Virus record (IMG/VR): IMGVR_UViG_3300033153_007973
Coordinates: 1 to 64,000 of that record
Strand: one strand, 5' to 3'
DNA length: 64,000 bases
Shown: positions 1-64,000 of the stretch, in pieces
How positions within the stretch are numbered: position 1 is the first letter of the stretch
How the letters are laid out: each line of letters starts with the position of its first letter
Position numbers and translations under genes: made by a program
The notes under the pieces: model-generated
What the model was told of the DNA's origin: nothing
Databases searched by the model: none
What the model saw: the letters and a program-made list of their open reading frames with translations, nothing else

Positions 1-540
1 TAATTGAGGAATAGCATTGAATGCAAGTAGTCGTGCGAGTCCTTTTACAACAGAGGTCTTACCGACACCAGTTTTACCAATAACAAATGGAACTCTGTTC
101 TTTCTAGCTATGCATGCTGCTAGTTGTGTGATTTCATGTAAGCGACCTACTATTGGTTCTTCTAGGGAGTCCAGGCACATGTTCCCTGGCATTTCTACCT
201 TTGATGCTACCCTTGTTCCACTCTCTGATAGAATGTAGCTGTATAAGTGGTTGCTTGTGTATTTAGCTATCTTAGCAGCAGCACATACGATATCAGTGCT
301 CTCTATTTCATTGGATAATCGGGATCTGGATATCGAACTAGCAACTAAGAGCACCTCATTCATGGTGGTCTTCTTGTTGCCGGCCTTAGTGGCGATTTCT
401 TTAAGCATGACATCATTATCTCCGAGTTGTTCGGTTCTTGTCATAGCATTCGAAATGCATCTTGTTAGTGAGTTAATCGTCTTTGGGGACGAGTCAAACT
501 CTCTTAATATTGCTTTTGCAAGCCTACTTACGCTCTCCAT
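1..540 (-). CDS. ClpA/ClpB/ClpC-family AAA+ ATPase, N-terminal part (runs off window start; not in ORF track)
   Basis: Manual translation from ATG at 540 (AGGAG upstream) gives ...EEPIVGRLHEITQLAACIARKNRVPFVIGKTGVGKTSVVKGLARLL..., matching Clp NBD1 'DPVIGR..EI......RR.[22 protein letters not shown]'. Confidence 0.8.
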   Translation of the reverse strand, partial: MESVSRLAKAILREFDSSPKTINSLTRCISNAMTRTEQLGDNDVMLKEIATKAGNKKTTMNEVLLVASSISRSRLSNEIESTDIVCAAAKIAKYTSNHLYSYILSESGTRVASKVEMPGNMCLDSLEEPIVGRLHEITQLAACIARKNRVPFVIGKTGVGKTSVVKGLARLLAFNAIPQL

Positions 541-554
541 GTTTTCTCCTTTGT

Positions 555-597
555 AAAAAGGGGGACACGAATGATACATTGACCATTCGTGTCCTCC
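555..597 (-). terminator. Rho-independent terminator after the RNAP gene
   Basis: Minus strand GGAGGACACGAATG-loop-CATTCGTGTCCCCC followed by TTTTT. Confidence 0.7.
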
Positions 598-607
598 ACT
601 GTGTCAG

Positions 608-3600
608 TTACTTCGACGTATCCGACATCACCATTGTGTTGCTTCTTGAAGCCATTTGAAGGAAGAGACTTACAATGCTCCCGTCATCACCTTGAGCCGC
701 TGCTCGATGGAGACTTATAACTCCTCCGCTCATTATGGAATGAGCAACTGGTGTTGTCCTTGCGCATATTACGCTGACGCCGGACTGCCACTTACCACCT
801 TTAAACATGCTTTCGACCACCTTCTGCGCGGTCTCTGGCAGGCGCACGAGCTTTGAGAGCTCGTCCTGCAGTTCCTGTCTTGGGACTGCTTCCAGTGACC
901 TTAGCATATTTGTTACTATATCTAGAGTAGCCTTTTGCCCTTCACTATTCTTACTGTTTAGAGCAGGCTGTGCGAGTGAATGGTAGAGATCATTTGCATA
1001 TGTAATCCCTACTCTACCATGATCTTGCACCATGATATTTCGCATGATATTACCAATGTTACCGGCATTTGCAGCACCTTCTTTCATAAATCTGAACTCG
1101 GCTGCTGCAGCTGCCTGACCTTTAACTATGTGCTCAATGCTGACTCTTCCCTTCATATACCTGTTGAAGTCAGCATTTTTCTCTTTGCTATATCTGTCGC
1201 GGATATCTCTCCAGTTTTCGCTGGTACCAGTGGACATTGAAAACCGAAAGTCTACTTTCCGCTTCATGAGATTTTCGCGGGGAGAGATTTTGAGCCCCTT
1301 TAAGGCTTTGGAACAAGAAAGCATGTTGAAATACTTGGCGATCCAGATTTTGCTCAAGTCTGCTTTTGCCTTTGCTCCTAATGGAGCATATGCAATCATT
1401 GTATCGCCATCAAAGTCACCATCGAAAACAGTAACTAATGCTGGATTGAAGCGAATTGTGTTTCCCTTCCATACTAGCATTCTCATGCCTGCTACGTTGT
1501 TTACCTGATGTGCCGGATTTCGGCTGATTAGGCATCTTGCCTTTTGGCGTTTCAGGATAGAATTAATGGATCCTGTTGTTAGGTCCATCCAGTCATCTTC
1601 CGGAATCATATAGGATTTTCGGAAATCGGCAGATGCACACCATTTCTTAAATAGCCGAATTGGAATCTCGCATGTTGTCATGTCTAGTTGTGGATTACCC
1701 GATATTACTGCATGGCAGCTTCTGATAACTCTTGGAAATGCCAGCATTCGGATTATACCTGTCTTCCTGAACAGACGCTTTGCGATACCATTCATTACCA
1801 TGTTGAACATTTGATTTGAGCGAGTTATCATACTTCGCTCTATCCATGGATTGTCATATCCTCCAGCTTTGTGCTTTTCGAAGTTCTGGAAGTATACGAG
1901 CAATGTGTTCAATGCGTTCTGAACATCCGAAACTGTGAAACTTCCATTATTGAGCATATGGGCTTTTAGCGTTTTCGGTACTCTGATGTACATTTCGCCA
2001 TCCGAGCACACATATACATCTTCGGTTTTCACTTTATCTCGGCCCATTCGTGCATTTCGCTCAAATTGGGTTGGGTCATATGATGGTACATTTATCGATC
2101 TTGCGAATGCACCTAAAATTAACTTCATGTCTTTTGGAACTCGAACATAGCCATTTGACTTTAGAAGCCGTGGATCTAGAACTGTTCTCTCACGTAGTTC
2201 TGATTCCACGATATCAGTTTCAGCTGTAAGTGCTGTTCGGTCGATTGCTGTATCGATCACAATCCCATCCATTTGCGATTTCGGCACCAAGAAGCCATTT
2301 CTGGATTTCTTAATAAATCCGCCTTCTAGTGTAAATCCGAAACATTGCATATGATCGATTGTCGCCTCTTCCGCTTGCGTTTTGCGTACTTCGAGGACTA
2401 TCTCTTTTATGAGCTCATCCGCATTAACAGAGTATAAGCTAAACATAACATCAGCAAGAGTATACATACCTTTACCGCGGGGAGCGACTCCTCTATAGTC
2501 CATTAGGACATCCCTGCTGGCCTTAGCCTTTGATTCGGCATGTTGTTCAAGTCGAAAGTATCTAACCCAACCATAGCCCACGTTTTCATACCAGCTACCA
2601 TTTGTCCAGTCTACAACTAGTGCTTCTCGAGGTAGTTTAACTTCTTTGAGTTTCTTCGTAGCATCTTTGAATGAAATGTCATTTGCCAAAAGGGGCATTT
2701 TGCCTTGTGTTGTCTTTCGGGCATATATGCTATACATTTCTTCAAGAATTCGACTCGGACAGCACCTTTTTCCGACATATGGTGGAACGATGATATCTAC
2801 TGGTTGATCATTTATCTTTGGCATATCTTTTCTTGGCAGGATTTTTGCCACAATAACCTTGTTGCCATGATGATCTGCCAGTTTGTCACCGATTGATAAT
2901 CTTAAGGGATAACTCGATTCAACTTGTATATACTTTACGTTTTCATCGGAGTCGTCTCCATTCTCGATTCTTATGTCCGTCACGATAGCTGTTCTCTGTA
3001 GAGATGATCGCATAGGTCCGGCTTTGCATTTCCCGAGGTGTCCTCTGTTTACATATGCATCTAGAGTGTTCACCGCGGAGCGGAACTTCTGGATCATCTC
3101 TGCAGGATTGATTCGCAGAGGTTGTACCGCCAATTCTGCATCTCTGGCTTTGAAGATATCATAGTGTTTGACAATTGTTATGAATTCTTCAGATGCTTCT
3201 TTCGAAATGACACAGCCATCTTCATGAGTATATCCATAATACTCCATTCTTGCTGCCAGAAGATTTCGACCATGGGGTCGGAATTCTGGCTCATCATTCA
3301 TGTCTGCTTCTGGATTTAACATGAGAGGAGGCTCATCGTAGAGTAACTCACATGCTTGTGTTGTATATCTGGCCACGACTTGTCTGTTCGGCGAGATATG
3401 TCGATGAAATGGGTTGTGAGCAAAGATCCAGCTTACTGGGTACTTACCATATGCAATGACATCTCCATCGCTAGTGATTTTGGTTCCCAAACTCAGGTGT
3501 ACTATCTCACCTGCTTTTCCGCTCTGTTGGGTATCACTCATGACAAGATATTCGTTATTGTAAATCTTTTCTGGAGCTCCAAATGGAAGCACAACCTTGC

Positions 3601-4234
3601 CTGCTACATCTCTAGCTTTTAGACGGCTAGGAATATACTCCATTCTGAGCGAGTTTTCGTTGGATACTATTCTTTGAAGCATACCCTGACTGATATTCTC
3701 ACATGCAAACTGATACAGCTTGGAGACTACTTTCTCGTATATCAGGGTATTCTTCCTTACGAGGCGCCATCGGGCAGCATTGTAGCACGATGGTAACGTA
3801 GTTGCGATAACTTTCTTGAATTCACTGAAGTTCAGATACCTGCTCTCTGGTATCCATCCGAAGGTTTGTTTAAACCTGGCTAATTCAGCATCACTGAATA
3901 CCGCACGTTGCAGTATTCTCTCGGTAGCTGTTCCATCGAACGTAGAAGCACGATGATGCTCATGTGGAATATGAAGCATCTTCTTTTCCCAGTTGTACTT
4001 AAGAAATTGTGTAATGGATACTTCTTGGTCATGTGTGATGCATACTGGTGATAACATTACATAATACGGTGGGATCATTCGGTCGTAGTCACGTGCCACG
4101 ACTCTCGCCTTCTTCTCTCCGCGCTTGGTGTTCGCAGTGATGTCGATTTTCATTTCGCCATCTTCGAATAATACACTTAGTTGCGCAGAAGCTCCCGTGG
4201 CGAATTCAACGTGCAGGTCGTTGAAACTCGTCAT
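608..4234 (-). CDS. Single-chain DNA-directed RNA polymerase (fused, minimal beta + beta' like)
   Basis: Beta motifs in order: PFHRH..NRQVVA..TQA, GRNL..YYGYTHEDGCVIS, IGDKLADHHGNKVIVAKILPRKDMP..VDII, YFRLEQHAESK. Then beta' motifs: KTGIIR..PRVIRSCHAVIS, LISRNPAH, catalytic FDGDFDGDTM. Confidence 0.93.
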   Translation of the reverse strand: MTSFNDLHVEFATGASAQLSVLFEDGEMKIDITANTKRGEKKARVVARDYDRMIPPYYVMLSPVCITHDQEVSITQFLKYNWEKKMLHIPHEHHRASTFDGTATERILQRAVFSDAELARFKQTFGWIPESRYLNFSEFKKVIATTLPSCYNAARWRLVRKNTLIYEKVVSKLYQFACENISQGMLQRIVSNENSLRMEYIPSRLKARDVAGKVVLPFGAPEKIYNNEYLVMSDTQQSGKAGEIVHLSLGTKITSDGDVIAYGKYPVSWIFAHNPFHRHISPNRQVVARYTTQACELLYDEPPLMLNPEADMNDEPEFRPHGRNLLAARMEYYGYTHEDGCVISKEASEEFITIVKHYDIFKARDAELAVQPLRINPAEMIQKFRSAVNTLDAYVNRGHLGKCKAGPMRSSLQRTAIVTDIRIENGDDSDENVKYIQVESSYPLRLSIGDKLADHHGNKVIVAKILPRKDMPKINDQPVDIIVPPYVGKRCCPSRILEEMYSIYARKTTQGKMPLLANDISFKDATKKLKEVKLPREALVVDWTNGSWYENVGYGWVRYFRLEQHAESKAKASRDVLMDYRGVAPRGKGMYTLADVMFSLYSVNADELIKEIVLEVRKTQAEEATIDHMQCFGFTLEGGFIKKSRNGFLVPKSQMDGIVIDTAIDRTALTAETDIVESELRERTVLDPRLLKSNGYVRVPKDMKLILGAFARSINVPSYDPTQFERNARMGRDKVKTEDVYVCSDGEMYIRVPKTLKAHMLNNGSFTVSDVQNALNTLLVYFQNFEKHKAGGYDNPWIERSMITRSNQMFNMVMNGIAKRLFRKTGIIRMLAFPRVIRSCHAVISGNPQLDMTTCEIPIRLFKKWCASADFRKSYMIPEDDWMDLTTGSINSILKRQKARCLISRNPAHQVNNVAGMRMLVWKGNTIRFNPALVTVFDGDFDGDTMIAYAPLGAKAKADLSKIWIAKYFNMLSCSKALKGLKISPRENLMKRKVDFRFSMSTGTSENWRDIRDRYSKEKNADFNRYMKGRVSIEHIVKGQAAAAAEFRFMKEGAANAGNIGNIMRNIMVQDHGRVGITYANDLYHSLAQPALNSKNSEGQKATLDIVTNMLRSLEAVPRQELQDELSKLVRLPETAQKVVESMFKGGKWQSGVSVICARTTPVAHSIMSGGVISLHRAAAQGDDGSIVSLFLQMASRSNTMVMSDTSK

Positions 4235-4292
4235 TCGTTTCCTCCCAGAGTTTGGTATATTGGCTACAGATGAGCCATTGCTGATATTGTAA

Positions 4293-4688
4293 TTAATCCT
4301 CCTTTTTGAGCTGATCGATTTGTGTTTTTAGTTCGTTGATAATGTCTTCGTCGCCTAATCCGTAGTTTTGTAGCGTTTTTATAAATGCAGTAGATGCTTC
4401 TCTTAGTTTGCGAAGATCATCGAATATTTTCATTAGTCTTCGTCCTGCTATAAGAATATTTGGCCCAACTACTGATCTTGAGTTAAGACTTATTCTAATT
4501 TTCATACTTTCCATGCTACTAAATGATGTATTAATATGTACTTGCATATTTTCACACCATTTTATAACTGCTGCGAGAGTTGTTTGTTTCTCTCGTTTTC
4601 GGTGGGGATGGTTGATATTCAGTTTCTTGTCACTTGTGGGGTCAAATAATTGGCCATTTGGATCATTTTGTGCATGTTTTATTCTCAT
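4293..4688 (-). CDS. Hypothetical protein with N-terminal QLFDP motif
   Basis: 131-aa ORF in gene orientation. Confidence 0.6.
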   Translation of the reverse strand: MRIKHAQNDPNGQLFDPTSDKKLNINHPHRKREKQTTLAAVIKWCENMQVHINTSFSSMESMKIRISLNSRSVVGPNILIAGRRLMKIFDDLRKLREASTAFIKTLQNYGLGDEDIINELKTQIDQLKKED

Positions 4689-4694
4689 AGTTTG

Positions 4695-5096
4695 TTACGA
4701 ATCTCTTTTTGTCCTTTCCCACTCTAGAATACGTGGCATTACTGCTATCTTAAATGCTGTGAGGAGTTTATCAACTCCTTGTGCTGTTACATCATTAGAA
4801 ATCATAGATCTTTCAAGTGTAGCTATAATCTCACACCAAATTTTATTATATGGATCGATTACTTCTCTGATGTTTGACACAGCAATTTTAAGGTTTAAGC
4901 CACTACTACAGAGTTCCATTCCACAAGTGTTAGTTGTTACTCTCACTCCGTTATCTAGGAACTCAATTCTTGCGCGGTTTTCTTTGCACCATTCTTGTGC
5001 GTCTTCTTCCTCTTTCGTCTCTGTCTTCTTCTCTTCTTTAACTTCTTTGATTGGTTCTCCTGGGATGGGGTCGAAGATGTTGTCAATATCGGGCAT
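4695..5096 (-). CDS. Hypothetical protein with N-terminal DNIFDP motif
   Basis: 133-aa ORF with GAGGTG SD. Confidence 0.65.
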   Translation of the reverse strand: MPDIDNIFDPIPGEPIKEVKEEKKTETKEEEDAQEWCKENRARIEFLDNGVRVTTNTCGMELCSSGLNLKIAVSNIREVIDPYNKIWCEIIATLERSMISNDVTAQGVDKLLTAFKIAVMPRILEWERTKRDS

Positions 5097-5260
5097 ATGT
5101 CACCTCTGTATGGATCAAATAAGTCATCGTTACTTTTCAGGACTTTTGATCTCATTTTATTGCCTTCTTTAGTGCTAAGAATAGACAGAACGGCATGATG
5201 ATTATAACCACTACTGCAATAACTAGTATATTAGCTGATGGTGCTTCGCATTTTTCCATT

Positions 5261-5333
5261 TAGCAGGGACTGGATTCGAACCAGTGACCTAGTGGTTATG
5301 AGCCACTCAAGCTAACCTCTGCTCCACCCTGCT
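5261..5333 (-). tRNA. tRNA-Met(CAT), initiator-like D arm; no encoded CCA
   Basis: AGCAGGG/CCCTGCT acceptor, TGGAGCAG..GGTTAGCT D arm, anticodon loop CTCATAA, T loop TTCGAAT. Confidence 0.9.
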
Positions 5334-5381
5334 GTTGTTTCTGTTTTAACTTGTGATATTCCTTGAAAGCATAAAGAAAAA

Positions 5382-5697
5382 GCATCTTCTAATGACAGCC
5401 AGTTGTGTGTGGATGCCGAGAGTAGCTACACATGATCTGGATTTCTCCAGTGTCGGAATTCACCGAACACCATGTCGTAAGTCTTTTGTCCTGACACATG
5501 ATAACCCGAGTTTAGTCACCTGGGTAGGGTGTGAGTCGTGATGTCGTGAGTCATAAGTCGTTATATTTGAGTCGTGGATCGCTAATGCGATACCAATCTG
5601 AATATAGGTTTCAGGCCTATTCCTCAGTGAGTTTGATCACGATATCGTTCGTGTCAAGGACGCTCTCTATTTCCTCTGTTTACATCACAGAAGATGC
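5382..5697 (-). ncRNA. Candidate ~315-nt structured RNA with short internal repeats, downstream of the coiled-coil gene
   Basis: Ends pair (GCATCTTCT/AGAAGATGC) followed by a T run; internal repeats CACGAC/AACGAC/TATGAC/TACGAC; no credible ORF. Confidence 0.5.
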
Positions 5698-5706
5698 AGT
5701 TTTTGT

Positions 5707-6243
5707 CTAGTCGACCATGTTTGTGGTGGCATTTATCACTTCCAAACGCGATTCAATCTCGTCCAGAAGGTCCTGCCACGCACGCTGTTTCTTGCGCTTG
5801 TCGTCCTCGTTGAACATCGCCATGGCAGTGGGTGTTTTCTCGTTCTCCCGAGCACGCATGCTCAGACGACTCATGCGGCTTTCTGCTTCGTGCAGGTTCA
5901 GGGCGTTGTACGCCAGCGATACAAGGTTCTTGGTCTTCCTGCGGATGTACAGCAGATCAGCCAGAGAGTACTCTTTCCCTTGGATCGTGACTTTGACGGA
6001 CATGTTAGTTCGATCAATCTGGAGCTTCAGTCCGCGCATCTCACGTTCCATGCTTTCGACAGATTGGACAAGGGAAGCGACTTTGGCGGTCTGTTTCTCT
6101 TTTGTCTCGAACCGAGGGATCTCGGTAGAAACCACGGATGCATACTCCTGAATGTCAGTAGCTGTATCGTGACAGCGCTTCTCCAGGACCCGGAGTCTTT
6201 TCAGCCCCTCGATGATCTTTTCTGGTTTCTTCTCTTCTGGCAT
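5707..6243 (-). CDS. Coiled-coil protein resembling the DIP1984/DUF6847-like family
   Basis: IIEGLKRLRVLEKR at the N-terminus and DEIESRLEVINATT at the C-terminus; strong AAGGAG SD. Confidence 0.6.
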   Translation of the reverse strand: MPEEKKPEKIIEGLKRLRVLEKRCHDTATDIQEYASVVSTEIPRFETKEKQTAKVASLVQSVESMEREMRGLKLQIDRTNMSVKVTIQGKEYSLADLLYIRRKTKNLVSLAYNALNLHEAESRMSRLSMRARENEKTPTAMAMFNEDDKRKKQRAWQDLLDEIESRLEVINATTNMVD

Positions 6244-6291
6244 TGTGTTCTCCTTTTAATCGTGATGTAATATAGCTGATACTTGACCATG

Positions 6292-6909
6292 TCAAGTCTT
6301 TTTCTTACGTTTTTCGAGTTCTCGCATTGTCTTTACTTTGTCCTCGACGAATTGTAGTTGCTCTTTAAGATCGTTTCTGACCTGTAGTAATAGTTCTGTT
6401 GAAACAACTTTGATCTTGTGTTCTTCTATAAATGCATGCATATCTTTAGCCTTATAGAAGTGCATCAAGAGATGCCATTTGTTATCTACTGTGTCTGGCA
6501 TAACGCTGGCTCTTACCTCAACCTTTCCGTTCTTGCTGTACCATGAAAAGTCGAATGAGTCTCTAACAAGTGGTCTGATTCCATCTATGACATACTTTGG
6601 TAGTGCTCGTCTTGTTCTGATAGTGAAGTTATGAAAATGAGGACTATATTCCCAAGTGAAGTATCTCATGACATCGTTGGAGAAGATGACTACCGATGCA
6701 ATCTTTAGTTTCTGCTGGATTATCTTGTGTTCTCGGGCACGGAGTGCATCCATATGTTTCTTTGCGGCACGGAACATGCCTCTGACAGTAAACCTTATAT
6801 CTTTGGACTGTGTTTTTGGCACTTTTTGCATACGAATATGTAACTCCCTTTCGTGATACAGTGTATCTGGATTATCCAGTGATGTCTGCACCAGAGCTCT
6901 TTCCACCAA
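6292..6909 (-). CDS. Hypothetical protein
   Basis: 205-aa ORF in operon orientation; start uncertain. Confidence 0.5.
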   Translation of the reverse strand: MVERALVQTSLDNPDTLYHERELHIRMQKVPKTQSKDIRFTVRGMFRAAKKHMDALRAREHKIIQQKLKIASVVIFSNDVMRYFTWEYSPHFHNFTIRTRRALPKYVIDGIRPLVRDSFDFSWYSKNGKVEVRASVMPDTVDNKWHLLMHFYKAKDMHAFIEEHKIKVVSTELLLQVRNDLKEQLQFVEDKVKTMRELEKRKKKT

Positions 6910-6984
6910 TCTTTGATGTCATACTTCTTTAAGAACCACTTCATACGGAGTTTGGTCTTTAGGTTCATAAAAGATGCGACAACC

Positions 6985-7647
6985 TCACGGTATTTCTTCA
7001 ATAGGCACATGTAAGTCTTCCGGAGTGGTTTTGTAGATTTCGGAGCATTCTGGGCTCCAGGGTTCTTTGTATTCAATTTTGAGCTCCTTGCAAAGTTCTT
7101 GAATGAACGGTAGCCAACCTTTATACCATATATGAAGTATGTGGCTATCGCAAGTCTTCTGTATCAGGATGAACTCCCAATCATCATACAGGTTCGGTTT
7201 GCCTATGCTATCCGCGAAATCACGAAGTTTATCCATGATCCAATGAGCTACCCAATGTGCACCGCTGGTTTCCGTGGGCATGTTATCCTTGATATAGTCA
7301 TACAAAGCTCGAGCTTGTTTCCTATCGAGTTCATTTTCTCTCCGTAACTCAGTAACCTGCGACAAGAATGCTTTCTCTGTTTCCTCTTGGAGATATTGGG
7401 AGTTGACCAGATCCGGGAACAGCTTCTTCGACCAATAGTCGAAGCCGATCCTCGTGAGGAATTCCTTAATCCCGCAACCGCAGGATCCCCATGTATACAT
7501 ACCCTGTGTGTCAGCACAGGCAACAATGACTACACCACCTTGATAATCATCTCTCTTGAAGGGTTCAATTGATACACGCATTTCATCGAGCCATTTTCTC
7601 TGAATAACATATGTCTCTATTTGTTTTTTGGTGATTATTACGCTCAT
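6985..7647 (-). CDS. Hypothetical phage protein
   Basis: 220-aa ORF with AGGAG SD. Confidence 0.6.
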   Translation of the reverse strand: MSVIITKKQIETYVIQRKWLDEMRVSIEPFKRDDYQGGVVIVACADTQGMYTWGSCGCGIKEFLTRIGFDYWSKKLFPDLVNSQYLQEETEKAFLSQVTELRRENELDRKQARALYDYIKDNMPTETSGAHWVAHWIMDKLRDFADSIGKPNLYDDWEFILIQKTCDSHILHIWYKGWLPFIQELCKELKIEYKEPWSPECSEIYKTTPEDLHVPIEEIP

Positions 7648-7971
7648 TTAAGCACTCCTACTGGATATCAGATATTTTGGTCCGGTCCATGTTACATCCC
7701 ATGGAGGTTGGTATATATTGCCTCTTGCATGTTTGGCTGGTCTTGTCCAGCATGCAGCTCTTAGGATGTCGCCATTTGATTTGTCAACAAAGCCCCAGAC
7801 GTGGCGACCATTTATGCCATCTTGCGTTACAATAAGCTTAATGTATTTGTTGCCTTCAGAGTGTCTAATTGCTTGTTCGCGTCCTATTGCTTCACATAGT
7901 AGTTTATCTATGTGTTCTACAAGGCGAGAGAGTGCTGCATCGAATTCAAGGTTTCTTTGGATTGATCTCAC
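7648..7971 (-). CDS. Conserved small phage protein
   Basis: KYIKL..VWGFVDK.NGDILRAA.W..PAKHARGNI pattern is common in large phages. Confidence 0.65.
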   Translation of the reverse strand: MRSIQRNLEFDAALSRLVEHIDKLLCEAIGREQAIRHSEGNKYIKLIVTQDGINGRHVWGFVDKSNGDILRAACWTRPAKHARGNIYQPPWDVTWTGPKYLISSRSA

Positions 7972-8426
7972 ATACGATCCTTTAACATATAAAGTGCAAA
8001 TCTATATTTGTCCTTAAGTGTGCCTTCTTTGAGATCAGACATGTTGTGTTCGATATCGCAGATTTTAATAATTCTAGCGATATTGTGGCAGTCAACTTTT
8101 TGGATGAAGTCAAAATAGTTCTCTCCTTTGTCTTTCTCTCGAGTTAGACATACAACAGTATCAACAATTTCATCAGAGAATTCATCTTGCAGGTTTTCTT
8201 TAGTGTATTCTGTATCTTCGATAACATCATGGAGCCACGCTGCAGCTACTGCTCGATTAATCTGAATGGTGCCGTATATGCCTCTTTCCTTCATCCTTCT
8301 CTGAACTTCCTTTGCTACAGCTTCAGGATGTGTCCAATATGGACATGGGCAGACTAGTGTCTTGCGCATTTGATTCATATGCGCAAGCTTGGCAAACTTT
8401 TCTGCTCTTTCGGTTAGGTTACTCAT
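7968..8426 (-). CDS. HD-domain hydrolase, RelA/SpoT-HD (small alarmone hydrolase / MESH1-like)
   Basis: AEKFAKLAH..Q.RK, PYWTHPEAVA, AAAWLHDVIEDT, IKICDIEHN. Confidence 0.85.
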   Translation of the reverse strand: MSNLTERAEKFAKLAHMNQMRKTLVCPCPYWTHPEAVAKEVQRRMKERGIYGTIQINRAVAAAWLHDVIEDTEYTKENLQDEFSDEIVDTVVCLTREKDKGENYFDFIQKVDCHNIARIIKICDIEHNMSDLKEGTLKDKYRFALYMLKDRM

Positions 8427-9298
8427 TTCTTCTCCTTTATGAGTTGCTGTGCAAAATACTTAACTTCTTTATCTGTCCATGTGTTTTTGCACATGTTATA
8501 CATTAAACAAACTAGCTGTACATTGTCTTTTGTATATCCTTCACTGGGGTTGATTTGATCTATTGATGCTGACCATGGTGATCTAGCACCAACTTGTCTG
8601 CCAGTATCGTTTAATACAAAGGATATGCCAGTTCTCGCACATGAGCAATTTTGCTTACGCAGGAGACCTACTATGAAGTCGGTCGTTATGTTACATGGCA
8701 TCCCGTGCTTCTTTGCCCTGCAGATCGCACCCTTCGCTGTGTAGCTTAGGTTTAGCTCAATGGGTGTCTTCCACTTCCTTCCTTCAGAGAATTTGCGGTT
8801 CCTTTTGTGGGACTCTGATTCATGCTGCTTCCTGCATTTCTCTGAGCAGGTTAGTGGATGCGTAGGTGCGTTATACTCAAAGTCCTTGCCACAAATCTGA
8901 CAAACTGTCTTCTTTATCTTCCAGCGACCCTTCTTGCATCTATTTTCTTGTTGGAAGCAGCCACAACTTTTGGCTGATCCTTGTCGTAGATAGTCTCCTC
9001 TAACTCTTTTTGTGTTTCCACAGTCACATTTGCAAAGCCAGGCTGGTGATTTGGTTATGAGACCATCTCTCTTGATGACAACAAGTCTTCCAAATCTTGT
9101 GTCTGTTAATATCAGGATTCCACCTGCTCTGCATCCACAAGATTTTGTGTGCCCGTTTCTGAGCTTGCTCGTGACTACTTCAGTTTCTCCGCCACAGTCG
9201 CATTTGCAGATCCACGTTTTGCGTTTCTGCCCGTTCTTGTAGGTCTTTCCTGACCCTTCTTTAACAGTCTTCAGATGTCCAAATGTTTGTCCTATCAT
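8423..9298 (-). CDS. Free-standing HNH-type homing endonuclease
   Basis: Two WxCKCDCG...KSCGC repeats plus C-terminal SIDQINPSEGYTKDNVQLVC..YN..K; start at 9298 follows AGGAGG. Confidence 0.8.
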   Translation of the reverse strand: MIGQTFGHLKTVKEGSGKTYKNGQKRKTWICKCDCGGETEVVTSKLRNGHTKSCGCRAGGILILTDTRFGRLVVIKRDGLITKSPAWLCKCDCGNTKRVRGDYLRQGSAKSCGCFQQENRCKKGRWKIKKTVCQICGKDFEYNAPTHPLTCSEKCRKQHESESHKRNRKFSEGRKWKTPIELNLSYTAKGAICRAKKHGMPCNITTDFIVGLLRKQNCSCARTGISFVLNDTGRQVGARSPWSASIDQINPSEGYTKDNVQLVCLMYNMCKNTWTDKEVKYFAQQLIKEKK

Positions 9299-9318
9299 GG
9301 TGGTGCCTCCTAGATAGG

Positions 9319-9347
9319 AGTGTACCACACATTCTAGTCATTGTCAA
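9319..9347 (-). promoter_or_regulatory. sigma70-type promoter for the HNH gene, overlapping an SD-sequestering hairpin
   Basis: TTGACA-17 nt-TACACT; GTGGT..CTCCT/AGGAG..ACCAC inverted repeat. Confidence 0.7.
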
Positions 9348-9350
9348 CGG

Positions 9351-10493
9351 TTATTCGTAATCACGAATTATGCCGACTGGAAACTGAGGAACTGCCTTGC
9401 CATTTCCATCGGTACTACTAGTAATTGTCTGGTATCGTACCGTTAGTTGTTTACCGAGGTATGTGCCTTCTCCAGCTTTGAGCATTTCTTGACGATAAAG
9501 AAGAGTTCCTTTTGGGCGAACATTGAATTCTGCACCATCTTTAGTCTTACATTTAAACATAATACAGGTATAATGAATTCCATTTATGTCTTGAGTCTCA
9601 GACTCTACGCCTATGATTTTATATTCTTTCTCTTCCATATCTTTTTTCTTGAGTAAATCATTGCTTCTGTGACCATAAAGGTATTCAGATGCAGCATTAC
9701 GGATGATCGTGCCTTCGAAGCCTTCTTTGATGAAGTCTTTATGGAATTTCTCCATATCGGCTTCAGTTTTACATGGTTCAGTAGCCACGGCTCTGAGGGG
9801 ATTCTTCACCGCTCCTTGCCAACTACTTTTGCTACCCCATCTGTGTTCAAACCTACCTGTATCTGGAGTTGCATCATCGAATATCCAGTATTCGAGTGTT
9901 TGGGTATCTTCGCGAGCTTTCTTGGTTGCTGAGGCAATTCTCTGAAGGCTCCATCCATGATAATAGAGCTCACCATCTAGAGTTTGTCCGGGTCTCATGA
10001 TTTCTTTCAGGCGTTCTATGAGCTTCTTATTCTCTTTCATAACGGCATAGTAGTCCTTACCGTTACGACTGGTCATAGTCAAGCTACCATCATCATTCAT
10101 GGTGGTCATGCAGCGAACGCCATCAAGCTTTGGTTGGACATATGCTGGCCATGTTATATGTTTCTTGCGTTCTTTGTACTTATGTGCTAACATTGGGCGT
10201 GTGGAGATATGCTTTTCGGCGTCCTTCATAGATTCTGTATACTCTTTGCGTTCCTTCTTGTGTGTCCAAGATGCTTCTGCTTCAAGATATGCTTGCTCGA
10301 GGGGTGTAGTGGCGTTTGACTTACCAATATTCTTTCCCTCTGTAATGGTTTTGCTACGTTCGATCATCTTACCATCGACTTTGCCATTATTGGTAACAAT
10401 AATTGCATACTTACCGACACTTGCCACGCGGATGGACCATTGCTTGATTCCTCCATCCTTGGACTTTGCATAGAGTATTGGAAACTTAGTCAT
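9351..10493 (-). CDS. ATP-dependent DNA ligase
   Basis: PMLA, QPKLDGVRC, LDGELY, FEGTIIR, RSNDLLKKK, TVRYQ, PQFPV. Confidence 0.93.
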   Translation of the reverse strand: MTKFPILYAKSKDGGIKQWSIRVASVGKYAIIVTNNGKVDGKMIERSKTITEGKNIGKSNATTPLEQAYLEAEASWTHKKERKEYTESMKDAEKHISTRPMLAHKYKERKKHITWPAYVQPKLDGVRCMTTMNDDGSLTMTSRNGKDYYAVMKENKKLIERLKEIMRPGQTLDGELYYHGWSLQRIASATKKAREDTQTLEYWIFDDATPDTGRFEHRWGSKSSWQGAVKNPLRAVATEPCKTEADMEKFHKDFIKEGFEGTIIRNAASEYLYGHRSNDLLKKKDMEEKEYKIIGVESETQDINGIHYTCIMFKCKTKDGAEFNVRPKGTLLYRQEMLKAGEGTYLGKQLTVRYQTITSSTDGNGKAVPQFPVGIIRDYE

Positions 10494-10896
10494 AGTAATT
10501 ATCCTCTTCTTTTGTGGTCTCTTCCACGATAGTTTTCTGTCCTTTTCTTTCGTGAGATCTTAGCGTATTCGTAATATGTGCACCGAGAGTTGCATATCGT
10601 TCATTGGTTGAGCATGCGAGAATCCAGCCATCATCCATGGAGAAGATCTTGCTTTCGATCTCCATTGACTCCTTGTTTACGTAGGAAATCTTGTAAGATA
10701 CCTGATCATCTTCTGTATGGTAGAATCGCTTCTCTTCACCAGGTGATCTTGCTGCGTTGGTAAAGCACCAGTTGGCTTTTCCGACTGGTCCTTTTCCATA
10801 TTCTATCTTGTGGTTATCTCCGCACGTGAGACAGCCAATGAGAAAGATTCCGCATAGGAAACCGATGAGTCCGCCAGCCCAGAATTCTCCGTCCAT
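10486..10896 (-). CDS. Hypothetical membrane-anchored protein
   Basis: N-terminal hydrophobic helix. Confidence 0.55.
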   Translation of the reverse strand: MDGEFWAGGLIGFLCGIFLIGCLTCGDNHKIEYGKGPVGKANWCFTNAARSPGEEKRFYHTEDDQVSYKISYVNKESMEIESKIFSMDDGWILACSTNERYATLGAHITNTLRSHERKGQKTIVEETTKEEDNYYD

Positions 10897-11486
10897 TATT
10901 TCTTCTCCTTCTTTGTTATAACCTCATCGACGAGGCCATACTTGACTGCTTCCTCGGCAGTCATGTAATTATTTCTCTCAGTATCGATGGTGATCTTCTC
11001 GATTTTATGACCTGTATGATATGCCAGAATTTCGTCGAGCTTTCTCCTGGTCTTTTTCATCTCCTCGGCTTCGATCATGACATCTGTTTCCTGTCCGGAT
11101 GCGCCGCCAGCCACCTGGTGAATCATTACTTTTGCATTGGGTAGGATCTTACGTTTACCCTTAGCGCCCGCGGTCAGGAGAAGTGACCCCATAGAAGCAG
11201 CCATACCGATGCAGAGAGTACATACATCTGCCTCGATATATTGCATAGTATCATAAATGGCTAATCCCTCGGAGACAATACCACCCGGTGAATTGATATA
11301 GAAGAAGATATCTTTCTTGGGATCCTCAGCTTCAAGGAACAGAAGCTGCGCTGTGATCAATGCAGAGGAAACAGATTCAACTGCCCCATGAAGCATGACT
11401 ACTCGTTCTTTAAGCAGTCTGGAGAAGATATCATAGGATCGTTCACCTCTGCTGGTCTGTTCGATTACGACTGGTACGAGGTTCAT
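10896..11486 (-). CDS. clpP: ATP-dependent Clp protease proteolytic subunit
   Basis: [54 protein letters not shown]. Confidence 0.97.
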
Positions 11487-12039
11487 GTAGTCTCCTTTAA
11501 GTCTGTACTGCCGATACCAGGGACTTCGCTCATGATTTCCCCGATCTTCTCAGCTTCTTTATTGTTATTATATATGTTGCTTCGTGATAGGGTATAGTTT
11601 TTGTAGGACATACAATCTTTCGAGTATGCCTTGTCAGTTCCTGCACGGTTTTCATGTCCAAGTTTACGGTATCGACCGCATGCTGGGCATCTTATGTGTT
11701 TAATCATCGTTGACTCTCCTATATCCGTTAGTTACATTTGAGTATGACCATGATACTCTACCATTTGGCCATTGTATAAGGCAATGGTGTGGCATTACAA
11801 GAGTAATGTCTTGACCATCACTGTTCCTATAGTAAGTATTTGTTCCTTCTCCAATCCAGATCTTAACTCTAATCGGGTCTTTTGGCGGAATGATAATATA
11901 CTCAATGCTATTGTGCTGATTTTCCTTGAAGAGCTGTTCTGCACTCTTCCAGTATGGTTTGGGTCCTTCTGCTGATTTTTGTTGTGTGATAGGTCCACAG
12001 GATAGAACTAGAACGAGCACCACTATTATATATTTCATT

Positions 12040-12774
12040 TTAGTTATAAGGATGGAATGGCAGCTGTTCTTTAAAGTCATTGTATCTAACTCTGCTGACA
12101 ATCGTTCCTATTTGTTCTTCTGTTACTCGAGTATTACGAGATAATGGTTGACTATCGTATACATATTTGAGAATGGCATCCATCTCAGCATAAGTCATTC
12201 CGATGTCACCTTCATCTGTCTGATCCTTCCATAGTTCAGCAGTTGCTGGTCTATCGATAATCTCTTCAGGTACTTTGAGAATTTTCGCCATCTCATATAC
12301 GTCTGTTTTGTAGACATTCCAGAGAGGAGCAATATCTTCTGCACCATCACCATGAAGAGTATAGTATCCTAGCATTCTCTCGGTCTTATTGCTTGTACCG
12401 AGTACGATTGATTGATGGGCTTTAGCCTGATCATATAGACAAATCATGCGCACTCTGGCCATGATGTTGCCTTTACGTATTAAACTGAGATCTGTATTAA
12501 GGTCTGCACATGCATTTACTGCATGTGAGATAGGTATGGTCATGTGATTTACATGCATCTGTTCTGCGAGGCGACCTGCAATAGTGGTTGATGATGTACG
12601 AGTATACGGTAAGCTGTATGTTCGTACACAGTCATATCCTATGGCCTTCACTGCCAACATAAGACAGACCGCTGAGTCCAAGCCTCCGGAGAGACCCAGA
12701 ACCACTCCTTGCATGTCTCCTACTTTTTCTACGATAAACTTTGTGAGTTCATCTATCTTATATTCTATATTCAT
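12040..12774 (-). CDS. nadE: NH3-dependent NAD+ synthetase
   Basis: VVLGLSGGLDSA, GNIMARVRM, VLGTSNKTE..LGYYTLHGDG, PATAELW..QTDE. The ORF-track start overlaps a tRNA; true start likely 12774. Confidence 0.93.
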   Translation of the reverse strand: MNIEYKIDELTKFIVEKVGDMQGVVLGLSGGLDSAVCLMLAVKAIGYDCVRTYSLPYTRTSSTTIAGRLAEQMHVNHMTIPISHAVNACADLNTDLSLIRKGNIMARVRMICLYDQAKAHQSIVLGTSNKTERMLGYYTLHGDGAEDIAPLWNVYKTDVYEMAKILKVPEEIIDRPATAELWKDQTDEGDIGMTYAEMDAILKYVYDSQPLSRNTRVTEEQIGTIVSRVRYNDFKEQLPFHPYN

Positions 12775-12794
12775 CTCATATCCTCCCAGATATG

Positions 12795-12866
12795 CAGCCG
12801 GTGTTGGAATCGAACCAAACGTTCTCAGGATCAAAACCTGATGTCCTACCATTGAACGAACCGGCT
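12795..12866 (-). tRNA. tRNA-Gln(TTG)
   Basis: AGCCGGT/ACCGGCT acceptor, TCAGG-TTTTGAT-CCTGA anticodon arm, TTCGATT T loop. Confidence 0.9.
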
Positions 12867-12868
12867 AT

Positions 12869-14023
12869 TTATGCTCCTGCCTTGAAATTATAGATAGGCT
12901 TAACAAACTTCTTGACCTCGACGGTGTCCTCCATTGCCTTGATAATCATATCTTTATCTTTGTATGCGCCTGGAGCTTCATCGAGAGTGTTCTTTGTTGC
13001 TGATGTTGTAAATACGCCGGCATCCTTCATGCCTGCCTGCATGTCTTCTAGGGAGAGCTGTTCCTTAGCTCTCTTCCTGGAGAGGACTCGGCCGGCACCA
13101 TGTGGTGCTGAGAAGTTCCAGTCCTTATTACCTTTGCCCTTACCAAGAATTAAGCCATCCTTCATATTAAATGGAATGACTACTTCTAGATCCTTAGATG
13201 CATTAATAGCACCCTTGCGGATGATACCAGCATGTGTATCTATATAGTTATGTACTGAATGAATCTGATGTCGTGGTTCGAGACTACACCCCTTTTGCAG
13301 ATGTTCCAGAATCTTCTTAGTTAGTAGTTCTCGATTGATTTGTGCGAAGGTTGTAGCAACTCGCATGTCTTCTAGATACTCTTTAGATCCAAATTCCTCT
13401 GTGAGGAACTCGAGACGGTGATATGCAGCACCAATGAACATCTTCTTCATTGCTTCTTTGGCTTTGTTCTGGTGGTGCATGCAGATATCATTACCAAACT
13501 TTCTGGATCCTGAGTGTATCGTGAGCCATTTCTGATCTTCCTCATCGATGCCTATCTCAATGAAGTGGTTCCCACCACCTAGGCTACCCATTGCATGGAG
13601 GTTTCTGTTAGTGTCTGTCTTCATGCGAGTACCAACTTCTGTGATTCTCTCCATGAGAGGGCCTAAGATGCCTCTGGGATTTGGTGTCTTAGCGTTTACA
13701 CTGAAACCGCTTGCGATGCTATTATGAATAAAGTTGTCAAGCTTCTCGAGGTTGATATCGTCATCATTTAGTTTCGTGGAGAGCACGCCACATCCGATAT
13801 CTACACCCACAATGCAAGGAATGACATATTCATTCGTGGTCATAGTGAATCCAATACAGCTACCCATACCAGCATGACAATCAGGCATAATTACGATATT
13901 GGACTTTGCAAATGCAGGATGGTTAAGGAAGCCATAAATCTGAGTAGTGACAGATTCTTCCAGATGAGATTCATCTGGAAGCATGATCTTAGCTACGTTG
14001 TGCTTTGCTTTGATTACGAACAT
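12869..14023 (-). CDS. rtcB: RtcB RNA ligase (3'-phosphate/5'-OH)
   Basis: IMPDCHAG, VGVDIGCG, GSLGGGNHFIE, IHSGSR, HNY, RKGA, SAPHGAGR, DEAPGAYK. Confidence 0.96.
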   Translation of the reverse strand: MFVIKAKHNVAKIMLPDESHLEESVTTQIYGFLNHPAFAKSNIVIMPDCHAGMGSCIGFTMTTNEYVIPCIVGVDIGCGVLSTKLNDDDINLEKLDNFIHNSIASGFSVNAKTPNPRGILGPLMERITEVGTRMKTDTNRNLHAMGSLGGGNHFIEIGIDEEDQKWLTIHSGSRKFGNDICMHHQNKAKEAMKKMFIGAAYHRLEFLTEEFGSKEYLEDMRVATTFAQINRELLTKKILEHLQKGCSLEPRHQIHSVHNYIDTHAGIIRKGAINASKDLEVVIPFNMKDGLILGKGKGNKDWNFSAPHGAGRVLSRKRAKEQLSLEDMQAGMKDAGVFTTSATKNTLDEAPGAYKDKDMIIKAMEDTVEVKKFVKPIYNFKAGA

Positions 14024-14580
14024 TGTTCTTCCTCCTTCTCCTTCTTGGCTTTGTCTATTTCCAACATACGATGGTACATTACATATACCATAGGATCGAC
14101 AGCTTCATCAATATTATCAGTCCAGTAACAGTGTGCTTTCTTTTCCAGCTCCGAACCATCACCCTCGCCTTTACCAGTGCGTTTAACTTCGGATAGGTCT
14201 ACAGTGAATAGGTGATATACTGTGTCACATGATTTCGTTCCGCGGCAAGTGCCTAAAGACACGAGTTTATCTACGTGAATAGCATATCCTGCTTCTTCCC
14301 ATAACTCTTTGGTAGCCAAAGCAGAGTGGAGAAGCTGGGGTTCCATTCCTCCTGTTAGAGAACTGATCTCTTGTTTCATCGACCAGCAAGGTGTGACTTC
14401 CTTCCGTAGGAGAAATTGGACACCATCTTCTGCATCCTCAGAATATCGGTATGGTAGAATGGCTATAATCTCACCATTACAGCGTTTCTCATGAGAGAAT
14501 ACGTATCCCTTGATGCCCTTTGCAGGGTCAACAGCTCTCTTCAGGGATACCCATTCGTTTTCGTATAGTGTTTCTATCAT
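14014..14580 (-). CDS. NUDIX hydrolase
   Basis: GGMEP....ALATKELWEEAGY Nudix box. Confidence 0.8.
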   Translation of the reverse strand: MIETLYENEWVSLKRAVDPAKGIKGYVFSHEKRCNGEIIAILPYRYSEDAEDGVQFLLRKEVTPCWSMKQEISSLTGGMEPQLLHSALATKELWEEAGYAIHVDKLVSLGTCRGTKSCDTVYHLFTVDLSEVKRTGKGEGDGSELEKKAHCYWTDNIDEAVDPMVYVMYHRMLEIDKAKKEKEEEQCS

Positions 14581-14594
14581 TTTTATCTCCTTTA

Positions 14595-14668
14595 TTGACC
14601 CGGCGAGATTCGAACTCGCGACATTCAGATTAGGAATCTGATACTCTATCCAGCTGAGCTACGAGTCA
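14595..14668 (-). tRNA. tRNA-Arg(CCT)
   Basis: TAGCTCAGCTGGATAGAG D arm; TCAGA-TTCCTAA-TCTGA; TTCGAAT. Confidence 0.92.
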
Positions 14669-14895
14669 GTATTATCTACGTGCTGAAGGCATAATGCTGA
14701 GATCAGCTGCGACAACTGCAAAGTCTCTGCGATTGATACCATGTTGTTCCCATTTGTAATCGTTATCTAACTCAGTTATGGCACGATTCATCTGACGAAA
14801 CGTAAGTATCTTGTCTTCTTCAGTTGCAGATACCGAGATCTTTTGTCTGTTGCGGCAAATGAATTCACCGCGATCATTCATAAAGACATAGACTC

Positions 14896-15435
14896 TCATT
14901 GCTGGCCATCCCTTCTTCCGTGAATAATATGGCTGATATATGATGTTGTGCATTTGTATTTGCGTGCAATTTCTTGTCCTTCAATGCCTGCTCTCCAGAG
15001 ACGTTTTACTTCTCGTCTCATTTTCTTGCGAGACTTTCTTCTGGCAGCATTGATTTTACGTACACGGGTTTTCTTATCGACAGCTGTCTTGATTCGATCA
15101 GCTACATCATTACTATGATTTCTAGATGCATCAATTACTGCAAGCATTTGTTTAATGTCTCTTTGTCTGTGTATTCCCATATAAGGGTATAGCTTAGCTA
15201 AGAGATTCTCAATTTCGTATCGCTTATGAAGACCCCACATATATGCTGTACCATGTACGCGAGGGCGGTTCTTAATTGGATGTACTGTACCGCCGGCGAT
15301 TCCCTTTATCTTGTACATGATATCTCGTTTGTATGATGTGGTGCGGAGTTGAGTAATATTACTATATTTCTGTATGATAAAGGATCCTCGACTCTCAAAG
15401 AACCCAGCTAACCATTTTAAATCACCTATCTTCAT
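14896..15435 (-). CDS. LAGLIDADG-like homing endonuclease with C-terminal HTH
   Basis: LKWLAGFFESRGSF (degenerate LAGLIDADG), LYPYM, EIARKYKCTTSYISHI. Confidence 0.65.
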   Translation of the reverse strand: MKIGDLKWLAGFFESRGSFIIQKYSNITQLRTTSYKRDIMYKIKGIAGGTVHPIKNRPRVHGTAYMWGLHKRYEIENLLAKLYPYMGIHRQRDIKQMLAVIDASRNHSNDVADRIKTAVDKKTRVRKINAARRKSRKKMRREVKRLWRAGIEGQEIARKYKCTTSYISHIIHGRRDGQQ

Positions 15436-15685
15436 CTTTTCTTCCTCTCTTTTTGGACTAGGAAAAACATAGACCAGCTACCAAATTGTATGCCATTTGA
15501 CATCGATGAGTGAACGTATATGTCTGGTTTGTTCTTATCGCTGCAAGCTTCATACTTACCAATGTTAAAGAGATCTCCTGATTGCTTAATGTCTTTCGGT
15601 CTTGCTGGACGATACTCGGTCATATTTGGCTCTATGATATTATAGCGTGTATTCTTGTGCTTCATTTGTTTCTCCTCCCAGAGAT

Positions 15686-15706
15686 CTGGCGTGACAGGAA
15701 TCGAAC
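15686..15706 (-). pseudogene. tRNA 3'-end remnant
   Basis: GTTCGATTCCTGTCACGCCAG: T loop, 3' T stem and acceptor strand only. Confidence 0.45.
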
Positions 15707-15718
15707 GTGTTAGTAATA

Positions 15719-16351
15719 TTATGCGTTTGCCTCTATTTCTTCCTGGATTTCTTCTTTCCTGATTTCATCTAGAAGATCATCTAGGAGAATAGCTTTCTTA
15801 TATGTCATCTCGTACCCGAGAATCTTCGGTTGCTTGGCTGTCCACTCGTCCAGTAGCTTCTGAAGTTCATTCATATCGAGGCTGTCTCTTGCATCTTCAT
15901 GGAAGTTCTCGAGTATGTGATACATTACATCGTCAGCATCAGGAGTCGGTGTGGGACATGAGTTACATGCCCACACATACTTGGGTCTGTCCTCTGGCTT
16001 TCTGTCGCACAGTTCGTCGTCGATTCCTCCATCGGTATTGACGTATCCGTCATTGGAGAAGTCATCGTGATACACGAATTCTCCTTTGTAGTCTTTGAGC
16101 TTAATCTTCTCAGCCGCTTCGAATGCTTTGGCTTCTTTCTCGGATTCCCTCTTGTCGCTACATGCTTGACAGATCGTATAGTGCTTCCTTTTAATGATAG
16201 CACCACATGTGCAGATATTATTGCAGCACTCTTTGGCTATGTTTTGAGCATCAGGTACCTTCGAGCTCCAATGGGTACCGCACTTTCCACAGGCATACGC
16301 CAATACGCCTTGAGGGTTTGAGTCCTTCGAAACTAATTCGATTACGTTCAT
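15719..16351 (-). CDS. Hypothetical Cys-rich (Zn-binding) protein
   Basis: CGKC, CTC, CQAC; start at 16351 follows AAGGAG. Confidence 0.6.
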   Translation of the reverse strand: MNVIELVSKDSNPQGVLAYACGKCGTHWSSKVPDAQNIAKECCNNICTCGAIIKRKHYTICQACSDKRESEKEAKAFEAAEKIKLKDYKGEFVYHDDFSNDGYVNTDGGIDDELCDRKPEDRPKYVWACNSCPTPTPDADDVMYHILENFHEDARDSLDMNELQKLLDEWTAKQPKILGYEMTYKKAILLDDLLDEIRKEEIQEEIEANA

Positions 16352-16362
16352 CTTCGTCTCCT

Positions 16363-16390
16363 TGCGGGTCTGAGAGGATTCGAATCCCTC
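16363..16390 (-). pseudogene. tRNA 3'-half remnant (Trp-like acceptor strand)
   Basis: GAGGGATTCGAATCCTCTCAGACCCGCA. Confidence 0.5.
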
Positions 16391-16408
16391 ATACTCTTTT
16401 CTGTTTAT

Positions 16409-16482
16409 TATCCCTGGGAGGGGTCGAACCTCCAGTCTCTCGGTTCGTAGCCGAGCGCTCTTATCCATTGAGCCACAGGGAC
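16409..16482 (-). tRNA. tRNA-Arg(ACG)
   Basis: GTCCCTG/CAGGGAT; CTCGG-CTACGAA-CCGAG; TTCGACC. Confidence 0.92.
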
Positions 16483-16861
16483 ATTAAAATGAGTAGCGAC
16501 CTTAGTGGGCGGGAAAGCACCGACAGGGAACAGCCTATCCCAGGTCAGGAGCTACTCTTCAGTAACCTGCAACTTCTAATATAATAACCGTTTAACGTAG
16601 TCACCAGCGGTCGCGCCAGGAATCTAGAGTTCCTGTCTAAATACTCATTTTTACCGGTCTGAGTATCCACACAACTTAAATGCTACAACGGCCTTCAACC
16701 GCGCTTTCCACGCAGTATCAGTTTCTTCTTTAAGTATGTATATTGCTATTTGTTTGTCATCTTATCTCACTATAAAGAACATTGTATACGTTACACCCAT
16801 TACGAATCCAAACATCATAAGGGCTATACGTACGTGATATTCTTGCATCTTTTCTCCTTTG

Positions 16862-16936
16862 AGCCGGAAACCGGACTCGAACCGGTAAATGATGGCTTTG
16901 CGGGCCATTGCCTTCCCATTATTTGGCGATTCCGGC
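16862..16936 (-). tRNA. tRNA-Cys(GCA)
   Basis: GCCGGAA/TTCCGGC, U73; ATGGC-CCGCAAA-GCCAT; TTCGAGT. Confidence 0.9.
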
Positions 16937-16939
16937 ATG

Positions 16940-16968
16940 CGGGCCCAGAGGGATTTGAACCCCCAACA
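16940..16968 (-). pseudogene. 3' half of an interrupted tRNA (probably Trp)
   Basis: TGTT-GGGGG-TTCAAAT-CCCTC-TGGGCCC-G begins right after the HNH stop; can pair with the GGGTCTA 5' half at 17578-17615. Confidence 0.7.
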
Positions 16969-17451
16969 CTACATGATATTATATCTTTTGGCCCATTTTC
17001 GTACTGCATTATCGGTTACTCCGAATTCTCTTCCGATAGTGCACCATGATTTGGTCTGTATTGCTATCTTTAGTTCTTCTCTGGAAGGTCTTTCCACCTT
17101 TCTGGATCCTACTGCGGAACATCTATATGAGCAATACTTCTTGTTCTCTGTGAGTTTTCCGCATTGCTTACATACTTGAGTTGGTACAGATTTTTCGCAG
17201 GAATATGTTCCATCATTTTCTAGCTTTGCGATTCCACCCATGTGGAATCTTGCATGTTCTCCTAGACTCCTGAATAACATGAGATTATCAATTTTGTTGT
17301 TAGTGCGATCGTTATCTCTATGATGAACAGTTTCTGATGACGTTAATGGTCGTCCAAACTTTTGTGAGATAACGTATCTATGCTCTAACATCATTCCGTT
17401 TTTACGCGTACTATTGCCTTTTGATGTTTCTTTATATTGCCATTTGCTCAT
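16969..17451 (-). CDS. HNH homing endonuclease with Zn ribbon and C-terminal HTH
   Basis: EHRYV..GRPL...ETVHHRDNDRTNNKIDNL; CKQC..YCSYRC; IGREFGVTDNAVRKW. Confidence 0.88.
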   Translation of the reverse strand: MSKWQYKETSKGNSTRKNGMMLEHRYVISQKFGRPLTSSETVHHRDNDRTNNKIDNLMLFRSLGEHARFHMGGIAKLENDGTYSCEKSVPTQVCKQCGKLTENKKYCSYRCSAVGSRKVERPSREELKIAIQTKSWCTIGREFGVTDNAVRKWAKRYNIM

Positions 17452-17469
17452 ATTCGAACCTCCATACCT

Positions 17470-17498
17470 ATTATAGTATGCAGGTTCGAATTTGTCAA
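17470..17498 (-). promoter_or_regulatory. Consensus sigma70 promoter inside an inverted repeat that covers the SD
   Basis: TTGACA-17-TATAAT; ATTCGAACCT.CATAC / GTATG.AGGTTCGAAT inverted repeat. Confidence 0.85.
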
Positions 17499-17500
17499 CT

Positions 17501-17571
17501 CGGGGTGACCAGGAATCGGACCCGGGTCAAGCGGGTTGGAACCGCGTATGTTGCCACTACACCATCACCCC
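17501..17571 (-). tRNA. tRNA-Trp(CCA), atypical (T loop TCCGATT)
   Basis: GGGGTGA/TCACCCC, G73; GCGG-TTCCAAC-CCGC. Confidence 0.8.
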
Positions 17572-17577
17572 ATTACA

Positions 17578-17615
17578 TTGGAATCCGATGCTCTGCCAAT
17601 TAGAGCTATAGACCC
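17578..17615 (-). pseudogene. 5' half of tRNA-Trp(CCA), truncated in the anticodon loop
   Basis: GGGTCTA-TA-GCTCTAATTGGCAGAGC-A-TCGGA-TTCCAA, then unrelated sequence. Confidence 0.8.
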
Positions 17616-18300
17616 AGCTGTTACTTATCTTTCTCTGCGTCACGTTTGTGTCGTCCTTCATCATCTTCCATGTTATACCACATGTTATCCAACATGTGGC
17701 CAATCATCTGGTATGTTTCGAAGGACGAGCTTGTGAGCTGTCTTATTTCTTTCTCTGTGAAATCAATTTCAGCGATTGTTCTGCCTTTAGGTCCCGGTTT
17801 TCCCACAGATATATTCTGTGTAAACTGTGAGTTTTTCCCGCGCCATCCCGATAGATAGTAACCATCGAGACCACGAATCATCATGTAGTCGGCCTTTACT
17901 GTAGCCCATGGACGTACAATGAAGGATAGTACTACTACTAATAAGCAAATGAATAGCGTATTCCCGAACCACTTTAGCATTATTCCTCCCTTATGACAGC
18001 TTCGTGGTTGCAGCATGGCATATAGAATATTTCCTCGTCCTGATCGGTGGTGTGTTCACCATTGACGTAGAAACCATCATTCCCCGCTTTGACAGTAATC
18101 TTCTTACCACAGTTGGGACATTTGGTGTCCTCTGGAGGTGTAAAGATTATTAGCTCTTCGCCGTATTCTTCGTCCAGTTTCTTAACTGCCATATTTTCCT
18201 CCTATTCCCAAATCTTATATACTATAAACTGCAGAATACCTAATCCAATTATTACTGGAATCATCCATTTATACTTTATTGTGTCAATCATTATTCTCTC

Positions 18301-18831
18301 CTATATGATTTTCTTGTTGAAGAACTTGTATGCTTCTTGGTGTCGCCATTTGCTGATGGCCTTATAATACTCTTGTCGTCCTTTATGAGTGATAATTGTT
18401 ACCGGATACTTCTTGATCTTGTTCTCGCACCACAGTAAGAGCAAGCGACCGGTTCGGCCATTTCCATCCACAAATGGATGTGTTACTTCGAATGCATAGT
18501 GTACATTCATGCAGTCAATTGGCTTCTTTACTTCGTTGGCTGCCTTCACTACTCTCTCCAGCATACCAAGAATCTTGGTAGGAGGCGGACAGCTAAAGCC
18601 TCCTACTCTAACAGCAACAGGTCTGATAAGTCCTGTATAATGAGGAGGTAAGATCCCTTTCATCATGGTCTTATGCCAGTTAAGGATGTCCTGAATTATC
18701 AGGTTTTTCTTGGTTGTCAATGCTTTTGCTGCAGCTTTTAAGTGTTGGTCGAACTCCGGTGTTCCTGGATCCTCAAAGATGTCCTCGATAGCATTTGACT
18801 CACTAACTAGTTCTTCTATTCTGTTTTCCAC
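18301..18831 (-). CDS. Fic-domain protein
   Basis: HPFVDGNGRTGR canonical motif; ESNAIE. Confidence 0.93.
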   Translation of the reverse strand: MENRIEELVSESNAIEDIFEDPGTPEFDQHLKAAAKALTTKKNLIIQDILNWHKTMMKGILPPHYTGLIRPVAVRVGGFSCPPPTKILGMLERVVKAANEVKKPIDCMNVHYAFEVTHPFVDGNGRTGRLLLLWCENKIKKYPVTIITHKGRQEYYKAISKWRHQEAYKFFNKKII

Positions 18832-19196
18832 TTGTTACTCCTTAGTCTTTTTATATGGGTCAAATAGTTCATCTATACTGAATTTTCTCGACTTATGCTG
18901 CTTTCGTTTTGGCCGCTATTCTTGATATATGCTTTCTTCATCTTCTTTGTTATCTTATCTGACATATGCTACTCCTTCTTGATTATGAAACTAGTTCCTA
19001 CCATTACACTTTGCTCAATTTCTCTTCTTAGCCTTCTCAGCTTTAGGAAACTGAACATATATCGGAATTTAGGTATCTTGATGACGATAGTGTTATTTTC
19101 TCCTGGTTCTATTTTATACCAGTTGAAACCAAGGAATAACATGATTTGTTCATAATCATATATACTAACTAATGTTCTTAACATCTGTTACTCCTT

Positions 19197-19268
19197 TCGG
19201 GGTGAGAGGGATCGAACCTCCGATCTCTGCGTCCCAAACGCAGCGCCCTACCGCTAGGCTACACCCCG
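19197..19268 (-). tRNA. tRNA-Pro(TGG); its 5' end contains the HNH stop codon
   Basis: CGGGGTG/CACCCCG; CTGCG-TTTGGGA-CGCAG; TTCGATC. Confidence 0.92.
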
Positions 19269-19753
19269 TTTTTCATGTAGTGCTCTTCTGCATGACAGTT
19301 TCTGCAGAGCACTTCTAAATTTCTCAATCTGTTATCCTTTCTGTTTCTGTTCTTATGATGTACTTCTAATGCTGATACACACTTCTTATATGAGCATTTG
19401 CTGCATTCCTTCCCATAGTGGTCGAATGCTTTCTGTCGATAACCCCCACTATCTTCACGGTAGTTTGGGTGTTTCTTTCCAAAGTACAATGTATTTCTAT
19501 GAGCATTCGAACAAGATCTACCGCAGAAGCTCTTGCCGCTTTTAGATCTCTTCAGTTGACTTGGTTTGGCATAGAATTCTTTGCTGCACCAAGCACACTT
19601 AACTTCTTTTCCTTTCAGCCTGGATGCTTTAATACATTCTTTGGAGCAATAGTTCTTGTGTCCAAGCCATTGATTTTGTTGATGATACTTAATGTATTTC
19701 TCATAGGTCTTGCCACATTGTGCACATTTGACGGTTACATTTTTATGTCTCAT
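19259..19753 (-). CDS. HNH homing endonuclease with Zn-finger repeats
   Basis: CAQC..YCSKEC, CAWC..FCGRSC, LEVHHKNRNRKDNRLRNLEVLCRNCHAEEH. Confidence 0.9.
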   Translation of the reverse strand: MRHKNVTVKCAQCGKTYEKYIKYHQQNQWLGHKNYCSKECIKASRLKGKEVKCAWCSKEFYAKPSQLKRSKSGKSFCGRSCSNAHRNTLYFGKKHPNYREDSGGYRQKAFDHYGKECSKCSYKKCVSALEVHHKNRNRKDNRLRNLEVLCRNCHAEEHYMKNGV

Positions 19754-19759
19754 GTACCT

Positions 19760-19788
19760 ATTGTATCATGATATCTGCTTTCCGTCAA
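19760..19788 (-). promoter_or_regulatory. sigma70-type promoter giving a probably leaderless HNH mRNA
   Basis: TTGACG-17-TACAAT with TG extension; ATG follows 6 nt after the -10 box and has no SD. Confidence 0.75.
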
Positions 19789-19791
19789 CCA

Positions 19792-19832
19792 TCCCAAAGC
19801 AGGCGTCCTAGACCAGGCTAGACCATCTCCCG
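19792..19832 (-). pseudogene. 5' half of tRNA-Pro(TGG), truncated at the anticodon loop
   Basis: CGGGAGA-TG-GTCTAGCCTGGTCTAGGAC-G-CCTGC-TTTGGGA, then the HNH promoter. Confidence 0.8.
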
Positions 19833-20473
19833 TTGTATTATTTATCCCATACTATGTTCTTGATCCGCTTACATTCCCCTACTTTTAGTTTAGGTCCGAA
19901 CGATTTCGGCCATCCATAAAAGCTTGTTTCCCATTCTGATTTTAGGAACATGAAATGTGGATCATATTCATCATAATAGATATTGCGCCAGCCTTTTGGG
20001 TTCATTGCGATAGTAGTATATGGTAACGGATTATTATCGTCGCCGTTTCTGCCTACCCATAAACCTGCTTTCATTTTTGACAATATGATCTCCTTTTTGT
20101 CTATGGCAAATCCCGTTTTCTGCCACACCACGTACATCTTGTTCTTACCCCTTTTCGGTATCCCAAGAGGAATACAATTATACTATATGTTGATAGTCCA
20201 ATTGCTATCAACATAATGCTCATGTATTCCTCCTGGTGTTCAGTTGTTTTATCGTAACTGGTTTATTATCCTTTTCTAAGAATGCTTTCATGCATTCTGG
20301 GCATAGAGACATGGATCCTTTCTTTTTGTATCCTTCGCTTGCCTTCTTCTCTGTAATGATAACCGATGGTTTATTCTTGCATCTCTTCATAGAAGGAATA
20401 CCTAAAGTTATAAATGAATACTTTCTTGACTCGGCCTGACATCGTGTTTTATCCGGTGGTATAAGTTTCTCCG

Positions 20474-20686
20474 TCATGGTGCAATTCCTTCATCCCACAT
20501 ATATGTATCTGGTCCATCTTCACCATCACTATATTCTTTTACCCATTTCTTATATGCTTCATTACTTCTCATTAAAGCTCTGACAACCTGATCGATGACC
20601 CACATCTTATGGTGTCCTCCATCAAAGCCTCCATTATCATATATCATATCCATAGCTTCCTTAATTCTTTCTTCTGGTGTTTTCAT
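20474..20686 (-). CDS. Conserved small phage protein
   Basis: GGFDGGHHKMWVIDQVVRAL...WDEGIAP pattern. Confidence 0.65.
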   Translation of the reverse strand: MKTPEERIKEAMDMIYDNGGFDGGHHKMWVIDQVVRALMRSNEAYKKWVKEYSDGEDGPDTYMWDEGIAP

Positions 20687-20956
20687 CTTATTCTTCCTTG
20701 ATGGCTTTGATGAGAGCTTTTTCTATTGCTATCTCATCATCACCAAATGGGCATCCGAACTCAATATTTCTTAATGCTATATCCATGAGTTTCAGTATTC
20801 GGTCTTGTTCTTCATTCTTTCCATCCTTCTTTCCATATCTGTATCCGTATGCCTCGTTGAGTTTTCTATCCTTCTTTAGATCACCGAGTGTCATATCCGT
20901 GACCTGAAGATTGTTTAACTCTGCTTCTTTGGGACTATCCATCTTATTCTCCTTTG

Positions 20957-21028
20957 AGCCGGGAACTGGACACGATCCAGCAACCTACTGCTTACAGGGC
21001 AGTCGCTCTACCATTGAGCTATCCCGGC
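20957..21028 (-). tRNA. tRNA-Thr(TGT), atypical T loop
   Basis: GCCGGGA/TCCCGGC; ACTGC-CCTGTAA-GCAGT; T loop ATCGTGT. Confidence 0.85.
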
Positions 21029-21226
21029 GAAATTGTTACTTCTTCGGCTTTACATCTACCCATTCGTTACCATGTTTAATACGGATAGTGGTATTGAGTT
21101 TGTTTGCGCTCCTCTGGGCACGTGCTAACTTGTTCTTGTATGTTCTTTCTCTCTTTTCTTCTTCTGTGTATGTATTGCTTCTGGTCTTTTCGCCTGACAT
21201 TTTATTACTCCTTATTCTTTTGTTTA

Positions 21227-21299
21227 AGCCAACGGCAGGGATCGAACCTGCGTACTCCTCTTTACGGGAGAGGCGCTATTCCATCTTAGCTACGCTGGC
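21227..21299 (-). tRNA. tRNA-Thr(CGT)
   Basis: GCCAGCG/CGTTGGC; CCTCT-CCCGTAA-AGAGG; TTCGATC. Confidence 0.9.
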
Positions 21300-21749
21300 G
21301 AATTGCACTACCTTGTAGTGGGGCTACAGGTAGTGCGTCGCCAGCTCGGTTGTGGTGTGCGGAACTGAGTTGGGGAGGTATTGCAGCTGTTCGTGGATTC
21401 GAACATCTGACCATAGTATAGCATCCCCTCCCAGAATGTCAACTATTTCTTCCTAAATATTTTATGCCGTATTCTGTACTATGTTTTCGGTATCCCCATA
21501 GACCAGAAATGATACCATGATCGATAATTGAGTTTCTGAGTAGATGCGAGAAATCAGATGGTAACATATAATATTCTGTTTCTGTAGCTACATCTTTGAG
21601 GAAGCGACCGCGTGGTCTGGCGAATCGCATCGTTGCTTCAAATGTTCCTGAGCGCCACTCAATATCTGGACTATGTAGATTACTGTGGTACTCGCTCATA
21701 ATCATTCTGTTCTCGTTTGTATTAAATGGAACTCTCTTGTCCCAGGCCA

Positions 21750-22130
21750 TTACTTCTCTCCTTCTGTACCACAGTAGCTGCACTTTCCTCCGTCGGCAGC
21801 ACCTCTACCATTACACATGACACAGTCACCATCTACTGTATTATGTTGTCTTCGGGCAACCCTCATCAGGATAAGATACCCGATGAGATCTTGCTCAGTG
21901 TCTTCATGAATAGCCACTTCTGGCATATTCTTGATGTTCTGGATGCGCTTAAGCTTATCGTCAATCCTTACATCTATCTGCTCTTCAGCGCTAAGGGATG
22001 AGAAGACATTTATGGGCTCCAGCGCACTGTTGCCATATTCTTTGTTCTTCGCGAGTAGGAGGTTCTTCACCATGTCGCATTCCTCGACAATCATCTTTTG
22101 TACTCTTGTCAGTTCTTCTTCTTCTGGCAT
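21750..22130 (-). CDS. DUF1599 / nucleotide-modification-associated helical domain protein
   Basis: LLLAKNKEYGNS, VRIDDKLKRI, EDTEQDLIGYLIL. Confidence 0.7.
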   Translation of the reverse strand: MPEEEELTRVQKMIVEECDMVKNLLLAKNKEYGNSALEPINVFSSLSAEEQIDVRIDDKLKRIQNIKNMPEVAIHEDTEQDLIGYLILMRVARRQHNTVDGDCVMCNGRGAADGGKCSYCGTEGEK

Positions 22131-22997
22131 ATGATATATCTCCTATTAGTTTTGATCCCTCGAGCTTGTATATTTCACCTTTCTCTATCCTGAGGTGACC
22201 ATACTTATACTTGTCATACCTGACCAGGAATTCTGGATGTCTACTGTGATATGTATTCTTCTCCTTCTTGCATGGAATATGTTCTTCGAATCCATATGAT
22301 TTAGACCAGTGTATCCATTTGCCTGTTGTTACGAATGTAGCTTCGATGCCGCGGAGACGTGCACGTCCGATATATACTCCTGGATCTAGATAATCGTATC
22401 TATGGTGCCATAATCCGGGCCAGGGTGGTCTTACCATATCTTCCTCAGCATTTTGTTTACCTTCCTTAGGATTGGATCTACCCACTTACCTTCTACTGCA
22501 AAGCTGATCCATCCCCGGGTAGCTATAATGATTAGGAATAGTAATGTTGTATCTCCTACTCCGATAGCCCATGAGGTAAACATGAATATCATGTATATAA
22601 GTAATATCTTAAGCATCATATTAAGGATCATATTACCCCCTTGGTCTGACGCAGGATCGTTCACAGTTGGGACATTGTATTAGGTGTCCGATATATCGAT
22701 TCTTTCTATCGAGTTTGACCCAGTCGTTACAGTCGGCATGTTTGATCTTGCCAAAGACATTCCATTCCCATTTGCAGGAGTTGCATGTGAAAAGAGTTCC
22801 GCGGCCGAAGAATCGTGCAGTATCTCTAAGGAATTTGTTGATATCTACTTTGTCCCAGGTTCGATTAAATGAGAATCCTTCATTAAGTTTCTTCTTGATG
22901 TATTTGCTTAGCCAGCTCATATTTTCCTCTTTTCTTCTTGACATTCTGAGGATATATCATACATCTATGGTATCTTGTTCTTAAGGGGGTCTTTATC

Positions 22998-23450
22998 ATG
23001 ACTATTAACAACGTAAGTCTTGAGTATGCCGCCGGTTTTTTCGATGCAGATGGTGTAGTAGCTCTTCACCGTTGGAGAGAGGGTTGCTGGCGAGCGCCCG
23101 TGATCCGGTTCTCGAATATCTGTAAAGCTACTCTGCAAAAGATCCAGGCGGCTGCAGGGGAGAAGAGCTATTTGTCTGTCCAATCTGGATGCGATAAGAA
23201 ACGGCATCATAGCAAGCGTTATTACCTGGAGTTTTCGTATCATTCGGCTATTCGCTTTGCTGTTAAGCTTCTGAAGTATTCACATCATCCTCAAAAGCGT
23301 AAGCAACTTGACCTCGTAGCTAATAAGTATCTCGAGGTGACTTCTAGGGGTGGAAGCTATACACCCTCTATGCGCAAGGCCAAAGAACGATTTGAATCAA
23401 AGTTCCAAGCTATCCGCGTCTCTGCCAGCACTAAGCGTTGGTCATCCTGA
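22998..23450 (+). CDS. LAGLIDADG homing endonuclease, inserted antisense to the surrounding genes
   Basis: YAAGFFDADG motif; KRKQL; GGGGG SD. Confidence 0.8.
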   Translation: MTINNVSLEYAAGFFDADGVVALHRWREGCWRAPVIRFSNICKATLQKIQAAAGEKSYLSVQSGCDKKRHHSKRYYLEFSYHSAIRFAVKLLKYSHHPQKRKQLDLVANKYLEVTSRGGSYTPSMRKAKERFESKFQAIRVSASTKRWSS

Positions 23451-23881
23451 CCAGTAACTCCAATAGAGGCGAAGCGCTGGGCTTCTTAGTCGTAATAGTC
23501 TTCTTCTACTGCGTAGTAGTCTTTGTCTGATGCTTCTGTATTAGTAGAAGCTACGACTTCTACTCTGGCAAGAGCTCGTTTATTCTTGTAGTATCTCATA
23601 AGATTATTCTTTATGAGGAGATCTTCTTGAGACAGCTCTTGCTTAGCAATAGGTTTGATCTGACCTAAACTGCGTTCGTTAGCGAGAGGAGTGCTTGTTT
23701 GAGTGGAGTCAATGACTTCAGATACAGCTTTGGTCTTGCGATGATCTTCGATTGTTTTGTTCTTGTCTTTCTTATCGTCATCATTATTAAGAAGGAAGAA
23801 GAACACACCTGGGAGGATTAACAACCATGGGATTCCTGAGCTATCATCGGACATCTTAATCTCCTTATCTTATATGATATG

Positions 23882-23954
23882 CTCCCCAGGAGAGACTCGA
23901 ACTCTCAACCTACTGGTTAACAGCCAGTTGCTCTACCAATTGAGCTACCGGGGA
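23882..23954 (-). tRNA. tRNA-Asn(GTT)
   Basis: TCCCCGG/CTGGGGA, G73; ACTGG-CTGTTAA-CCAGT; TTCGAGT. Confidence 0.93.
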
Positions 23955-23959
23955 ATAAG

Positions 23960-24079
23960 ATGATTAACTGTGCCGAGTGTCGTTGGCAGACAACGCTCAT
24001 CAGGGTTTGTTCGCTGCCGCGACCCTGACCATCATAATACAACCAATCTGTCGTATATACGAGAGACACAGTTAATCAT
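23960..24079 (-). ncRNA. Candidate structured RNA between tmRNA and tRNA-Asn
   Basis: 13-bp terminal stem ATGATTAACTGTG/CACAGTTAATCAT enclosing three hairpins. Confidence 0.5.
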
Positions 24080-24081
24080 TT

Positions 24082-24457
24082 TGGACCCGGCGGCATCGAA
24101 GCCGCGTCCGCGATCTTTTCCCCTCAGAAAGTTTACTACCATTGGGAGCGAGCAAGCTCGCACGTTCCACCATCCCTTATTTAGCGACTAGGGAAGTCGT
24201 AACGAGTCCCTTTCGGGAGTAACTCCCTTCAGTGCGTGCCTCCCCGGGTACAGAAGGGTACTCTTGCCGGTTCAGCCCTGCACTCTTAAGCGCAGGCAAC
24301 GTTCTGGTTCATGGAACCGAAGTTCCCGACCAGAATCGTGTCGTTGGCGTTAGTTTCGTCAACTTTGGTTTGAATCCTCAGTTTTATGACTTAAGCATTC
24401 TTAGGTCAGGTAGCTTTCTTTGTTTACTAGAACCGCGTCGAAACCAATTTCGGGCCC
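24082..24457 (-). ncRNA. ssrA: tmRNA
   Basis: 5' GGGCCCGAAATTGGTTTCGAC and 3' GACGCGGCTTCGATGCCGCCGGGTCCA; G3-U acceptor wobble; tag ORF 24348-24286 reads ANDTILVGNFGSMNQNVACA*. Confidence 0.92.
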
Positions 24458-25613
24458 TGATGTTACTAAACTACTTTATTAATGCCTCCTTTTACATGCA
24501 ACATTTAGAATCATCGAGCTTTAAGACATAGCGTCTTCTTAGTTTTCTAAGGGTACTAATCCTTTTACATGCAGGACAGGTAACAGTAGTTCTATTACCT
24601 GCAGTGCGCCAGATGTTGCCACATTTACACTTTACTGTTAGTAGGTCTCCCATTGCCGAATCCTGTCTTATCACAGATAGTATGTCTTAGTGCTTCGAAG
24701 AGATCTAATGCTTTCTCTTCATCTAAAGTGTCATACTGTAGCAGCATGTCACTTTCATCTGCATCAACAATGCTGCCAGTTTCATACTCTTCCGCATGTT
24801 CTCCCTGTTCTTCGTCAGTTTCATACCGAGTTAGGGTTATTGAGATCCGGATCCGTTCCTTCGTGTTTTCTGCCATCGTCATTCTCCTCATTGAGGTGCT
24901 TCCCCTTCTCTATGGGAGTCTTCTCTTTGGCAGGACACTCAATGCCTGAGGAGGTAAATGTTATTATGAATGCGACCGTTACTACGATAGCTATTAGTAT
25001 GAACGGTATACTCATAACTGCAGTTGCCTCTCGTTGGAGTCTCCTATCTATTCTTTTATGATAAATTGTTTGCGTCATCATTTCTTCTTCTTCTCTTTCC
25101 AGCTTTTTATGTTCCTCTTTGCATGAAGGAAGTCCATTTTTAGTATGCATTCTTGATTCTCCACATCCACGATCTCTATGAGCTCGGGATTATTTATTGT
25201 TATTGTTTCGGCAGGACCTGTTATATTATTGTAGATCCTGATCTCTACTTTAGGGCAGGCATTTGCTTTAGCCATGCCTTCCATCTTACCATTGCCCCAT
25301 TTCTGCCATTCCTTACCAATCTTAAGAGCAGATGCAATCTCTGCTATATGAGAATTGATCCAGTCCCCTGGTCTTCCTTCTCGTATCTCTAGCTCTGTAA
25401 GATGCTTTATGGCTGCAGCTGTGCTGCGTTCTATCTCTGCCATACGTTGCATTCGTGCAAGATGTTCAGCATCGTTAGTCGCAACGCCAATGGACTTGCT
25501 TATGCTAGTCATGGCTTCGCGATCTGTCATCTTGTTATCTTTTGTATTGCGAGCAGCATATATCATGCCTAAGATAGTAAAGATACAGATTCCAGCGATA
25601 AAGAGATTTGATA

Positions 25614-26342
25614 TCAGCCCGTCGCGAGCTTCTTTGCTTTCTTTCTGTCTGTTCGCCATATTTCTCCTCGTGTTTTGGCTACAGTTTGAGCAAGTTTTAC
25701 GTACTCATTTCGTCCATCCTGAAAGCAGCCACTATTGATTACCTTAACTGATCCCATTTGTTTTACAAATGGTTTTTCGTGTGTATGTCCGTAGACTATG
25801 ATGTCTAATCGGTTGCCCTTTGCAAATTTATAAGCTTTATCTCTGAATGGTGTGTAATCTTTGTCGAGTCCACTGGATAGTTCCTTGCCCTTCTTCCAGC
25901 CAATTGCCATTTCGATTGGTTTCCATATCCATCTGACTGCCCATTTACATGCTTTCTTCTTGAGTCCGCGGTACTCGAGAGTAGGATCATGAATGATACC
26001 GACCTTTAGATCACCCCAAATAATGATTAGAAGATCGATTCCGATTGATAGTCCATCATCAGTATCATCATGGTTTCCATTGATGATCATTTGCTCCATG
26101 GCCCAGCTGGTTTCTTCTGGCCATGCTTTATATATATCTTCTATATCGTATTGCCATGCTTCAAACCAATCGCCACAAATGGTCCAGAACCACTTTTTGC
26201 GTGCTCCTGTCATCATCCATTCTAGACCAGCTTTACTGGCAACAGCATTATCTGCTGAGTCTTTTCCGCCTAAATGAGCATCTGATGCTACATATATAGG
26301 CTTCTTTGGGTCGTACTCTACGATCTTTGTTCGAATCTTCAT
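25614..26342 (-). CDS. Calcineurin-like metallophosphoesterase
   Basis: SDAHLG, GDWFE, GNHD, YGHTH, NSGCF. Confidence 0.85.
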   Translation of the reverse strand: MKIRTKIVEYDPKKPIYVASDAHLGGKDSADNAVASKAGLEWMMTGARKKWFWTICGDWFEAWQYDIEDIYKAWPEETSWAMEQMIINGNHDDTDDGLSIGIDLLIIIWGDLKVGIIHDPTLEYRGLKKKACKWAVRWIWKPIEMAIGWKKGKELSSGLDKDYTPFRDKAYKFAKGNRLDIIVYGHTHEKPFVKQMGSVKVINSGCFQDGRNEYVKLAQTVAKTRGEIWRTDRKKAKKLATG

Positions 26343-27093
26343 TGAGTACCTCCTGAGGTATATTATATACCTTTGGGGTACTGTGTCAACCTATCCCGAG
26401 TATTTGTACTGCTTTTGCCAGACCTTCAGGGGTCTTAAGTGTTATTCCATGTCTTTGCAGTCTGGATTGAAGGTCTCGTATTGCTCTTAGTCGCCACTCT
26501 ATATCGTTTCGTACTTGGTCCAGATTATCAATGTCGTTCCTCTGCATGTAAAATCTGATTGTACCTATGTTATTATTGAGATGTTGTGAGATCCTCCTTT
26601 GCAAGGACTTTATCAGGTCACCTTGTGCGATATTGTATAAGTCGATCTTGTAGACAGACTTCGCAAAGTCTGCATATAATCTCCAATCATCAGCGTTGTT
26701 ATCGGTGACAACGTGGAGGTTTTGTATGAATGGAAAGAGGACTTCGTTTATAACTCTGAACTGTTCTTCGTTTGTCATGTCATGGCCTCGAATCCTGGTA
26801 GTCTTTCCTTTTGGTCTGCGACAAATGGTTCTATTTCTTCGATAAGTTGTACATTATCGATGCTACTGTGATCCCATGATTCACGTAGTTCTTTAACGTC
26901 TTTGTCTCCTTGTTCGTTTAGTGCCTTCTCGCCTGCTTCTTTCTCGTTTTGTGCTACTACTTCGAATTCAATAGTTCTTTCGACGTTTATATCTACTTGA
27001 TATATCTTTCTTGGAATTGGTCTGAATGCTCTGCATCCCTCACAATCAGGACCATTACAATCGGTATGTTCACATGTTTCTGGTGTCTGTATA

Positions 27094-27963
27094 TCAGAAT
27101 GGAATGTCATTTTCAGCTACCTTTCTCACTTTCTTAAGTACAGGCTTAATCTTCTCCTCTTTCGCCATATCAGGTGCTAGTCCTTTCACATGTGCTGGAT
27201 CTAGTCGGCTGCCAATAACACCATTTCTAGAATCAAGGATATCAAGTAGATATTTACGTTCTTCTTCGTCTTCCTGTTTCTCTTTACTGAGATCAGTAGG
27301 TGCTCCACTGAGATATCCTCCAGTGTGCATCTTAAGATCTTCCCAATCATTAATAGCTAATGCATTGATTCCAACAGCTATTTTAGTAACATCTGCGCCG
27401 CGGATCTTATATCCGCGCTTGATAAACTTCATCATTCTGTAAAGAGTGCTGAATGGATATGGTAACTTATTGATTCGTAGCATACGTGACGCTACATCCT
27501 GTAGATAGTTCTGACTGCAGTTAATTATTCTAGTAAATGGATACCATGCTGCCATACATATCGTGAAGTCGAAGTTTTCTGTGATGAATGCAGGATCTCC
27601 TACTGGATCCTTGATAAACTGATAGAAATAGTTATCTATCTGTATATTAATAGCTCGCTTGCTTTCCTTCCATTTGTATCCTCGAATTACTAGACCTTTT
27701 CTTGACATACTTCTAGATCGATCGAATGATTTAAGATAGATACGTAGTTTCGTAATGAGTTCTTTGTGAGTACAGAAGATGTCGATATCACGAGGTTTCT
27801 CGCCTACGAAGAGTGACGTAATAGCACCTCCGGCCACGAAGAATGCACAATGCTCATTCTTCTTCCTAAGGACTTGAGAGTCCGCTATTTTGAGGAAGTC
27901 ACTAATAGGTTGTATTATCTGTGTGAGTGTATAAGTTTGATCCGGGGCTTCAATTTGGATCAT
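27094..27963 (-). CDS. Nucleotidyltransferase (tRNA-NTase / poly(A) polymerase head-like) with an SSB-like DIPF tail
   Basis: FVAGGAITSL..EKPRDIDIF, FDFTIC, RMMKFIKRGY; ends ENDIPF. Confidence 0.75.
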   Translation of the reverse strand: MIQIEAPDQTYTLTQIIQPISDFLKIADSQVLRKKNEHCAFFVAGGAITSLFVGEKPRDIDIFCTHKELITKLRIYLKSFDRSRSMSRKGLVIRGYKWKESKRAINIQIDNYFYQFIKDPVGDPAFITENFDFTICMAAWYPFTRIINCSQNYLQDVASRMLRINKLPYPFSTLYRMMKFIKRGYKIRGADVTKIAVGINALAINDWEDLKMHTGGYLSGAPTDLSKEKQEDEEERKYLLDILDSRNGVIGSRLDPAHVKGLAPDMAKEEKIKPVLKKVRKVAENDIPF

Positions 27964-28348
27964 CGGTAGGTTCCCCTCCCAGTGTTCTTGATATACTTTG
28001 ATCTTCCGCCGAGATGGCGGCTTCTACTTGCTTGATGTCTATATCGAGTCTCTTCTGGACTCGGTATTGCCTTCTAACTGTTTTGAGTACTTTCTCTACT
28101 GCTATTAGTTCTCGGATTCCCATCATTTTGAGGTCTTTTGGATCTATCACTAATGGCATTATTCACCTCCTTCGTGGATGTAATGTCCATGAACTTATAC
28201 TTGATCATATCAAGTTTGCTAAGTTCCTCCTTATTGCAATTGCAATGCGGCACCTCACAGATTTCACAGGGACCATTATGCTTGTCCTCTATCTTATTGC
28301 TGATTGGCCATCCCAGCTTTTCTCCGCATTCATTGCAATAATACATAA

Positions 28349-28792
28349 TTACATTCCCCTGATTTTCTTTATTGCTTTCTTGTTCCAAATACAACCACTT
28401 GCACAATCCCAGCCATAATACCAGCTCGTCTTAAGGTCTAGGCGGAGAGACCATTGATAAGGATTGATCTCAATGCCAGAATGTAGTTTTGCAACTTCTG
28501 GCCAGTTGATATGGAAGCCTGTTATTTCGCTATTGAATGATGTTACACCATACTTCTTCGTAAATATAAGAATTTCTTCTGCTGATTTTAGCGTAAGAAT
28601 CATGTTTTTGTTTATGTATATCTGATAATTGTGTGGCTTAATCCAGTCCGGCATCTCTGACTTACACCACTTATGCCATGATTTGCCAATACTGTACCAC
28701 ATGCCTTGAGGCTTTGAGTTAGCCATCTGGTGCATGATTAACCATGGTCTGAATGCTTCTTTCTTCTCCCTAGTATTTCTGATTCGTATCAT
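28349..28792 (-). CDS. Conserved hypothetical phage protein
   Basis: KPQGMWYS..W..WC, INWPEVA..SGIEI, WYYGWDCASGCIWN pattern. Confidence 0.6.
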   Translation of the reverse strand: MIRIRNTREKKEAFRPWLIMHQMANSKPQGMWYSIGKSWHKWCKSEMPDWIKPHNYQIYINKNMILTLKSAEEILIFTKKYGVTSFNSEITGFHINWPEVAKLHSGIEINPYQWSLRLDLKTSWYYGWDCASGCIWNKKAIKKIRGM

Positions 28793-28997
28793 ATAAGTAC
28801 CTCACATAGTGGCATCCCAGTCTGTGATCTCCTCTTCAATCTTGAAAGAGAAGTTAACGCAGTCCTTACACTTTTTATAATTGAAATCCTTTCCGACCCC
28901 CTTTACGGGGCAAGGCTTGTTTGCAATTAGGCAAATGCCTAGGCCTTCGATATACCAGTTCTTGTGCTTAGGTTCTCCATCTTTCCAGCGATCTTGG

Positions 28998-29744
28998 CTA
29001 CCCATCTTTCTTTGCCCTCCCAGTTATACCGATTTGTCTGAGAATCGGTGTTATATTACCATGTGTAGAAGCACAATATGGCCATTTTGGATCAAATAAG
29101 AATGTGTTTGTATCTATTACTGGTGCTCTTATATTTACGATTATATTGTCCTTAAGTCTGTATTCCTGGTACTTTTTCTCATTGATTGCTTTTACTACTG
29201 AACAGTGATCTTCATCATCATCTGAGAAGTCCTCGTTTTCGAATATACACCATCCTCCGACACCACTCGGACTTTTCTCGTCTTCTTCGAGTGGATCAAC
29301 TTCTCCACAGATAAGTCTGTCTTCTTTATTTCGATTGAGTATTTCACAGTGTGGGTATTCTTTTATAACGTCATACTCATTTCTGCCAATCCACATTGCT
29401 CTTGATTCCTCTGATTTGCCGCCAGTTCTGGCACCTTCCCATATTGTGTAGAACTTCTCTATAGCTTCTAGGATACTGTCAGCTTCTATCATTATTTGAC
29501 TAGAACGTCTTCCCGTGAGATATCGTCTGATATTTGATGGTATTAGATCTTTCTTCTTATTGTATCTGAAGTATAATCCGACATTATCTACACATATGAG
29601 TTTCTCTGGTCCCCAATTTGTGGAACCCGAACTGCGGACCATTATTGGTATCTTGTATATAAATCTGGGGCTACTAGAGAATGGTTCTGGCAAGCCTGGC
29701 AATGTTCCTTGCATCGTCTCCACCATTATGAGGTCGTCCTTCAA
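28998..29744 (-). CDS. Hypothetical protein
   Basis: 248-aa ORF; start uncertain. Confidence 0.55.
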   Translation of the reverse strand: MKDDLIMVETMQGTLPGLPEPFSSSPRFIYKIPIMVRSSGSTNWGPEKLICVDNVGLYFRYNKKKDLIPSNIRRYLTGRRSSQIMIEADSILEAIEKFYTIWEGARTGGKSEESRAMWIGRNEYDVIKEYPHCEILNRNKEDRLICGEVDPLEEDEKSPSGVGGWCIFENEDFSDDDEDHCSVVKAINEKKYQEYRLKDNIIVNIRAPVIDTNTFLFDPKWPYCASTHGNITPILRQIGITGRAKKDG

Positions 29745-30243
29745 ATTCCATATTCTTTATTTTAAGGGCACTACTAACGCCTTTGCCCTTCTTAATCTTC
29801 TCTCTGAATGAGAACAGGGTCTTAATGTTAATATGAGAGTCTCTGAATGGATACTTGATTTGTTTACGATTGCATTCTCTATGGAATTGCTTACGATCAT
29901 AATCGCCCCAGGATGCCCAGACTGTATCTTTGAGCTTTGGCACAAGACGAATTAACTCATCTAGTGCTTCTTTCAAGGGTATTCCGCCTTCTGTAAGCTC
30001 TTCTTCAGTGTGTCCTGTGAGCTCTGTGCAGAACTCACTGATATCCATGACACTAGGTTTTACGAGTATGCTGCCGCTGGCAGATGTTCTCCAGTCTGGA
30101 TGTTGAATGATTGCCCATCCGATTTCGATGATCTCCATTTCTTTCTCGATCTTAGTTTGGAGTCCATCTTTAGCATCTGTATTTTTCCAACACGTTGCCT
30201 CTAAATCTATAATAAGTAGCTTGTTAAGTTCCGTCCTGGTCAT
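29674..30243 (-). CDS. DEDDh 3'-5' exonuclease (ERI-1/KapD-like)
   Basis: IIDLEATCW, EIIEIG, FCTELTG, WASWGDYD, HNGGDDARN. Confidence 0.9.
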   Translation of the reverse strand: MTRTELNKLLIIDLEATCWKNTDAKDGLQTKIEKEMEIIEIGWAIIQHPDWRTSASGSILVKPSVMDISEFCTELTGHTEEELTEGGIPLKEALDELIRLVPKLKDTVWASWGDYDRKQFHRECNRKQIKYPFRDSHINIKTLFSFREKIKKGKGVSSALKIKNMEFEGRPHNGGDDARNIARLARTIL

Positions 30244-30983
30244 TTGCTGCTTCCTCTTGTACTGGATTGAATATTTCATCTTGAGTGGGTTGTTTTGGTA
30301 ACTCTGCTTCACCGCGGCAGACTTTGATCATATGTCGCTTCTCAGCTTCGAGTATGTTTTCATCGATTTCAAAGAACTTGGCTAGTATTTTTGGAATGTT
30401 GTGATATCTATCTCCTGTTCTTAGATAGTCTTTCTCGTATGCCCATTCCATGAATTCCCCTATCTTCTGGGAATACTTTGCTACTTTATCTAGTTTGTCG
30501 TGTTCTGGATATCCGCTCATGTTTTTCTCCATGGATCGAATAGTTCACTCATAGTTGGCTTCGCTGGTTCTATAACTTTCTGTTTTCTAAGAGTAATCTC
30601 GAGTGTTGCTCTTGCTTCTTCCTTTTTAATGTAGTTCATAAATGAGTTCATGAATCTATTATCTACTATGAGTGTTTTCTCATCCATAGCTTGTCGAATA
30701 TCTTGTATCTCTGTAACTCTTCGTTCTAGTTCGTCTAATGTATCCATCATTTTATGAGTGCTAGCCATATTTCCTCCTAGACAATAGTACCCTTATCTTC
30801 CTTCGCTTCCTTAACAGCTTTATCGAATTCTTCTCTTCTCAGTGGATCTGGATCGAATAAATCATTCATTGATGGTTTGGGTACTGGTTTGAATACTATA
30901 GTAAACTTTGCGTATCCTGATGGGCTACCACCTCTGTCTATTCTGACGTAGCCAGGAGTATTAGTATTATATTCAGTGTTCAT
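30224..30983 (-). CDS. Three small hypothetical proteins (30224-30532, 30517-30768, 30777-30983), each with the [DE][LI]F[DN]P tag
   Basis: PTQDEIFNP, PTMSELFDP, PSMNDLFDP. Confidence 0.65.
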
Positions 30984-30984
30984 T

Positions 30985-31026
30985 TGCCGGGGTGGGAGTC
31001 GAACCCACCTGGTGATCCAATCCGGC
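30985..31026 (-). ncRNA. tRNA minihelix-like element (acceptor + T arm only)
   Basis: GCCGG-ATTGGATCACCAG-GTGGG-TTCGACT-CCCAC-CCCGGC-A. Confidence 0.55.
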
Positions 31027-31037
31027 GACCTATTACT

Positions 31038-32246
31038 TTATTTCTTTGATGCTTTGCTTTTCACGCCAGCATCTCTCATCATTTTCTTGGAGAGATCATA
31101 CATGGCGTTGTAACCCATGGCAGCCAAGGGATTCTCGGCGCCACCACTTTTACCACTGTTGCCGCTCATTACGACACCAGGGAAGCGAGTCTTCGAAAGG
31201 TTCTTCGAGACTGCATCAGCAATCTTGAGATCAAATTCTGCCCTTTCTCTTGGTGTAAGTCCGGCAGCTACCAAAGCTCGGTTAGCTGCGGCCTTGGCTG
31301 CACCCTCGGCTCTGACCTTCTTGGCTGTTTCCAGAGCTCTTTTAGCTGCATACTGCTCGACTTCGAATGCTTTCTGGGCTTCGGTAACTGCAGCGACTCT
31401 GATAACGTCCTTCTCGGCTTTGGCCTTGGCGATTTTGGCTTTACCCATTTCCAGGGCAGTAATTGTATCCTGCTTTGCGCGGATGGCTGCTTGTTTCGCT
31501 AGCTCTGTAGCCATAGCTTCATCCTTGCGTTTGGCGATCATTTTCTCGACTTGCTCGTCAAACTGTGGTACGTCAATTACACATTGGTTGATGACGCAAC
31601 CAATTTTGGCGAGTTGGTTCGGGAGACGCTTAGGATTTCCGGCTTTGTCTCTTACAATAACAGTAACCTTCTGCATCTCTTTGGCGCCGACTGATTTCTC
31701 AATATATCGGGTGTCGGACTTGGTGACGTAAATGCCGTTCTGAAGCTGATCTTCAACTGCCTGTTGGAACAGTGCCAGTGTGGTGTATGCGTCCTGTGCA
31801 CTTCTTAGGTTCGCGGACAGCTTGACAGCATTCTGGACGATGGGAACCACACCGGATACGATAAAGTGATCGAATCCCGCGGCATAGTCGTTCTTCAGTT
31901 GGAGTGCTCCCTCAACCGTTTTCGGTAACTGGATTCTGACCAGGCCAGAGATCTGGGCTTTAGAGCCGTCATTGAAGATAACTGGAATAGCACTGATGTC
32001 GGCGGTTCCTTCACCCTTTGATTTTCCGAACCCGACCGTAGCCACGTTCTTGTAGGTAAAGATCTCGCCGAACATTTGTGCATACCAGCCTGGCCTAAGC
32101 CTGACTGACATGGAGCCTGTTCCGGCTGCTTGCTTGACCTGAAAGTATCCTGCTCTGTTTACCTCAAAGAGGGATCCTGCACACAGAAGGAGGACGAAGC
32201 CAGCGATACAGACGCCAATGACAATCTTCATCTTTTGGGTCATCAT
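31038..32246 (-). CDS. SPFH / band-7 domain membrane protein
   Basis: N-terminal TM, PGWY, IPVIFNDG, Ala/Lys-rich coiled-coil C-terminus. Confidence 0.8.
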   Translation of the reverse strand: MMTQKMKIVIGVCIAGFVLLLCAGSLFEVNRAGYFQVKQAAGTGSMSVRLRPGWYAQMFGEIFTYKNVATVGFGKSKGEGTADISAIPVIFNDGSKAQISGLVRIQLPKTVEGALQLKNDYAAGFDHFIVSGVVPIVQNAVKLSANLRSAQDAYTTLALFQQAVEDQLQNGIYVTKSDTRYIEKSVGAKEMQKVTVIVRDKAGNPKRLPNQLAKIGCVINQCVIDVPQFDEQVEKMIAKRKDEAMATELAKQAAIRAKQDTITALEMGKAKIAKAKAEKDVIRVAAVTEAQKAFEVEQYAAKRALETAKKVRAEGAAKAAANRALVAAGLTPRERAEFDLKIADAVSKNLSKTRFPGVVMSGNSGKSGGAENPLAAMGYNAMYDLSKKMMRDAGVKSKASKK

Positions 32247-32494
32247 TATCTATTCTCCTCTATTATTTTATGATCTTGTCGACATCGTCGACATCTTTCT
32301 TGGCTTGTTTTACGTCGACTTTACGAGCACGCTTAGCCAGTTTCGCATTCTCATCGACACCCTCGATTTTTTCGTCGAGTTGGTTCCCCCTTTCCTCTTT
32401 GTCGGCTGTTTTCCAGGCTTTCCTGGCACGTTTATAAATGAAGTAACCACCGATGAGTAGTATGATGAGTGTGACTATTATCTGCAAGAACATG

Positions 32495-32887
32495 TCATTC
32501 CCCTTTCATCTTTAATAAGCTGATAAGGTGTATACATTGCACCTTTGTAAGCGATCCTATATGTAGTTCAGCGAGGCCCATAGCTTTACCCACAGTGGAA
32601 TATGCTTCCTTACGAGATATTGCGGCACGGTGTCCTTTCCAGAGCTTGTCAAATTCTGTGTGTGCAGTGATTCTTGCTTGGCGGGTTTCCTTATCGGCGG
32701 GCACGCCCATTGGTTCCCCGGTTCCTTGATGAGCGCTGTGTTTGCAATCGCATTTTGGCCACGTAGAACAGCTGTAGAATAAGCCATACTTGCTGTTCTT
32801 TAGGACCATCTTGCTTTGGCATGATGGACATGTAACGTCATGCTCTTTGACCCCAGTGTCACTGAGCTTTCCAATCTTCTTTGGCAT
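32495..32887 (-). CDS. Zn-ribbon protein (topoisomerase C4 ribbon + DUF3268-like)
   Basis: CPSC..MVLKNSKYGLFYSCSTWPKC, AHTEFDKLW, LHIG. Confidence 0.7.
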   Translation of the reverse strand: MPKKIGKLSDTGVKEHDVTCPSCQSKMVLKNSKYGLFYSCSTWPKCDCKHSAHQGTGEPMGVPADKETRQARITAHTEFDKLWKGHRAAISRKEAYSTVGKAMGLAELHIGSLTKVQCIHLISLLKMKGE

Positions 32888-32901
32888 TTCCCCTCCTAGG
32901 A

Positions 32902-33237
32902 TTAATCGATGATCATGCCTATTACGAGGCCAGTGCACATACCATTGGAATGTCCTTCTGACTCGCCTTCTTCTTGGGAGATCTCCTGAATCTTCTTGAG
33001 TTCTCCACCGTCGAGCCATATTCCCTTACATTTTGGGCATTTATCAATAATGATTGTCTCAATGAGTTTCTTCTTCATTTTGGTGTTGCAGATCATACAT
33101 GTACGAGTTCCTTCGCGTTCTATCTTGATTTTGAGTTCACATTTTTCGCATACGTACAAATCCTCGAATTTATTGTGTGTACGTGTTCCACACCTATAAC
33201 ACTTTTTTCCTAGAAAGAAGTCTGCTACTTTTCCCAT
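32902..33237 (-). CDS. Small Zn-finger protein (zf-TFIIB-like)
   Basis: CMIC..M...IDKCPKCKGIWLDGGEL. Confidence 0.7.
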   Translation of the reverse strand: MGKVADFFLGKKCYRCGTRTHNKFEDLYVCEKCELKIKIEREGTRTCMICNTKMKKKLIETIIIDKCPKCKGIWLDGGELKKIQEISQEEGESEGHSNGMCTGLVIGMIID

Positions 33238-33267
33238 GATAATTCCTCCTTTTTGATCGTATCCATT

Positions 33268-33341
33268 CGTTCCTGGCGGGAGTCGAACCCACAATCTATG
33301 GAGTAGAAATCCATTGCCCTAATCCATTAGGCCACAGGAAC
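33268..33341 (-). tRNA. tRNA-Arg(TCT)
   Basis: GTTCCTG/CAGGAAC; ATGGA-TTTCTAC-TCCAT; TTCGACT. Confidence 0.92.
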
Positions 33342-33355
33342 TAATGTTTTATCCA

Positions 33356-34408
33356 TTATTTTCCATGAACGATATCATTGAACTTTTCGTTTGCGTCATA
33401 TCCCCATTCTCGACCGATTTTACACTCTTCTTCTTCATCAACCTTGAAGATATCAGCTGTGCACGTGGGTCCTTTAGGGATGAAACTTCCGGTACCGATA
33501 CCATCAAACGCATCTTTGACATGCATAAAGGCTTCTGTCTTCACGGCGTCAAATCCTGAGGATACAAAGATCTTAACGCCTTTTCCACCTGCTGCATCGA
33601 GTTCACTGCGTAAACGAGCAACGGCATTCATAGTAACACCTTTCTCTAGGGCATTTGAGGAACTGTCAATCTGAGCATAGTTCTCACCACAAGTGTCGGT
33701 GCGTACTCCATAAAGCTTGTCTCCACAGTGTTTAAGGAGTGATAAAGTATCATCAATCTCCTTATTATTATAATCGATCAGGGCAATAAACTTGTCATCT
33801 GGGAGAGCTTTCATGTATGCATCTGCCATCTTGATATAATCTCCGCGGAAGATAGCAATCAAAGCATGAGGTGTGGTTCCTATTCCTTTACCAGAAGGTA
33901 GGTCAATTTGATTGATAATGTTACGTATATCATCGGCACGGTTACTGAGATAATTCTGTGCTTCTGCTCCTGTATCAGTACTGACTCCTCTGATTCCGCC
34001 AACGTATCCACCATATGATGCTAGTGCAACAGATTCTGCACCATAGAGATGACGTGCAGAGAAATCAAGAACTGGTTTCCCATCTGCTGCGTTCACAATT
34101 GCTTTGGCATGATATGCACAGTAACAAGGTAGAGCGCACCATTGAAGGTAAAGAGTCTCGAGCTCTACGATGTTCTGGAAGAATCCTTTTACAATCATCA
34201 TAGTATCACCAGATTTAAACTCAGTTCCAGTGGGAAGGATATCGATATCTGACATGGGTGCTAGTGTTCTGATCAGTGCCGCTGCAGGTTCGAGTGCAGC
34301 AATACCATTAGAGCGACCAAATATACGATATGATACTCGTGGATTCATCCTGGTTTCCTCAGCAACAATTCGGGATTTGCTGAAGTACTTATCTGTGAAT
34401 GGATTCAT
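33356..34408 (-). CDS. pncB: Nicotinate phosphoribosyltransferase-like (short type II PRTase)
   Basis: TDKYF, ELET, DFSARH, GTTPHALI, LIDY, GVRTDT, IFVSSGF, GIGTGS, TADI. Confidence 0.82.
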   Translation of the reverse strand: MNPFTDKYFSKSRIVAEETRMNPRVSYRIFGRSNGIAALEPAAALIRTLAPMSDIDILPTGTEFKSGDTMMIVKGFFQNIVELETLYLQWCALPCYCAYHAKAIVNAADGKPVLDFSARHLYGAESVALASYGGYVGGIRGVSTDTGAEAQNYLSNRADDIRNIINQIDLPSGKGIGTTPHALIAIFRGDYIKMADAYMKALPDDKFIALIDYNNKEIDDTLSLLKHCGDKLYGVRTDTCGENYAQIDSSSNALEKGVTMNAVARLRSELDAAGGKGVKIFVSSGFDAVKTEAFMHVKDAFDGIGTGSFIPKGPTCTADIFKVDEEEECKIGREWGYDANEKFNDIVHGK

Positions 34409-34962
34409 TTGCTGGACCCATTTTGCACAGTTATACCGTATAGGGTCAACATACGTTGAAGAGCAGCTTCCCCTGCTTCTGGTATCAGATCATCTACGAG
34501 ATCTTTGTGAACAATGATTTTCGGGAGCTTCTTATCTTGGTTCTTCATCTCATTGATGATCGAGGTAACGACATCATGGACACAAATGCTTGTGCATACA
34601 CCAGTTATATGGATTTCGGGATTTTCCTTACCCTCACACCAGTCTATGATGTTATTAACAATGCAAGCAGATGTATATCCCTTCTTGACAAAGCGAATAA
34701 TGGCTTTGTTCTCCGGAATAGCATCTTCAATAGGTTCAACGATCTTCGTACCTTCTGTCTCTTCGATACAGTGTTCTGGGAACAGCTTGAATTCAGGATC
34801 ACCTTTGCTGTGTCTGTCCATGGTGAGCATAATATCACCATCAAATGCTTTGACGAAATTGGCTACACGACCTTGAAGTTCTTTCGTGTCGTGACCAATA
34901 TACAACTTACCATCCTTATTTAGAAAGTCATTCTGCATATCTACTACGATTAGTAATTTCAT
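34405..34962 (-). CDS. pncA: Nicotinamidase / pyrazinamidase
   Basis: VVDMQNDF...G.L, MDRH, FPEHC...TEG, K, GVCTSICV. Confidence 0.88.
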   Translation of the reverse strand: MKLLIVVDMQNDFLNKDGKLYIGHDTKELQGRVANFVKAFDGDIMLTMDRHSKGDPEFKLFPEHCIEETEGTKIVEPIEDAIPENKAIIRFVKKGYTSACIVNNIIDWCEGKENPEIHITGVCTSICVHDVVTSIINEMKNQDKKLPKIIVHKDLVDDLIPEAGEAALQRMLTLYGITVQNGSSK

Positions 34963-35064
34963 CTTGTTCTCCCTTTTAGTTTATTTATTTATTTACTGCA
35001 GTAAGAATAATTAGTATTGCACAAATTAATATAATGCCGCCCATCTTTCCTCCCAAATAAGTCA

Positions 35065-35091
35065 AAAAACACCCCCATTATGGGGGTGTTC
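35065..35091 (-). terminator. Rho-independent terminator
   Basis: AACACCCCCAT/ATGGGGGTGTT hairpin followed by a T run. Confidence 0.75.
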
Positions 35092-35113
35092 TAGTATCCC
35101 TTTGCCTATTTTT

Positions 35114-35281
35114 CTACATGATCTCTGCGATTTTCTCAATCGCTGTTGCTTGATCATGAAGCATGTTCGCGGCAGCCATCAAATGAGACTGGACTGTCAT
35201 GTGTTTAGGTTTTCTGGATTGAACTTGTCTGTTCTTGGCTCCGGGCGGACGACCGCGCTTTCTCTTCTTTTTCTTTGCCAT
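35114..35281 (-). CDS. 55-aa basic AT-hook protein (below the ORF-track cutoff)
   Basis: MAKKKKRKRGRPPGAKNRQ...; AAGGAGG SD; terminator downstream. Confidence 0.75.
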   Translation of the reverse strand: MAKKKKRKRGRPPGAKNRQVQSRKPKHMTVQSHLMAAANMLHDQATAIEKIAEIM

Positions 35282-35402
35282 AATATTCCTCCTTCCCAGT
35301 ATTGTCCATCTTATTGGATAATACTGTTAATAGATTCATATATTGCTGATTATCGTAATCTCTATTCTTTCTGTTCCTTCTCTGCTTGTTCCTTGGCCTT
35401 TT

Positions 35403-37755
35403 TCATCCCAACTCCTCCAGTAATGCCTTGACTTGCGCTCGGTCGCGTTCCACGCACTCTACCGTAAGCACGTTACCTGTTCCAGAGCAATCTATCCACC
35501 GCCCTGCCAGCTTCGCCACGTCCCTCAGTAGGTCACGATACTTCCCGTTGCTAACTCGAAGAGATCCAACTTTGCTCAGCTTTTGGACCCCCCGTAGTCT
35601 CGTAACAAGGTCGGGGTCGCGCAACACCACCTTCATAGCGTTCTTCATCCCCTCCTTGCGGGTCAGATTATTCACTGCGTCTCGCCCCGATGGGTCGCAC
35701 CTCGAACACTCATACGGGTTCGGTGGGTCGCACCTGTCATGCCCGTTGTCTGCTGGTCCTCCACAGGTAGGACATTTACTCAGGTCGGGTTGTTCGTATC
35801 TCATCGTGGCCTCCACAGCCTCAATCGCCTTCCCTATGTTGCTGGCAGCGATAGGCATGTTGTCAGTCTCTTCCAGCTTATCCGCATACCCACGGGCAAC
35901 CCACACCGCCAGATTAAGTAACGCTCTCTCTGTTTCCTGGGTCATTTGTTGTCGCCTCCTGATATGTGGGTCACTGTTATGGTTCCTTGCCTTCTTTAGC
36001 TTGATTGCCAGCATGCTCAATTCTGTTCTGCGTTCTGTGTATTCCGAAACACTTACCTTCGTGTTCATGGCTCGTTCAGTCAAACGCTCCACCAAATCCA
36101 GTAACGCTCTCTCTGTTTCCTTGGTCATTTCCCCTCCCTTACAATCACTTCGACCTTGTATGCCTTGGGGTTGTCCAGCGAGAGTTCCTTTCTTTGTCTC
36201 TTGCTTTGTATCGTGCGTATCCTTATCGCATCCATGAGGTGATCTAGGATGAGCGTTTCCGTACTCTCATCGTCATTCAGATCATATACCGTTACCATGC
36301 GTCTCTTCATCCCTTCCCCTTCCTCATCTTATCGGCTTCGGCCAGCAACGCTCTGTCTGCCTCGCACTCCTCCTTACTCGCACAATCCCGGCACCAATAA
36401 TCACTCTCCCTACACTCTTCGGCCTTGATCCTCTCCCGCATCCTCCCCACCAGATCCAGCGCGGCTTTCAGCTTGTCCTCTACGTCTTCCGTCGCCTTCC
36501 CCTGATGCAAACTAAGCTTGGTCCATAGGCTCTCCTCGTGGCATTCACCGCATACTGCATTAGCCGTTCCGCAGTTTCCGCACGATTTCAGCTCATCCAT
36601 CACCCTCTCCCTTCGTGTACTGGTCGGCCTCCCGATACCAATCGAACTGGTTGAAGTATTCCTGTAGCCCCTTGTCCTTGGCTACGCACTCCAGCACTCC
36701 GGTCACAAACTTCCTCCCCTTCGCCCGTTCCTCTTTTATCGCCTGCTCATATTCGTTCGCCAGTCTGTGCGCGTCGATGTAGGCCACCGTCTGTTCCGTC
36801 CGTTGCGGAAGAATCTTCCTCATCTCCCTCGCTCGTTCTATCGTTTTCATTTCTTGCCTCGCTTCTCTCGTTCGGACATCATGGCATCGGCGTATCTGTA
36901 TGCCGATTTGGAAAACTCCTCACAGGTGCCGCCCAGATTATGGCCTGCCAGTATTCCCGTCAAGGCCGCAGCCGCGAATTGGTCCCTCCGCTGTTGCTCA
37001 ACGTCACTATACAACCTCTTCAACATTCCGTAGTTCGGGTCCAGTTCAGACAGCTCCGCTTCCAACTCTTTGATCCTCTCGTCTTTGGTCATTTGGTATT
37101 ACCTCCCTTTGGGTCGCGCTTCGCACGTTCCAACGTCCTCACCAGTTTTGCCACAAGGTAACCCGTCATAGGTTCAACGGCTTTCCAAACGTAGTTGACA
37201 GCATGGACAATCTTCCACTTCACCCTTCCCCCTCCTGCTTCTGGGTCGAGGGCTTCACCGGAACCCACGAGCCGTGTATTGCATTCATTGCTCTTATAAC
37301 CCTATTGAGCCGCCTGTTCAGCTTGCTTGTTTTGTGGCTGACCGCAAGGGCAAGCACAAGAAACGCAATTATAATAATTGCCATCAGCATCTTCATGTCT
37401 TATCCTCCTGCTCTTTGATGATGGTGTCAATTCTCTTTTTCGCCTCGCACAAACCGTTCCTTGACCCGACATAGTACCTCTTTTTATCCTGGTCTGTCTG
37501 AGACATCGGCTCTCCTCCGTAGATTTCTGCTGTTATATTCTCGTCACTCACCCTATCCCCCAGCTCCTTGCTCAACTCCTTTATGCGGGTTAATAGGTCG
37601 GGTTGGGTCGCCTTCGGCAAAACCTCCACGTGTTCTTTGGGGATGACGAAATCTTCAGCCATACCATACTTGTCTTCTCTGATAACATGATATTCCTTAC
37701 CGCTTTTGACAAACATCGGGTATTCTCGTCTATCCCGTTTATCGAGAATCTTCAT
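35403..37755 (-). other. Block of overlapping small hypothetical genes with a different compositional look
   Basis: ORFs 35403-36128, 36125-36310, 36307-36603, 36593-36850, 36847-37092, 37393-37755; G-rich SDs; RDQFAAAALTGIL motif typical of temperate-phage accessory genes. Confidence 0.55.
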
Positions 37756-38126
37756 GATTTTCCTCGCTTCTTCATTCTATTTCCCCTTTTCTAGTCGCCT
37801 AATATCCGCATTTGAGATCCCGTACTTTCTTCGTATGATTGCATCAGCAATTAGTCCTGCCATGCGATCTATAGTACTATCCATATACTTTTCCGTCTTT
37901 ACTTCTTGTTTAATTGTAGCAAGTGTTTTGATTCTTGGAAGCAGTCTCTTCTTGTTCCAGACCTGATAGCCAAATTCCCATAGGTCATAATTATTCTTTT
38001 TGATGCAGGATTTACATTCGCCTCTTCTTCCGTCCTTCCAAGACTTGCTTATATAGAATTCACATAATAGCTTTAATTTACCACAGTACATGCATTTCTT
38101 TTTATGCTTTTTCTTCATGTGTGATG

Positions 38127-38441
38127 TTACTCTATATACATTCGGTGCATTAGGCCAGAGAACATACCTACTACATATACCATAGTAAGCCAGTGAAGGA
38201 TTCTTTGATATATAGTGAGTCCTTCAATTGGGTCAATTAAGAATACAATTGCGGCGGTTACCCAATGTCCTAGACAATATGGGCAGCTGAATAGATTATA
38301 TATCAAACTGTCATCACCATAAGTATCTGCTAAGAATTGTCTTGGTTCTCTAAAGATTCTGGTTTTAGTGATTGTGATACATACTGTTGTTGCCGCTAAG
38401 GATGCGACAACAAAATTGAGTATACTTGCTAGTGTAAGCAT
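38127..38441 (-). CDS. Small membrane protein (DUF1360-like)
   Basis: IFREPR, LFSCPYCLGHW, several TM segments. Confidence 0.65.
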   Translation of the reverse strand: MLTLASILNFVVASLAATTVCITITKTRIFREPRQFLADTYGDDSLIYNLFSCPYCLGHWVTAAIVFLIDPIEGLTIYQRILHWLTMVYVVGMFSGLMHRMYIE

Positions 38442-38459
38442 TAATGTTTCTCCGTTTTG

Positions 38460-39299
38460 TTATGGATTGTTAAAGTGTCTATAATGTTCGTCATTAAGAT
38501 TATCGAATGGTTCTTTATCTACGTAAACTCTGTCTTTCATTCGTGCGAGATCAGGACTACCGATGCCGCCTCTCTGCATATTCATTAGGGATGCACCAAG
38601 GTCAGTTACCTCAGCAAGTACTATCCTTCTAGTAACTGCTGATAATGACGATATATACATGTCTATAAATAAGTGTTGGTCTGGTGCGTACTTAGTATGT
38701 GCATGTATAAGATATCCATCTCCGAATGCTGATCTGGATTCTGGGAAGTCTAATGTACTGGTATGCCAGTTTGGAGCATTTTGTCCAGATAATAGTGGTG
38801 CATTTAATAAATCTAGGTTTCGTCCATCTATAGCATACATGGTACCTTCTGTTTCTACTAGCACTGCGTTTGTATCTGGAGTGATCCATTGAATATGAAG
38901 CTTACCGTTTCTTTCTGGATCGCTGTATCTATTGTTATGTACGAATCTGTAGCCTACATTGGTGATATTAGCTGGACCAATAATATCTCTCTTGTTATAT
39001 ACGATTTTCTTGGCAAGGGTAAGGCATCGTTCGCTTACTTGTGTACTATGTATTGGATGGATGCTTCCATCGGGTTCTATCCTATAGTATTGTTTTGGAC
39101 CAGGAATATCATCACATATTGGCGATGGGCAAAACTCCTTTGGGATTTCCAGTACTACTTCGTAGTCTGTTAAGAATGCATAACCGTCATCATGAACTTC
39201 TATTATGCCCATTTCCCAGTCCTGCAGGAGTTGCCCTCCTGCTGGGCCAGAATGTCTTTCTGTCTGCATACGCTTTAGAAGCTGTTGAGCCAATGTCAT
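38460..39299 (-). CDS. Hypothetical protein
   Basis: 279-aa ORF. Confidence 0.6.
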   Translation of the reverse strand: MTLAQQLLKRMQTERHSGPAGGQLLQDWEMGIIEVHDDGYAFLTDYEVVLEIPKEFCPSPICDDIPGPKQYYRIEPDGSIHPIHSTQVSERCLTLAKKIVYNKRDIIGPANITNVGYRFVHNNRYSDPERNGKLHIQWITPDTNAVLVETEGTMYAIDGRNLDLLNAPLLSGQNAPNWHTSTLDFPESRSAFGDGYLIHAHTKYAPDQHLFIDMYISSLSAVTRRIVLAEVTDLGASLMNMQRGGIGSPDLARMKDRVYVDKEPFDNLNDEHYRHFNNP

Positions 39300-39305
39300 C
39301 GGTTA

Positions 39306-39923
39306 TTATCCAATAGGTCGTCGCTTCAACATTCGTTGAAGCCTAATGACTGGTATTGTTCGGCTGAGAATGGCGTCTTTGATTCCATCTCGTGCTCGTT
39401 TTATTAGAGCATTCATCTTCTTAGCTCCGTCTTTAGATATTGCTACATTAACAACTTCAATAATAGCTTGTTCGTCATCTTCACCATATCTATCATATGT
39501 CCATTTTAGTCCATTATTGGATGCAATAAATCTCTTTTCCTTATCTGGTGAGTTAATTATTGCGCCTTCATTGAGTGCGTTTTCGAATAGAATAGTCATC
39601 ATCTTGGATATGCCATGAGTTGCTGCTACAGCAGAGAGACATGCAGATTTTACTCTTCCTTGGCAGCATCTGCAAAGAGCTAGTGAGAAATTGTCCATGG
39701 CAAATGTGGTGAACTCAATATTTCGTCGGCTTACGCCACGTCTAAGCATTTCTCGCTCGGCGATTTCTATCCAGGCTTTATCTCGTATCTTTCTTTTATC
39801 GAAGCTGCTGGTAATGAACTTTAGATATCCAGTAGGAATCTCTGATATATACTTTCCTTTGTATTTTCCAAACGAGATTTGTGTAGCTGGTCCATTATCG
39901 CTTGGGGGCTTTTCCTCTGGCAT
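39306..39923 (-). CDS. Protein with a DUF3820-like FGKYKG domain
   Basis: ISFGKYKGKYISEIPTGYLKF. Confidence 0.65.
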   Translation of the reverse strand: MPEEKPPSDNGPATQISFGKYKGKYISEIPTGYLKFITSSFDKRKIRDKAWIEIAEREMLRRGVSRRNIEFTTFAMDNFSLALCRCCQGRVKSACLSAVAATHGISKMMTILFENALNEGAIINSPDKEKRFIASNNGLKWTYDRYGEDDEQAIIEVVNVAISKDGAKKMNALIKRARDGIKDAILSRTIPVIRLQRMLKRRPIG

Positions 39924-40318
39924 GACTGGATCATCTTTTCTTGGCACGTTTCCTCTCCGATCCTGCCCAGGTCTCAAGTGCAGATTTGAGCATTTTGTAT
40001 ATCTCTTGCTCAGACTTGAGGCTGATGTCATCTACTTTGGTAGTCGACTGTTTCTTAGTTCTTCCTTCTCTCGTAATTAATGTTAGCTTAATCATCTGGG
40101 TTTATCCGTATTCTGAAGGTACGATGTGGCAAATGCTACTCCTAGGGAGACCCAGACAACTTTCATACTAAAGAATGGGATCGGACCACCGATGAATCCC
40201 TTCAGTAAGAACCATGCACCTAAATAGATGAATACGATCGTTAATATGATTTTGGCGATCATAGCAACCAGTGCTGCTTTTGTTGATGCTTCCATTGTTT
40301 CCTCCAGTAATAAAGACC

Positions 40319-40737
40319 ACGTCGGCAAGGGACTCCAACAGCATCGGGAGGCAGAGCCCGCGGGAAACGACCATACTTTAATGAGGAAACCACTCCTCAC
40401 CCGATTTCGCCCGGCGTAGTCTAATTATTCAAGTTGTACCAGCAAGGGAACCCAACAGCATCGGGAGCAGGTTCCGCGGAGGCCCGCCAAGGTCTAATAG
40501 GGATGACTCCCTACCCGATTTCGCCTGGTACAACAGCTTACTATTCAAATTGTACTGGCTAGGGAGTCGCAAATCGGCAACGATACTCGCAGTCTCAGAG
40601 GACTATGCTCGATTCCGCCCAGTACAACAGCTTACTAGTTATCTCGGTAAAGAGTCCCAACAGCACTAGGAGCAGGACCCGCGGGCAAGCTTTAACGAGG
40701 ACTGTCAGGAACCCCGCCTAGTTTCGCCCGAGTTAAC
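40319..40737 (-). ncRNA. Tandem array of four homologous structured ncRNAs (40319-40417, 40433-40534, 40550-40627, 40638-40737)
   Basis: Shared GGCGAAA, TTARA, CCGC, TGCTGTTG and CTTG motifs with covarying stems. Confidence 0.75.
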
Positions 40738-41112
40738 TTATTCTTTGACTTTCTTGATCATATCTTCGAGTGCTTCGTTTGCCAGCTTTGCAATATTACT
40801 GGGTATCTTTTTGACATCCTCATTATTCGCGATCTTCGGTAAAACATAGATCATCGACATTGTTTTGGATGTTGGAATCAGCACTGAGATGGGAGTAAAG
40901 ATGAGACAGATAATTATTCCCCATTTCATGATCGGCCAAGCTTTCTCTGCATCGCAATCGCATTGTCTTCCATCTCTGTCGAAATCACTATTAGCGACAT
41001 ATGCAATGCCGGATATTACAGCTGTAATAGATGATAATGCAGCTATTACGATACAGATTGAAGAGATAGCATCCAACCTCGTAATAATGTAAATTGTCCA
41101 GCCTAAACTCAT
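40738..41112 (-). CDS. Membrane protein (conserved phage type)
   Basis: IYIITRLD, two TMs, LIPTSKTM. Confidence 0.65.
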   Translation of the reverse strand: MSLGWTIYIITRLDAISSICIVIAALSSITAVISGIAYVANSDFDRDGRQCDCDAEKAWPIMKWGIIICLIFTPISVLIPTSKTMSMIYVLPKIANNEDVKKIPSNIAKLANEALEDMIKKVKE

Positions 41113-41396
41113 GTTATTCCTCCTATTGGATCGAATAGTTCTTCCTGTGTTATTTTTTGGCTCTTCTCTTTCTTGGCTTTTGACTGATGCTGAACAAGAT
41201 ATCCAACAATTTCTGCATTCTCTGTATGAATAAAGCTTCCTGTTGAGATTTTATTAGACATTGTGATGTTGTACCCGAGGCTGGATCCAAGTTTATCGTT
41301 TGTTTGTATATATAATGAATTGCATCTAAATACCTTCCCGACAAAATCATTATACCATGCTGTTGGCTGCTGTTTCTTAATGACCTTGATTAGCAT
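41109..41396 (-). CDS. Small hypothetical protein with C-terminal EELFDP tag
   Basis: WYNDFVGKVF; ends TQEELFDPIGGIT. Confidence 0.6.
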   Translation of the reverse strand: MLIKVIKKQQPTAWYNDFVGKVFRCNSLYIQTNDKLGSSLGYNITMSNKISTGSFIHTENAEIVGYLVQHQSKAKKEKSQKITQEELFDPIGGIT

Positions 41397-41508
41397 TGTT
41401 TTCTCTAAGTATATATTGTTAGTCTTGAGTTTAGCTATATTCTTGGATCGTAATACTGTATCAGAGACAATTCTTCGTCTCTCTGCTTTTGTTGCTGCGA
41501 ATAGTTCG

Positions 41509-42609
41509 CTACTCATCATGGCGTAAAAGCCAGTTCGGATTGACCACCTTGAACGAAAGTCGGCCTATATGGTCATCTCTGAGACTCTCATTGACTGATC
41601 TGATGACAATACCTTCTCTGATGTGATCGGGATAAATCTTGCTCATTCCTTTGGATATCTCGACCATTTCCTCTACTGAATTAGGTAGAGTAGTACTGTT
41701 CTCGAGTATGGGTACATGTTCAAATCCATATCTTTGGCAGAACTTAAGCATATCTTCAAAATCCAAGTACTTGGATGTTTGAAGGTCTAGAACGTTATAT
41801 ACAAAGACTTTGTGTTCCTTAAGTCTGTACTTGTTCTTCTGGATGCCAGGTCCGCAAAGCTCACCTTGTATGCAGATATCTTGGTTTACGCTACGTAGTT
41901 TCTCTTCGATACTATCTCTAAGTGCTACTACCCAGAATGTGTTTTGCTTCTTGGGTTTAGGTTTTATGAATAAGCTCTTGAACCATGCAGGAAAGCCTTT
42001 CTTCTCAATATCTGGAAGAATCTGCATATTCCTACTAGCAACACCGAATTCATCATCTCGGATCCAATATGATGCCGAGGAACCATCAAGTTTCTCTGTA
42101 ATATAGAATTGTTTATCGCAGTGTCGTCTAATAATTCCAGGTATTGTCTGAATTCTGTCTTCGTCTGTCTTTGGGATAAATCCTGGGCGTGTTTTCGTCC
42201 GGCGTCCGCTGAGCATAGCTGGCATCTGGGGCTCCCACTTGAGAATGCCCAGTACTTTGGTGACATCATCTCCAATCTGTAGTGCCTTGTCGCCTTCGGA
42301 TTGATCGATGATGCTCATAGGAAATGCAATACCCTGTGAGACTTGTTTACGCAGCTTGATGGTCTTAATTCGATATCCGCGGTCTTTGAGGAACTCGAAT
42401 TCAGGTCGTGGCGGTAGGATGCTATCTATTTCACAATAAACGCACTTGCTGCCGATTTTGAAGTCGTCCTTCTTGTTGATGACGACTTTCCACCCGAGGA
42501 TCGTCGCGACTTCGATTTGGTTCGCGTTCGGGATAGCTTTGATCGCTTTGATTTCTTGGATCGAGGCGAGCTTTCTGCTGATTTCGTTGTTACTGTTGTC
42601 TGTGACCAC
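41509..42609 (-). CDS. RNA ligase, Rnl2 / DRB0094 family
   Basis: RKLASIQ.I..I..I.NA..IE, VYCEIDS.LP, SQG, KTDEDRIQ, TEKLDGSS, QGELCGPGIQKN, EGIVIR, SFKVVN. Confidence 0.92.
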   Translation of the reverse strand: MVTDNSNNEISRKLASIQEIKAIKAIPNANQIEVATILGWKVVINKKDDFKIGSKCVYCEIDSILPPRPEFEFLKDRGYRIKTIKLRKQVSQGIAFPMSIIDQSEGDKALQIGDDVTKVLGILKWEPQMPAMLSGRRTKTRPGFIPKTDEDRIQTIPGIIRRHCDKQFYITEKLDGSSASYWIRDDEFGVASRNMQILPDIEKKGFPAWFKSLFIKPKPKKQNTFWVVALRDSIEEKLRSVNQDICIQGELCGPGIQKNKYRLKEHKVFVYNVLDLQTSKYLDFEDMLKFCQRYGFEHVPILENSTTLPNSVEEMVEISKGMSKIYPDHIREGIVIRSVNESLRDDHIGRLSFKVVNPNWLLRHDE

Positions 42610-42892
42610 GATGTAAATCCTCCGTTTGTCTGTTGAAGTGATGGTGATAATTGCTGATTTTCTGGTGTTACGAATATACTAGCGTATATATCAGTGCCAA
42701 TACATTTTGACTTACCATGATATTGTGTTTCCATAATTATAGCGTTGTTTTCTTCAACTCTTCCTGTATTTGCACTGTTTGTCTCTATTTGTCGTGTTAG
42801 TGATATGATGAGATTAAGTGCTTCTTGTCGAGTGATATGTATAAGGAATGAGTCAAGTCTTTTCTTCTTCTTGAGCAGTGTTATTTCCATTC

Positions 42893-43300
42893 TTATCTCC
42901 TATATGGGTCAAATAGGTCATTCATCGTTGCTGTAATTGCAGCGTGTGTTTCTATTACTGTAGGCTCCTTGTGCGCTATTGTCCATACAATGATATCTTC
43001 TATACCTATGGTCCAGTTGCAGTATCGATTAAGCTTTGAGATTACTTCTGTCTTAAATTCCTGGTGTGATATAACTGCGATGTCTCTTGGGCAACAATCC
43101 AGTAATATAGCTAATGCGAGTTGTGCTGGTCCCGATCCATTATATCCCCAACAGAATCCGTCTGGTGAGTGGCGAATCTCTTTTAGTGAGCGGTTTGGAG
43201 TTATCTGCTTTGGTAATTTTCCACTGCGATGTTTATATACAGTATATGTTTCATTGGGTGTTCCTGCATGAAGTATTACTCCTTGGTAATGGTCGCTCAT
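42893..43300 (-). CDS. DUF6166-like protein with C-terminal NDLFDP tag
   Basis: HSPDGFCWGYNGSGPAQLALAIL; ends TMNDLFDPYRR. Confidence 0.75.
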   Translation of the reverse strand: MSDHYQGVILHAGTPNETYTVYKHRSGKLPKQITPNRSLKEIRHSPDGFCWGYNGSGPAQLALAILLDCCPRDIAVISHQEFKTEVISKLNRYCNWTIGIEDIIVWTIAHKEPTVIETHAAITATMNDLFDPYRR

Positions 43301-43821
43301 TATTTCTTCCTTAGTGGGTCGAATAAGTCATTCATTGTAGGAGGCTTTATCTCCTTTGGTTTACGTTGCCACCATGATCTGGTTCTCTTTACTTTGCCTG
43401 GGAATATTACTTTCTCGATGTGTCTTGTATAGCATAGACTTAGTATTCTACCTTGATCATATGGAAAAGGTATCTTTACAGAAACATGGACATCTGCTCT
43501 TTTCGTAATCATTACTAGTCGACCTATGAGTTCTATTGGTACGTTTCCATGTACAGTCATTTCATCGTTGACTTGGATGTAATCTCCTATTCCATATTTT
43601 GGATATAATCTAACTGGTACGAGGCATTTGCCTTCGTACCATTCTATATCTTTATCCATTGATATGGATTTGCTTCTTTCTCGCCAAGTTTTAATCTTAA
43701 GCTTAAGTCTCCAGAACCATCCAGGTTTCTGGCCATTAGAACGAGTGGCAGTGATCATGGTGAATAGTATATGTCCGCAAACAGCACCACCTGCAATGAG
43801 CAAGACAGTATCAGCGCTCAT
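43300..43821 (-). CDS. Hypothetical protein (N-terminal TM) with NDLFDP tag
   Basis: Ends PTMNDLFDPLRKK. Confidence 0.65.
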   Translation of the reverse strand: MSADTVLLIAGGAVCGHILFTMITATRSNGQKPGWFWRLKLKIKTWRERSKSISMDKDIEWYEGKCLVPVRLYPKYGIGDYIQVNDEMTVHGNVPIELIGRLVMITKRADVHVSVKIPFPYDQGRILSLCYTRHIEKVIFPGKVKRTRSWWQRKPKEIKPPTMNDLFDPLRKK

Positions 43822-44257
43822 GCTTTCCTCCTATCGGATCGAATAGGTCATCACTTGTTGGCATATTTCTCTTTCTTGCGGTGTTCTTCTTTGCTGATTT
43901 AGATCGTTTCTTTCTTGTTAGAGCTACTCGAGCTTTTCCTATTTGTATATCGATTTGATGGAATACCTCCGTCATTGGAGTATTTGGAAAACCAGTAAGT
44001 TCGAATTCATATAACGTACGACCACTAAATGCTCGGGTATGAAATCTGATCTTTATTCCCCATAAATATTCAAGTCTGTCTTGATTATAATAAGATGTTC
44101 TCATATTATATGAGACATATAGTTTGTAGTCTTCACATATTTCACGCCAAAATCGCACATACTTCTTTACGGAAGTGATTCTATCTACTGTGGGTGGCTT
44201 AGGTATAATAATATGTATAGCTTCGAGCACTTTACCATTAATCGGTGGAATGGGCAT
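43811..44257 (-). CDS. Hypothetical protein with DDLFDP tag
   Basis: Ends PTSDDLFDPIGGKHER. Confidence 0.65.
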   Translation of the reverse strand: MPIPPINGKVLEAIHIIIPKPPTVDRITSVKKYVRFWREICEDYKLYVSYNMRTSYYNQDRLEYLWGIKIRFHTRAFSGRTLYEFELTGFPNTPMTEVFHQIDIQIGKARVALTRKKRSKSAKKNTARKRNMPTSDDLFDPIGGKHER

Positions 44258-45130
44258 CTTATCTCCTTATCTTATCTATACCGCTGATCATTCTCATAAC
44301 TACTATGCCTTGGAGCACGAATGAACCGATCTTCATAACTACTGATTCCACGGGGAATCCCATTCGTTTCACCAATACTATTGGTAGAGATAGATGAATA
44401 ACTCCTATTATTAAATGTAATAGTGCTACCATAATATCTAGATCACCTCCCTTGTCAAGCATATTTCTCTGAAATATGTCGACCAAGCTAAGCATTATTG
44501 TGAGGATATGTAGGCAGGGCGCTTTTGAACTTTTGTTGTGCGTTTGCGACTGGCTCCGCCACAAAGCCTTACACGCTAAGCTGTCGATAACTGACAGCCG
44601 GAGTTGAGAAACCAGAGGCGCGGTTCATGCCGAGTTTCGCAATTCCGGTGATCTGGGCTGCTGTTGTCGAAAACTGATAATATTCGACCCAACTAGCATT
44701 ACGCACGTAAGCTGTCGCTGACTGACGGGGCGGGACAATCACCTGTAATTTGAGGGTGTTGGAGGGGGATCCCTGGATCCGCATTTAAACAGAATTACAG
44801 GTGATTGTCGCTGTGTTACTGCTATTTGACATAGGCTGTAAATAGCATCGGCAAACAAGAGTATGCACGTTATTATCTATAACTGATGGTATTTGTTGTC
44901 GGTTGATGGGTCGTAAAACTGGAAGGAATTCTACCATTACGGCTATTAGGAGTTGTGAGCACGACTTTCATCTTTGCGCAAAAACAAAAGCTGTTGACTT
45001 TGTGCCTTTCAAATCAACAGCGGTTGTCTTTGCGTTGGCAAAGATGAAAGGTGGCGCGGAACAAATCCGGAGCTGTAAGTAGTATAGTAGTGCAAATCGG
45101 TATATGTGTGTCATCTAACTGCTGATGGAT

Positions 45131-45166
45131 AAAAGAAGGGGGCGAGCAATAATGCTCACCCCCTTT
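45131..45166 (-). terminator. Rho-independent terminator
   Basis: AAGGGGGTGAGCA-TTAT-TGCTCGCCCCCTT-CTTTT. Confidence 0.75.
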
Positions 45167-45589
45167 GTGTTGATTGACCTGGATGGAGTTACAGACTGCT
45201 CCATCGCTCTGACTAGTGATGTGATGACTTTCTAAATCGAGCTTTTGGATCGGGTCGATTGTTAAAGTCGTACCGGTTCGCAGGTCTCCACGGAACGCAG
45301 AGTCCGGGTTCTGTCTGTACACATTATTAGCCAGTTATTCATGGCCTGTCTTATCTGATGGTAACTGTGTTGTATCAAGTACAGCTATTTTATGATCTGC
45401 GATGCCGTGAGTGTCCTCCCTGACGATCAGGACGTTGCCATTTCGTTCAACTCGCAGTTTTCCACCCTTCTTTAATATATTAATAGGTGTGTCTACTGCG
45501 CCTGATCGCTCCATCTCCTCGGCGATACCTTCTTCATCCAAGGATCCCACTTCAGGTACCAGATCTCCCATGTTTCTCTCCCTTCGATC

Positions 45590-46063
45590 TTAAGTTTTGA
45601 GTTCGTATTTTTCACAGAGGATAGATATGTTGGAATCGAGAGCCAGATTATAAATAGCTATTCCTCTGTCTGCTGCTAATCTCATAGCTTGGCCGGTGCC
45701 TCCAGTGGCAACACCATTGGGGGTCCAGCAGGTGATCATCTCACAGGGGGTTTTAAGGTCTTGCCCCAAGAGAATCATCATATTGCGCCCATGAAGTTTC
45801 TGGACATACGGTTTACATCGATCCCACGCAGGATGGAACTTGCTAGCCATCTCCACTGCTTCGATAGTTGCATCATCGGCCACGAAGATCTCACTCTCAC
45901 CACGATATGCATTGCAGCCATGTTCGAATGCACGATCAGCACCAATAGCATGTCCACTCCTCAGTGTCCAATTCTTCTCGGCTAACTGAGTAGCGATGTG
46001 TCTCATGGTATTGAGGATGTTGTCCGGTGTTGAACGAGCACCAATTCCGGCGTAATATTTCAT
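45590..46063 (-). CDS. SLOG / DprA-like nucleotide-binding protein
   Basis: YYAGIGARSTP, LRSGHAIGADRAFE, RN..ILLG, GGTGQA. Confidence 0.8.
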   Translation of the reverse strand: MKYYAGIGARSTPDNILNTMRHIATQLAEKNWTLRSGHAIGADRAFEHGCNAYRGESEIFVADDATIEAVEMASKFHPAWDRCKPYVQKLHGRNMMILLGQDLKTPCEMITCWTPNGVATGGTGQAMRLAADRGIAIYNLALDSNISILCEKYELKT

Positions 46064-46841
46064 TTTCCCGCAGCCCTCCCTTCGAGTTCGAGGTCGACTA
46101 TCTTGCCCACGATGTCTTCAGCCTTGCCTTCCATCTGTTTGGCAAGTGCTTCGATCTCATCGATGTTCAGGGCTATTTCCCCTTTCTCGGGCACGTCTAG
46201 CATTTCCCTGAACTTCTTGGCCACATGTGTGAAGAGCTCGGCTTCGCCCTTCAGCACAGGAATTTGCTTGCTTGCTTCCTTGAGTGATTCATTCATGGTG
46301 TTACCTCCATGTTCTCGAGGTCATCTAGGCTTGGTGCAGTTGCTTCCCAGATTCTCTCAGGTTCTACGGCCTTTTTGTCTATTGTATATTGGAAGGAGAT
46401 ATATAACTTTCCTTCCAAAAGATATGCGATAAACACACCAGAATATGGCCATTCGGGTATTGGTGGTTCGTGATGGAATGACCAGCATACGATGGCTTTC
46501 TTCTCACGTACCATCTTGGCCCACGGACTATTTGTATTGGGATTCTGTTCGTAGATATTGTGCTCTTTGCCCTTGAGGTAGTTGAATCCTCTTGAGCTAA
46601 CATCGTGTCTAGGAGTATGTGGCCCACGACCAAACACACCTAGCATAATGTTTTTCTGCTGCTGCTTGGTGAGGGTCACAAATGACCTCCTAGGCTTTGG
46701 TGAAGAACGCTTTCAGGCGCCCACGGATCGTTTTCTTCCGACGAAGTTTACCAAAGGCAGTGATTCCGGCGCTCACGCCGGCCACGGCCAGTAGTACACT
46801 GACGATAATGATTTTCATGGGTTCACCTCCTTGTTATGAGA

Positions 46842-47624
46842 TTAGTAATCGGTGCGAATAACGTTGAATTCTCCCTCTGTTATAACAAGAGACGTTAATA
46901 CACCATAAGCACCAGTGCTCTCGTTCACTGTAGCCGTGAATGTACCCTTAATTCTCTCTCCAGGTATACCAAATGACGTAACGATGATTTGAATAGCACC
47001 AAGACCAGCGGTTCCGTTTGCTACATATGCTGGATCTGGTTGGTATGTATACTGTAAGCCAGCAGGTGTATACCATACTTGTATTCCAGCAACTGAATAG
47101 TTGTATGTTCCAGTACTGAGCGGAGACCACGATAAATGTATATCATCATTGCTAGTCTCAATAATGATGGTTATATTGGGAGAGATACATGCACTTGATG
47201 TTGCTGTTGCTTCGTATGATGTACCATTTATCTTGTATGTACAGAAAGCATCTGGTTCAACTGGAGGATCTATAGGATCATCCCCAGGATCATCACTGGG
47301 GTCATCACCAGGATTATCCCCATCTGAATTATCGATAAGTCTGAAGTTGGCAGTGATGGTTTTATTCTTGGTCATGTAAATACTGATTGGGTTGGTTGTT
47401 GATGCAGTATCACCAGTCCACTCCCAGAATTCATACCCTGAATTTGCAGTAGCTGTGATCTTGACACTGATACCTTCATCATAGGGACCCGATGAAGGAT
47501 CATGCATCACGAGTCCACCATTTGCGGGTTCAATGGAGGTTTTGAGTGTATATTGATCTGGGGAAAACAAACCGCAACCACTTCCAAGATAGAGTGCTAT
47601 TAATAACAGGCTAAGTTTCTTCAT
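46842..47624 (-). CDS. Lipoprotein with an InlB-B-repeat-like domain and a Asp/Pro linker
   Basis: Lipobox LGSGC; YTL...P..GG.V..PSSGPY..G..V.ITATANSGYEFWEWTGD...NP..I.M..NKTITANF; GDDPSDDPGDDP. Confidence 0.75.
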   Translation of the reverse strand: MKKLSLLLIALYLGSGCGLFSPDQYTLKTSIEPANGGLVMHDPSSGPYDEGISVKITATANSGYEFWEWTGDTASTTNPISIYMTKNKTITANFRLIDNSDGDNPGDDPSDDPGDDPIDPPVEPDAFCTYKINGTSYEATATSSACISPNITIIIETSNDDIHLSWSPLSTGTYNYSVAGIQVWYTPAGLQYTYQPDPAYVANGTAGLGAIQIIVTSFGIPGERIKGTFTATVNESTGAYGVLTSLVITEGEFNVIRTDY

Positions 47625-48585
47625 GATTTTTCTCCTTGTTATGGGTTAGTGTTGAATGTTGTCATGATTCATTCTTGTATGCAATACCGAGTCCCACGAA
47701 CATGATAAGGTCGAGAGCAATACAGGTAAATATATACCATTCAGTAGGACTCATACCTCTATCTTCCTTTCGATCATGTGGTCATAAATCATGCCCGTTA
47801 CGATTTCCATATCATCATCATCGCTCACGGGCAGTTTGATTCCATCGATCATGATATATCCTCTTCGTGCTTCGAAGATAGTGATCTCTTTGAATTTGAC
47901 CATAAGAGATTCCATAGCTTGAAGGGGTCCTGTGCGTTTACGATCTTGTTCCTTTCCTTCCAGTCGAGCCACGAGGGTTCGAAGACTATCTGTCATCGAG
48001 GCACGCAGGAACATAGATATAATAGCTTGGCGAAACTCTTCAACAGATTTAAAGTCCATAAACGTAAGAGAGCGACTCGATTCACATTCGTCTTTACCAG
48101 AGCATTCATCACAGTTCATTTGGAGTTCCTCCTTTTCTTTTGGTTAGTGGGCATCATTCCATCTGTCTCAGATAGAAACTTGCCCATCTCTTCCTTGATT
48201 TCGCGGGCCACTTCTGCACCTTGCTTCATTGACAGTTCAAGCATTTTTATGATGTGCTCCCGTTTCTCCACTGTTGCTATTCGGTCGAGCAGCTGTTCTA
48301 TTATGAATGCGAGCATTACTGGATCTTTATCCTTGATCTTTCTATATATAGACGCTACGACCTTGGTTCTGGGAGCTGGATACTTGATCATGCCTGTTTT
48401 GTGTGCTTCTGACGTAGCTGTAGGGTCTCCTACAAGAGCTTCCTCAGCTTCCTTGGCTCTTTGTTTATAGATCTCAGATGTAGATACAAAGATGCTCTTA
48501 ATGAGCTTTCTCATGTCTTTTTCTGGGATGCCAGTGGCTTTACATACATCAGGTTCTTTGAGATTTATTCTCATAAAGATGTCTC

Positions 48586-49035
48586 CTAGAATAGGTTCTC
48601 CTTGATCTCTTTTCTGACATGCAGCCCCTCACGGATTTCCATCAGGATACGGCCCAGCATATTCTCTCCATGCATGGTTGTCAAGTCCTTTCCCCAGAAT
48701 ACGTCATTCCAGGTATTACCCTCGATGAGTTCTTCTGTGCCGGTTTTCAGCAGCATATTTGCTAACTGGGGCTTGGAGAACTTCTTGCGAACCAGCATCC
48801 GCATGATGGTTACTCTTACTTCCTGCCAGTCACTACGTAAGCTGACCTGCCGGCCGGCACGCTTGGCCTGGCCTGGTGAGGCTAGGTTGGATATTCTTAC
48901 TCTCTCTTTGATATCAGGGGTTTTACACGCCTGAAACGCATGCTCTACAGATGGGTAGTTCACACCATCGTGCACGAGTGTTGTTGGGAAGAAATTACTC
49001 AGAAAGAAGTGGCCTCCCTGGAATATCTTTATCAT
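48586..49035 (-). CDS. NADAR (YbiA-like) protein
   Basis: FLSNF, YPSVEHAFQA.K, AKRAGR, RSDW, LLKTG...LIEGNTWNDVFWG, GENMLGRILM. Confidence 0.92.
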   Translation of the reverse strand: MIKIFQGGHFFLSNFFPTTLVHDGVNYPSVEHAFQACKTPDIKERVRISNLASPGQAKRAGRQVSLRSDWQEVRVTIMRMLVRKKFSKPQLANMLLKTGTEELIEGNTWNDVFWGKDLTTMHGENMLGRILMEIREGLHVRKEIKENLF

Positions 49036-49441
49036 GTTATTTCTCCTTCTTGAGATATGCTTCTTCTGCATCCAGGCACTTATCTATTCTGTGGAAGCCG
49101 TCCTTAGGTCTGGATCCTATGGATGTAAGCCATCGTCTTGCCAGATCGAATTGGGTGCACACGGGACCGCTTCCCTTTTCACAGTTACCACAGTGAGTAC
49201 CATTTAGATCAGGATTGATCTCGATAGTTATCTTCATGTTATTCCTCCGTGAGTTCGATTGTGAGAGGATGTTGATCCGTTAGTAACATGGCTCCAATAA
49301 TGGATGCTCTCACCATTTGGGGTGAGGGTCCGCGCCTAAGGACCACAGCTTTGTGCACGCTTCCGTCTGAAGATCTCCATGTACATGTGGCTTTGTATTC
49401 CTTGCCTTCCCGTCCGAGAAATTCTCTTAGCGTCATGGCTA

Positions 49442-49699
49442 TTACTCCTTATGGGGGTCGAATAAATCCGCTATGGATGCGACATCAGGGTAGGGTAATG
49501 GTGGTGGTCGTTGTGTCATAGTATCTTTGAATGAGCATAGAATAGAATACCGATTGTCATCGTGCATTCTGTCAGAGTCATGAATATAGTGTTTGCACTT
49601 CGTGCATTCATTTGCGCCCACTTTGTTTAAATATATGTATGGGCACTGTGTCATACATGCTCCGCTCACTCTTACGAGATAGTATATCTCTTCTGCCAT
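49442..49699 (-). CDS. Small Cys-rich protein with ADLFDP tag
   Basis: CPY..KVGANECTKC; ends SIADLFDPHKE. Confidence 0.6.
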   Translation of the reverse strand: MAEEIYYLVRVSGACMTQCPYIYLNKVGANECTKCKHYIHDSDRMHDDNRYSILCSFKDTMTQRPPPLPYPDVASIADLFDPHKE

Positions 49700-49935
49700 A
49701 TCATGTCTTCTCCCTTTCTTTTGTCCTAAGATCATGTATGACCTGATCCAGGAGTTTGACCAGTCCTTGTGCGGATTCGAGTGAGAGTATAATCTCTTTC
49801 TTATCGTTGTATTCAGTAGTAGATCCATCACCGATAAATATGTTTGCCTCTCCGGTATTTGGTGTTTGGTCATCGAGATTATATCCCACGGAGATAGTAC
49901 GGTCAGCCTCAAAAGTCTGTGTTATCGTTTCGCGT

Positions 49936-50151
49936 TTAAGCATGGTCATTCTCCTTATATGGATCAAATAATTCATCCACTGATTTGATTCGACTCTTCC
50001 AGTGACATATTATAAACTTTTGATCATAGTTTAGGTATCCTCCAGCATGAGGACATATATTAACACACCATATGGATCCTATGTATACTAGATGGTCTAT
50101 GTCAATTGGATGATGTGAACATGTTCCTTTCGTTTCTACTTTCGTGTCCAT
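49936..50151 (-). CDS. Small Cys-rich protein with DELFDP tag
   Basis: CSHH..IGSIWCVNIC; ends SVDELFDPYKENDHA. Confidence 0.6.
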   Translation of the reverse strand: MDTKVETKGTCSHHPIDIDHLVYIGSIWCVNICPHAGGYLNYDQKFIICHWKSRIKSVDELFDPYKENDHA

Positions 50152-50624
50152 ATAGTTACATTGTTGTGTTTCTCCATGGGTTTCAGGCATGGTCTGACTT
50201 CCTGAGGGGTTAGCCCTCCATATCCAATACCAGGATAGTTTAGATGATACTGTTGTTTGGGATTGTCTTGTGCTATTTTGGTTAAGCACTCAGTAGAGTA
50301 TTTAATAAGTTCTAGTGTTGATGGCTGCTTATAGTGCGTCTTGGTCTGGAAGATGCCAGCATCACCACGTCGTGATGTGCTGTCCCATTCTTTATCATTG
50401 TCTATTGGTTGTAGTATTAATGTTCCATAGATCCCCATGGAACCACACGATTCTCGTATGGTCTTACCAGCTACTTCTGGTAGCCACCAGAATGTGTTAC
50501 GGGCTTGGAGCGCTGCACCTGCGCCCATAACAAGACAACCATTAGCAAGCACGATGGAGTTTGTGGTAACGATAATGATCTCGTTTTCTGGTACATAGAA
50601 CATGTTACCCTTTCTAAAGTTCAT
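50136..50624 (-). CDS. Macro-domain-like (ADP-ribose binding/processing) protein
   Basis: KGNMF, VTTN...G.LVMGAGAA, FQTK.H, PGIGYGGL. Confidence 0.75.
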   Translation of the reverse strand: MNFRKGNMFYVPENEIIIVTTNSIVLANGCLVMGAGAALQARNTFWWLPEVAGKTIRESCGSMGIYGTLILQPIDNDKEWDSTSRRGDAGIFQTKTHYKQPSTLELIKYSTECLTKIAQDNPKQQYHLNYPGIGYGGLTPQEVRPCLKPMEKHNNVTIWTRK

Positions 50625-51580
50625 ATTTATTCTCCTCGTTTTGTATAATGCTAAAATTCGTGATATTTCCATCTTGTCTCTCTAGTGTCCATAAGAAGTG
50701 TCCTCGAGATATCCGAGTTTTGTGATCCCATCTAAGTGCAGCTAGAGGCCTGAGTCTGTGTTTTTTGTTTGTGATGGATCGTGCTTCAATATAGATATCA
50801 ACAATGGTTGCTGGTCTTTTGAAGATGTGGTTGTCATCGATATCACGTGAGCCCACTTTAACATAGAGCTCATTGCACATACACATGACTCGATCACCAG
50901 CTTGCCAACCTGTATCGTTGGTGTGGTAGTCTTTCATGTGATTTCGTATCCTGTGACAGCTTCACCTACGACAACTGAATTTCCAATCCAGAATGTCATT
51001 GGCCGATCGTTTCTGCCAGATCGAATAAGCTCTTTAAAGCACTCGAGCTCTTCAGGGCTGTAACACACGGCACATGCGGTAAATGCGCCGTTGTCCACGA
51101 GTACCATGAGACGTTCTCCTCCGCTGAATTCTGCGGTGATGAAGTCACTCATCTTAATCTGCATGGCATTCTTCTCGAGCCATTCTTCTTTGGTCATGTT
51201 CTTCGGATTGATGTAATCTCCCATGTTATTCCTCCGTTATATTAAAATATCCTGTGAGCCAAGAAGCTGGCTTCGACACTTGCTGAGTAGTACTCCGATA
51301 CGCAAATCTCTTCTCCCATTCCTATCATGGATACTAAGGTGTAGGGGATTATTGCGTGACTCACACTCGGGATGGTTCGGCGAGGACACGATAATCAAGC
51401 TGTGTATCAAATCTCAATAAGCTCCACCTCTTCTCAACTCACAAGATATTGTATACAATAAAATGAGACGCTGAACCATACTCACATATTAGTAGACAAT
51501 GAGTCCTCACAAGCACTCTCGCCATAGAGGTGGATGGGTCAACGCCTCTGATCTTATGTGTATATAGCTTTGCCGGATTC

Positions 51581-51883
51581 CTAATCGGTTACCGGTCGAG
51601 GTGCGCCGATTCCCTTACTTATATTAAGATATTCTGCTATCACGTGACCGTGGCAAGCTTTTGGTGAACAGTAACATACGATATGTTTCCCTCGTAGTTC
51701 TGATACTGCCTTAAAGAATGTAGTATCATTGCGCATTCTTTCATGAAAGTGTTTCTCGAACTTCTCGATAACTTGTGTTCTGTCTCCATCCTTACCTATT
51801 ACGTAGGGATTACCATAGGGAGAACCACGGCCGATATATACGTCTCCAGGTTTCTTGTCCTTAATGTGACCTACAGTTGTCAT
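51581..51883 (-). CDS. DUF4326 protein
   Basis: DVYIGRGSPYGNPY, ELRGK...CYCSPKACHGHVI. Confidence 0.85.
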   Translation of the reverse strand: MTTVGHIKDKKPGDVYIGRGSPYGNPYVIGKDGDRTQVIEKFEKHFHERMRNDTTFFKAVSELRGKHIVCYCSPKACHGHVIAEYLNISKGIGAPRPVTD

Positions 51884-52149
51884 GATTTCTCCCGATGTGG
51901 ATCGAATATCTCATCCATTGTAGGTTGAGGTAGTGCTGGTATGTGTTGTGTTCTCTTGGCTTCAGGATAGTGACAGTAAACTAAACCTGTGATGCTGATG
52001 TCGGTTGCGCGAATTACTTCCTTACCGTCGAAGCACTTACAGGTTTGACATCTTATCGAGCTTACTCTACATGGTTGGTGATGTGGGCATGGTGGATTAG
52101 TTATACTTGATGTACCATATACTTGCACTGTATATCTATGTGTATGCAT
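51880..52149 (-). CDS. Small Cys-rich protein with DEIFDP tag
   Basis: CPHH..RVSSIRCQTC; ends QPTMDEIFDPHREKS. Confidence 0.65.
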   Translation of the reverse strand: MHTHRYTVQVYGTSSITNPPCPHHQPCRVSSIRCQTCKCFDGKEVIRATDISITGLVYCHYPEAKRTQHIPALPQPTMDEIFDPHREKS

Positions 52150-52960
52150 ATTTCTCCCTACGTAGGCAGATCATTCCTTATTCGTTCATTGGTGATCTTA
52201 TTAGTACCTGGCTCACGATCATATTCATACCATATGCCAGGCTCACCGTCTGCTGATTTGCGTACTTCCTGTTCACTGTTGGCGAATGAGAGTATGGTGG
52301 CATCATCTGTAGTTCCGCACTTTGCGCGTTCGTCGTAAAGAATATAGTATTTCTTCATGATTCATCCTCATTTTTGATCTTGGATAGAGACTTGCGTGCT
52401 CTGTCCACGAATCTTTCTTGGACATTGTCAGCACGAATTTCTTCTGCTTCTGCTCGGTTCTTGTCCTCGAGGTGGCGGACTTCGTCGCCACCACCCTTGA
52501 TGTCGGATTCATTACAGTATTCCACGAAGCGATCGAAGCAACGCTTACATCTCTGAAGATGATTACCTATGGATTGAATTCTGCTCTGTGACATAGTAAT
52601 TAATCCACAGAGCTCATCGTCAGTAGGGTGTCCAGATATATCTTTGATGGGTAACATTGTTCCTCCTCTGGTAAGTAAGAGACACGAGCCGACATCCTCC
52701 GGGATATGCTCCCTTCGCCAGATTTGCATCTGGATCAGCTCATGTCTCAATTATTTACATGTGAGCTTATAAAGAAGGCACGATGTTGCTTCACGTCAGC
52801 GGGCATCTCCGGCCCAACAAGTTCTTGAGGCAGCGCGCTCATCTCTGAGTGAAGGACGGACATCGTGCCATGTTGCCATTATTTATGCGAGACATTAAAA
52901 AGAAGACACGAGCGTCATTTACAGACACTCGTGTCTATTGGATTCAGTCAGGAGGAAGTT

Positions 52961-53575
52961 TTACATCGCGATATCGTCACCTTTCGCAGATGCTTTCTTT
53001 CCGTTCTTGGTTTCGACTGTGGGTGCACCTTGTGTACCGATCTCGAAGAGCTCGGACAGTTTCGTCATGTCCTTGGCGCCCTTCTTTGGCTCGAAGATGT
53101 GACCATAGTCGAAGTTCTTTGTCTCGTTTCCGACGAGCTTTCTGCCGTCGAAAGTGTGACCCTTCTCGCCCAGGTCTCGAAGGACATTCTCAGTGGCCTG
53201 CATGAACAGGGCTGACACACTGGCATTCGAAGAGAAAGCTGCATCTTTCGGCAGTTCTTTCGGACGTCGGTTGATGGGGACCAAATCGTTTTGATCCGTC
53301 ATCGAGCCGAGAATTCGAACTTGGGTTTGTCCCTTGTTCTGTCCTTTGGAGAATGTGACCTGCCCGAGTGCCAGCCGATAATAGGCACCCATGACTTTCT
53401 GGCCGGAGATTTCGGCGCTGATCCCGACCGCAATAATGGCCCGGAGGATTCCGCCTCCGACGGGATAAATACGCAGGTCCTTGATCTTTGCCCCGAACTG
53501 CTTGAGAACATCGTAAGGGCTTACATCCTGTGATGTGGTGGTACGCTTCGTGAATTTCATTGTGGTATCAGACAT
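52961..53575 (-). CDS. Putative single-stranded DNA-binding / abundant early protein
   Basis: Strong SD, optimised-looking codons, acidic-hydrophobic tail GDDIAM; SSB identity is inference. Confidence 0.4.
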   Translation of the reverse strand: MSDTTMKFTKRTTTSQDVSPYDVLKQFGAKIKDLRIYPVGGGILRAIIAVGISAEISGQKVMGAYYRLALGQVTFSKGQNKGQTQVRILGSMTDQNDLVPINRRPKELPKDAAFSSNASVSALFMQATENVLRDLGEKGHTFDGRKLVGNETKNFDYGHIFEPKKGAKDMTKLSELFEIGTQGAPTVETKNGKKASAKGDDIAM

Positions 53576-54288
53576 TTAACTAGACCTCCTTAAGGTCGTT
53601 GAGGGATATGAACTGAGTGGCTCCTGACCGAGTCTCATAAAAGATGCGAACTCTCAGTTGAACATGATAATGGTTACTTCTTCTTTCTGATCTCAAGGTC
53701 TTGCTTGATAGGCCAGACCTTGAGAAGCCAGGGCTCGGTAAAGATATACGTAGCGAAGATAGCAGAACCCATAAAGTTGGAGAATCCGGCCACCATACCA
53801 CTACCGATAAACTCGACAATGCCCATGGATAATCCCCAGTTCACACATATAGCGATGAACTTATGCTGCATTATCGCTTTGCGGACCGGGATATACCATC
53901 TGATGAACTTAACCTCGAATGGAAGCGCTCTATATACGCTGATACTTATGAACGCTACACCGAGGGATAAACAAACGGCGAAAGTCATAAACATACTCAT
54001 AGAATGCCTCCTTTCAAATGAGATGCGAAATCATGGTATTAATTATACATACCATTCCTTTTATTGCACTGTATTCTTTTCTGCTCTTCGCGTAGCCATT
54101 TTGTCCATTTCGGGATAACATATATGAATACGACGATAGCTCCCGCCACATGGCACAAACCTATAAAGATACGGATATTGCTGTTCCCGGCAATGAAATA
54201 CCTTAATGCGAAGAACACATTGGCGATTATGACTACGTATCCTGCCATAATCATTCTTTTTACGTTCGTTATGTTTAATTCCATAATA

Positions 54289-54597
54289 TTACTCCTTAAT
54301 CTTCCAGATGGGGGCAGATACATGTCCCGTCGAGACTGTCCGTCCCGTGTCCTCGAATACACCAGTGGCATATGCCACACGTGCAACAGCCTTATTCTCA
54401 CTCCAGTTCTTGATAATGACCTCATTTTCGGCCAACACCGACTCAGGAATATTCACAGTCAGCGTAGCAAAGGGTTCGCCATCATCATTCTTGATAAGGA
54501 TAGTAATGCGATCACCCTGTAAGTAATGAGAGGTCTCGAAGTGTACTTTCTCGCCGAACAATTGGAACGTAATATTCTTAAGAGTAGTTAGGTTCAT
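54289..54597 (-). CDS. DUF4313-like protein
   Basis: GEPFATLTVNI, IKNWSEN, TGRTVSTG. Confidence 0.65.
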   Translation of the reverse strand: MNLTTLKNITFQLFGEKVHFETSHYLQGDRITILIKNDDGEPFATLTVNIPESVLAENEVIIKNWSENKAVARVAYATGVFEDTGRTVSTGHVSAPIWKIKE

Positions 54598-56920
54598 AGT
54601 ATTACCTCCTCCAGAATGTAAGTAGGATAGAATAAAAGGGCCCAGTCAATCTAAGTATGTTGCATACATATCCCGAGACTGAGCCCCAGCTAGCTTTATC
54701 TTTGATACTCCAGAGGGTACACGGAGTAGGGTATGAGTATTGAATGAATCCAATAATAATGCGAAGCTATCATATGAATAGAGGCATTGTATGCTATCTA
54801 TACAGGGTGACAATAAGGTGTATGTTATAGGGTATGAGAGTGTAGTGATTCCAAAACACCCGAGTCATACCGTATTTATACGGGTAAGTATTACGAGGTT
54901 AGACGAGCTATAGCGCTGGTATATGCTTGGTGAGCATATTATGCGTATAGCATGTTAATCTCGAGTCATGAATCGACCTTGACGGCTATTCATACGTGCT
55001 CGATTTTCATTAGAGCACTGTTATTGCGTGCTCGCTCTGCTCGCACTTGGTGCTACTATATAGTTAGAGAGAGCGATAGTGTTCTGTTTTTGTATAAGTA
55101 GAGGGTTGCGCGCGGCGTCCCGCCGCGCGTTTACGACGTAGTTAGGTGTGGGAAAAAGAGAGCGCGAACACCTGTTGTGGTGCCCGCGCGCTTCTTAGGG
55201 TGATTGTGGTTCAGTCAGTGGTTTGAGATCGACTGGCTGTTCCGGTTCTGGTGATGCTTTGTCTTCTTCGGGAGGTGTCAGGTCAACGTTCTTCTCGTTG
55301 GATTGTCTGACTTTGCCGATGATGGCGATGCCGGCGATGGCTGCAACTCCCAGGATACCAAGTCCGATCAGGATCTTCTTCATGACTTGTTCTCCTTAAT
55401 GCCGAGTTTCTTCGAGGCGTCGATTGCCCCGGTGACTCCGGCTTTGATGATGATGGAGCAGTCTTTCACGGCGAGTTTGGTCATTTTAATGGCGGGTTTG
55501 GACGCTTCTTTCACGCCTTTCAGCCCTTCATTAAAACAGCTTTTGAGCTCTTTCAGATACTTGAGAATATTCATATATGTACCTCCTTAGAAGAATATCT
55601 TGATTGCCTCTATTGCATAATAGAGACATCCCAACAGGAATGCGATACTTGGGAGTATGATGAATGACAGCACAACCAAGCCGGCAATTCCGAGGACGAG
55701 CTTGAGCAGGACTTTGTTTATGAACCATTCGAGCATGTCCCATTTGTCAGCGATGACCATACCGCTCCAGATTCTCATTTGTGATACCTCCATTAGCTAA
55801 AGATTCTGCTGAGGAGATCGCCGATTAGTGCGAACCACCCAATGCAGAGTTGGGTTAATATGAACATGCCATCTTTGAGTGCTGGAAATATCATAGAGCA
55901 CAGCTTGAGAACAGGTACTGCAATGATCAGTATTATACCGATTAGTATACCTTTCATATGAGTACCTCCTAGAGTATGATTGCATGGCAGTGTGGCATGA
56001 AGATGGGGCTACTAACCCAGCCACCACTGAGATATCTCCCAGTGCCTGCGCAGGACCGCCATTATAAATGCGAAATCCATCTGATAAAAAGAAGCCACGA
56101 ACTATAGGCTGTAGTCCGTGGCTATGAGCAGGAGGAGGGTGCATATGTGTTACGCGGAGTTAAGGAAGGATGGAGAGTGGGCCAAAGGCGCATACCCTCC
56201 ATTATAAATGCGAAATCACTCATACTCAGCCGATAGCCACAGCGGTTCGATGCTCTGTTTGTCTAAGTTGTTTCGAACCTGCGTGATTGCATCCTGTTTA
56301 TCGGCTCCTGTTACCATCTGGTAATCATGGATATTCTTGCCGTCCTTGTCATGGTACAGGTAACTCACTCGGAATTGGCGCATATTATCCCCTCCTTTAT
56401 AATAGGATACTGGACGTAGAATTAAACGCCCAGCTCCAGCTGATTTGTGTGTGGTTTGAATTTCACACAGGTTATCTCGCCCACTACTATTTCTTTATAG
56501 TGGACTCGGGTCTCAATGGGAGTCACCCAACCCATTTTCCGGATCATCTGCATTGTGATGTTCCGGGTTGCGCTCTGACGCGTGGTTGCCAGAGTCTGGA
56601 ATTTGTATGAGGTCGAGCCCCAACGGGCGGTGGCCTCATACACAAGACGATTGAATTTGGATGTCATGATAAGCCTCCTTGATAGATTTTGGGGTTCGAT
56701 CTCGTTCCATTAATAATGCGAAAGCTATGAAATCGGCATACAGCACTAAAGCCATTATACATACGAAGGTCATATAGAAGACTATTGCTATCATGTTATA
56801 GGGCTGTCGGGTTCCTAGGACAAGCATTTTGGCATGCGTGACGCACCATAGCGCAGTAGTTATGTGACGATCCAATTACCTATGAACGGAGGCGGTGTGA
56901 GCCACCCCCGCTCGACCAGC

Positions 56921-59659
56921 TTAATCTTTCACGTGCTGGTTACGCTTGATCAGATGGTGTGTACCTGCCGCCCGATCAGATATGATACTCAATGTCCCAG
57001 GAGTCAGATTCAAGCGCTTCTCTTCACGCTCGAGGTCTGACTGGATAGCACCCAGGATCTTTTCGTTCTCTTCCTCCTTTCTAACGTCGACCGTAGCCAG
57101 CCAATATAGCCAGCTACGATCAATCACCCGCCTAGCACATGCCAGGACACGCGGGTCGAATCCTGACAGACCACCATACAGCCCCTTGTTATTGCTGCTG
57201 GTGTAACTGATGATACAGATCATGATCATAACCTGCATCTCCTCCAAGGCCACACCGAACTCCTTGGAGAACACGTGAGCTCCAGTATGGAACAACGCAG
57301 CCACTTTCTGCTGACTTGTTTCCATATTGGCATGTGCTCTCTTATCGGACTGCCAAATATCCATAGCCCGACAAATCATGGAGCGATACTTCTCGCGCAT
57401 CACTCCATCGGTGTACATCACTTTCTCCGATAGCTGCTTACCATCCTTGGTGGGTAGAGCAGCCTGTCGACCAGTGATTGGATTGATCCCGATCCGCTCT
57501 GCAACCTTATGCATAATAGGATCAGTCTTCACCATCTCACGTGCCTTGTTATGAATATGGTTCTCAGGTGTTCCGAGTTTCATATCAACTAGAGGCTCGA
57601 AGATCGCCCGCAGGAACGGATCTGAGCGATCGATGCGATGGTGATTACCAGCGATGGACATGAGCTTATCCATATCCACCTCACCAGTGTTAGCGTTAAC
57701 ACAACCAAGCTCATCCAGACCTCCGATGAGTTGCTCCCTGTTTGTATCAACAACCACAATCGTCCGACCGCCTTTCTGCTTGCGATTGAACGACTCGGAA
57801 GCGATCATATGTAACAGTGACCGCGGCCGAAGTGTGAATTTGGGATCGATCTTCTTAGCTGCATCAGTAAACGCGAAGACTGATGCTTTATAATCGATCT
57901 TCCGGACGGAGTGCTTAATTCCATCCAGAAAGCTCTGCAGGAAATGTAGTTTCATCCCCCGCAGGAAATACTGGACATCGTCTCTATAGAAGATGCCCAG
58001 ACGCAGGAATCCCTCTTGGAACCTGCGAAACAGCTGAGTTGCCCGCCCAATCATGAGCGAGTCGAACCCATATCCAGTTGTTGCTACCTGAATCAGCATA
58101 TCAGCAACTGGCTTAGTCACCTTGCATACTTTGCGAAGGTGTCCAACATCATTATTCTCATCCTCATGTACAACCTCAGGAGGACAGATCTCATCCTCGG
58201 GACGCCATGCTAGATTTCTAACGAGCCCGAAGACTTCATCAGGGTACACAACCACGATATCACCATCGAAGTCACCACCCAACTGCCCCATCAGGATAGG
58301 ATTCACCCTGATGCTGTCTCCCTCGAACCCCACCACCTTCACAGTAACGACGGTGTCAGGGAACACAGGATGCCTGGCGATGATGATCTTATCACCAAGC
58401 TCGAAGCCCTTGCCCTTGAAACATGTGGGCAGGATCACATTAAGCGCCCCGATGAGATGTTCAGGTACTGAGTATGAGAAGCGCCCAGCCGTAACTCCGC
58501 GAGTGATCAACCCACGGATTAACGGATAGATCATGCTCCGTGCTTTCTCGAGCATAGATCCAAACTGGGTGCTATCTACTTCACGTAACGCATCCATCAC
58601 TCCCTGTAGAGTGGCAGAGAATTTGCGATGGTCTTCTCCTTCCTCAGGTGCAACACCACGTGACATGACGTACCGTGCCAGGTGGTGATCACCAGTAGAC
58701 ACCGCAGCTGCAAACTCAGTAGCTCTTGTTTTGAGCCAGGTGAGTGGTTTATCCATATCCATCCATCTGGCCTTTGTCAGGAGACTCAAAGATCCGCGAG
58801 CTCCCTTATTCTTCAGATATGCATCCCCAGACTTATGGAGATAGATATCCATGAACAGGGTTCCCAATTCCCCATCCCAGCTGCCTATACCAATAACCTT
58901 CATGGTATCGACAGCTATCTTCATCTCTTTGTCAACATAACGGGAAGTTAACGCACACCCATCCATATTGATAGAGTTGGGTAGTACATAGAACTCTACC
59001 CCCATCAGTACCCCACTCTGCAGAGGTGTGTTACAATACTTGCCTAACTTGAACAGCTTCTGCCCAAGTAGGTTCTTCAGTGTGTCCGGAGTTACGAACA
59101 CAACGCCCCGCTCTGCCATTGCTAGCAGTGGGTCTATCATCTTCACATCTACGTGCTTGGAGACATGTTCTAATATCCAACGCCTCATGTACTTGTGTGA
59201 ACGCCGCTGGATAACACCCTTGAAGATCACAAGTACCTTCAATGATATCCCCAATACCTTCTTAATGGCACTGGAGACCGAACAGTTGATCGTAGCCATG
59301 AGCGGGGCCTGCCCGAACTCAGGTACGACACGCATCTTACCGGGGAACATGTGACGCCTGTTCTCCTTCAGATGTGTCACCATCCCTCCAATGCTCTCCA
59401 GTGCATCATCACACTGAAGACCAAGGAAGCCTTCTCTTGCTTGCACAAAGGCACCACCACATGCCTTCAGTACACGGGCCAGGATACTATCCTGAACCGA
59501 GACGGTGAGCTCCGACCCCTCGATCGGAATGTCCACTACAGGGTAGAGCCGGTCGCCCGACACCTCATCCTGTACTGGGTGTGCCACCATCCATGCCCCG
59601 AAGAACCTCTTCTTCAGGGAGGACAGTGCACCATCCAAGACACTGTTTATCTTGTTCAT
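56921..59659 (-). CDS. Second single-subunit double-barrel RNA polymerase (YonO / cellular RdRP-like)
   Basis: NMDGCALTS; IIIARHPVFP...SIRVNPILMGQLGGDFDGDIVVVY; FLDGIKH; AGGAGG SD. Confidence 0.8.
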   Translation of the reverse strand: MNKINSVLDGALSSLKKRFFGAWMVAHPVQDEVSGDRLYPVVDIPIEGSELTVSVQDSILARVLKACGGAFVQAREGFLGLQCDDALESIGGMVTHLKENRRHMFPGKMRVVPEFGQAPLMATINCSVSSAIKKVLGISLKVLVIFKGVIQRRSHKYMRRWILEHVSKHVDVKMIDPLLAMAERGVVFVTPDTLKNLLGQKLFKLGKYCNTPLQSGVLMGVEFYVLPNSINMDGCALTSRYVDKEMKIAVDTMKVIGIGSWDGELGTLFMDIYLHKSGDAYLKNKGARGSLSLLTKARWMDMDKPLTWLKTRATEFAAAVSTGDHHLARYVMSRGVAPEEGEDHRKFSATLQGVMDALREVDSTQFGSMLEKARSMIYPLIRGLITRGVTAGRFSYSVPEHLIGALNVILPTCFKGKGFELGDKIIIARHPVFPDTVVTVKVVGFEGDSIRVNPILMGQLGGDFDGDIVVVYPDEVFGLVRNLAWRPEDEICPPEVVHEDENNDVGHLRKVCKVTKPVADMLIQVATTGYGFDSLMIGRATQLFRRFQEGFLRLGIFYRDDVQYFLRGMKLHFLQSFLDGIKHSVRKIDYKASVFAFTDAAKKIDPKFTLRPRSLLHMIASESFNRKQKGGRTIVVVDTNREQLIGGLDELGCVNANTGEVDMDKLMSIAGNHHRIDRSDPFLRAIFEPLVDMKLGTPENHIHNKAREMVKTDPIMHKVAERIGINPITGRQAALPTKDGKQLSEKVMYTDGVMREKYRSMICRAMDIWQSDKRAHANMETSQQKVAALFHTGAHVFSKEFGVALEEMQVMIMICIISYTSSNNKGLYGGLSGFDPRVLACARRVIDRSWLYWLATVDVRKEEENEKILGAIQSDLEREEKRLNLTPGTLSIISDRAAGTHHLIKRNQHVKD

Positions 59660-59936
59660 AGCCTACCTCCTGCTTATTCTTTACTCACCTGTCCTCAATG
59701 AACAGGCGTCATATCCTTCTATCTCCCACTATCCCATGTTGTTGTCTACTAGTCGCTAAACCTAAAGGTCTTCATCTCACCCTTCGGCCCAGCGAGGATG
59801 TACATGCGTGCATACTTGAGGTACACGCATATCCATCCTGCGTCGATTAGCCTGTTGATCTCGAGCCATGTTGTGCTAGTCATGACTTGCCTCCTGTTGT
59901 GTTACTCACCCTCCTATACAGGTGGGTGTACTACAT

Positions 59937-59997
59937 TGGCCCATGTGGGGACTCGAACCCCAATGCACATACCACGTGCACCTGCCTAGCATGGGCC
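59937..59997 (-). ncRNA. D-armless tRNA-like RNA
   Basis: GGCCCATG/CATGGGCC-A acceptor; TGCAC-GTGGTAT-GTGCA; TGGGG-TTCGAGT-CCCCA. Confidence 0.6.
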
Positions 59998-60013
59998 ACC
60001 TCCTACTGCCAGG

Positions 60014-60220
60014 CTACTTGATGAACTTGTAGCCTGACATGTTACGGATCTTCTGTTCGGTACATGGCATACATATGTACCGATCATTGATCAGCTTGGC
60101 ATATGACATCTTCATGATGTCCATGCCGGTGGTCATGTCCACCTTTGACACAACCTTCGAACAACAACCACATGTGCGTACCCGTACTATCTTGCCCTTC
60201 TCTTTGATCATGTGTTCCAT
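60014..60220 (-). CDS. Small Zn-binding hypothetical protein
   Basis: CGCC..CMPC; AGGAGG SD. Confidence 0.6.
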   Translation of the reverse strand: MEHMIKEKGKIVRVRTCGCCSKVVSKVDMTTGMDIMKMSYAKLINDRYICMPCTEQKIRNMSGYKFIK

Positions 60221-60494
60221 TGTTATGCCTCCTGCTTATTTATTCCCGAGCCATCTGACCCGGGGGCGTGAATCTTTCTACTTTCAATACCACTAATATC
60301 ATAGGGTAACTCGCGGACAGCACTCGATTCGAGCCTCTTTACTGCTCTCAGATATACTAAAAAAACCAAAACGGTTTCGAGCCCCTTTACAGTCAGAATT
60401 TCGCGCCACGGGCGGGGCACCACAGCCCCAGCCAGCGCATACGCAATATATTTAAAGTCTCGCAACGTAGTTGCTCACTTTCCTAGGAAAGTGC

Positions 60495-60522
60495 TTGACA
60501 GATCCACAGCATATGCTACTAT
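60495..60522 (+). promoter_or_regulatory. sigma70-type promoter at the strand switch, driving the plus-strand operon
   Basis: TTGACA-16-TACTAT with TGn extension. Confidence 0.55.
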
Positions 60523-60698
60523 GTGCTTGACCTTTAGTTGAAGTGGATAGAGGCATGGGAGCATGCTTCTGAGGACTTCATAGTCTGAAGATGGAGGGTA
60601 CCGTAGATTACGGCCGTAATCGCGGGAGAGTAGATCCAGACTGCACAGCCACCCTTGTTGCTCTAATGGTCATGCAATATATTCCGGGAGGGGATATT

Positions 60699-61079
60699 AT
60701 GCCAATAACAGAAGCAAATATATACTTTAATGTGTCGGGTTATCCTATTAACAGTACATCTATACATCCTGGAGATGGACGCCCTATTATAGAATACGTC
60801 AAGGAAAGCTACAATGTGTCCTTTCCTGTGTCAGGTGGACCACATGCTGATTGCGGATATGATATGTGGGAGGTAGACATCTCATGCCCTTACTGTGGTA
60901 ATCATTTCAAGACATGTCGGAGAACTGACATAAATGCACCACGTATAACATGTCATAAGTGTAGGAATAATTTCGATGTATATAATGATATGATCAGAGA
61001 AGAACTGGCCAAGCAGAATGGAGAAAACGCGGACCCTTCTATAGTAGAGGTAATCAAAGATGGAATCATCACAGTGTAA
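60699..61079 (+). CDS. Zn-ribbon protein with C-terminal VIKDGIIT tag
   Basis: CPYC..CHKC; GGAGGGG SD before 60699. Confidence 0.7.
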   Translation: MPITEANIYFNVSGYPINSTSIHPGDGRPIIEYVKESYNVSFPVSGGPHADCGYDMWEVDISCPYCGNHFKTCRRTDINAPRITCHKCRNNFDVYNDMIREELAKQNGENADPSIVEVIKDGIITV

Positions 61080-61356
61080 ACATCCAGGGGATGGTTTTTA
61101 TATTGTCAGGAGAGTATCGAGATACTCTAAGGAGGATGGATATATTATAATACTGGGGTGTCCTCATTGTGGTAAGGAATTGCAGATGACGGGATATAAA
61201 GATCAGCGTATTATACGTACAGTATGTGTTGAGTGCAACGAACCGATCATGATATACAGGAACATGGTACAAGCAACGATACACAGACAACGCGGAGAAA
61301 CACTCTCGCCAGACAGTGTGAATGTAGTCAGGAAGGGACTTATTAGTGATTCTTAG
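61060..61356 (+). CDS. Zn-ribbon protein with VVRKGLIS tag
   Basis: CPHC..CVEC. Confidence 0.7.
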   Translation: MESSQCKHPGDGFYIVRRVSRYSKEDGYIIILGCPHCGKELQMTGYKDQRIIRTVCVECNEPIMIYRNMVQATIHRQRGETLSPDSVNVVRKGLISDS

Positions 61357-61669
61357 AGCAATACCACCTATTATACATGGTAAGAGGGTAGTTACCAATG
61401 ACATGGCTTTGCTTGTTCTCAGGTGTGATAACTGCGGGGCAGAATTCACTGTATATCATGAAACAAAGACACAAGACGAGGTTAAATGTGATGTATGTTC
61501 GGATACAGTAGTAGTTATGCCCAGACTAATGGAAGCAGCATGGGATAAGGAGAGGGGGCTGTGGGGTGAGCCGGAAGATGTACGAGTTCTAAAAACCGGT
61601 TTGATCCCTTTAGGTGAGTTAAAGGTGCAGAAGTGCCGCGAATTTATAGATCTTGTGAGGAGATCATAA
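61346..61669 (+). CDS. Zn-ribbon protein with VLKTGLIP tag
   Basis: CDNC..CDVC. Confidence 0.7.
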   Translation: MILRAIPPIIHGKRVVTNDMALLVLRCDNCGAEFTVYHETKTQDEVKCDVCSDTVVVMPRLMEAAWDKERGLWGEPEDVRVLKTGLIPLGELKVQKCREFIDLVRRS

Positions 61670-61977
61670 TGGCTATAACTATAGAGGAATATCGAGCATG
61701 GTTGGATGCAAATAATCAACATGTGAATATCGGTTCTGATCATTCACATATAGACCGGAGTATCATGAGTAACGATGCGGAGATTACTATTCCCGCTAGG
61801 ACCGTGATTGTTCCCCAGGTAGATATGGTGATGGGTGATGAGAATCAGATCATCTTTGAGTGCACGGACGGAATGGTAGTGATCTTTAATAAAAAAGATC
61901 TGAATGGTGTCTTCCCGGTGGTGGACCCCTCAAAATCCGAAATGGTGCGGTCTGGGTTGATCCCTAGTGGCGAATAA
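61669..61977 (+). CDS. Hypothetical protein with MVRSGLIP tag
   Basis: Start ATG overlaps the previous TAA; GAGGAG SD. Confidence 0.7.
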   Translation: MAITIEEYRAWLDANNQHVNIGSDHSHIDRSIMSNDAEITIPARTVIVPQVDMVMGDENQIIFECTDGMVVIFNKKDLNGVFPVVDPSKSEMVRSGLIPSGE

Positions 61978-62278
61978 TGACTATTTTGATGAGTTGATCC
62001 AGAGGACTAGAGATATGGGCAATGGACCTTCATTTATTGTTAAACATGCTAGAGCCGCCGATGATGCTGTTAATGTCGAGGTCATATGTCCACATTGTAG
62101 TAAGATTCAATATGATATGATCGTCAGAGGGATTGATGTTGGAAGATGCTGTATGCATTGCATGAGTTCAGCTACTATTAGAGCAAAGGATGTGGAACAC
62201 GCCATCAATGATTTGTTAGAACAAGATAAGCCCATGAATATGAGTGTGTTGCGTGATGGGCTTATACCGGAGGAATAA
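61967..62278 (+). CDS. Zn-ribbon protein with VLRDGLIP tag
   Basis: CPHC..CMHC. Confidence 0.7.
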   Translation: MANNDYFDELIQRTRDMGNGPSFIVKHARAADDAVNVEVICPHCSKIQYDMIVRGIDVGRCCMHCMSSATIRAKDVEHAINDLLEQDKPMNMSVLRDGLIPEE

Positions 62279-62733
62279 TGTCACAAGCAGATGCACTAGA
62301 AGCATTAATGAGGAGAAGAAATATGGCATTGACACCAGCACCACGAGCTATATCACGTAGTGAAGCAGCATACGAACGCCCACCAATGATTGCACAAAAT
62401 GCTTGGCTCCGGGTTCCAAATGGAAACGTAAAGCCGCCGGAGCCAAAAATAGATGGCCCTGATATCAGTACGAAAACGATTATCCTAGATATGATCTCTA
62501 TGGGTGTCGCTGTGCTGCGTCGGCTTTGGACCAAGAAGAAGGTATCATATGGTAATGTCGCGGCTGATGTACTGAAGACGCGTAAAAAAGAAGATGAGAA
62601 GCTGGCGATTCTGGTCAGTCCAGTTATCAGACCGGGGATTATTACACTGGATAAACTTCCAAAGAAGAGACCGCGACCGGTTCCAACTATAGATGGCATT
62701 GGCATAATGAGAGGAGATATCGATGGCGACTAA
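62278..62733 (+). CDS. Hypothetical protein with VIRPGIIT tag
   Basis: GGAGG SD; translationally coupled. Confidence 0.7.
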   Translation: MSQADALEALMRRRNMALTPAPRAISRSEAAYERPPMIAQNAWLRVPNGNVKPPEPKIDGPDISTKTIILDMISMGVAVLRRLWTKKKVSYGNVAADVLKTRKKEDEKLAILVSPVIRPGIITLDKLPKKRPRPVPTIDGIGIMRGDIDGD

Positions 62734-63028
62734 CGTAGGAGAGAATGATCCGCGTTTCCTTCAAGATATGCTCGATATACCGACGAATGAGCCAGCATGG
62801 CAGCTGGATAGTCGGGGCAATATCATAGGTATAGTTAATTGTCCGCGGGCTGTGCATTATCAGCTGGATGAGAATGGTGTGATAGATTTTAATCATACGG
62901 TTAATGTGCCGCCAGCGCTAGGAGATATATTCTCTGCTATGAATAAAGAGAATGAAGAAAAACCGGTAGTACCTGATGTTGCGCAGATAGTGCGTTCTGG
63001 ACTTATTCCTGATGATACCATTCGGTAG
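62723..63028 (+). CDS. Hypothetical protein with IVRSGLIP tag
   Basis: GAGGAG SD. Confidence 0.7.
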   Translation: MATNVGENDPRFLQDMLDIPTNEPAWQLDSRGNIIGIVNCPRAVHYQLDENGVIDFNHTVNVPPALGDIFSAMNKENEEKPVVPDVAQIVRSGLIPDDTIR

Positions 63029-63041
63029 TATAGGAGGAGAC

Positions 63042-63407
63042 ATGGGAATAGTAGTTTGCGGGCCAATGTGCATATATCGATCTGGACGTAAGTGTTCACA
63101 TGAGGATGCGCCGGATACTTTCCTCAGTAAATGGTTCCCGAAATGGTTCTCGCCCAGATGCACTGAGTGGGGTAAATTACAGGAAGACTGCGACATGCAT
63201 GAGCTTCCCCCGCGACCACCCATGCGTGGAAGAGCGATGCGAACTGAGAGGCCGGCTAATCTAGATGGTATCTCCATGCAGTTACATACGACAATGGACC
63301 CAGATGTATTCTTTGGTAAGAGGACAATGGGAGGAAAACAGTTGCAGCCAGACTCCACCAAGGTAATCAGGAAGGGACTTATCCCGGAGGATAAAAATGG
63401 CAAGTAA
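63042..63407 (+). CDS. Cys-rich hypothetical protein with VIRKGLIP tag
   Basis: AGGAGG SD before 63042. Confidence 0.7.
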   Translation: MGIVVCGPMCIYRSGRKCSHEDAPDTFLSKWFPKWFSPRCTEWGKLQEDCDMHELPPRPPMRGRAMRTERPANLDGISMQLHTTMDPDVFFGKRTMGGKQLQPDSTKVIRKGLIPEDKNGK

Positions 63408-63684
63408 AATATATTTCATGAGCGATGCACATATCGGAAATGGAGATATGATAGACAATCTGAAACTATATACTAGAGATCCAAGTAAAGAGATCTCGCT
63501 GCTTTGGGACAAGATCGCAGACCAGAAAAAGGTCTCTAGTGATCCAAATGACATGGTACTGACATATTCAGTGGGTAAGTTCGGGAAGGGGCTGAGAATA
63601 GAGGAGAAGAAGGAGAGACCGGTGATCCCTGAAATCTCGAAGACCATCAGAGATGGGATCATCCCGTTCAGCAAACTGACATAA
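63397..63684 (+). CDS. Small protein with a metallophosphoesterase-like N-terminal remnant and TIRDGIIP tag
   Basis: KIYFMSDAHIG only; remaining catalytic motifs absent. Confidence 0.65.
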   Translation: MASKIYFMSDAHIGNGDMIDNLKLYTRDPSKEISLLWDKIADQKKVSSDPNDMVLTYSVGKFGKGLRIEEKKERPVIPEISKTIRDGIIPFSKLT

Positions 63685-64000
63685 TGCCTATATCTAAGTC
63701 ACATTTTCTTGGTATTCTGAGAGAACGCCGGGACCGGCGCGAGCAAGAGAAGAGACTGGCCACACATGATGATGTATCAAAAGAGAAGAAGAGGAAGAAG
63801 CTTGCCAGGATCTCAATGACCGATGAGGTATTTATGAGATTCCTCACTGGAGAATACTACATAGATCTAGATGATGATATTGTCATAGAAAGAATGTGGA
63901 TTGAGAACCAATATGTGGAGGCCAAAATAAATATCGTTATATCAGGGGAGAGTCTGAAAGTAGGTTATACTACGCCAAATGCAAGTATCCCGGAGTTCTC
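63684..64000 (+). CDS. Hypothetical protein, partial (runs off window end)
   Basis: ATG overlaps the previous TAA; open to the end (MPISKSHFLGILRERR...). Confidence 0.55.
   Translation, partial: MPISKSHFLGILRERRDRREQEKRLATHDDVSKEKKRKKLARISMTDEVFMRFLTGEYYIDLDDDIVIERMWIENQYVEAKINIVISGESLKVGYTTPNASIPEF

What the first reader, a model, noticed from the sequence alone, without database searches (positions are those of the whole stretch)
56921..59659. A second, unrelated DFDGD polymerase in the putative early region
Seen: a 912-aa protein with ARHP...NP..MGQLGGDFDGD and DGCALTS but none of the cellular-like beta motifs of the first RNAP. It lies near the strand switch among widely spaced genes. 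Inference: a transcription cascade using two different single-chain double-barrel RNAPs (early/middle vs late) in one phage.
Basis: partly seen in the sequence, partly recalled or inferred. Interest (0 to 1): 0.65.

Follow-up and report, generated by a model that had tools for sequence, protein, structure and literature searches.

The report
Orphan two-barrel RNA polymerase, jumbo phage
A 234-kb uncultured phage carries, at the head of its early gene arm, a 912-residue protein with the catalytic signature of cellular-type RNA polymerases but almost no known relatives. It is probably one of three such polymerases in this phage, and a conserved DNA motif just downstream looks like its own promoter.

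Summary
The ORF is real: 56921-59659 on the minus strand, 912 aa, with a strong Shine-Dalgarno site. It carries R429-H-P431, then D463-F-D-G-D467 34 residues later, and M-D233-G-C-A-L-T-S upstream.

Sequence and profile searches place residues about 383-475 in the beta'-type double-psi barrel of two-barrel RNA polymerases. The best matches are plant Pol V, bacterial beta', P23-45 gp64 nvRNAP, the window's own fused beta-beta' RNAP and the YonO family.

The second, beta-like barrel rests on motifs only. Two AlphaFold runs failed (pLDDT 42 and 38). The family has five sequences in about 15 billion proteins, two of them pieces of one gene.

- A third DFDGD protein of 2274 aa lies in the structural arm, outside the window, and is a candidate virion RNAP.
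- A 16-nt motif, TTCGCATTTATAATGG, occurs seven times on the gene's strand in the 8.6 kb downstream (48,298-56,767). One copy also lies 134-224 nt past the stop codon in each of three distant relatives. This is a candidate cognate promoter.
- The gene sits where gp64 and yonO sit in their phages, just inside a divergent strand switch.

Verdict: a new, very rare family of single-chain two-barrel RNAP. Polymerase activity and the cascade are untested.

The parts
56921..59659 (-). Gene for the 912-aa polymerase-like protein (P0001)
   Evidence: Open frame, ATG start, stop at 56921-56923. Four relatives found by exhaustive HMMER, representing three genes.
59666..59671 (-). Shine-Dalgarno AGGAGG, 6 nt before the ATG
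   Evidence: Read directly from the sequence.
58235..58513 (-). DPBB-A, the beta'-like barrel, aa about 383-475. Both halves lie next to each other with no insert.
   Evidence: phmmer against plant Pol V largest subunit, aa 389-475, E 0.016. Profile against PDB: 8f72 (gp64 nvRNAP), then beta' chains. hhalign to gp64: probability 75%, E 2.7e-5. hhalign to a YonO-family profile: 100 columns, E 1.6e-3. Alignment A5.
58367..58375 (-). R429-H430-P431, equivalent to Rpb1 R446-x-P448
   Evidence: Lies 34 aa before D463, against 33 in yeast Rpb1 (PMC2919709). P431 is invariant in the family and in A5.
58259..58273 (-). D463-F-D-G-D467, the metal-binding loop
   Evidence: D463, D465, G466 and D467 are invariant in the family and in alignment A5 with RNAP1, the 2274-aa protein and gp64.
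58778..59023 (-). Candidate DPBB-B, the beta-like barrel, aa about 213-294 (motif level only)
   Evidence: Invariant D233-G234 in MDGCALTS resembles YonO TDGCGMM, gp64 GDGIVG and Thermus beta FEDAI. K254 in KVIGIG is kept in the three members that cover it. A candidate K285-G286 follows a variable loop in which P0004 has a 56-aa insert. No profile or fold support.
59036..59089 (-). Predicted helix, aa 191-208, with invariant K195, K201 and K204. Candidate duplex-binding helix ahead of DPBB-B.
   Evidence: Invariant columns of A3. Helix in the AF2 secondary structure. A helix occupies this position in solved two-barrel RNAPs (PMC10770324 Suppl. Fig. 8). Inference.
56752..56767 (-). Motif copy 1 (2 mismatches), 154 nt past the polymerase stop codon
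56707..56722 (-). Motif copy 2 (2 mismatches), 40 nt before the ATG of the 81-aa ORF 56422-56667
56199..56214 (-). Motif copy 3, exact TTCGCATTTATAATGG
56059..56074 (-). Motif copy 4, exact, directly after a terminator-like hairpin
56093..56123 (-). Intrinsic-terminator-like hairpin with a T run, just upstream of motif copy 4
   Evidence: A similar hairpin tail precedes copy 6 (family D8).
54750..54765 (-). Motif copy 5 (3 mismatches)
52876..52891 (-). Motif copy 6 (3 mismatches), also just after a terminator-like tail
48298..48313 (-). Motif copy 7 (3 mismatches). The weakest copy; it may be chance.
59749..60220 (-). Small upstream ORFs on the same strand (68 aa with CxxC pairs at 60014-60220; 44 aa at 59749-59883). 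They flank a tRNA-like element.
608..4234 (-). The 'first RNAP': a 1208-aa fused beta-beta' protein, listed for comparison
   Evidence: Pfam RNA_pol_Rpb2_6 at 1.6e-19 and RNA_pol_Rpb1_2 at 8.4e-11. It is the only beta-type barrel detectable in the genome.

Best explanation
The gene encodes a very divergent single-chain two-barrel ('double-psi beta-barrel') RNA polymerase of a new, rare family. It is a non-virion enzyme made early in infection. Proposed layout, from N to C terminus: an N-terminal domain; a lysine-rich helix (aa 191-208); a minimal beta-like barrel that supplies D233 and one or two lysines; a helical connector; a compact beta'-like barrel that supplies R429 and the D463/D465/D467 metal site; and a long helical C-terminal part. 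Proposed role: the first genes of the minus-strand arm, this one among them, are read by an injected virion RNAP or by the host enzyme. The new polymerase then starts at TTCGCATTTATAATGG-type promoters and expresses the cluster of small genes between 48 and 57 kb. The fused beta-beta' RNAP at 608-4234 would serve other gene classes. Shown here: the ORF, the DPBB-A homology, the rarity of the family, the gene's conserved position, and the conserved motif downstream. Inferred: the second barrel, polymerase activity, DNA-dependent promoter-specific transcription, the motif as this enzyme's promoter, and the order of the cascade.
For: (1) The catalytic signature is complete on the beta' side: R-x-P lies 34 aa before DFDGD, against R446/P448/D479 in Rpb1 (PMC2919709). 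(2) Every database match falls on RNAP barrels. These are Pol V NRPE1 at E 0.016; the family profile against PDB, with P23-45 gp64 nvRNAP (8f72) first and about 18 beta'/gamma chains after it (8f72 is cited in PMC10770324 and its sequence matches gp64); hhalign to gp64 at 75%, E 2.7e-5; the window's RNAP1 at E 1e-3; a 5-member YonO profile at E 1.6e-3; one relative against PF00623 at E 0.005; and rpoC models weakly. (3) A greedy hhalign against the YonO family is collinear from the M-D-G-C motif to beyond DFDGD, and it puts MDGCA on TDGCG. D233-G234 is invariant and K254 is kept in all three members that cover it. (4) Protein-language-model features: 24 of the 30 nearest Atlas clusters are phage 'RdRP' PF05183 clusters, score 0.91. 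This is a lead only. (5) No other beta-like barrel exists in the genome to pair with it. (6) Position: it is the third or fourth gene inside a divergent strand switch, after tiny genes. Relatives L017 and L018 are arranged the same way, as are gp64 in P23-45 and yonO in SPbeta. (7) The motif gives 8 hits in the window against 0.61 expected; 7 are on the gene's strand within 48.3-56.8 kb. The only hit in each relative locus lies on the same strand 134-224 nt after the stop codon. By shuffling, each has a probability of about 0.007, or about 3e-7 jointly. Two copies directly follow terminator-like hairpins.
Against: No fold evidence: AlphaFold2 gave pLDDT 42 for the full length and 38 for the core. 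Foldseek and VIA-align matches on those models were uninformative. The N-terminal barrel has no profile support against gp64, RNAP1 or PDB. The second invariant lysine of the beta barrel is not evident in P0001. Where gp64 has W-K-G and YonO W-V-K-G, P0001 reads W-D262-G. K285-G286 is only a candidate. One relative (P0003) has G in place of the R of R-x-P, and DGDGD. P0001 does not reach any curated family threshold. The motif contains TATAAT and could serve a host sigma factor. In two copies it abuts a ribosome site, leaving almost no leader. No expression data could be obtained.
Confidence: 0.6

Rival explanations
1. It is a beta'-like protein with a single barrel. Either it needs a partner that supplies the second barrel, or it is a catalytically dead derivative with a structural or regulatory role in transcription.
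For: Only DPBB-A is supported by profiles. No canonical K-G is seen after K254 in P0001. P0003 has lost the R of R-x-P.
Against: No separate beta-like gene is detectable in the complete 234-kb genome apart from the already fused RNAP1. D233-G234, K254 and three lysines just upstream are conserved at 20-27% overall identity. The DxDGD triad is kept in all members.
Confidence: 0.15
2. It is a two-barrel polymerase but not a promoter-specific transcriptase. It could be an RNA-templated or primer-extending enzyme like QDE-1 and the eukaryotic RdRPs, used for example in RNA amplification, priming or counter-defence.
For: Atlas feature neighbours are annotated RdRP / PF05183. Like the RdRP/YonO group, it has M-D-G with no glutamate before the aspartate (PMC2919709).
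Against: The characterised phage members of this group, YonO and gp64, are DNA-dependent RNAPs (PMC5467207; PMC10770324). The barrel sequence is closer to beta' and fused beta-beta' than to PF05183, which gives no hit. The gene's position and the conserved downstream motif fit a transcription role.
Confidence: 0.1
3. The polymerase is real, but the TTCGCATTTATAATGG motif is not its promoter. The motif would be read by the host RNAP, by the putative virion RNAP or by the fused beta-beta' RNAP, or it acts at the RNA level.
For: The motif contains a perfect TATAAT. Two copies overlap a ribosome site. No experiment links the motif to the enzyme.
Against: No -35-like element lies at sigma-70 spacing. 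The TCGCAT core is conserved next to the polymerase gene in four phages whose proteins are only 21-38% identical. That pattern is more easily explained by a co-inherited specificity. The relatives' contigs are too short to show whether they also carry the other two RNAPs.
Confidence: 0.3
4. It is a PolD-like two-barrel DNA polymerase or a primase.
For: PolD shares the two-barrel core (PMC10770324).
Against: No match to PolD chains in PDB searches. The phage has its own family B DNA polymerase and a DnaG-DnaB primase-helicase.
Confidence: 0.03

Closest known systems
Thermus phage P23-45 gp64 non-virion RNAP (PDB 8F72)
   Same: A single chain with D-[FY]-D-G-D. It is the best PDB profile match and gives hhalign 75% over 71 columns. 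Its gene lies a few kb inside a divergent strand switch after small genes. Its phage also carries a virion RNAP inside a giant structural protein on the other arm (PMC10770324).
   Different: gp64 has 616 aa against 912. No detectable similarity outside DPBB-A. The gp64 promoter motif is described as GC-rich, whereas the motif here is AT-rich with a TCGCAT core. gp64 has a clear W-K-G in barrel B.
Bacillus prophage SPbeta YonO and relatives (annotated 'RdRP', PF05183-like)
   Same: Single chain of about 830-920 aa. The D-G-C motif in barrel B has no preceding glutamate. The profile alignment runs collinear through both motifs. yonO also heads an arm beside a strand switch. Both families include genes split by intervening genes.
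   Different: Similarity is weak: probability 16%, E 1.6e-3. The single YonO sequence gives nothing. PF05183 does not hit. The P0001 barrel A reads like beta' (E-G-D-S-I-R-V-N-P ... DFDGD), whereas YonO has DNDGD.
Fused beta-beta' single-chain RNAPs of phages and mobile elements (the window's 608-4234 protein; P0006)
   Same: The DPBB-A sequences are closest here. P0006 has I-R-R-H-P ... M-L-D-G-D-F-D-G-D. The order is the same, beta part before beta' part.
   Different: Those proteins keep Pfam-recognisable Rpb2_6 with H-G-N-K and Rpb1_2. P0001 has neither. The spacing between the barrels is about 180-230 aa in P0001 against about 485 aa.
crAss-like phage phi14:2 gp66 virion RNAP (PDB 6VR4)
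   Same: Member of the same superfamily. The precedent of an RNAP embedded in a giant virion protein fits this phage's 2274-aa protein rather than P0001.
   Different: No sequence match to P0001 or to the 2274-aa protein.

Membership tests
Two-barrel (DPBB) RNA polymerase superfamily | DxDxD metal-binding loop in barrel A (Rpb1 D479/D481/D483) | tested here: met
   D463-F-D465-G-D467. Invariant in the family and in A5.
Two-barrel (DPBB) RNA polymerase superfamily | Invariant R-x-P about 33-45 aa before the loop (Rpb1 R446/P448; QDE-1 R962/P964) | tested here: met
   R429-H-P431, 34 aa upstream. P is invariant. R is present in 3 of 4 members; P0003 has G.
Two-barrel (DPBB) RNA polymerase superfamily | Sequence or profile homology of barrel A to known RNAPs | tested here: met
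   All matches fall on RNAP barrels. Individual E-values are modest, from 2.7e-5 to 0.1.
Two-barrel (DPBB) RNA polymerase superfamily | Barrel B aspartate (Rpb2 D837; QDE-1 D709) | tested here: inconclusive
   The invariant D233 sits in an M-D-G-C context like YonO T-D-G-C-G. The two are aligned only in a greedy low-probability hhalign.
Two-barrel (DPBB) RNA polymerase superfamily | Two basic residues of barrel B (Rpb2 K979/K987; QDE-1 R738/K743) | tested here: inconclusive
   K254 is conserved. The second basic residue is not fixed: W-D262-G at the expected spot, with K285-G286 as an alternative after a variable loop.
Two-barrel (DPBB) RNA polymerase superfamily | Two double-psi beta-barrels facing each other in the structure | tested here: inconclusive
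   AlphaFold2 gave pLDDT 42 and 38 because only 5 sequences exist. Fold searches were uninformative.
Two-barrel (DPBB) RNA polymerase superfamily | Templated RNA synthesis | not testable with these tools
   Needs biochemistry.
YonO / RdRP (Pfam PF05183) | Match to the PF05183 model | tested here: not met
   No hit for the protein or in a six-frame search of the genome at E up to 10. In the same search the B. subtilis control gave a sub-threshold hit.
YonO / RdRP (Pfam PF05183) | Profile similarity to the YonO family across both barrels | tested here: inconclusive
   hhalign E 1.6e-3, probability 16%. 100 confident-range columns on barrel A; collinear extension to barrel B only with greedy settings.
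P23-45 gp64-type nvRNAP | Similarity beyond barrel A (barrel B loops shared by gp64 and gp96) | tested here: not met
   hhalign of the N-terminal profile against gp64: probability 0.3%.
Cellular-type or fused beta-beta' RNAP | Pfam RNA_pol_Rpb2_6 and RNA_pol_Rpb1_2 above threshold | tested here: not met
   None for P0001. PF00562 and PF00623 hit only the 608-4234 gene in the genome. One relative reaches PF00623 at E 0.005, below the cut-off.

The most novel reading that the evidence does not exclude
This uncultured 234-kb phage runs a largely host-independent, three-stage transcription programme with three evolutionarily distinct two-barrel RNAPs. The first is a virion enzyme embedded in a 2274-aa structural protein. 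The second is the orphan 912-aa early enzyme described here, with its own TTCGCATTTATAATGG promoter class. The third is a fused beta-beta' enzyme. The 912-aa family would be a new deep branch of two-barrel polymerases with an atypical barrel B, bridging cellular-type beta' barrels and the minimal YonO/gp64-type architecture.
Probability: 0.3. Interest if true: 0.8.

Novelty: new variant of a known kind. Interest (0 to 1): 0.62.

Why it matters
Single-chain two-barrel RNAPs such as YonO, gp64, gp66 and QDE-1 are central to arguments about how cellular RNA polymerase arose, and few families have been characterised. This would be a further family, invisible to all curated profiles, whose barrel A looks cellular while its architecture is minimal. 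It comes with a ready-made testable promoter candidate, which YonO long lacked. It also sits in a genome that appears to hold three different two-barrel RNAPs, more than the two-polymerase systems described for phiKZ-like phages and P23-45. If the enzyme is active, it offers a compact orthogonal polymerase-promoter pair.

Tried and rejected
Structure and fold searches:
- AlphaFold2 on the full length with the 5-sequence alignment A1 gave pLDDT 42. On the core, aa 185-620 (A4), it gave pLDDT 38. Both models are unusable.
QDE-1 and aspartate decarboxylase, a DPBB fold, appear only at E about 1. I do not count this as evidence.
- VIA-align wide search returned only generic helical bundles on aa 499-608.

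Family and relative searches:
- Pfam, PHROGs and NCBIfam on P0001: nothing.
- Word-index protein searches with P0001, A1 and P0003 returned only the query.
- tblastn against 50,697 phage records: nothing.
- IMG/VR scans with P0001, P0003 and A2: nothing.
- The genome-contig scan found nothing. The metagenome scan found only the contig of P0002.

Barrel B and YonO:
- A PDB profile search and hhalign against gp64 and RNAP1 with the N-terminal profile A3: nothing.
- hhalign against the single YonO sequence: nothing.

The 2274-aa protein:
- Pfam, PHROGs, NCBIfam, PDB phmmer, phage tblastn and the Atlas all returned nothing. Its assignment rests on three ordered beta'-like motifs.

Promoters and reads:
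- A genome-wide k-mer search for a general promoter motif found only tRNA T-loops and ribosome sites.
- ATATGATCA turned out to be coding or repeat sequence.

Wasted calls: 18 (wrong reference) and 86 (length limit).
Full report
**1. The observation**

The window is the first 64 kb of a 234,008-bp IMG/VR virus record. CheckV rates the record complete. The terminal repeat is only 114 bp, so the ends are probably an assembly overlap of a circular or permuted map.

The ORF 56921-59659 on the minus strand is open for 912 codons. It starts at an ATG 6 nt after an AGGAGG site.

No Pfam, PHROGs or NCBIfam model matches it. The 1208-aa protein at 608-4234 is a recognisable fused beta-beta' RNAP, with Rpb2_6 at 1.6e-19 and Rpb1_2 at 8.4e-11.

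**2. How rare the family is**

The word-index search of 5.8 billion clusters returned only the query. The exhaustive HMMER search of 1.84 billion representatives found five other proteins:
- P0003: 871 aa, 27% identity.
- P0004: 916 aa, 25% identity.
- P0002: a C-terminal piece, 38% identity.
- P0005: an N-terminal piece.
- P0006: matches only around the DFDGD loop. It is a fused beta-beta' protein.

P0002 and P0005 come from one metagenome assembly and are two pieces of one gene. Scans of IMG/VR, JGI metagenomes and GTDB genomes with protein or profile patterns added nothing.

**3. Barrel A is well supported**

Ruprich-Robert and Thuriaux list eight residues invariant in all two-barrel polymerases: Rpb1 R446, P448, D479, D481 and D483, and Rpb2 D837, K979 and K987 (PMC2919709). 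P0001 has all five residues of the Rpb1 side, with R-to-D spacing of 34 against 33 in Rpb1.

Every database match falls on this barrel:
- phmmer against PDB aligns aa 389-475 with the Pol V largest subunit (E 0.016).
- The family profile ranks 8f72 first and then about 18 beta'/gamma chains, all on the same columns. 8f72 is cited in the P23-45 paper, and its aligned sequence is that of gp64, the non-virion RNAP.
- hhalign to gp64 gives 75% probability, E 2.7e-5, over 71 columns.
- hhalign to the window's own RNAP1 gives E 1e-3.
- hhalign to a profile I built from five YonO-family proteins gives E 1.6e-3 over 100 columns. That alignment includes the first half of the barrel (T-A-G-R-F-S-Y-S-V-P against A-R-Y-T-Y-L-C-P-D).
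- One relative reaches PF00623 at E 0.005.
- A joint alignment of the family, RNAP1, the 2274-aa protein and gp64 keeps P431, D463, D465, G466, D467 and a following G in every row.

No single score is strong, but they all agree. I take the beta'-type barrel as established.

**4. Barrel B is not established**

Two AlphaFold2 runs gave pLDDT 42 and 38, as expected from five sequences. The fold searches on them were uninformative.

What remains is motif evidence.
- D233-G234 is invariant in all four members that cover it. Its context (M-D-G-C-A-L-T-S) resembles YonO T-D-G-C-G-M-M, gp64 G-D-G-I-V-G, the corresponding QDE-1 segment and Thermus beta F-E-D-A-I in the structure-based alignment of PMC10770324.
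- As in YonO and the RdRPs, there is no glutamate before the aspartate.
- With greedy settings, hhalign to the YonO profile stays collinear from this motif to beyond DFDGD and puts MDGCA on TDGCG. The probability is low.
- K254 (K-V-I-G-I-G) is kept in the three members that cover it and could be the first basic residue.
- The second basic residue is a problem. Where gp64 and YonO have W-K-G and W-V-K-G, P0001 reads W-D262-G, while P0003 and P0004 have K or R nearby.
- An alternative is K285-G286 (L-K-N-K-G-A-R-G-S-L-S-L-L, compare beta G-N-K-G-V). It follows a loop that is clearly variable, since P0004 has a 56-aa insert there.
- Three invariant lysines (K195, K201, K204) in a predicted helix just ahead of the barrel fit the duplex-binding helix of solved enzymes.
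- Profile searches with the N-terminal part alone find nothing.
- No other beta-type barrel exists in the genome to serve as a partner.

**5. Context**

The genome has two arms that diverge at about 60.5 kb and converge at about 183 kb.

The plus arm starts with small zinc-ribbon paralogues and 20 tRNA genes. It then carries terminase, portal, protease and giant proteins.

The minus arm starts with tiny genes and then P0001, which begins about 0.85 kb from the switch. Next come about 9 kb of small genes, mostly of unknown function. Far downstream are the nucleotide-metabolism and replication genes and RNAP1.

Relatives L017 and L018 show the same 'switch, tiny genes, polymerase' order. So do gp64 in P23-45 and yonO in SPbeta. 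In P23-45 a virion RNAP fused to the tape-measure protein transcribes pre-early genes, including gp64, and gp64 then transcribes early and middle genes (PMC10770324).

**6. A third polymerase candidate**

Outside the window, at genome 113448-120272 (+), lies a 2274-aa protein between proteins of 2570 and 3795 aa. It carries G-R-T-T-I-S-P, N-R1547-K-P-T-L and G-D1602-F-D-G-D in beta' order. No database tool recognises it. Its place among giant structural-arm proteins recalls crAss-like gp66 and P23-45 gp96. I rate it a likely virion RNAP, at motif level only.

**7. A candidate promoter**

A repeat search near the gene found TTCGCATTTATAATGG. With up to 3 mismatches the window has 8 hits against 0.61 expected. 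Seven are on the minus strand between 48,298 and 56,767, the stretch directly downstream of P0001. The rest of the genome is at background level.

Two copies sit right after terminator-like hairpins (56093-56123 and the tail before 52891). One sits 40 nt before a gene start.

The only match (up to 4 mismatches) in each relative locus lies on the polymerase strand 134-224 nt after its stop codon: L017:8074, L018:5034 and L044:1919. Shuffling gives about 0.007 for each tail, or about 3e-7 jointly. The proteins are only 21-38% identical, yet the TCGCAT...T.T..TGG core persists. The simplest reading is a co-inherited polymerase-promoter pair.

The alternatives remain open: a host sigma factor, another phage RNAP, or an RNA element. 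No sigma-70-type -35 box lies at the right spacing.

**8. Comparison with known families**

The protein works most like gp64 and YonO: a single-chain, non-virion two-barrel RNAP placed at the head of an arm. It is not a member of either family by the tests available. PF05183 does not match and nothing beyond barrel A matches gp64. Its barrel A sequence is closest to the fused beta-beta' type, but it lacks that type's Rpb2_6 domain. It is best filed as a new family within the superfamily.

I found no report of a phage with three different two-barrel RNAPs in the papers I searched. That is a limited search.

**9. Limits**

There is no structure and no known host. The cascade is a proposal modelled on P23-45.

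My confidences:
- P0001 carries a beta'-type RNAP barrel: 0.9.
- It is an active single-chain two-barrel polymerase: about 0.65.
- The motif is its own promoter: about 0.45.
- The phage uses three polymerases in sequence: about 0.3.

Noticed in passing
genome G000:C1:113448-120272 (+), outside the window (locus L003): A 2274-aa protein in the structural arm, between proteins of 2570 and 3795 aa. It carries three beta'-like barrel motifs in order (GRTTISP, NRKPTL, GDFDGD at aa 1602). It is a candidate virion RNAP and would be the third two-barrel polymerase in this phage. No database tool recognises it.
   Followed up: partly
window 59939-59996 (-): A tRNA-like element about 280 nt upstream of the polymerase gene. 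It has a 9-bp acceptor-like stem, an 8-bp hairpin, a T-arm with a UUCGAGU loop and a 3' CCAA, but no D-arm. Rfam mascRNA-menRNA scores 25.9 bits (E 0.07) and the fold z-score is -2.35. ARAGORN does not call it. It may be an RNase P/Z processing signal.
   Followed up: partly
window 5261-33341 (-) and genome 65,314-70,657 (+) (L045:5715-11058): The phage carries at least 31 tRNA genes. Eleven are scattered on the minus strand of the window. Twenty form an array near the start of the plus arm.
   Followed up: partly
window 60591-62278 (+): Four or five tandem small paralogous genes, each encoding a CxxC...CxxC zinc ribbon and ending in a conserved G-L-I-(P/S) tail. They are the first genes of the plus arm, facing the polymerase arm.
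   Followed up: no
L043 and L044 (GCA_004196275.1 contigs SDBV01068524 and SDBV01178678): In the closest relative the polymerase gene is in two pieces on two contigs. The pieces match P0001 aa 8-245 and 415-890, and the middle part is missing. A PIN / PhdYeFM toxin-antitoxin pair lies beside the N-terminal piece. Split yonO-type genes with intervening genes also occur in Clostridium phage c-st and several SPbeta-like phages, one with a GIY-YIG nuclease.
   Followed up: partly
window 56921-59659 compared with genome 113448-120272: The codon composition differs sharply. The polymerase gene has GC 50.3% and GC3 56.5% (z about +2.3 against the phage's genes). The 2274-aa gene has GC3 27%. The genome mean is GC 42% and GC3 40%.
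   Followed up: partly
window 52768-52783, 52896-52911, 56085-56100 (+ coordinates; elements on the - strand): A repeated terminator tail (TCGTGTCTTCTTTTTA on the minus strand). Two of the three copies lie directly upstream of a TTCGCATTTATAATGG-type motif, which suggests modular terminator-promoter junctions in the early region. Motif copy 3 (56199-56214) is followed about 75 nt later by the 56093-56123 hairpin, which could bound a very short transcript.
   Followed up: partly
genome 193441-197193 (-) (L009): A 1249-aa SF2 helicase interrupted by an intein (Pfam Intein_splicing, aa 515-866).
   Followed up: no
genome 198796-200916 (-), 80654-82444 (+): The phage has an anaerobic ribonucleotide reductase NrdD (E 3e-182). 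Its terminase is closest to Moorella phage MTATph1 (32% identity) and to Bacillus jumbo phages, including 0305phi8-36, which the literature reports to encode a YonO-like RNAP. This hints at an anaerobic Firmicute host.
   Followed up: partly
genome 161,817-166,404 and 162153-163835 (+): Five copies of TATGATCACGA(TG) lie in and around large tail-region genes. A protein there has an Mtd_N (major tropism determinant) domain and another has Laminin_G_3, which may point to a diversity-generating or repeat-bearing receptor-binding module.
   Followed up: no
window 36001-38000: A local composition anomaly: GC 0.494 and GC skew -0.279, against about 0.42 and -0.05 elsewhere.
   Followed up: no

Follow-up and report, generated by a model that had tools for sequence, protein, structure and literature searches.

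Why should nine consecutive small genes of a phage, most of them with little in common in their main bodies, all end in the same short peptide? The genes lie on the + strand at positions 60699-63684 of the window, by which we mean the whole 64,000-nucleotide stretch of DNA analysed, which is part of the genome of an uncultured 234-kb phage. A sequence-only reading of the window had proposed that nine unrelated proteins carry one C-terminal tag under selection as a peptide, forming a library of variable heads with a constant docking tail. We find that the observation of a shared tag holds, although the description of the nine bodies as unrelated was overstated, and that the interpretation is supported only in part.

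Each of the nine genes (g1 to g9, in order) carries the pattern P-x4-[VIMT][VIL][RK]-x-G-[LI]-I-[PTS] between 1 and 28 residues before its stop codon, and all nine tails read as first described. The expression [VIMT][VIL][RK].G[LI]I[PTS] occurs exactly nine times in a six-frame scan of the window, each time in one of these consecutive ORFs. The Pro sits exactly five residues before the motif in eight of nine cases, the exception being g6, which has it at -1. A 14-column profile of the tails scores the nine at 27-37 bits against at most 11 bits elsewhere in contig positions 1-73028, and a second profile, to which the two tails of the only outside relative were added, gives at most 17 bits in the 101.6 kb of the genome that was read, 43% of contig Ga0366824_1000008, its best non-tail scores being a mirror of g6 on the opposite strand and one internal site. 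Whether the motif is commoner than chance had been set as a test in advance, and residue-shuffled versions of the nine proteins carry it only about 1e-4 of the time each. The stricter form [VIM][VIL]R[SKD]GLIP[EDS][DGE] matches only 6 stretches in all 2.9 million IMG/VR contigs, among which only the locus on this contig was confirmed; by inspection of the pattern, four tails of the array (g4, g5, g7, and g8) fit it.

The codons beneath the shared residues vary. The Gly is encoded by GGA four times, GGG four times, and GGT once, the Ile by ATC five times, ATT three times, and ATA once, and five different Arg/Lys codons are used. Where two tails have the same residue the codon differs in 98 of 158 comparisons (62%), so selection acts on the peptide. 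The annotated frame has the best coding score of the six frames for every gene, and the JGI gene calls agree, although the real starts of g1, g4, g5, and g8 are uncertain by 10-36 codons.

The genes overlap or abut, and lie behind a sigma-70-type promoter match at 60495..60522 (+), TTGACA-16-TACTAT with a TG extension and 10 of 12 consensus matches. It is the only such match with a perfect TTGACA on the + strand that lies between genes, but a consensus match alone is not proof of use. The first gene, g1 (60699..61079, +), encodes a Zn-ribbon protein (CPYC..CHKC) with the tail PSIVEVIKDGIITV; its ORF opens at 60591, but the likely start is at 60699 behind GGAGGGG. It is followed by g2 (61060..61356, +), a Zn-ribbon paralogue (CPHC..CVEC) with the tail PDSVNVVRKGLISDS, whose ATG lies inside the D-G codons of the g1 tail, and by g3 (61346..61669, +), a further Zn-ribbon paralogue (CDNC..CDVC) in which the tail PEDVRVLKTGLIP is followed by 19 more residues. 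The product of g4 (61669..61977, +; the ORF opens at 61633) has no Cys pairs and the tail PSKSEMVRSGLIPSGE, while g5 (61967..62278, +; the JGI call starts at 62015) is again a Zn-ribbon paralogue (CPHC..CMHC), with the tail PMNMSVLRDGLIPEE. In g6 (62278..62733, +) a basic protein (pI 10.2) without Cys carries the tail ILVSPVIRPGIIT followed by 28 more residues, and in g7 (62723..63028, +) an acidic protein with one Cys carries the tail PDVAQIVRSGLIPDDTIR. The gene g8 (63012..63407, +; alternative start 63042 behind GGAGGAG) encodes a Cys-rich protein that is not a CxxC..CxxC ribbon, with the tail PDSTKVIRKGLIPEDKNGK, and g9 (63397..63684, +) ends in PEISKTIRDGIIPFSKLT. The sequence-only reading called one of the nine a phosphoesterase remnant; this rests on a match of 17 residues (10 identical) between the N-terminus of g9 and that of the phage's own Metallophos gene (25614-26342, - strand). 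The next gene, g10 (63684..64000 in the window, + strand, ending at contig position 64286), overlaps the g9 stop by one base with its ATG and is the last coupled gene of the block; it encodes 200 residues, has no tail, and gave no family hit.

Whether the tail is simply the end of an ordinary duplicated protein differs between members. The products of g1, g2, g3, and g5 are true paralogues with a shared arrangement of Zn ribbon, helix, and tail (BLASTP E 3e-9 for g1 against g2), and for these four the tail is the conserved end of a duplicated gene, so that part of the sharing is by descent. The products of g4, g6, g7, g8, and g9 show no similarity to them or to each other, no pair falling below E 0.5 by BLASTP alone, and four of them (g4, g6, g7, and g9) lack the four Cys ligands and cannot be Zn ribbons. 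At least six different bodies are thus distinguished at this level of comparison, with pI values from 4.3 to 10.2, widely differing lengths and compositions, and N-termini that share nothing. Searches of Pfam, PHROGs, and NCBIfam gave only sub-threshold generic Zn-ribbon matches for g1, g2, g3, and g5, and nothing for g6, g8, and g9.

The phage is an orphan and comparative power is therefore minimal. DNA and protein similarity searches against 50,697 deposited phages gave no match for the region, for the neighboring 912-residue protein, or for two 23-residue tails. A word-indexed search of 5.8 billion proteins with the Zn-ribbon profile, the 912-residue neighbor, and a profile including the outside relative returned only the phage itself and that relative, P0009. 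An exhaustive HMMER search of 1.84 billion representative proteins likewise found one true relative, P0009 (E 9e-8), the other 43 hits being generic multi-Zn-ribbon proteins without the tail, judged from the eight that were read. Scans of IMG/VR and the JGI metagenomes with family patterns, the strict tail pattern, and a 20-base junction pattern returned only self or chance hits, and a sister contig from a second sample differs by one base in 9.1 kb, leaving no comparative signal. Literature searches found no paper on a shared C-terminal tag in phage early proteins or on phage ClpP adaptors, and none on the samples.

What comparison there is points to the tail rather than the body as the conserved part. 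P0009 keeps 9 of 12 tail residues of g1 (75%) against 26% of the body, and tail identity exceeds body identity in 14 of 15 pairs of Zn-ribbon family members. In the relative, however, two of three tail-coding segments are not in a clean frame with a gene, one being broken at a run of six G and one having a TGA seven codons upstream. With a 6-sequence alignment AlphaFold folds g2 residues 13-82 with confidence (pLDDT 70-87) and leaves residues 83-98, on a polar linker, unpacked and below 50, although low pLDDT from so shallow an alignment is weak evidence of disorder. A Foldseek search of the g2 model against PDB and BFVD gave nothing below E 0.09, the tail profile had no hit among PDB sequences at E up to 10, and a model of g7 without an alignment was uninformative (pLDDT 39).

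Our preferred reading, to which we give a probability of about 0.45, is that the tail is a short linear docking motif: a polar, flexible linker, a Pro, and a two-part hydrophobic segment split by [RK]-x-G, a pattern suggesting a small beta-hairpin. It would let a set of small, probably early-expressed proteins with different bodies bind one common partner, whether a host or a phage hub protein. In this view the array grew by tandem duplication of a Zn-ribbon gene whose tail overlaps the next gene's translation start, the bodies later being replaced or captured while the tail was kept. The analysis itself establishes that the tag exists, that it is conserved at the peptide level and more than the bodies are, that it is predicted not to pack on the body, and that it occurs on bodies without detectable similarity; that it binds anything, that all nine bind the same thing, and that expression is early (which rests on the promoter consensus alone) are inferences from sequence. 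The placement of the motif 1 to 28 residues from the end indicates that no free carboxylate is needed. On the other side, the tail matches no known docking or degron motif tested and no partner was identified, so that candidates can be named by context only: the phage ClpP (10896-11486) or a host Clp machine, and, by position, the tail-less g10. The sequence-only reading had suggested substrate adaptors for a phage Clp ATPase and ClpP, a virion-packaging or ejection signal, or a recruiter to an RNAP or host complex; ClpP is confirmed, but no Clp ATPase was found among the 30 largest ORFs of the window.

A bolder form of this reading, possible but unlikely on present evidence, is that the array is a library of modular adaptors whose heads each grasp a different host (or phage) target while the constant 13-residue tail tethers them all to a single machine, for example a protease built around the phage's ClpP with a host unfoldase, so that the phage would redirect one host machine against many targets at the start of infection. 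We know of no described phage system of this form. Short docking peptides shared by unrelated proteins are how cells and viruses wire many functions onto one hub, as with clamps, Clp adaptors, and encapsulin cargo, and nine neighboring genes sharing one such peptide, with at least six different heads, would be an unusually clean natural example in a phage. The tag could then serve as a bait for the hub, and the heads would point to nine targets or activities of host takeover; if the partner is a protease or chaperone, this would be a new way for phages to reprogram host proteostasis. The main limit is that the phage is uncultured and has almost no relatives, its host being probably a proteobacterium.

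Several described systems resemble the array in architecture or concept. One is the tether of E. coli SspB, in which a folded head and a long disordered linker with Pro precede a short C-terminal peptide with a hydrophobic pair and a basic residue, ending ..PPRGGRPALRVVK, which docks SspB on ClpX. No [LIV][RK][VIL][VIL][KR]-COOH occurs in any of the nine tails, there being only an internal VRVLK in g3, SspB is one protein and not a nine-gene set, and no ClpX-type gene was found in the parts of the phage scanned. Encapsulin cargo proteins, unrelated but encoded together, share a C-terminal peptide of roughly 10 residues that docks after a flexible linker on an HK97-fold shell, but no G[ST]L[KR] core occurs here, no encapsulin gene lies alongside, and the array is far from the capsid module and looks early. 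Several unrelated proteins of phage T4 carry a short, often C-terminal, hydrophobic peptide on a flexible linker that plugs into the ring-shaped clamp, as do bacterial and archaeal clamp-binding and PIP motifs; no QL[SD]LF, QLxLx[LF], or Qxx[LIM]xx[FYW] occurs in any of the nine proteins, the tails have no aromatic residue, and the carriers are small, probably early proteins and not replication or transcription factors. The GroES mobile loop (GGIVLTGAA, contact pattern G_IVL_G_A) likewise has a Gly followed by aliphatic residues in a flexible segment that binds as a hairpin (PMC9720267), and GroES-loop fusions have been used to improve the soluble expression of a recombinant enzyme (PMC4017763), but the tail has two aliphatic residues after the Gly, not three, followed by Pro/Thr/Ser, no tail matches G.[IVLM]{3}.G or G[IVLM]{3}[TP], and there is no Cpn10 hit at E up to 1. 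A resemblance to the ClpP-docking loop of Clp ATPases (an aliphatic residue, Gly, then Phe or Leu) also failed, since the residue before the invariant Gly is D, K, S, T, or P, never aliphatic, and [LIVM]G[FL] is absent from all nine proteins. In concept the array recalls poxvirus ankyrin/PRANC and other viral substrate-adaptor families, whose variable heads share a constant C-terminal element that docks on one host machine; there the element is a folded F-box-like domain in a eukaryotic virus, here a 13-residue peptide in a phage.

Of the alternatives, the one that survives best, though we consider it unlikely, is that the tail is a shared degradation or timing signal, recognized by a host or phage protease system so that the proteins of this early block are cleared together once no longer wanted. 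The phage carries a full-length cellular-type ClpP (PF00574, E 1.4e-76), 58-66% identical to cellular ClpPs mostly of Pseudomonadota, the tag is near the C-terminus of every member, and it persists even on g9, a body that looks like a gene fragment, which fits a signal independent of head function. However, 19 and 28 residues follow it in g3 and g6, no tail ends in the AA-COOH of an ssrA-type ClpX degron, the SspB tether is not matched, no unfoldase gene was found in the parts scanned, and known ClpX and Lon degrons do not look like this.

Almost as well placed, and also unlikely, is the possibility that all nine descend from one tandemly duplicated gene whose bodies diverged beyond recognition, the tail being kept as a self-association element, a beta-hairpin making homo- or hetero-oligomers among the nine. 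The four demonstrable paralogues, the tandem arrangement with the boundary of the duplication unit inside the tail where the next start codon lies, and the pattern of two hydrophobic pairs around [RK]-x-G (a hairpin by inference) are in its favor, but the absence of the Cys ligands from g4, g6, g7, and g9, the resemblance of the g9 N-terminus to a different gene of the same phage, the wide differences in length, charge, and composition, and the lack of a hairpin in the AlphaFold monomer speak against it.

More doubtful still is a packaging signal loading these proteins into the capsid for co-injection, by analogy with encapsulin cargo or the T4 capsid targeting sequence. The encapsulin-like architecture fits, and the capsid module lies on the same strand 17-30 kb downstream, but the array is separated from it by opposite-strand genes, its neighbors have no capsid-like family hit, the only capsid-like gene being the major capsid candidate at contig 89.7-91.0 kb, and it sits behind a host-type promoter match, as do the metabolic genes on the other strand. 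The T4 signal, moreover, is N-terminal and cleaved by the prohead protease, whereas the element shared here is C-terminal.

Finally, the view that the peptide is a by-product of nucleotide-level constraints, either ribosome-binding sites and start codons of the next gene or a recombination linker between gene cassettes, is already largely refuted by the codon data, for although tail codons do double as translation signals at some junctions, where part of the conservation may be at the nucleotide level (at g1/g2, GAGG in the V-E-V codons with the ATG in the D-G codons, a type of junction conserved over 20 fixed bases in the relative, where tail codons carry the Shine-Dalgarno (SD) and start codon at both junctions read; at g2/g3, AGGAAGGGA in the R-K-G codons as the SD; and in g5 and g8, CCGGAGGA in the P-E-E/D codons as the SD), the motif lies outside the next gene's ribosome site, 13-88 nt from its start, and is still conserved in g3, g6, and g9 and probably in g4 and g7 (if the later starts are real), the mean nucleotide identity of the 24-nt core is only 56%, and the Pro at -5 lies outside any ribosome site.

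The window is the first 64 kb of a 234,008-bp uncultured viral contig (IMGVR_UViG_3300033153_007973, which is JGI Ga0366824_1000008), of which we examined the sequence up to 101.6 kb, and window coordinates are equal to contig coordinates. The phage has no DNA or protein match among deposited phages. The window encodes a full-length cellular-type ClpP (10896-11486, - strand; PF00574, E 1.4e-76), which is 58-66% identical to cellular ClpPs, mostly of Alpha-, Beta- and Gammaproteobacteria, and weakly suggests a proteobacterial host. No Clp ATPase was found among the 30 largest ORFs of the window.

Nine consecutive + strand ORFs between 60591 and 63684, referred to here in order as g1 to g9, end in a common C-terminal peptide, so that the observation made in the sequence-only reading held. 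The regular expression [VIMT][VIL][RK].G[LI]I[PTS] occurs nine times in a six-frame scan of the window, each time in one of these ORFs, and lies 1, 2, 19, 3, 2, 28, 5, 6 and 5 residues before the stop, with Pro five residues upstream in eight of the nine. A 14-column profile of the tails, a search that had been named beforehand as a check, scores the nine tails at 27-37 bits, against at most 11 bits for any other site in six frames of contig positions 1-73028. A second profile, to which the two tails of the only relative were added, gives at most 17 bits for non-tail sites up to 101.6 kb, these being an antisense mirror of g6 and one internal site. The mirror belongs to a 147-residue antisense ORF (62262-62705, - strand) that reads VIIPGLIT opposite the g6 tail and has a lower coding score (0.13) than g6 (0.21). 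Shuffled versions of the nine proteins contain the regular expression about once in 10,000, and a strict variant of the motif matches six stretches in the whole of IMG/VR, a pattern that four of the array tails (g4, g5, g7 and g8) fit. All nine annotated frames have the best codon-usage score of the six frames under a model trained on long genes of the other strand, and the JGI gene calls agree apart from the starts of g1, g4, g5 and g8. A tenth gene (63684-64286) starts on the last base of the g9 stop and has no tail.

The proposal that selection acts on the peptide rather than on a DNA repeat agrees with the codons used at the conserved positions, which vary: Gly is encoded by GGA in four tails, GGG in four and GGT in one, Ile by ATC in five, ATT in three and ATA in one, and Arg or Lys by five different codons. 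The mean nucleotide identity of the 24-nt core is 56%, and where two tails have the same residue they use different codons in 98 of 158 comparisons. There is nevertheless a real complication at the nucleotide level, since at the g1/g2 junction the V-E-V codons contain GAGG and the D-G codons contain the ATG of g2, at the g2/g3 junction the R-K-G codons AGGAAGGGA are the Shine-Dalgarno, and in g5 and g8 the P-E-E/D codons give GGAGGA. In g3, g6 and g9, however, and in g4 and g7 if the later starts are correct, the motif lies well away from the next start and is equally conserved. Overlap with translation signals explains how the tail travels with duplications but does not explain why the peptide is kept.

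The bodies of the nine proteins had been described as unrelated, which is only partly correct. Four of them, g1, g2, g3 and g5, are paralogues that share CxxC..CxxC, a following helix and then the tail, and BLASTP of g1 against g2 with the tails removed gives E 3e-9. The other five show no similarity to these or to each other (best E 0.5), four of them lack the Cys ligands, and their pI ranges from 4.3 to 10.2. What had been called a phosphoesterase remnant rests on the first 17 residues of g9, which match the N-terminus of the phage's own metallophosphoesterase (10 of 17 identical) and suggest a captured gene fragment fused to a tail. No curated family matches any of the bodies above threshold.

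Relatives of the array are almost absent from the databases searched. Word-indexed searches of 5.8 billion proteins found only the query itself, whereas an exhaustive profile search of 1.84 billion representatives found one true relative, a 109-residue protein (P0009, E 9e-8); among the other hits, the eight that were read are generic Zn-ribbon repeats without the tail. P0009 lies on a 739-bp ENA contig (ERZ23498405, scaffold_1324369) that holds three consecutive tail-coding segments, the first reading ..PTKVEVIRNGLIKG followed by a stop, the second being P0009 itself, ending ..SKVEVVKDGIIRRKG followed by a stop, and the third a g2 orthologue (about 53% identity) reading ..PDHVEVIKPWGDRHQG.. 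in which a run of six G breaks the motif; with five G it would read VIKPWGIAIKG followed by a stop. The first segment has a TGA seven codons upstream in its frame, so that only P0009 has a cleanly attached tail, and the other two may reflect either assembly error or decay of the peptide with retention of the translation start, the junction DNA (GTAGAGGTA..ATGG) being conserved with the g1/g2 junction. P0009 shares 9 of 12 tail residues with g1 against 26% of the body, and in 14 of 15 pairs within the Zn-ribbon family the tail is more conserved than the body. The last motif position is K/R in the relative rather than P/T/S. Further scans of IMG/VR and JGI metagenomes gave only self or chance hits, and a sister contig from a second sample (3300033148) differs by a single base in 9.1 kb, C versus A at window position 63112, which coincides with a different start call for g8 (131 versus 121 residues).

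An AlphaFold2 model of g2, computed with the 6-sequence family alignment, predicts a body of five strands plus a helix (residues 13-82, pLDDT 70-87), while the tail (residues 83-98) scores below 50 and has no secondary structure and no packing. A Foldseek search with the model finds nothing significant in PDB or BFVD, and a model of g7 made without an alignment was unusable. The 15 residues before each tail are rich in K, E, D, N, Q, G and P, which fits a flexible linker.

The array would be transcribed from the intergenic gap at the strand switch, where the best sigma-70-type match in the region, TTGACA-16-TACTAT with a TG extension, is found at 60495-60522; it is the only such + strand match with a perfect TTGACA in the window that lies between genes. 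On the - strand, perfect 12-of-12 consensus promoters (TTGACA-16/17-TATAAT) occur at 26389 and 17498, suggesting that much of that block is read by host polymerase although the phage has its own polymerase genes. The array is therefore probably read by host polymerase as an early block, an inference from consensus matches only. The intergenic region before the array also holds a tRNA-like element (59938-59997, - strand) whose Rfam matches are below threshold (mascRNA-menRNA 25.9 bits, tRNA-Sec 22.6 bits) and which is not called by ARAGORN.

We compared the tails with known docking and targeting motifs and found in them neither the bacterial clamp motif or the PIP box, nor the [LIVM]G[FL] loop that docks Clp ATPases on ClpP, the GroES loop pattern (G_IVL_G_A; PMC9720267), the encapsulin GSL[KR] core, the ssrA AA-COOH end or the LRVVK-COOH end of E. 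coli SspB. The tail profile likewise finds nothing in PDB sequences. What the array does share with SspB, encapsulin cargo and T4 clamp binders is the architecture of head, flexible linker and short peptide.

The best-supported reading, to which we give a probability of about 0.45, is that the tail is a short linear docking motif that ties differently built small proteins to one partner, and in this respect the earlier interpretation of variable heads on a constant docking tail is supported in part. The existence of the shared peptide is established by the analysis and is statistically overwhelming, whereas its function, including any binding to a partner, is inferred from sequence and from comparative support limited to one short fragment. 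The phage ClpP and the tail-less tenth gene are candidate partners by context alone. As far as we could find the feature is undescribed; it belongs in concept to the known class of modular docking or targeting peptides but matches no known member among those compared. Of the alternatives, a shared degron for timed clearance of the proteins is unlikely but survives best, closely followed by a self-association hairpin in a family diverged from one ancestor, which is also doubtful, and a capsid-loading signal appears improbable. A by-product of nucleotide-level constraints is the least likely of all, and some probability must be left to explanations not considered. The likely origin of the array is tandem duplication of a Zn-ribbon gene whose tail overlaps the next start, followed by replacement of bodies upstream of a retained tail, as the g9 chimera hints.

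A 1208-residue protein (608-4234, - strand) carries a beta-type domain (Rpb2_6, residues 285-568, E 1.6e-19) and a beta-prime-type domain (Rpb1_2, residues 899-963, E 8e-11) in one chain and is a fused minimal multisubunit-type RNA polymerase. Next to the array, a 912-residue protein (56921-59659, - strand) contains GGDFDGD, which resembles the metal-binding motif of two-barrel RNA polymerases, but it has no Pfam hit and no homologue other than itself in 5.8 billion proteins or in phage records. RtcB (12869-14023), an RNA ligase with an OB domain (41509-42609), an ATP-dependent DNA ligase (9351-10493) and 11 tRNA genes between 5261 and 33341, all on the - strand, look like a tRNA supply and repair kit. 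A set of NAD-related genes comprises NAD synthase (12040-12852, E 1.6e-63), a weak QRPTase_N/NAMPT-like protein (33356-34408) and an isochorismatase-family (nicotinamidase-like) protein (34405-34962), all on the - strand, together with a 74-residue NMN-transporter-like fragment (contig 65724-65954, + strand), and possibly serves NAD salvage against NAD-depleting defences. The phage also encodes a Fic/DOC family protein (18301-18831, - strand; E 1.1e-15). The head module lies on the + strand at contig positions 80654-92444 and consists of a large terminase (phrog_2, E 4.6e-38), a 757-residue protein, a portal-like protein (faint Portal_Mu), 668- and 386-residue proteins and a capsid-like protein (weak Phage_capsid_4), followed by a Big_5 domain protein.
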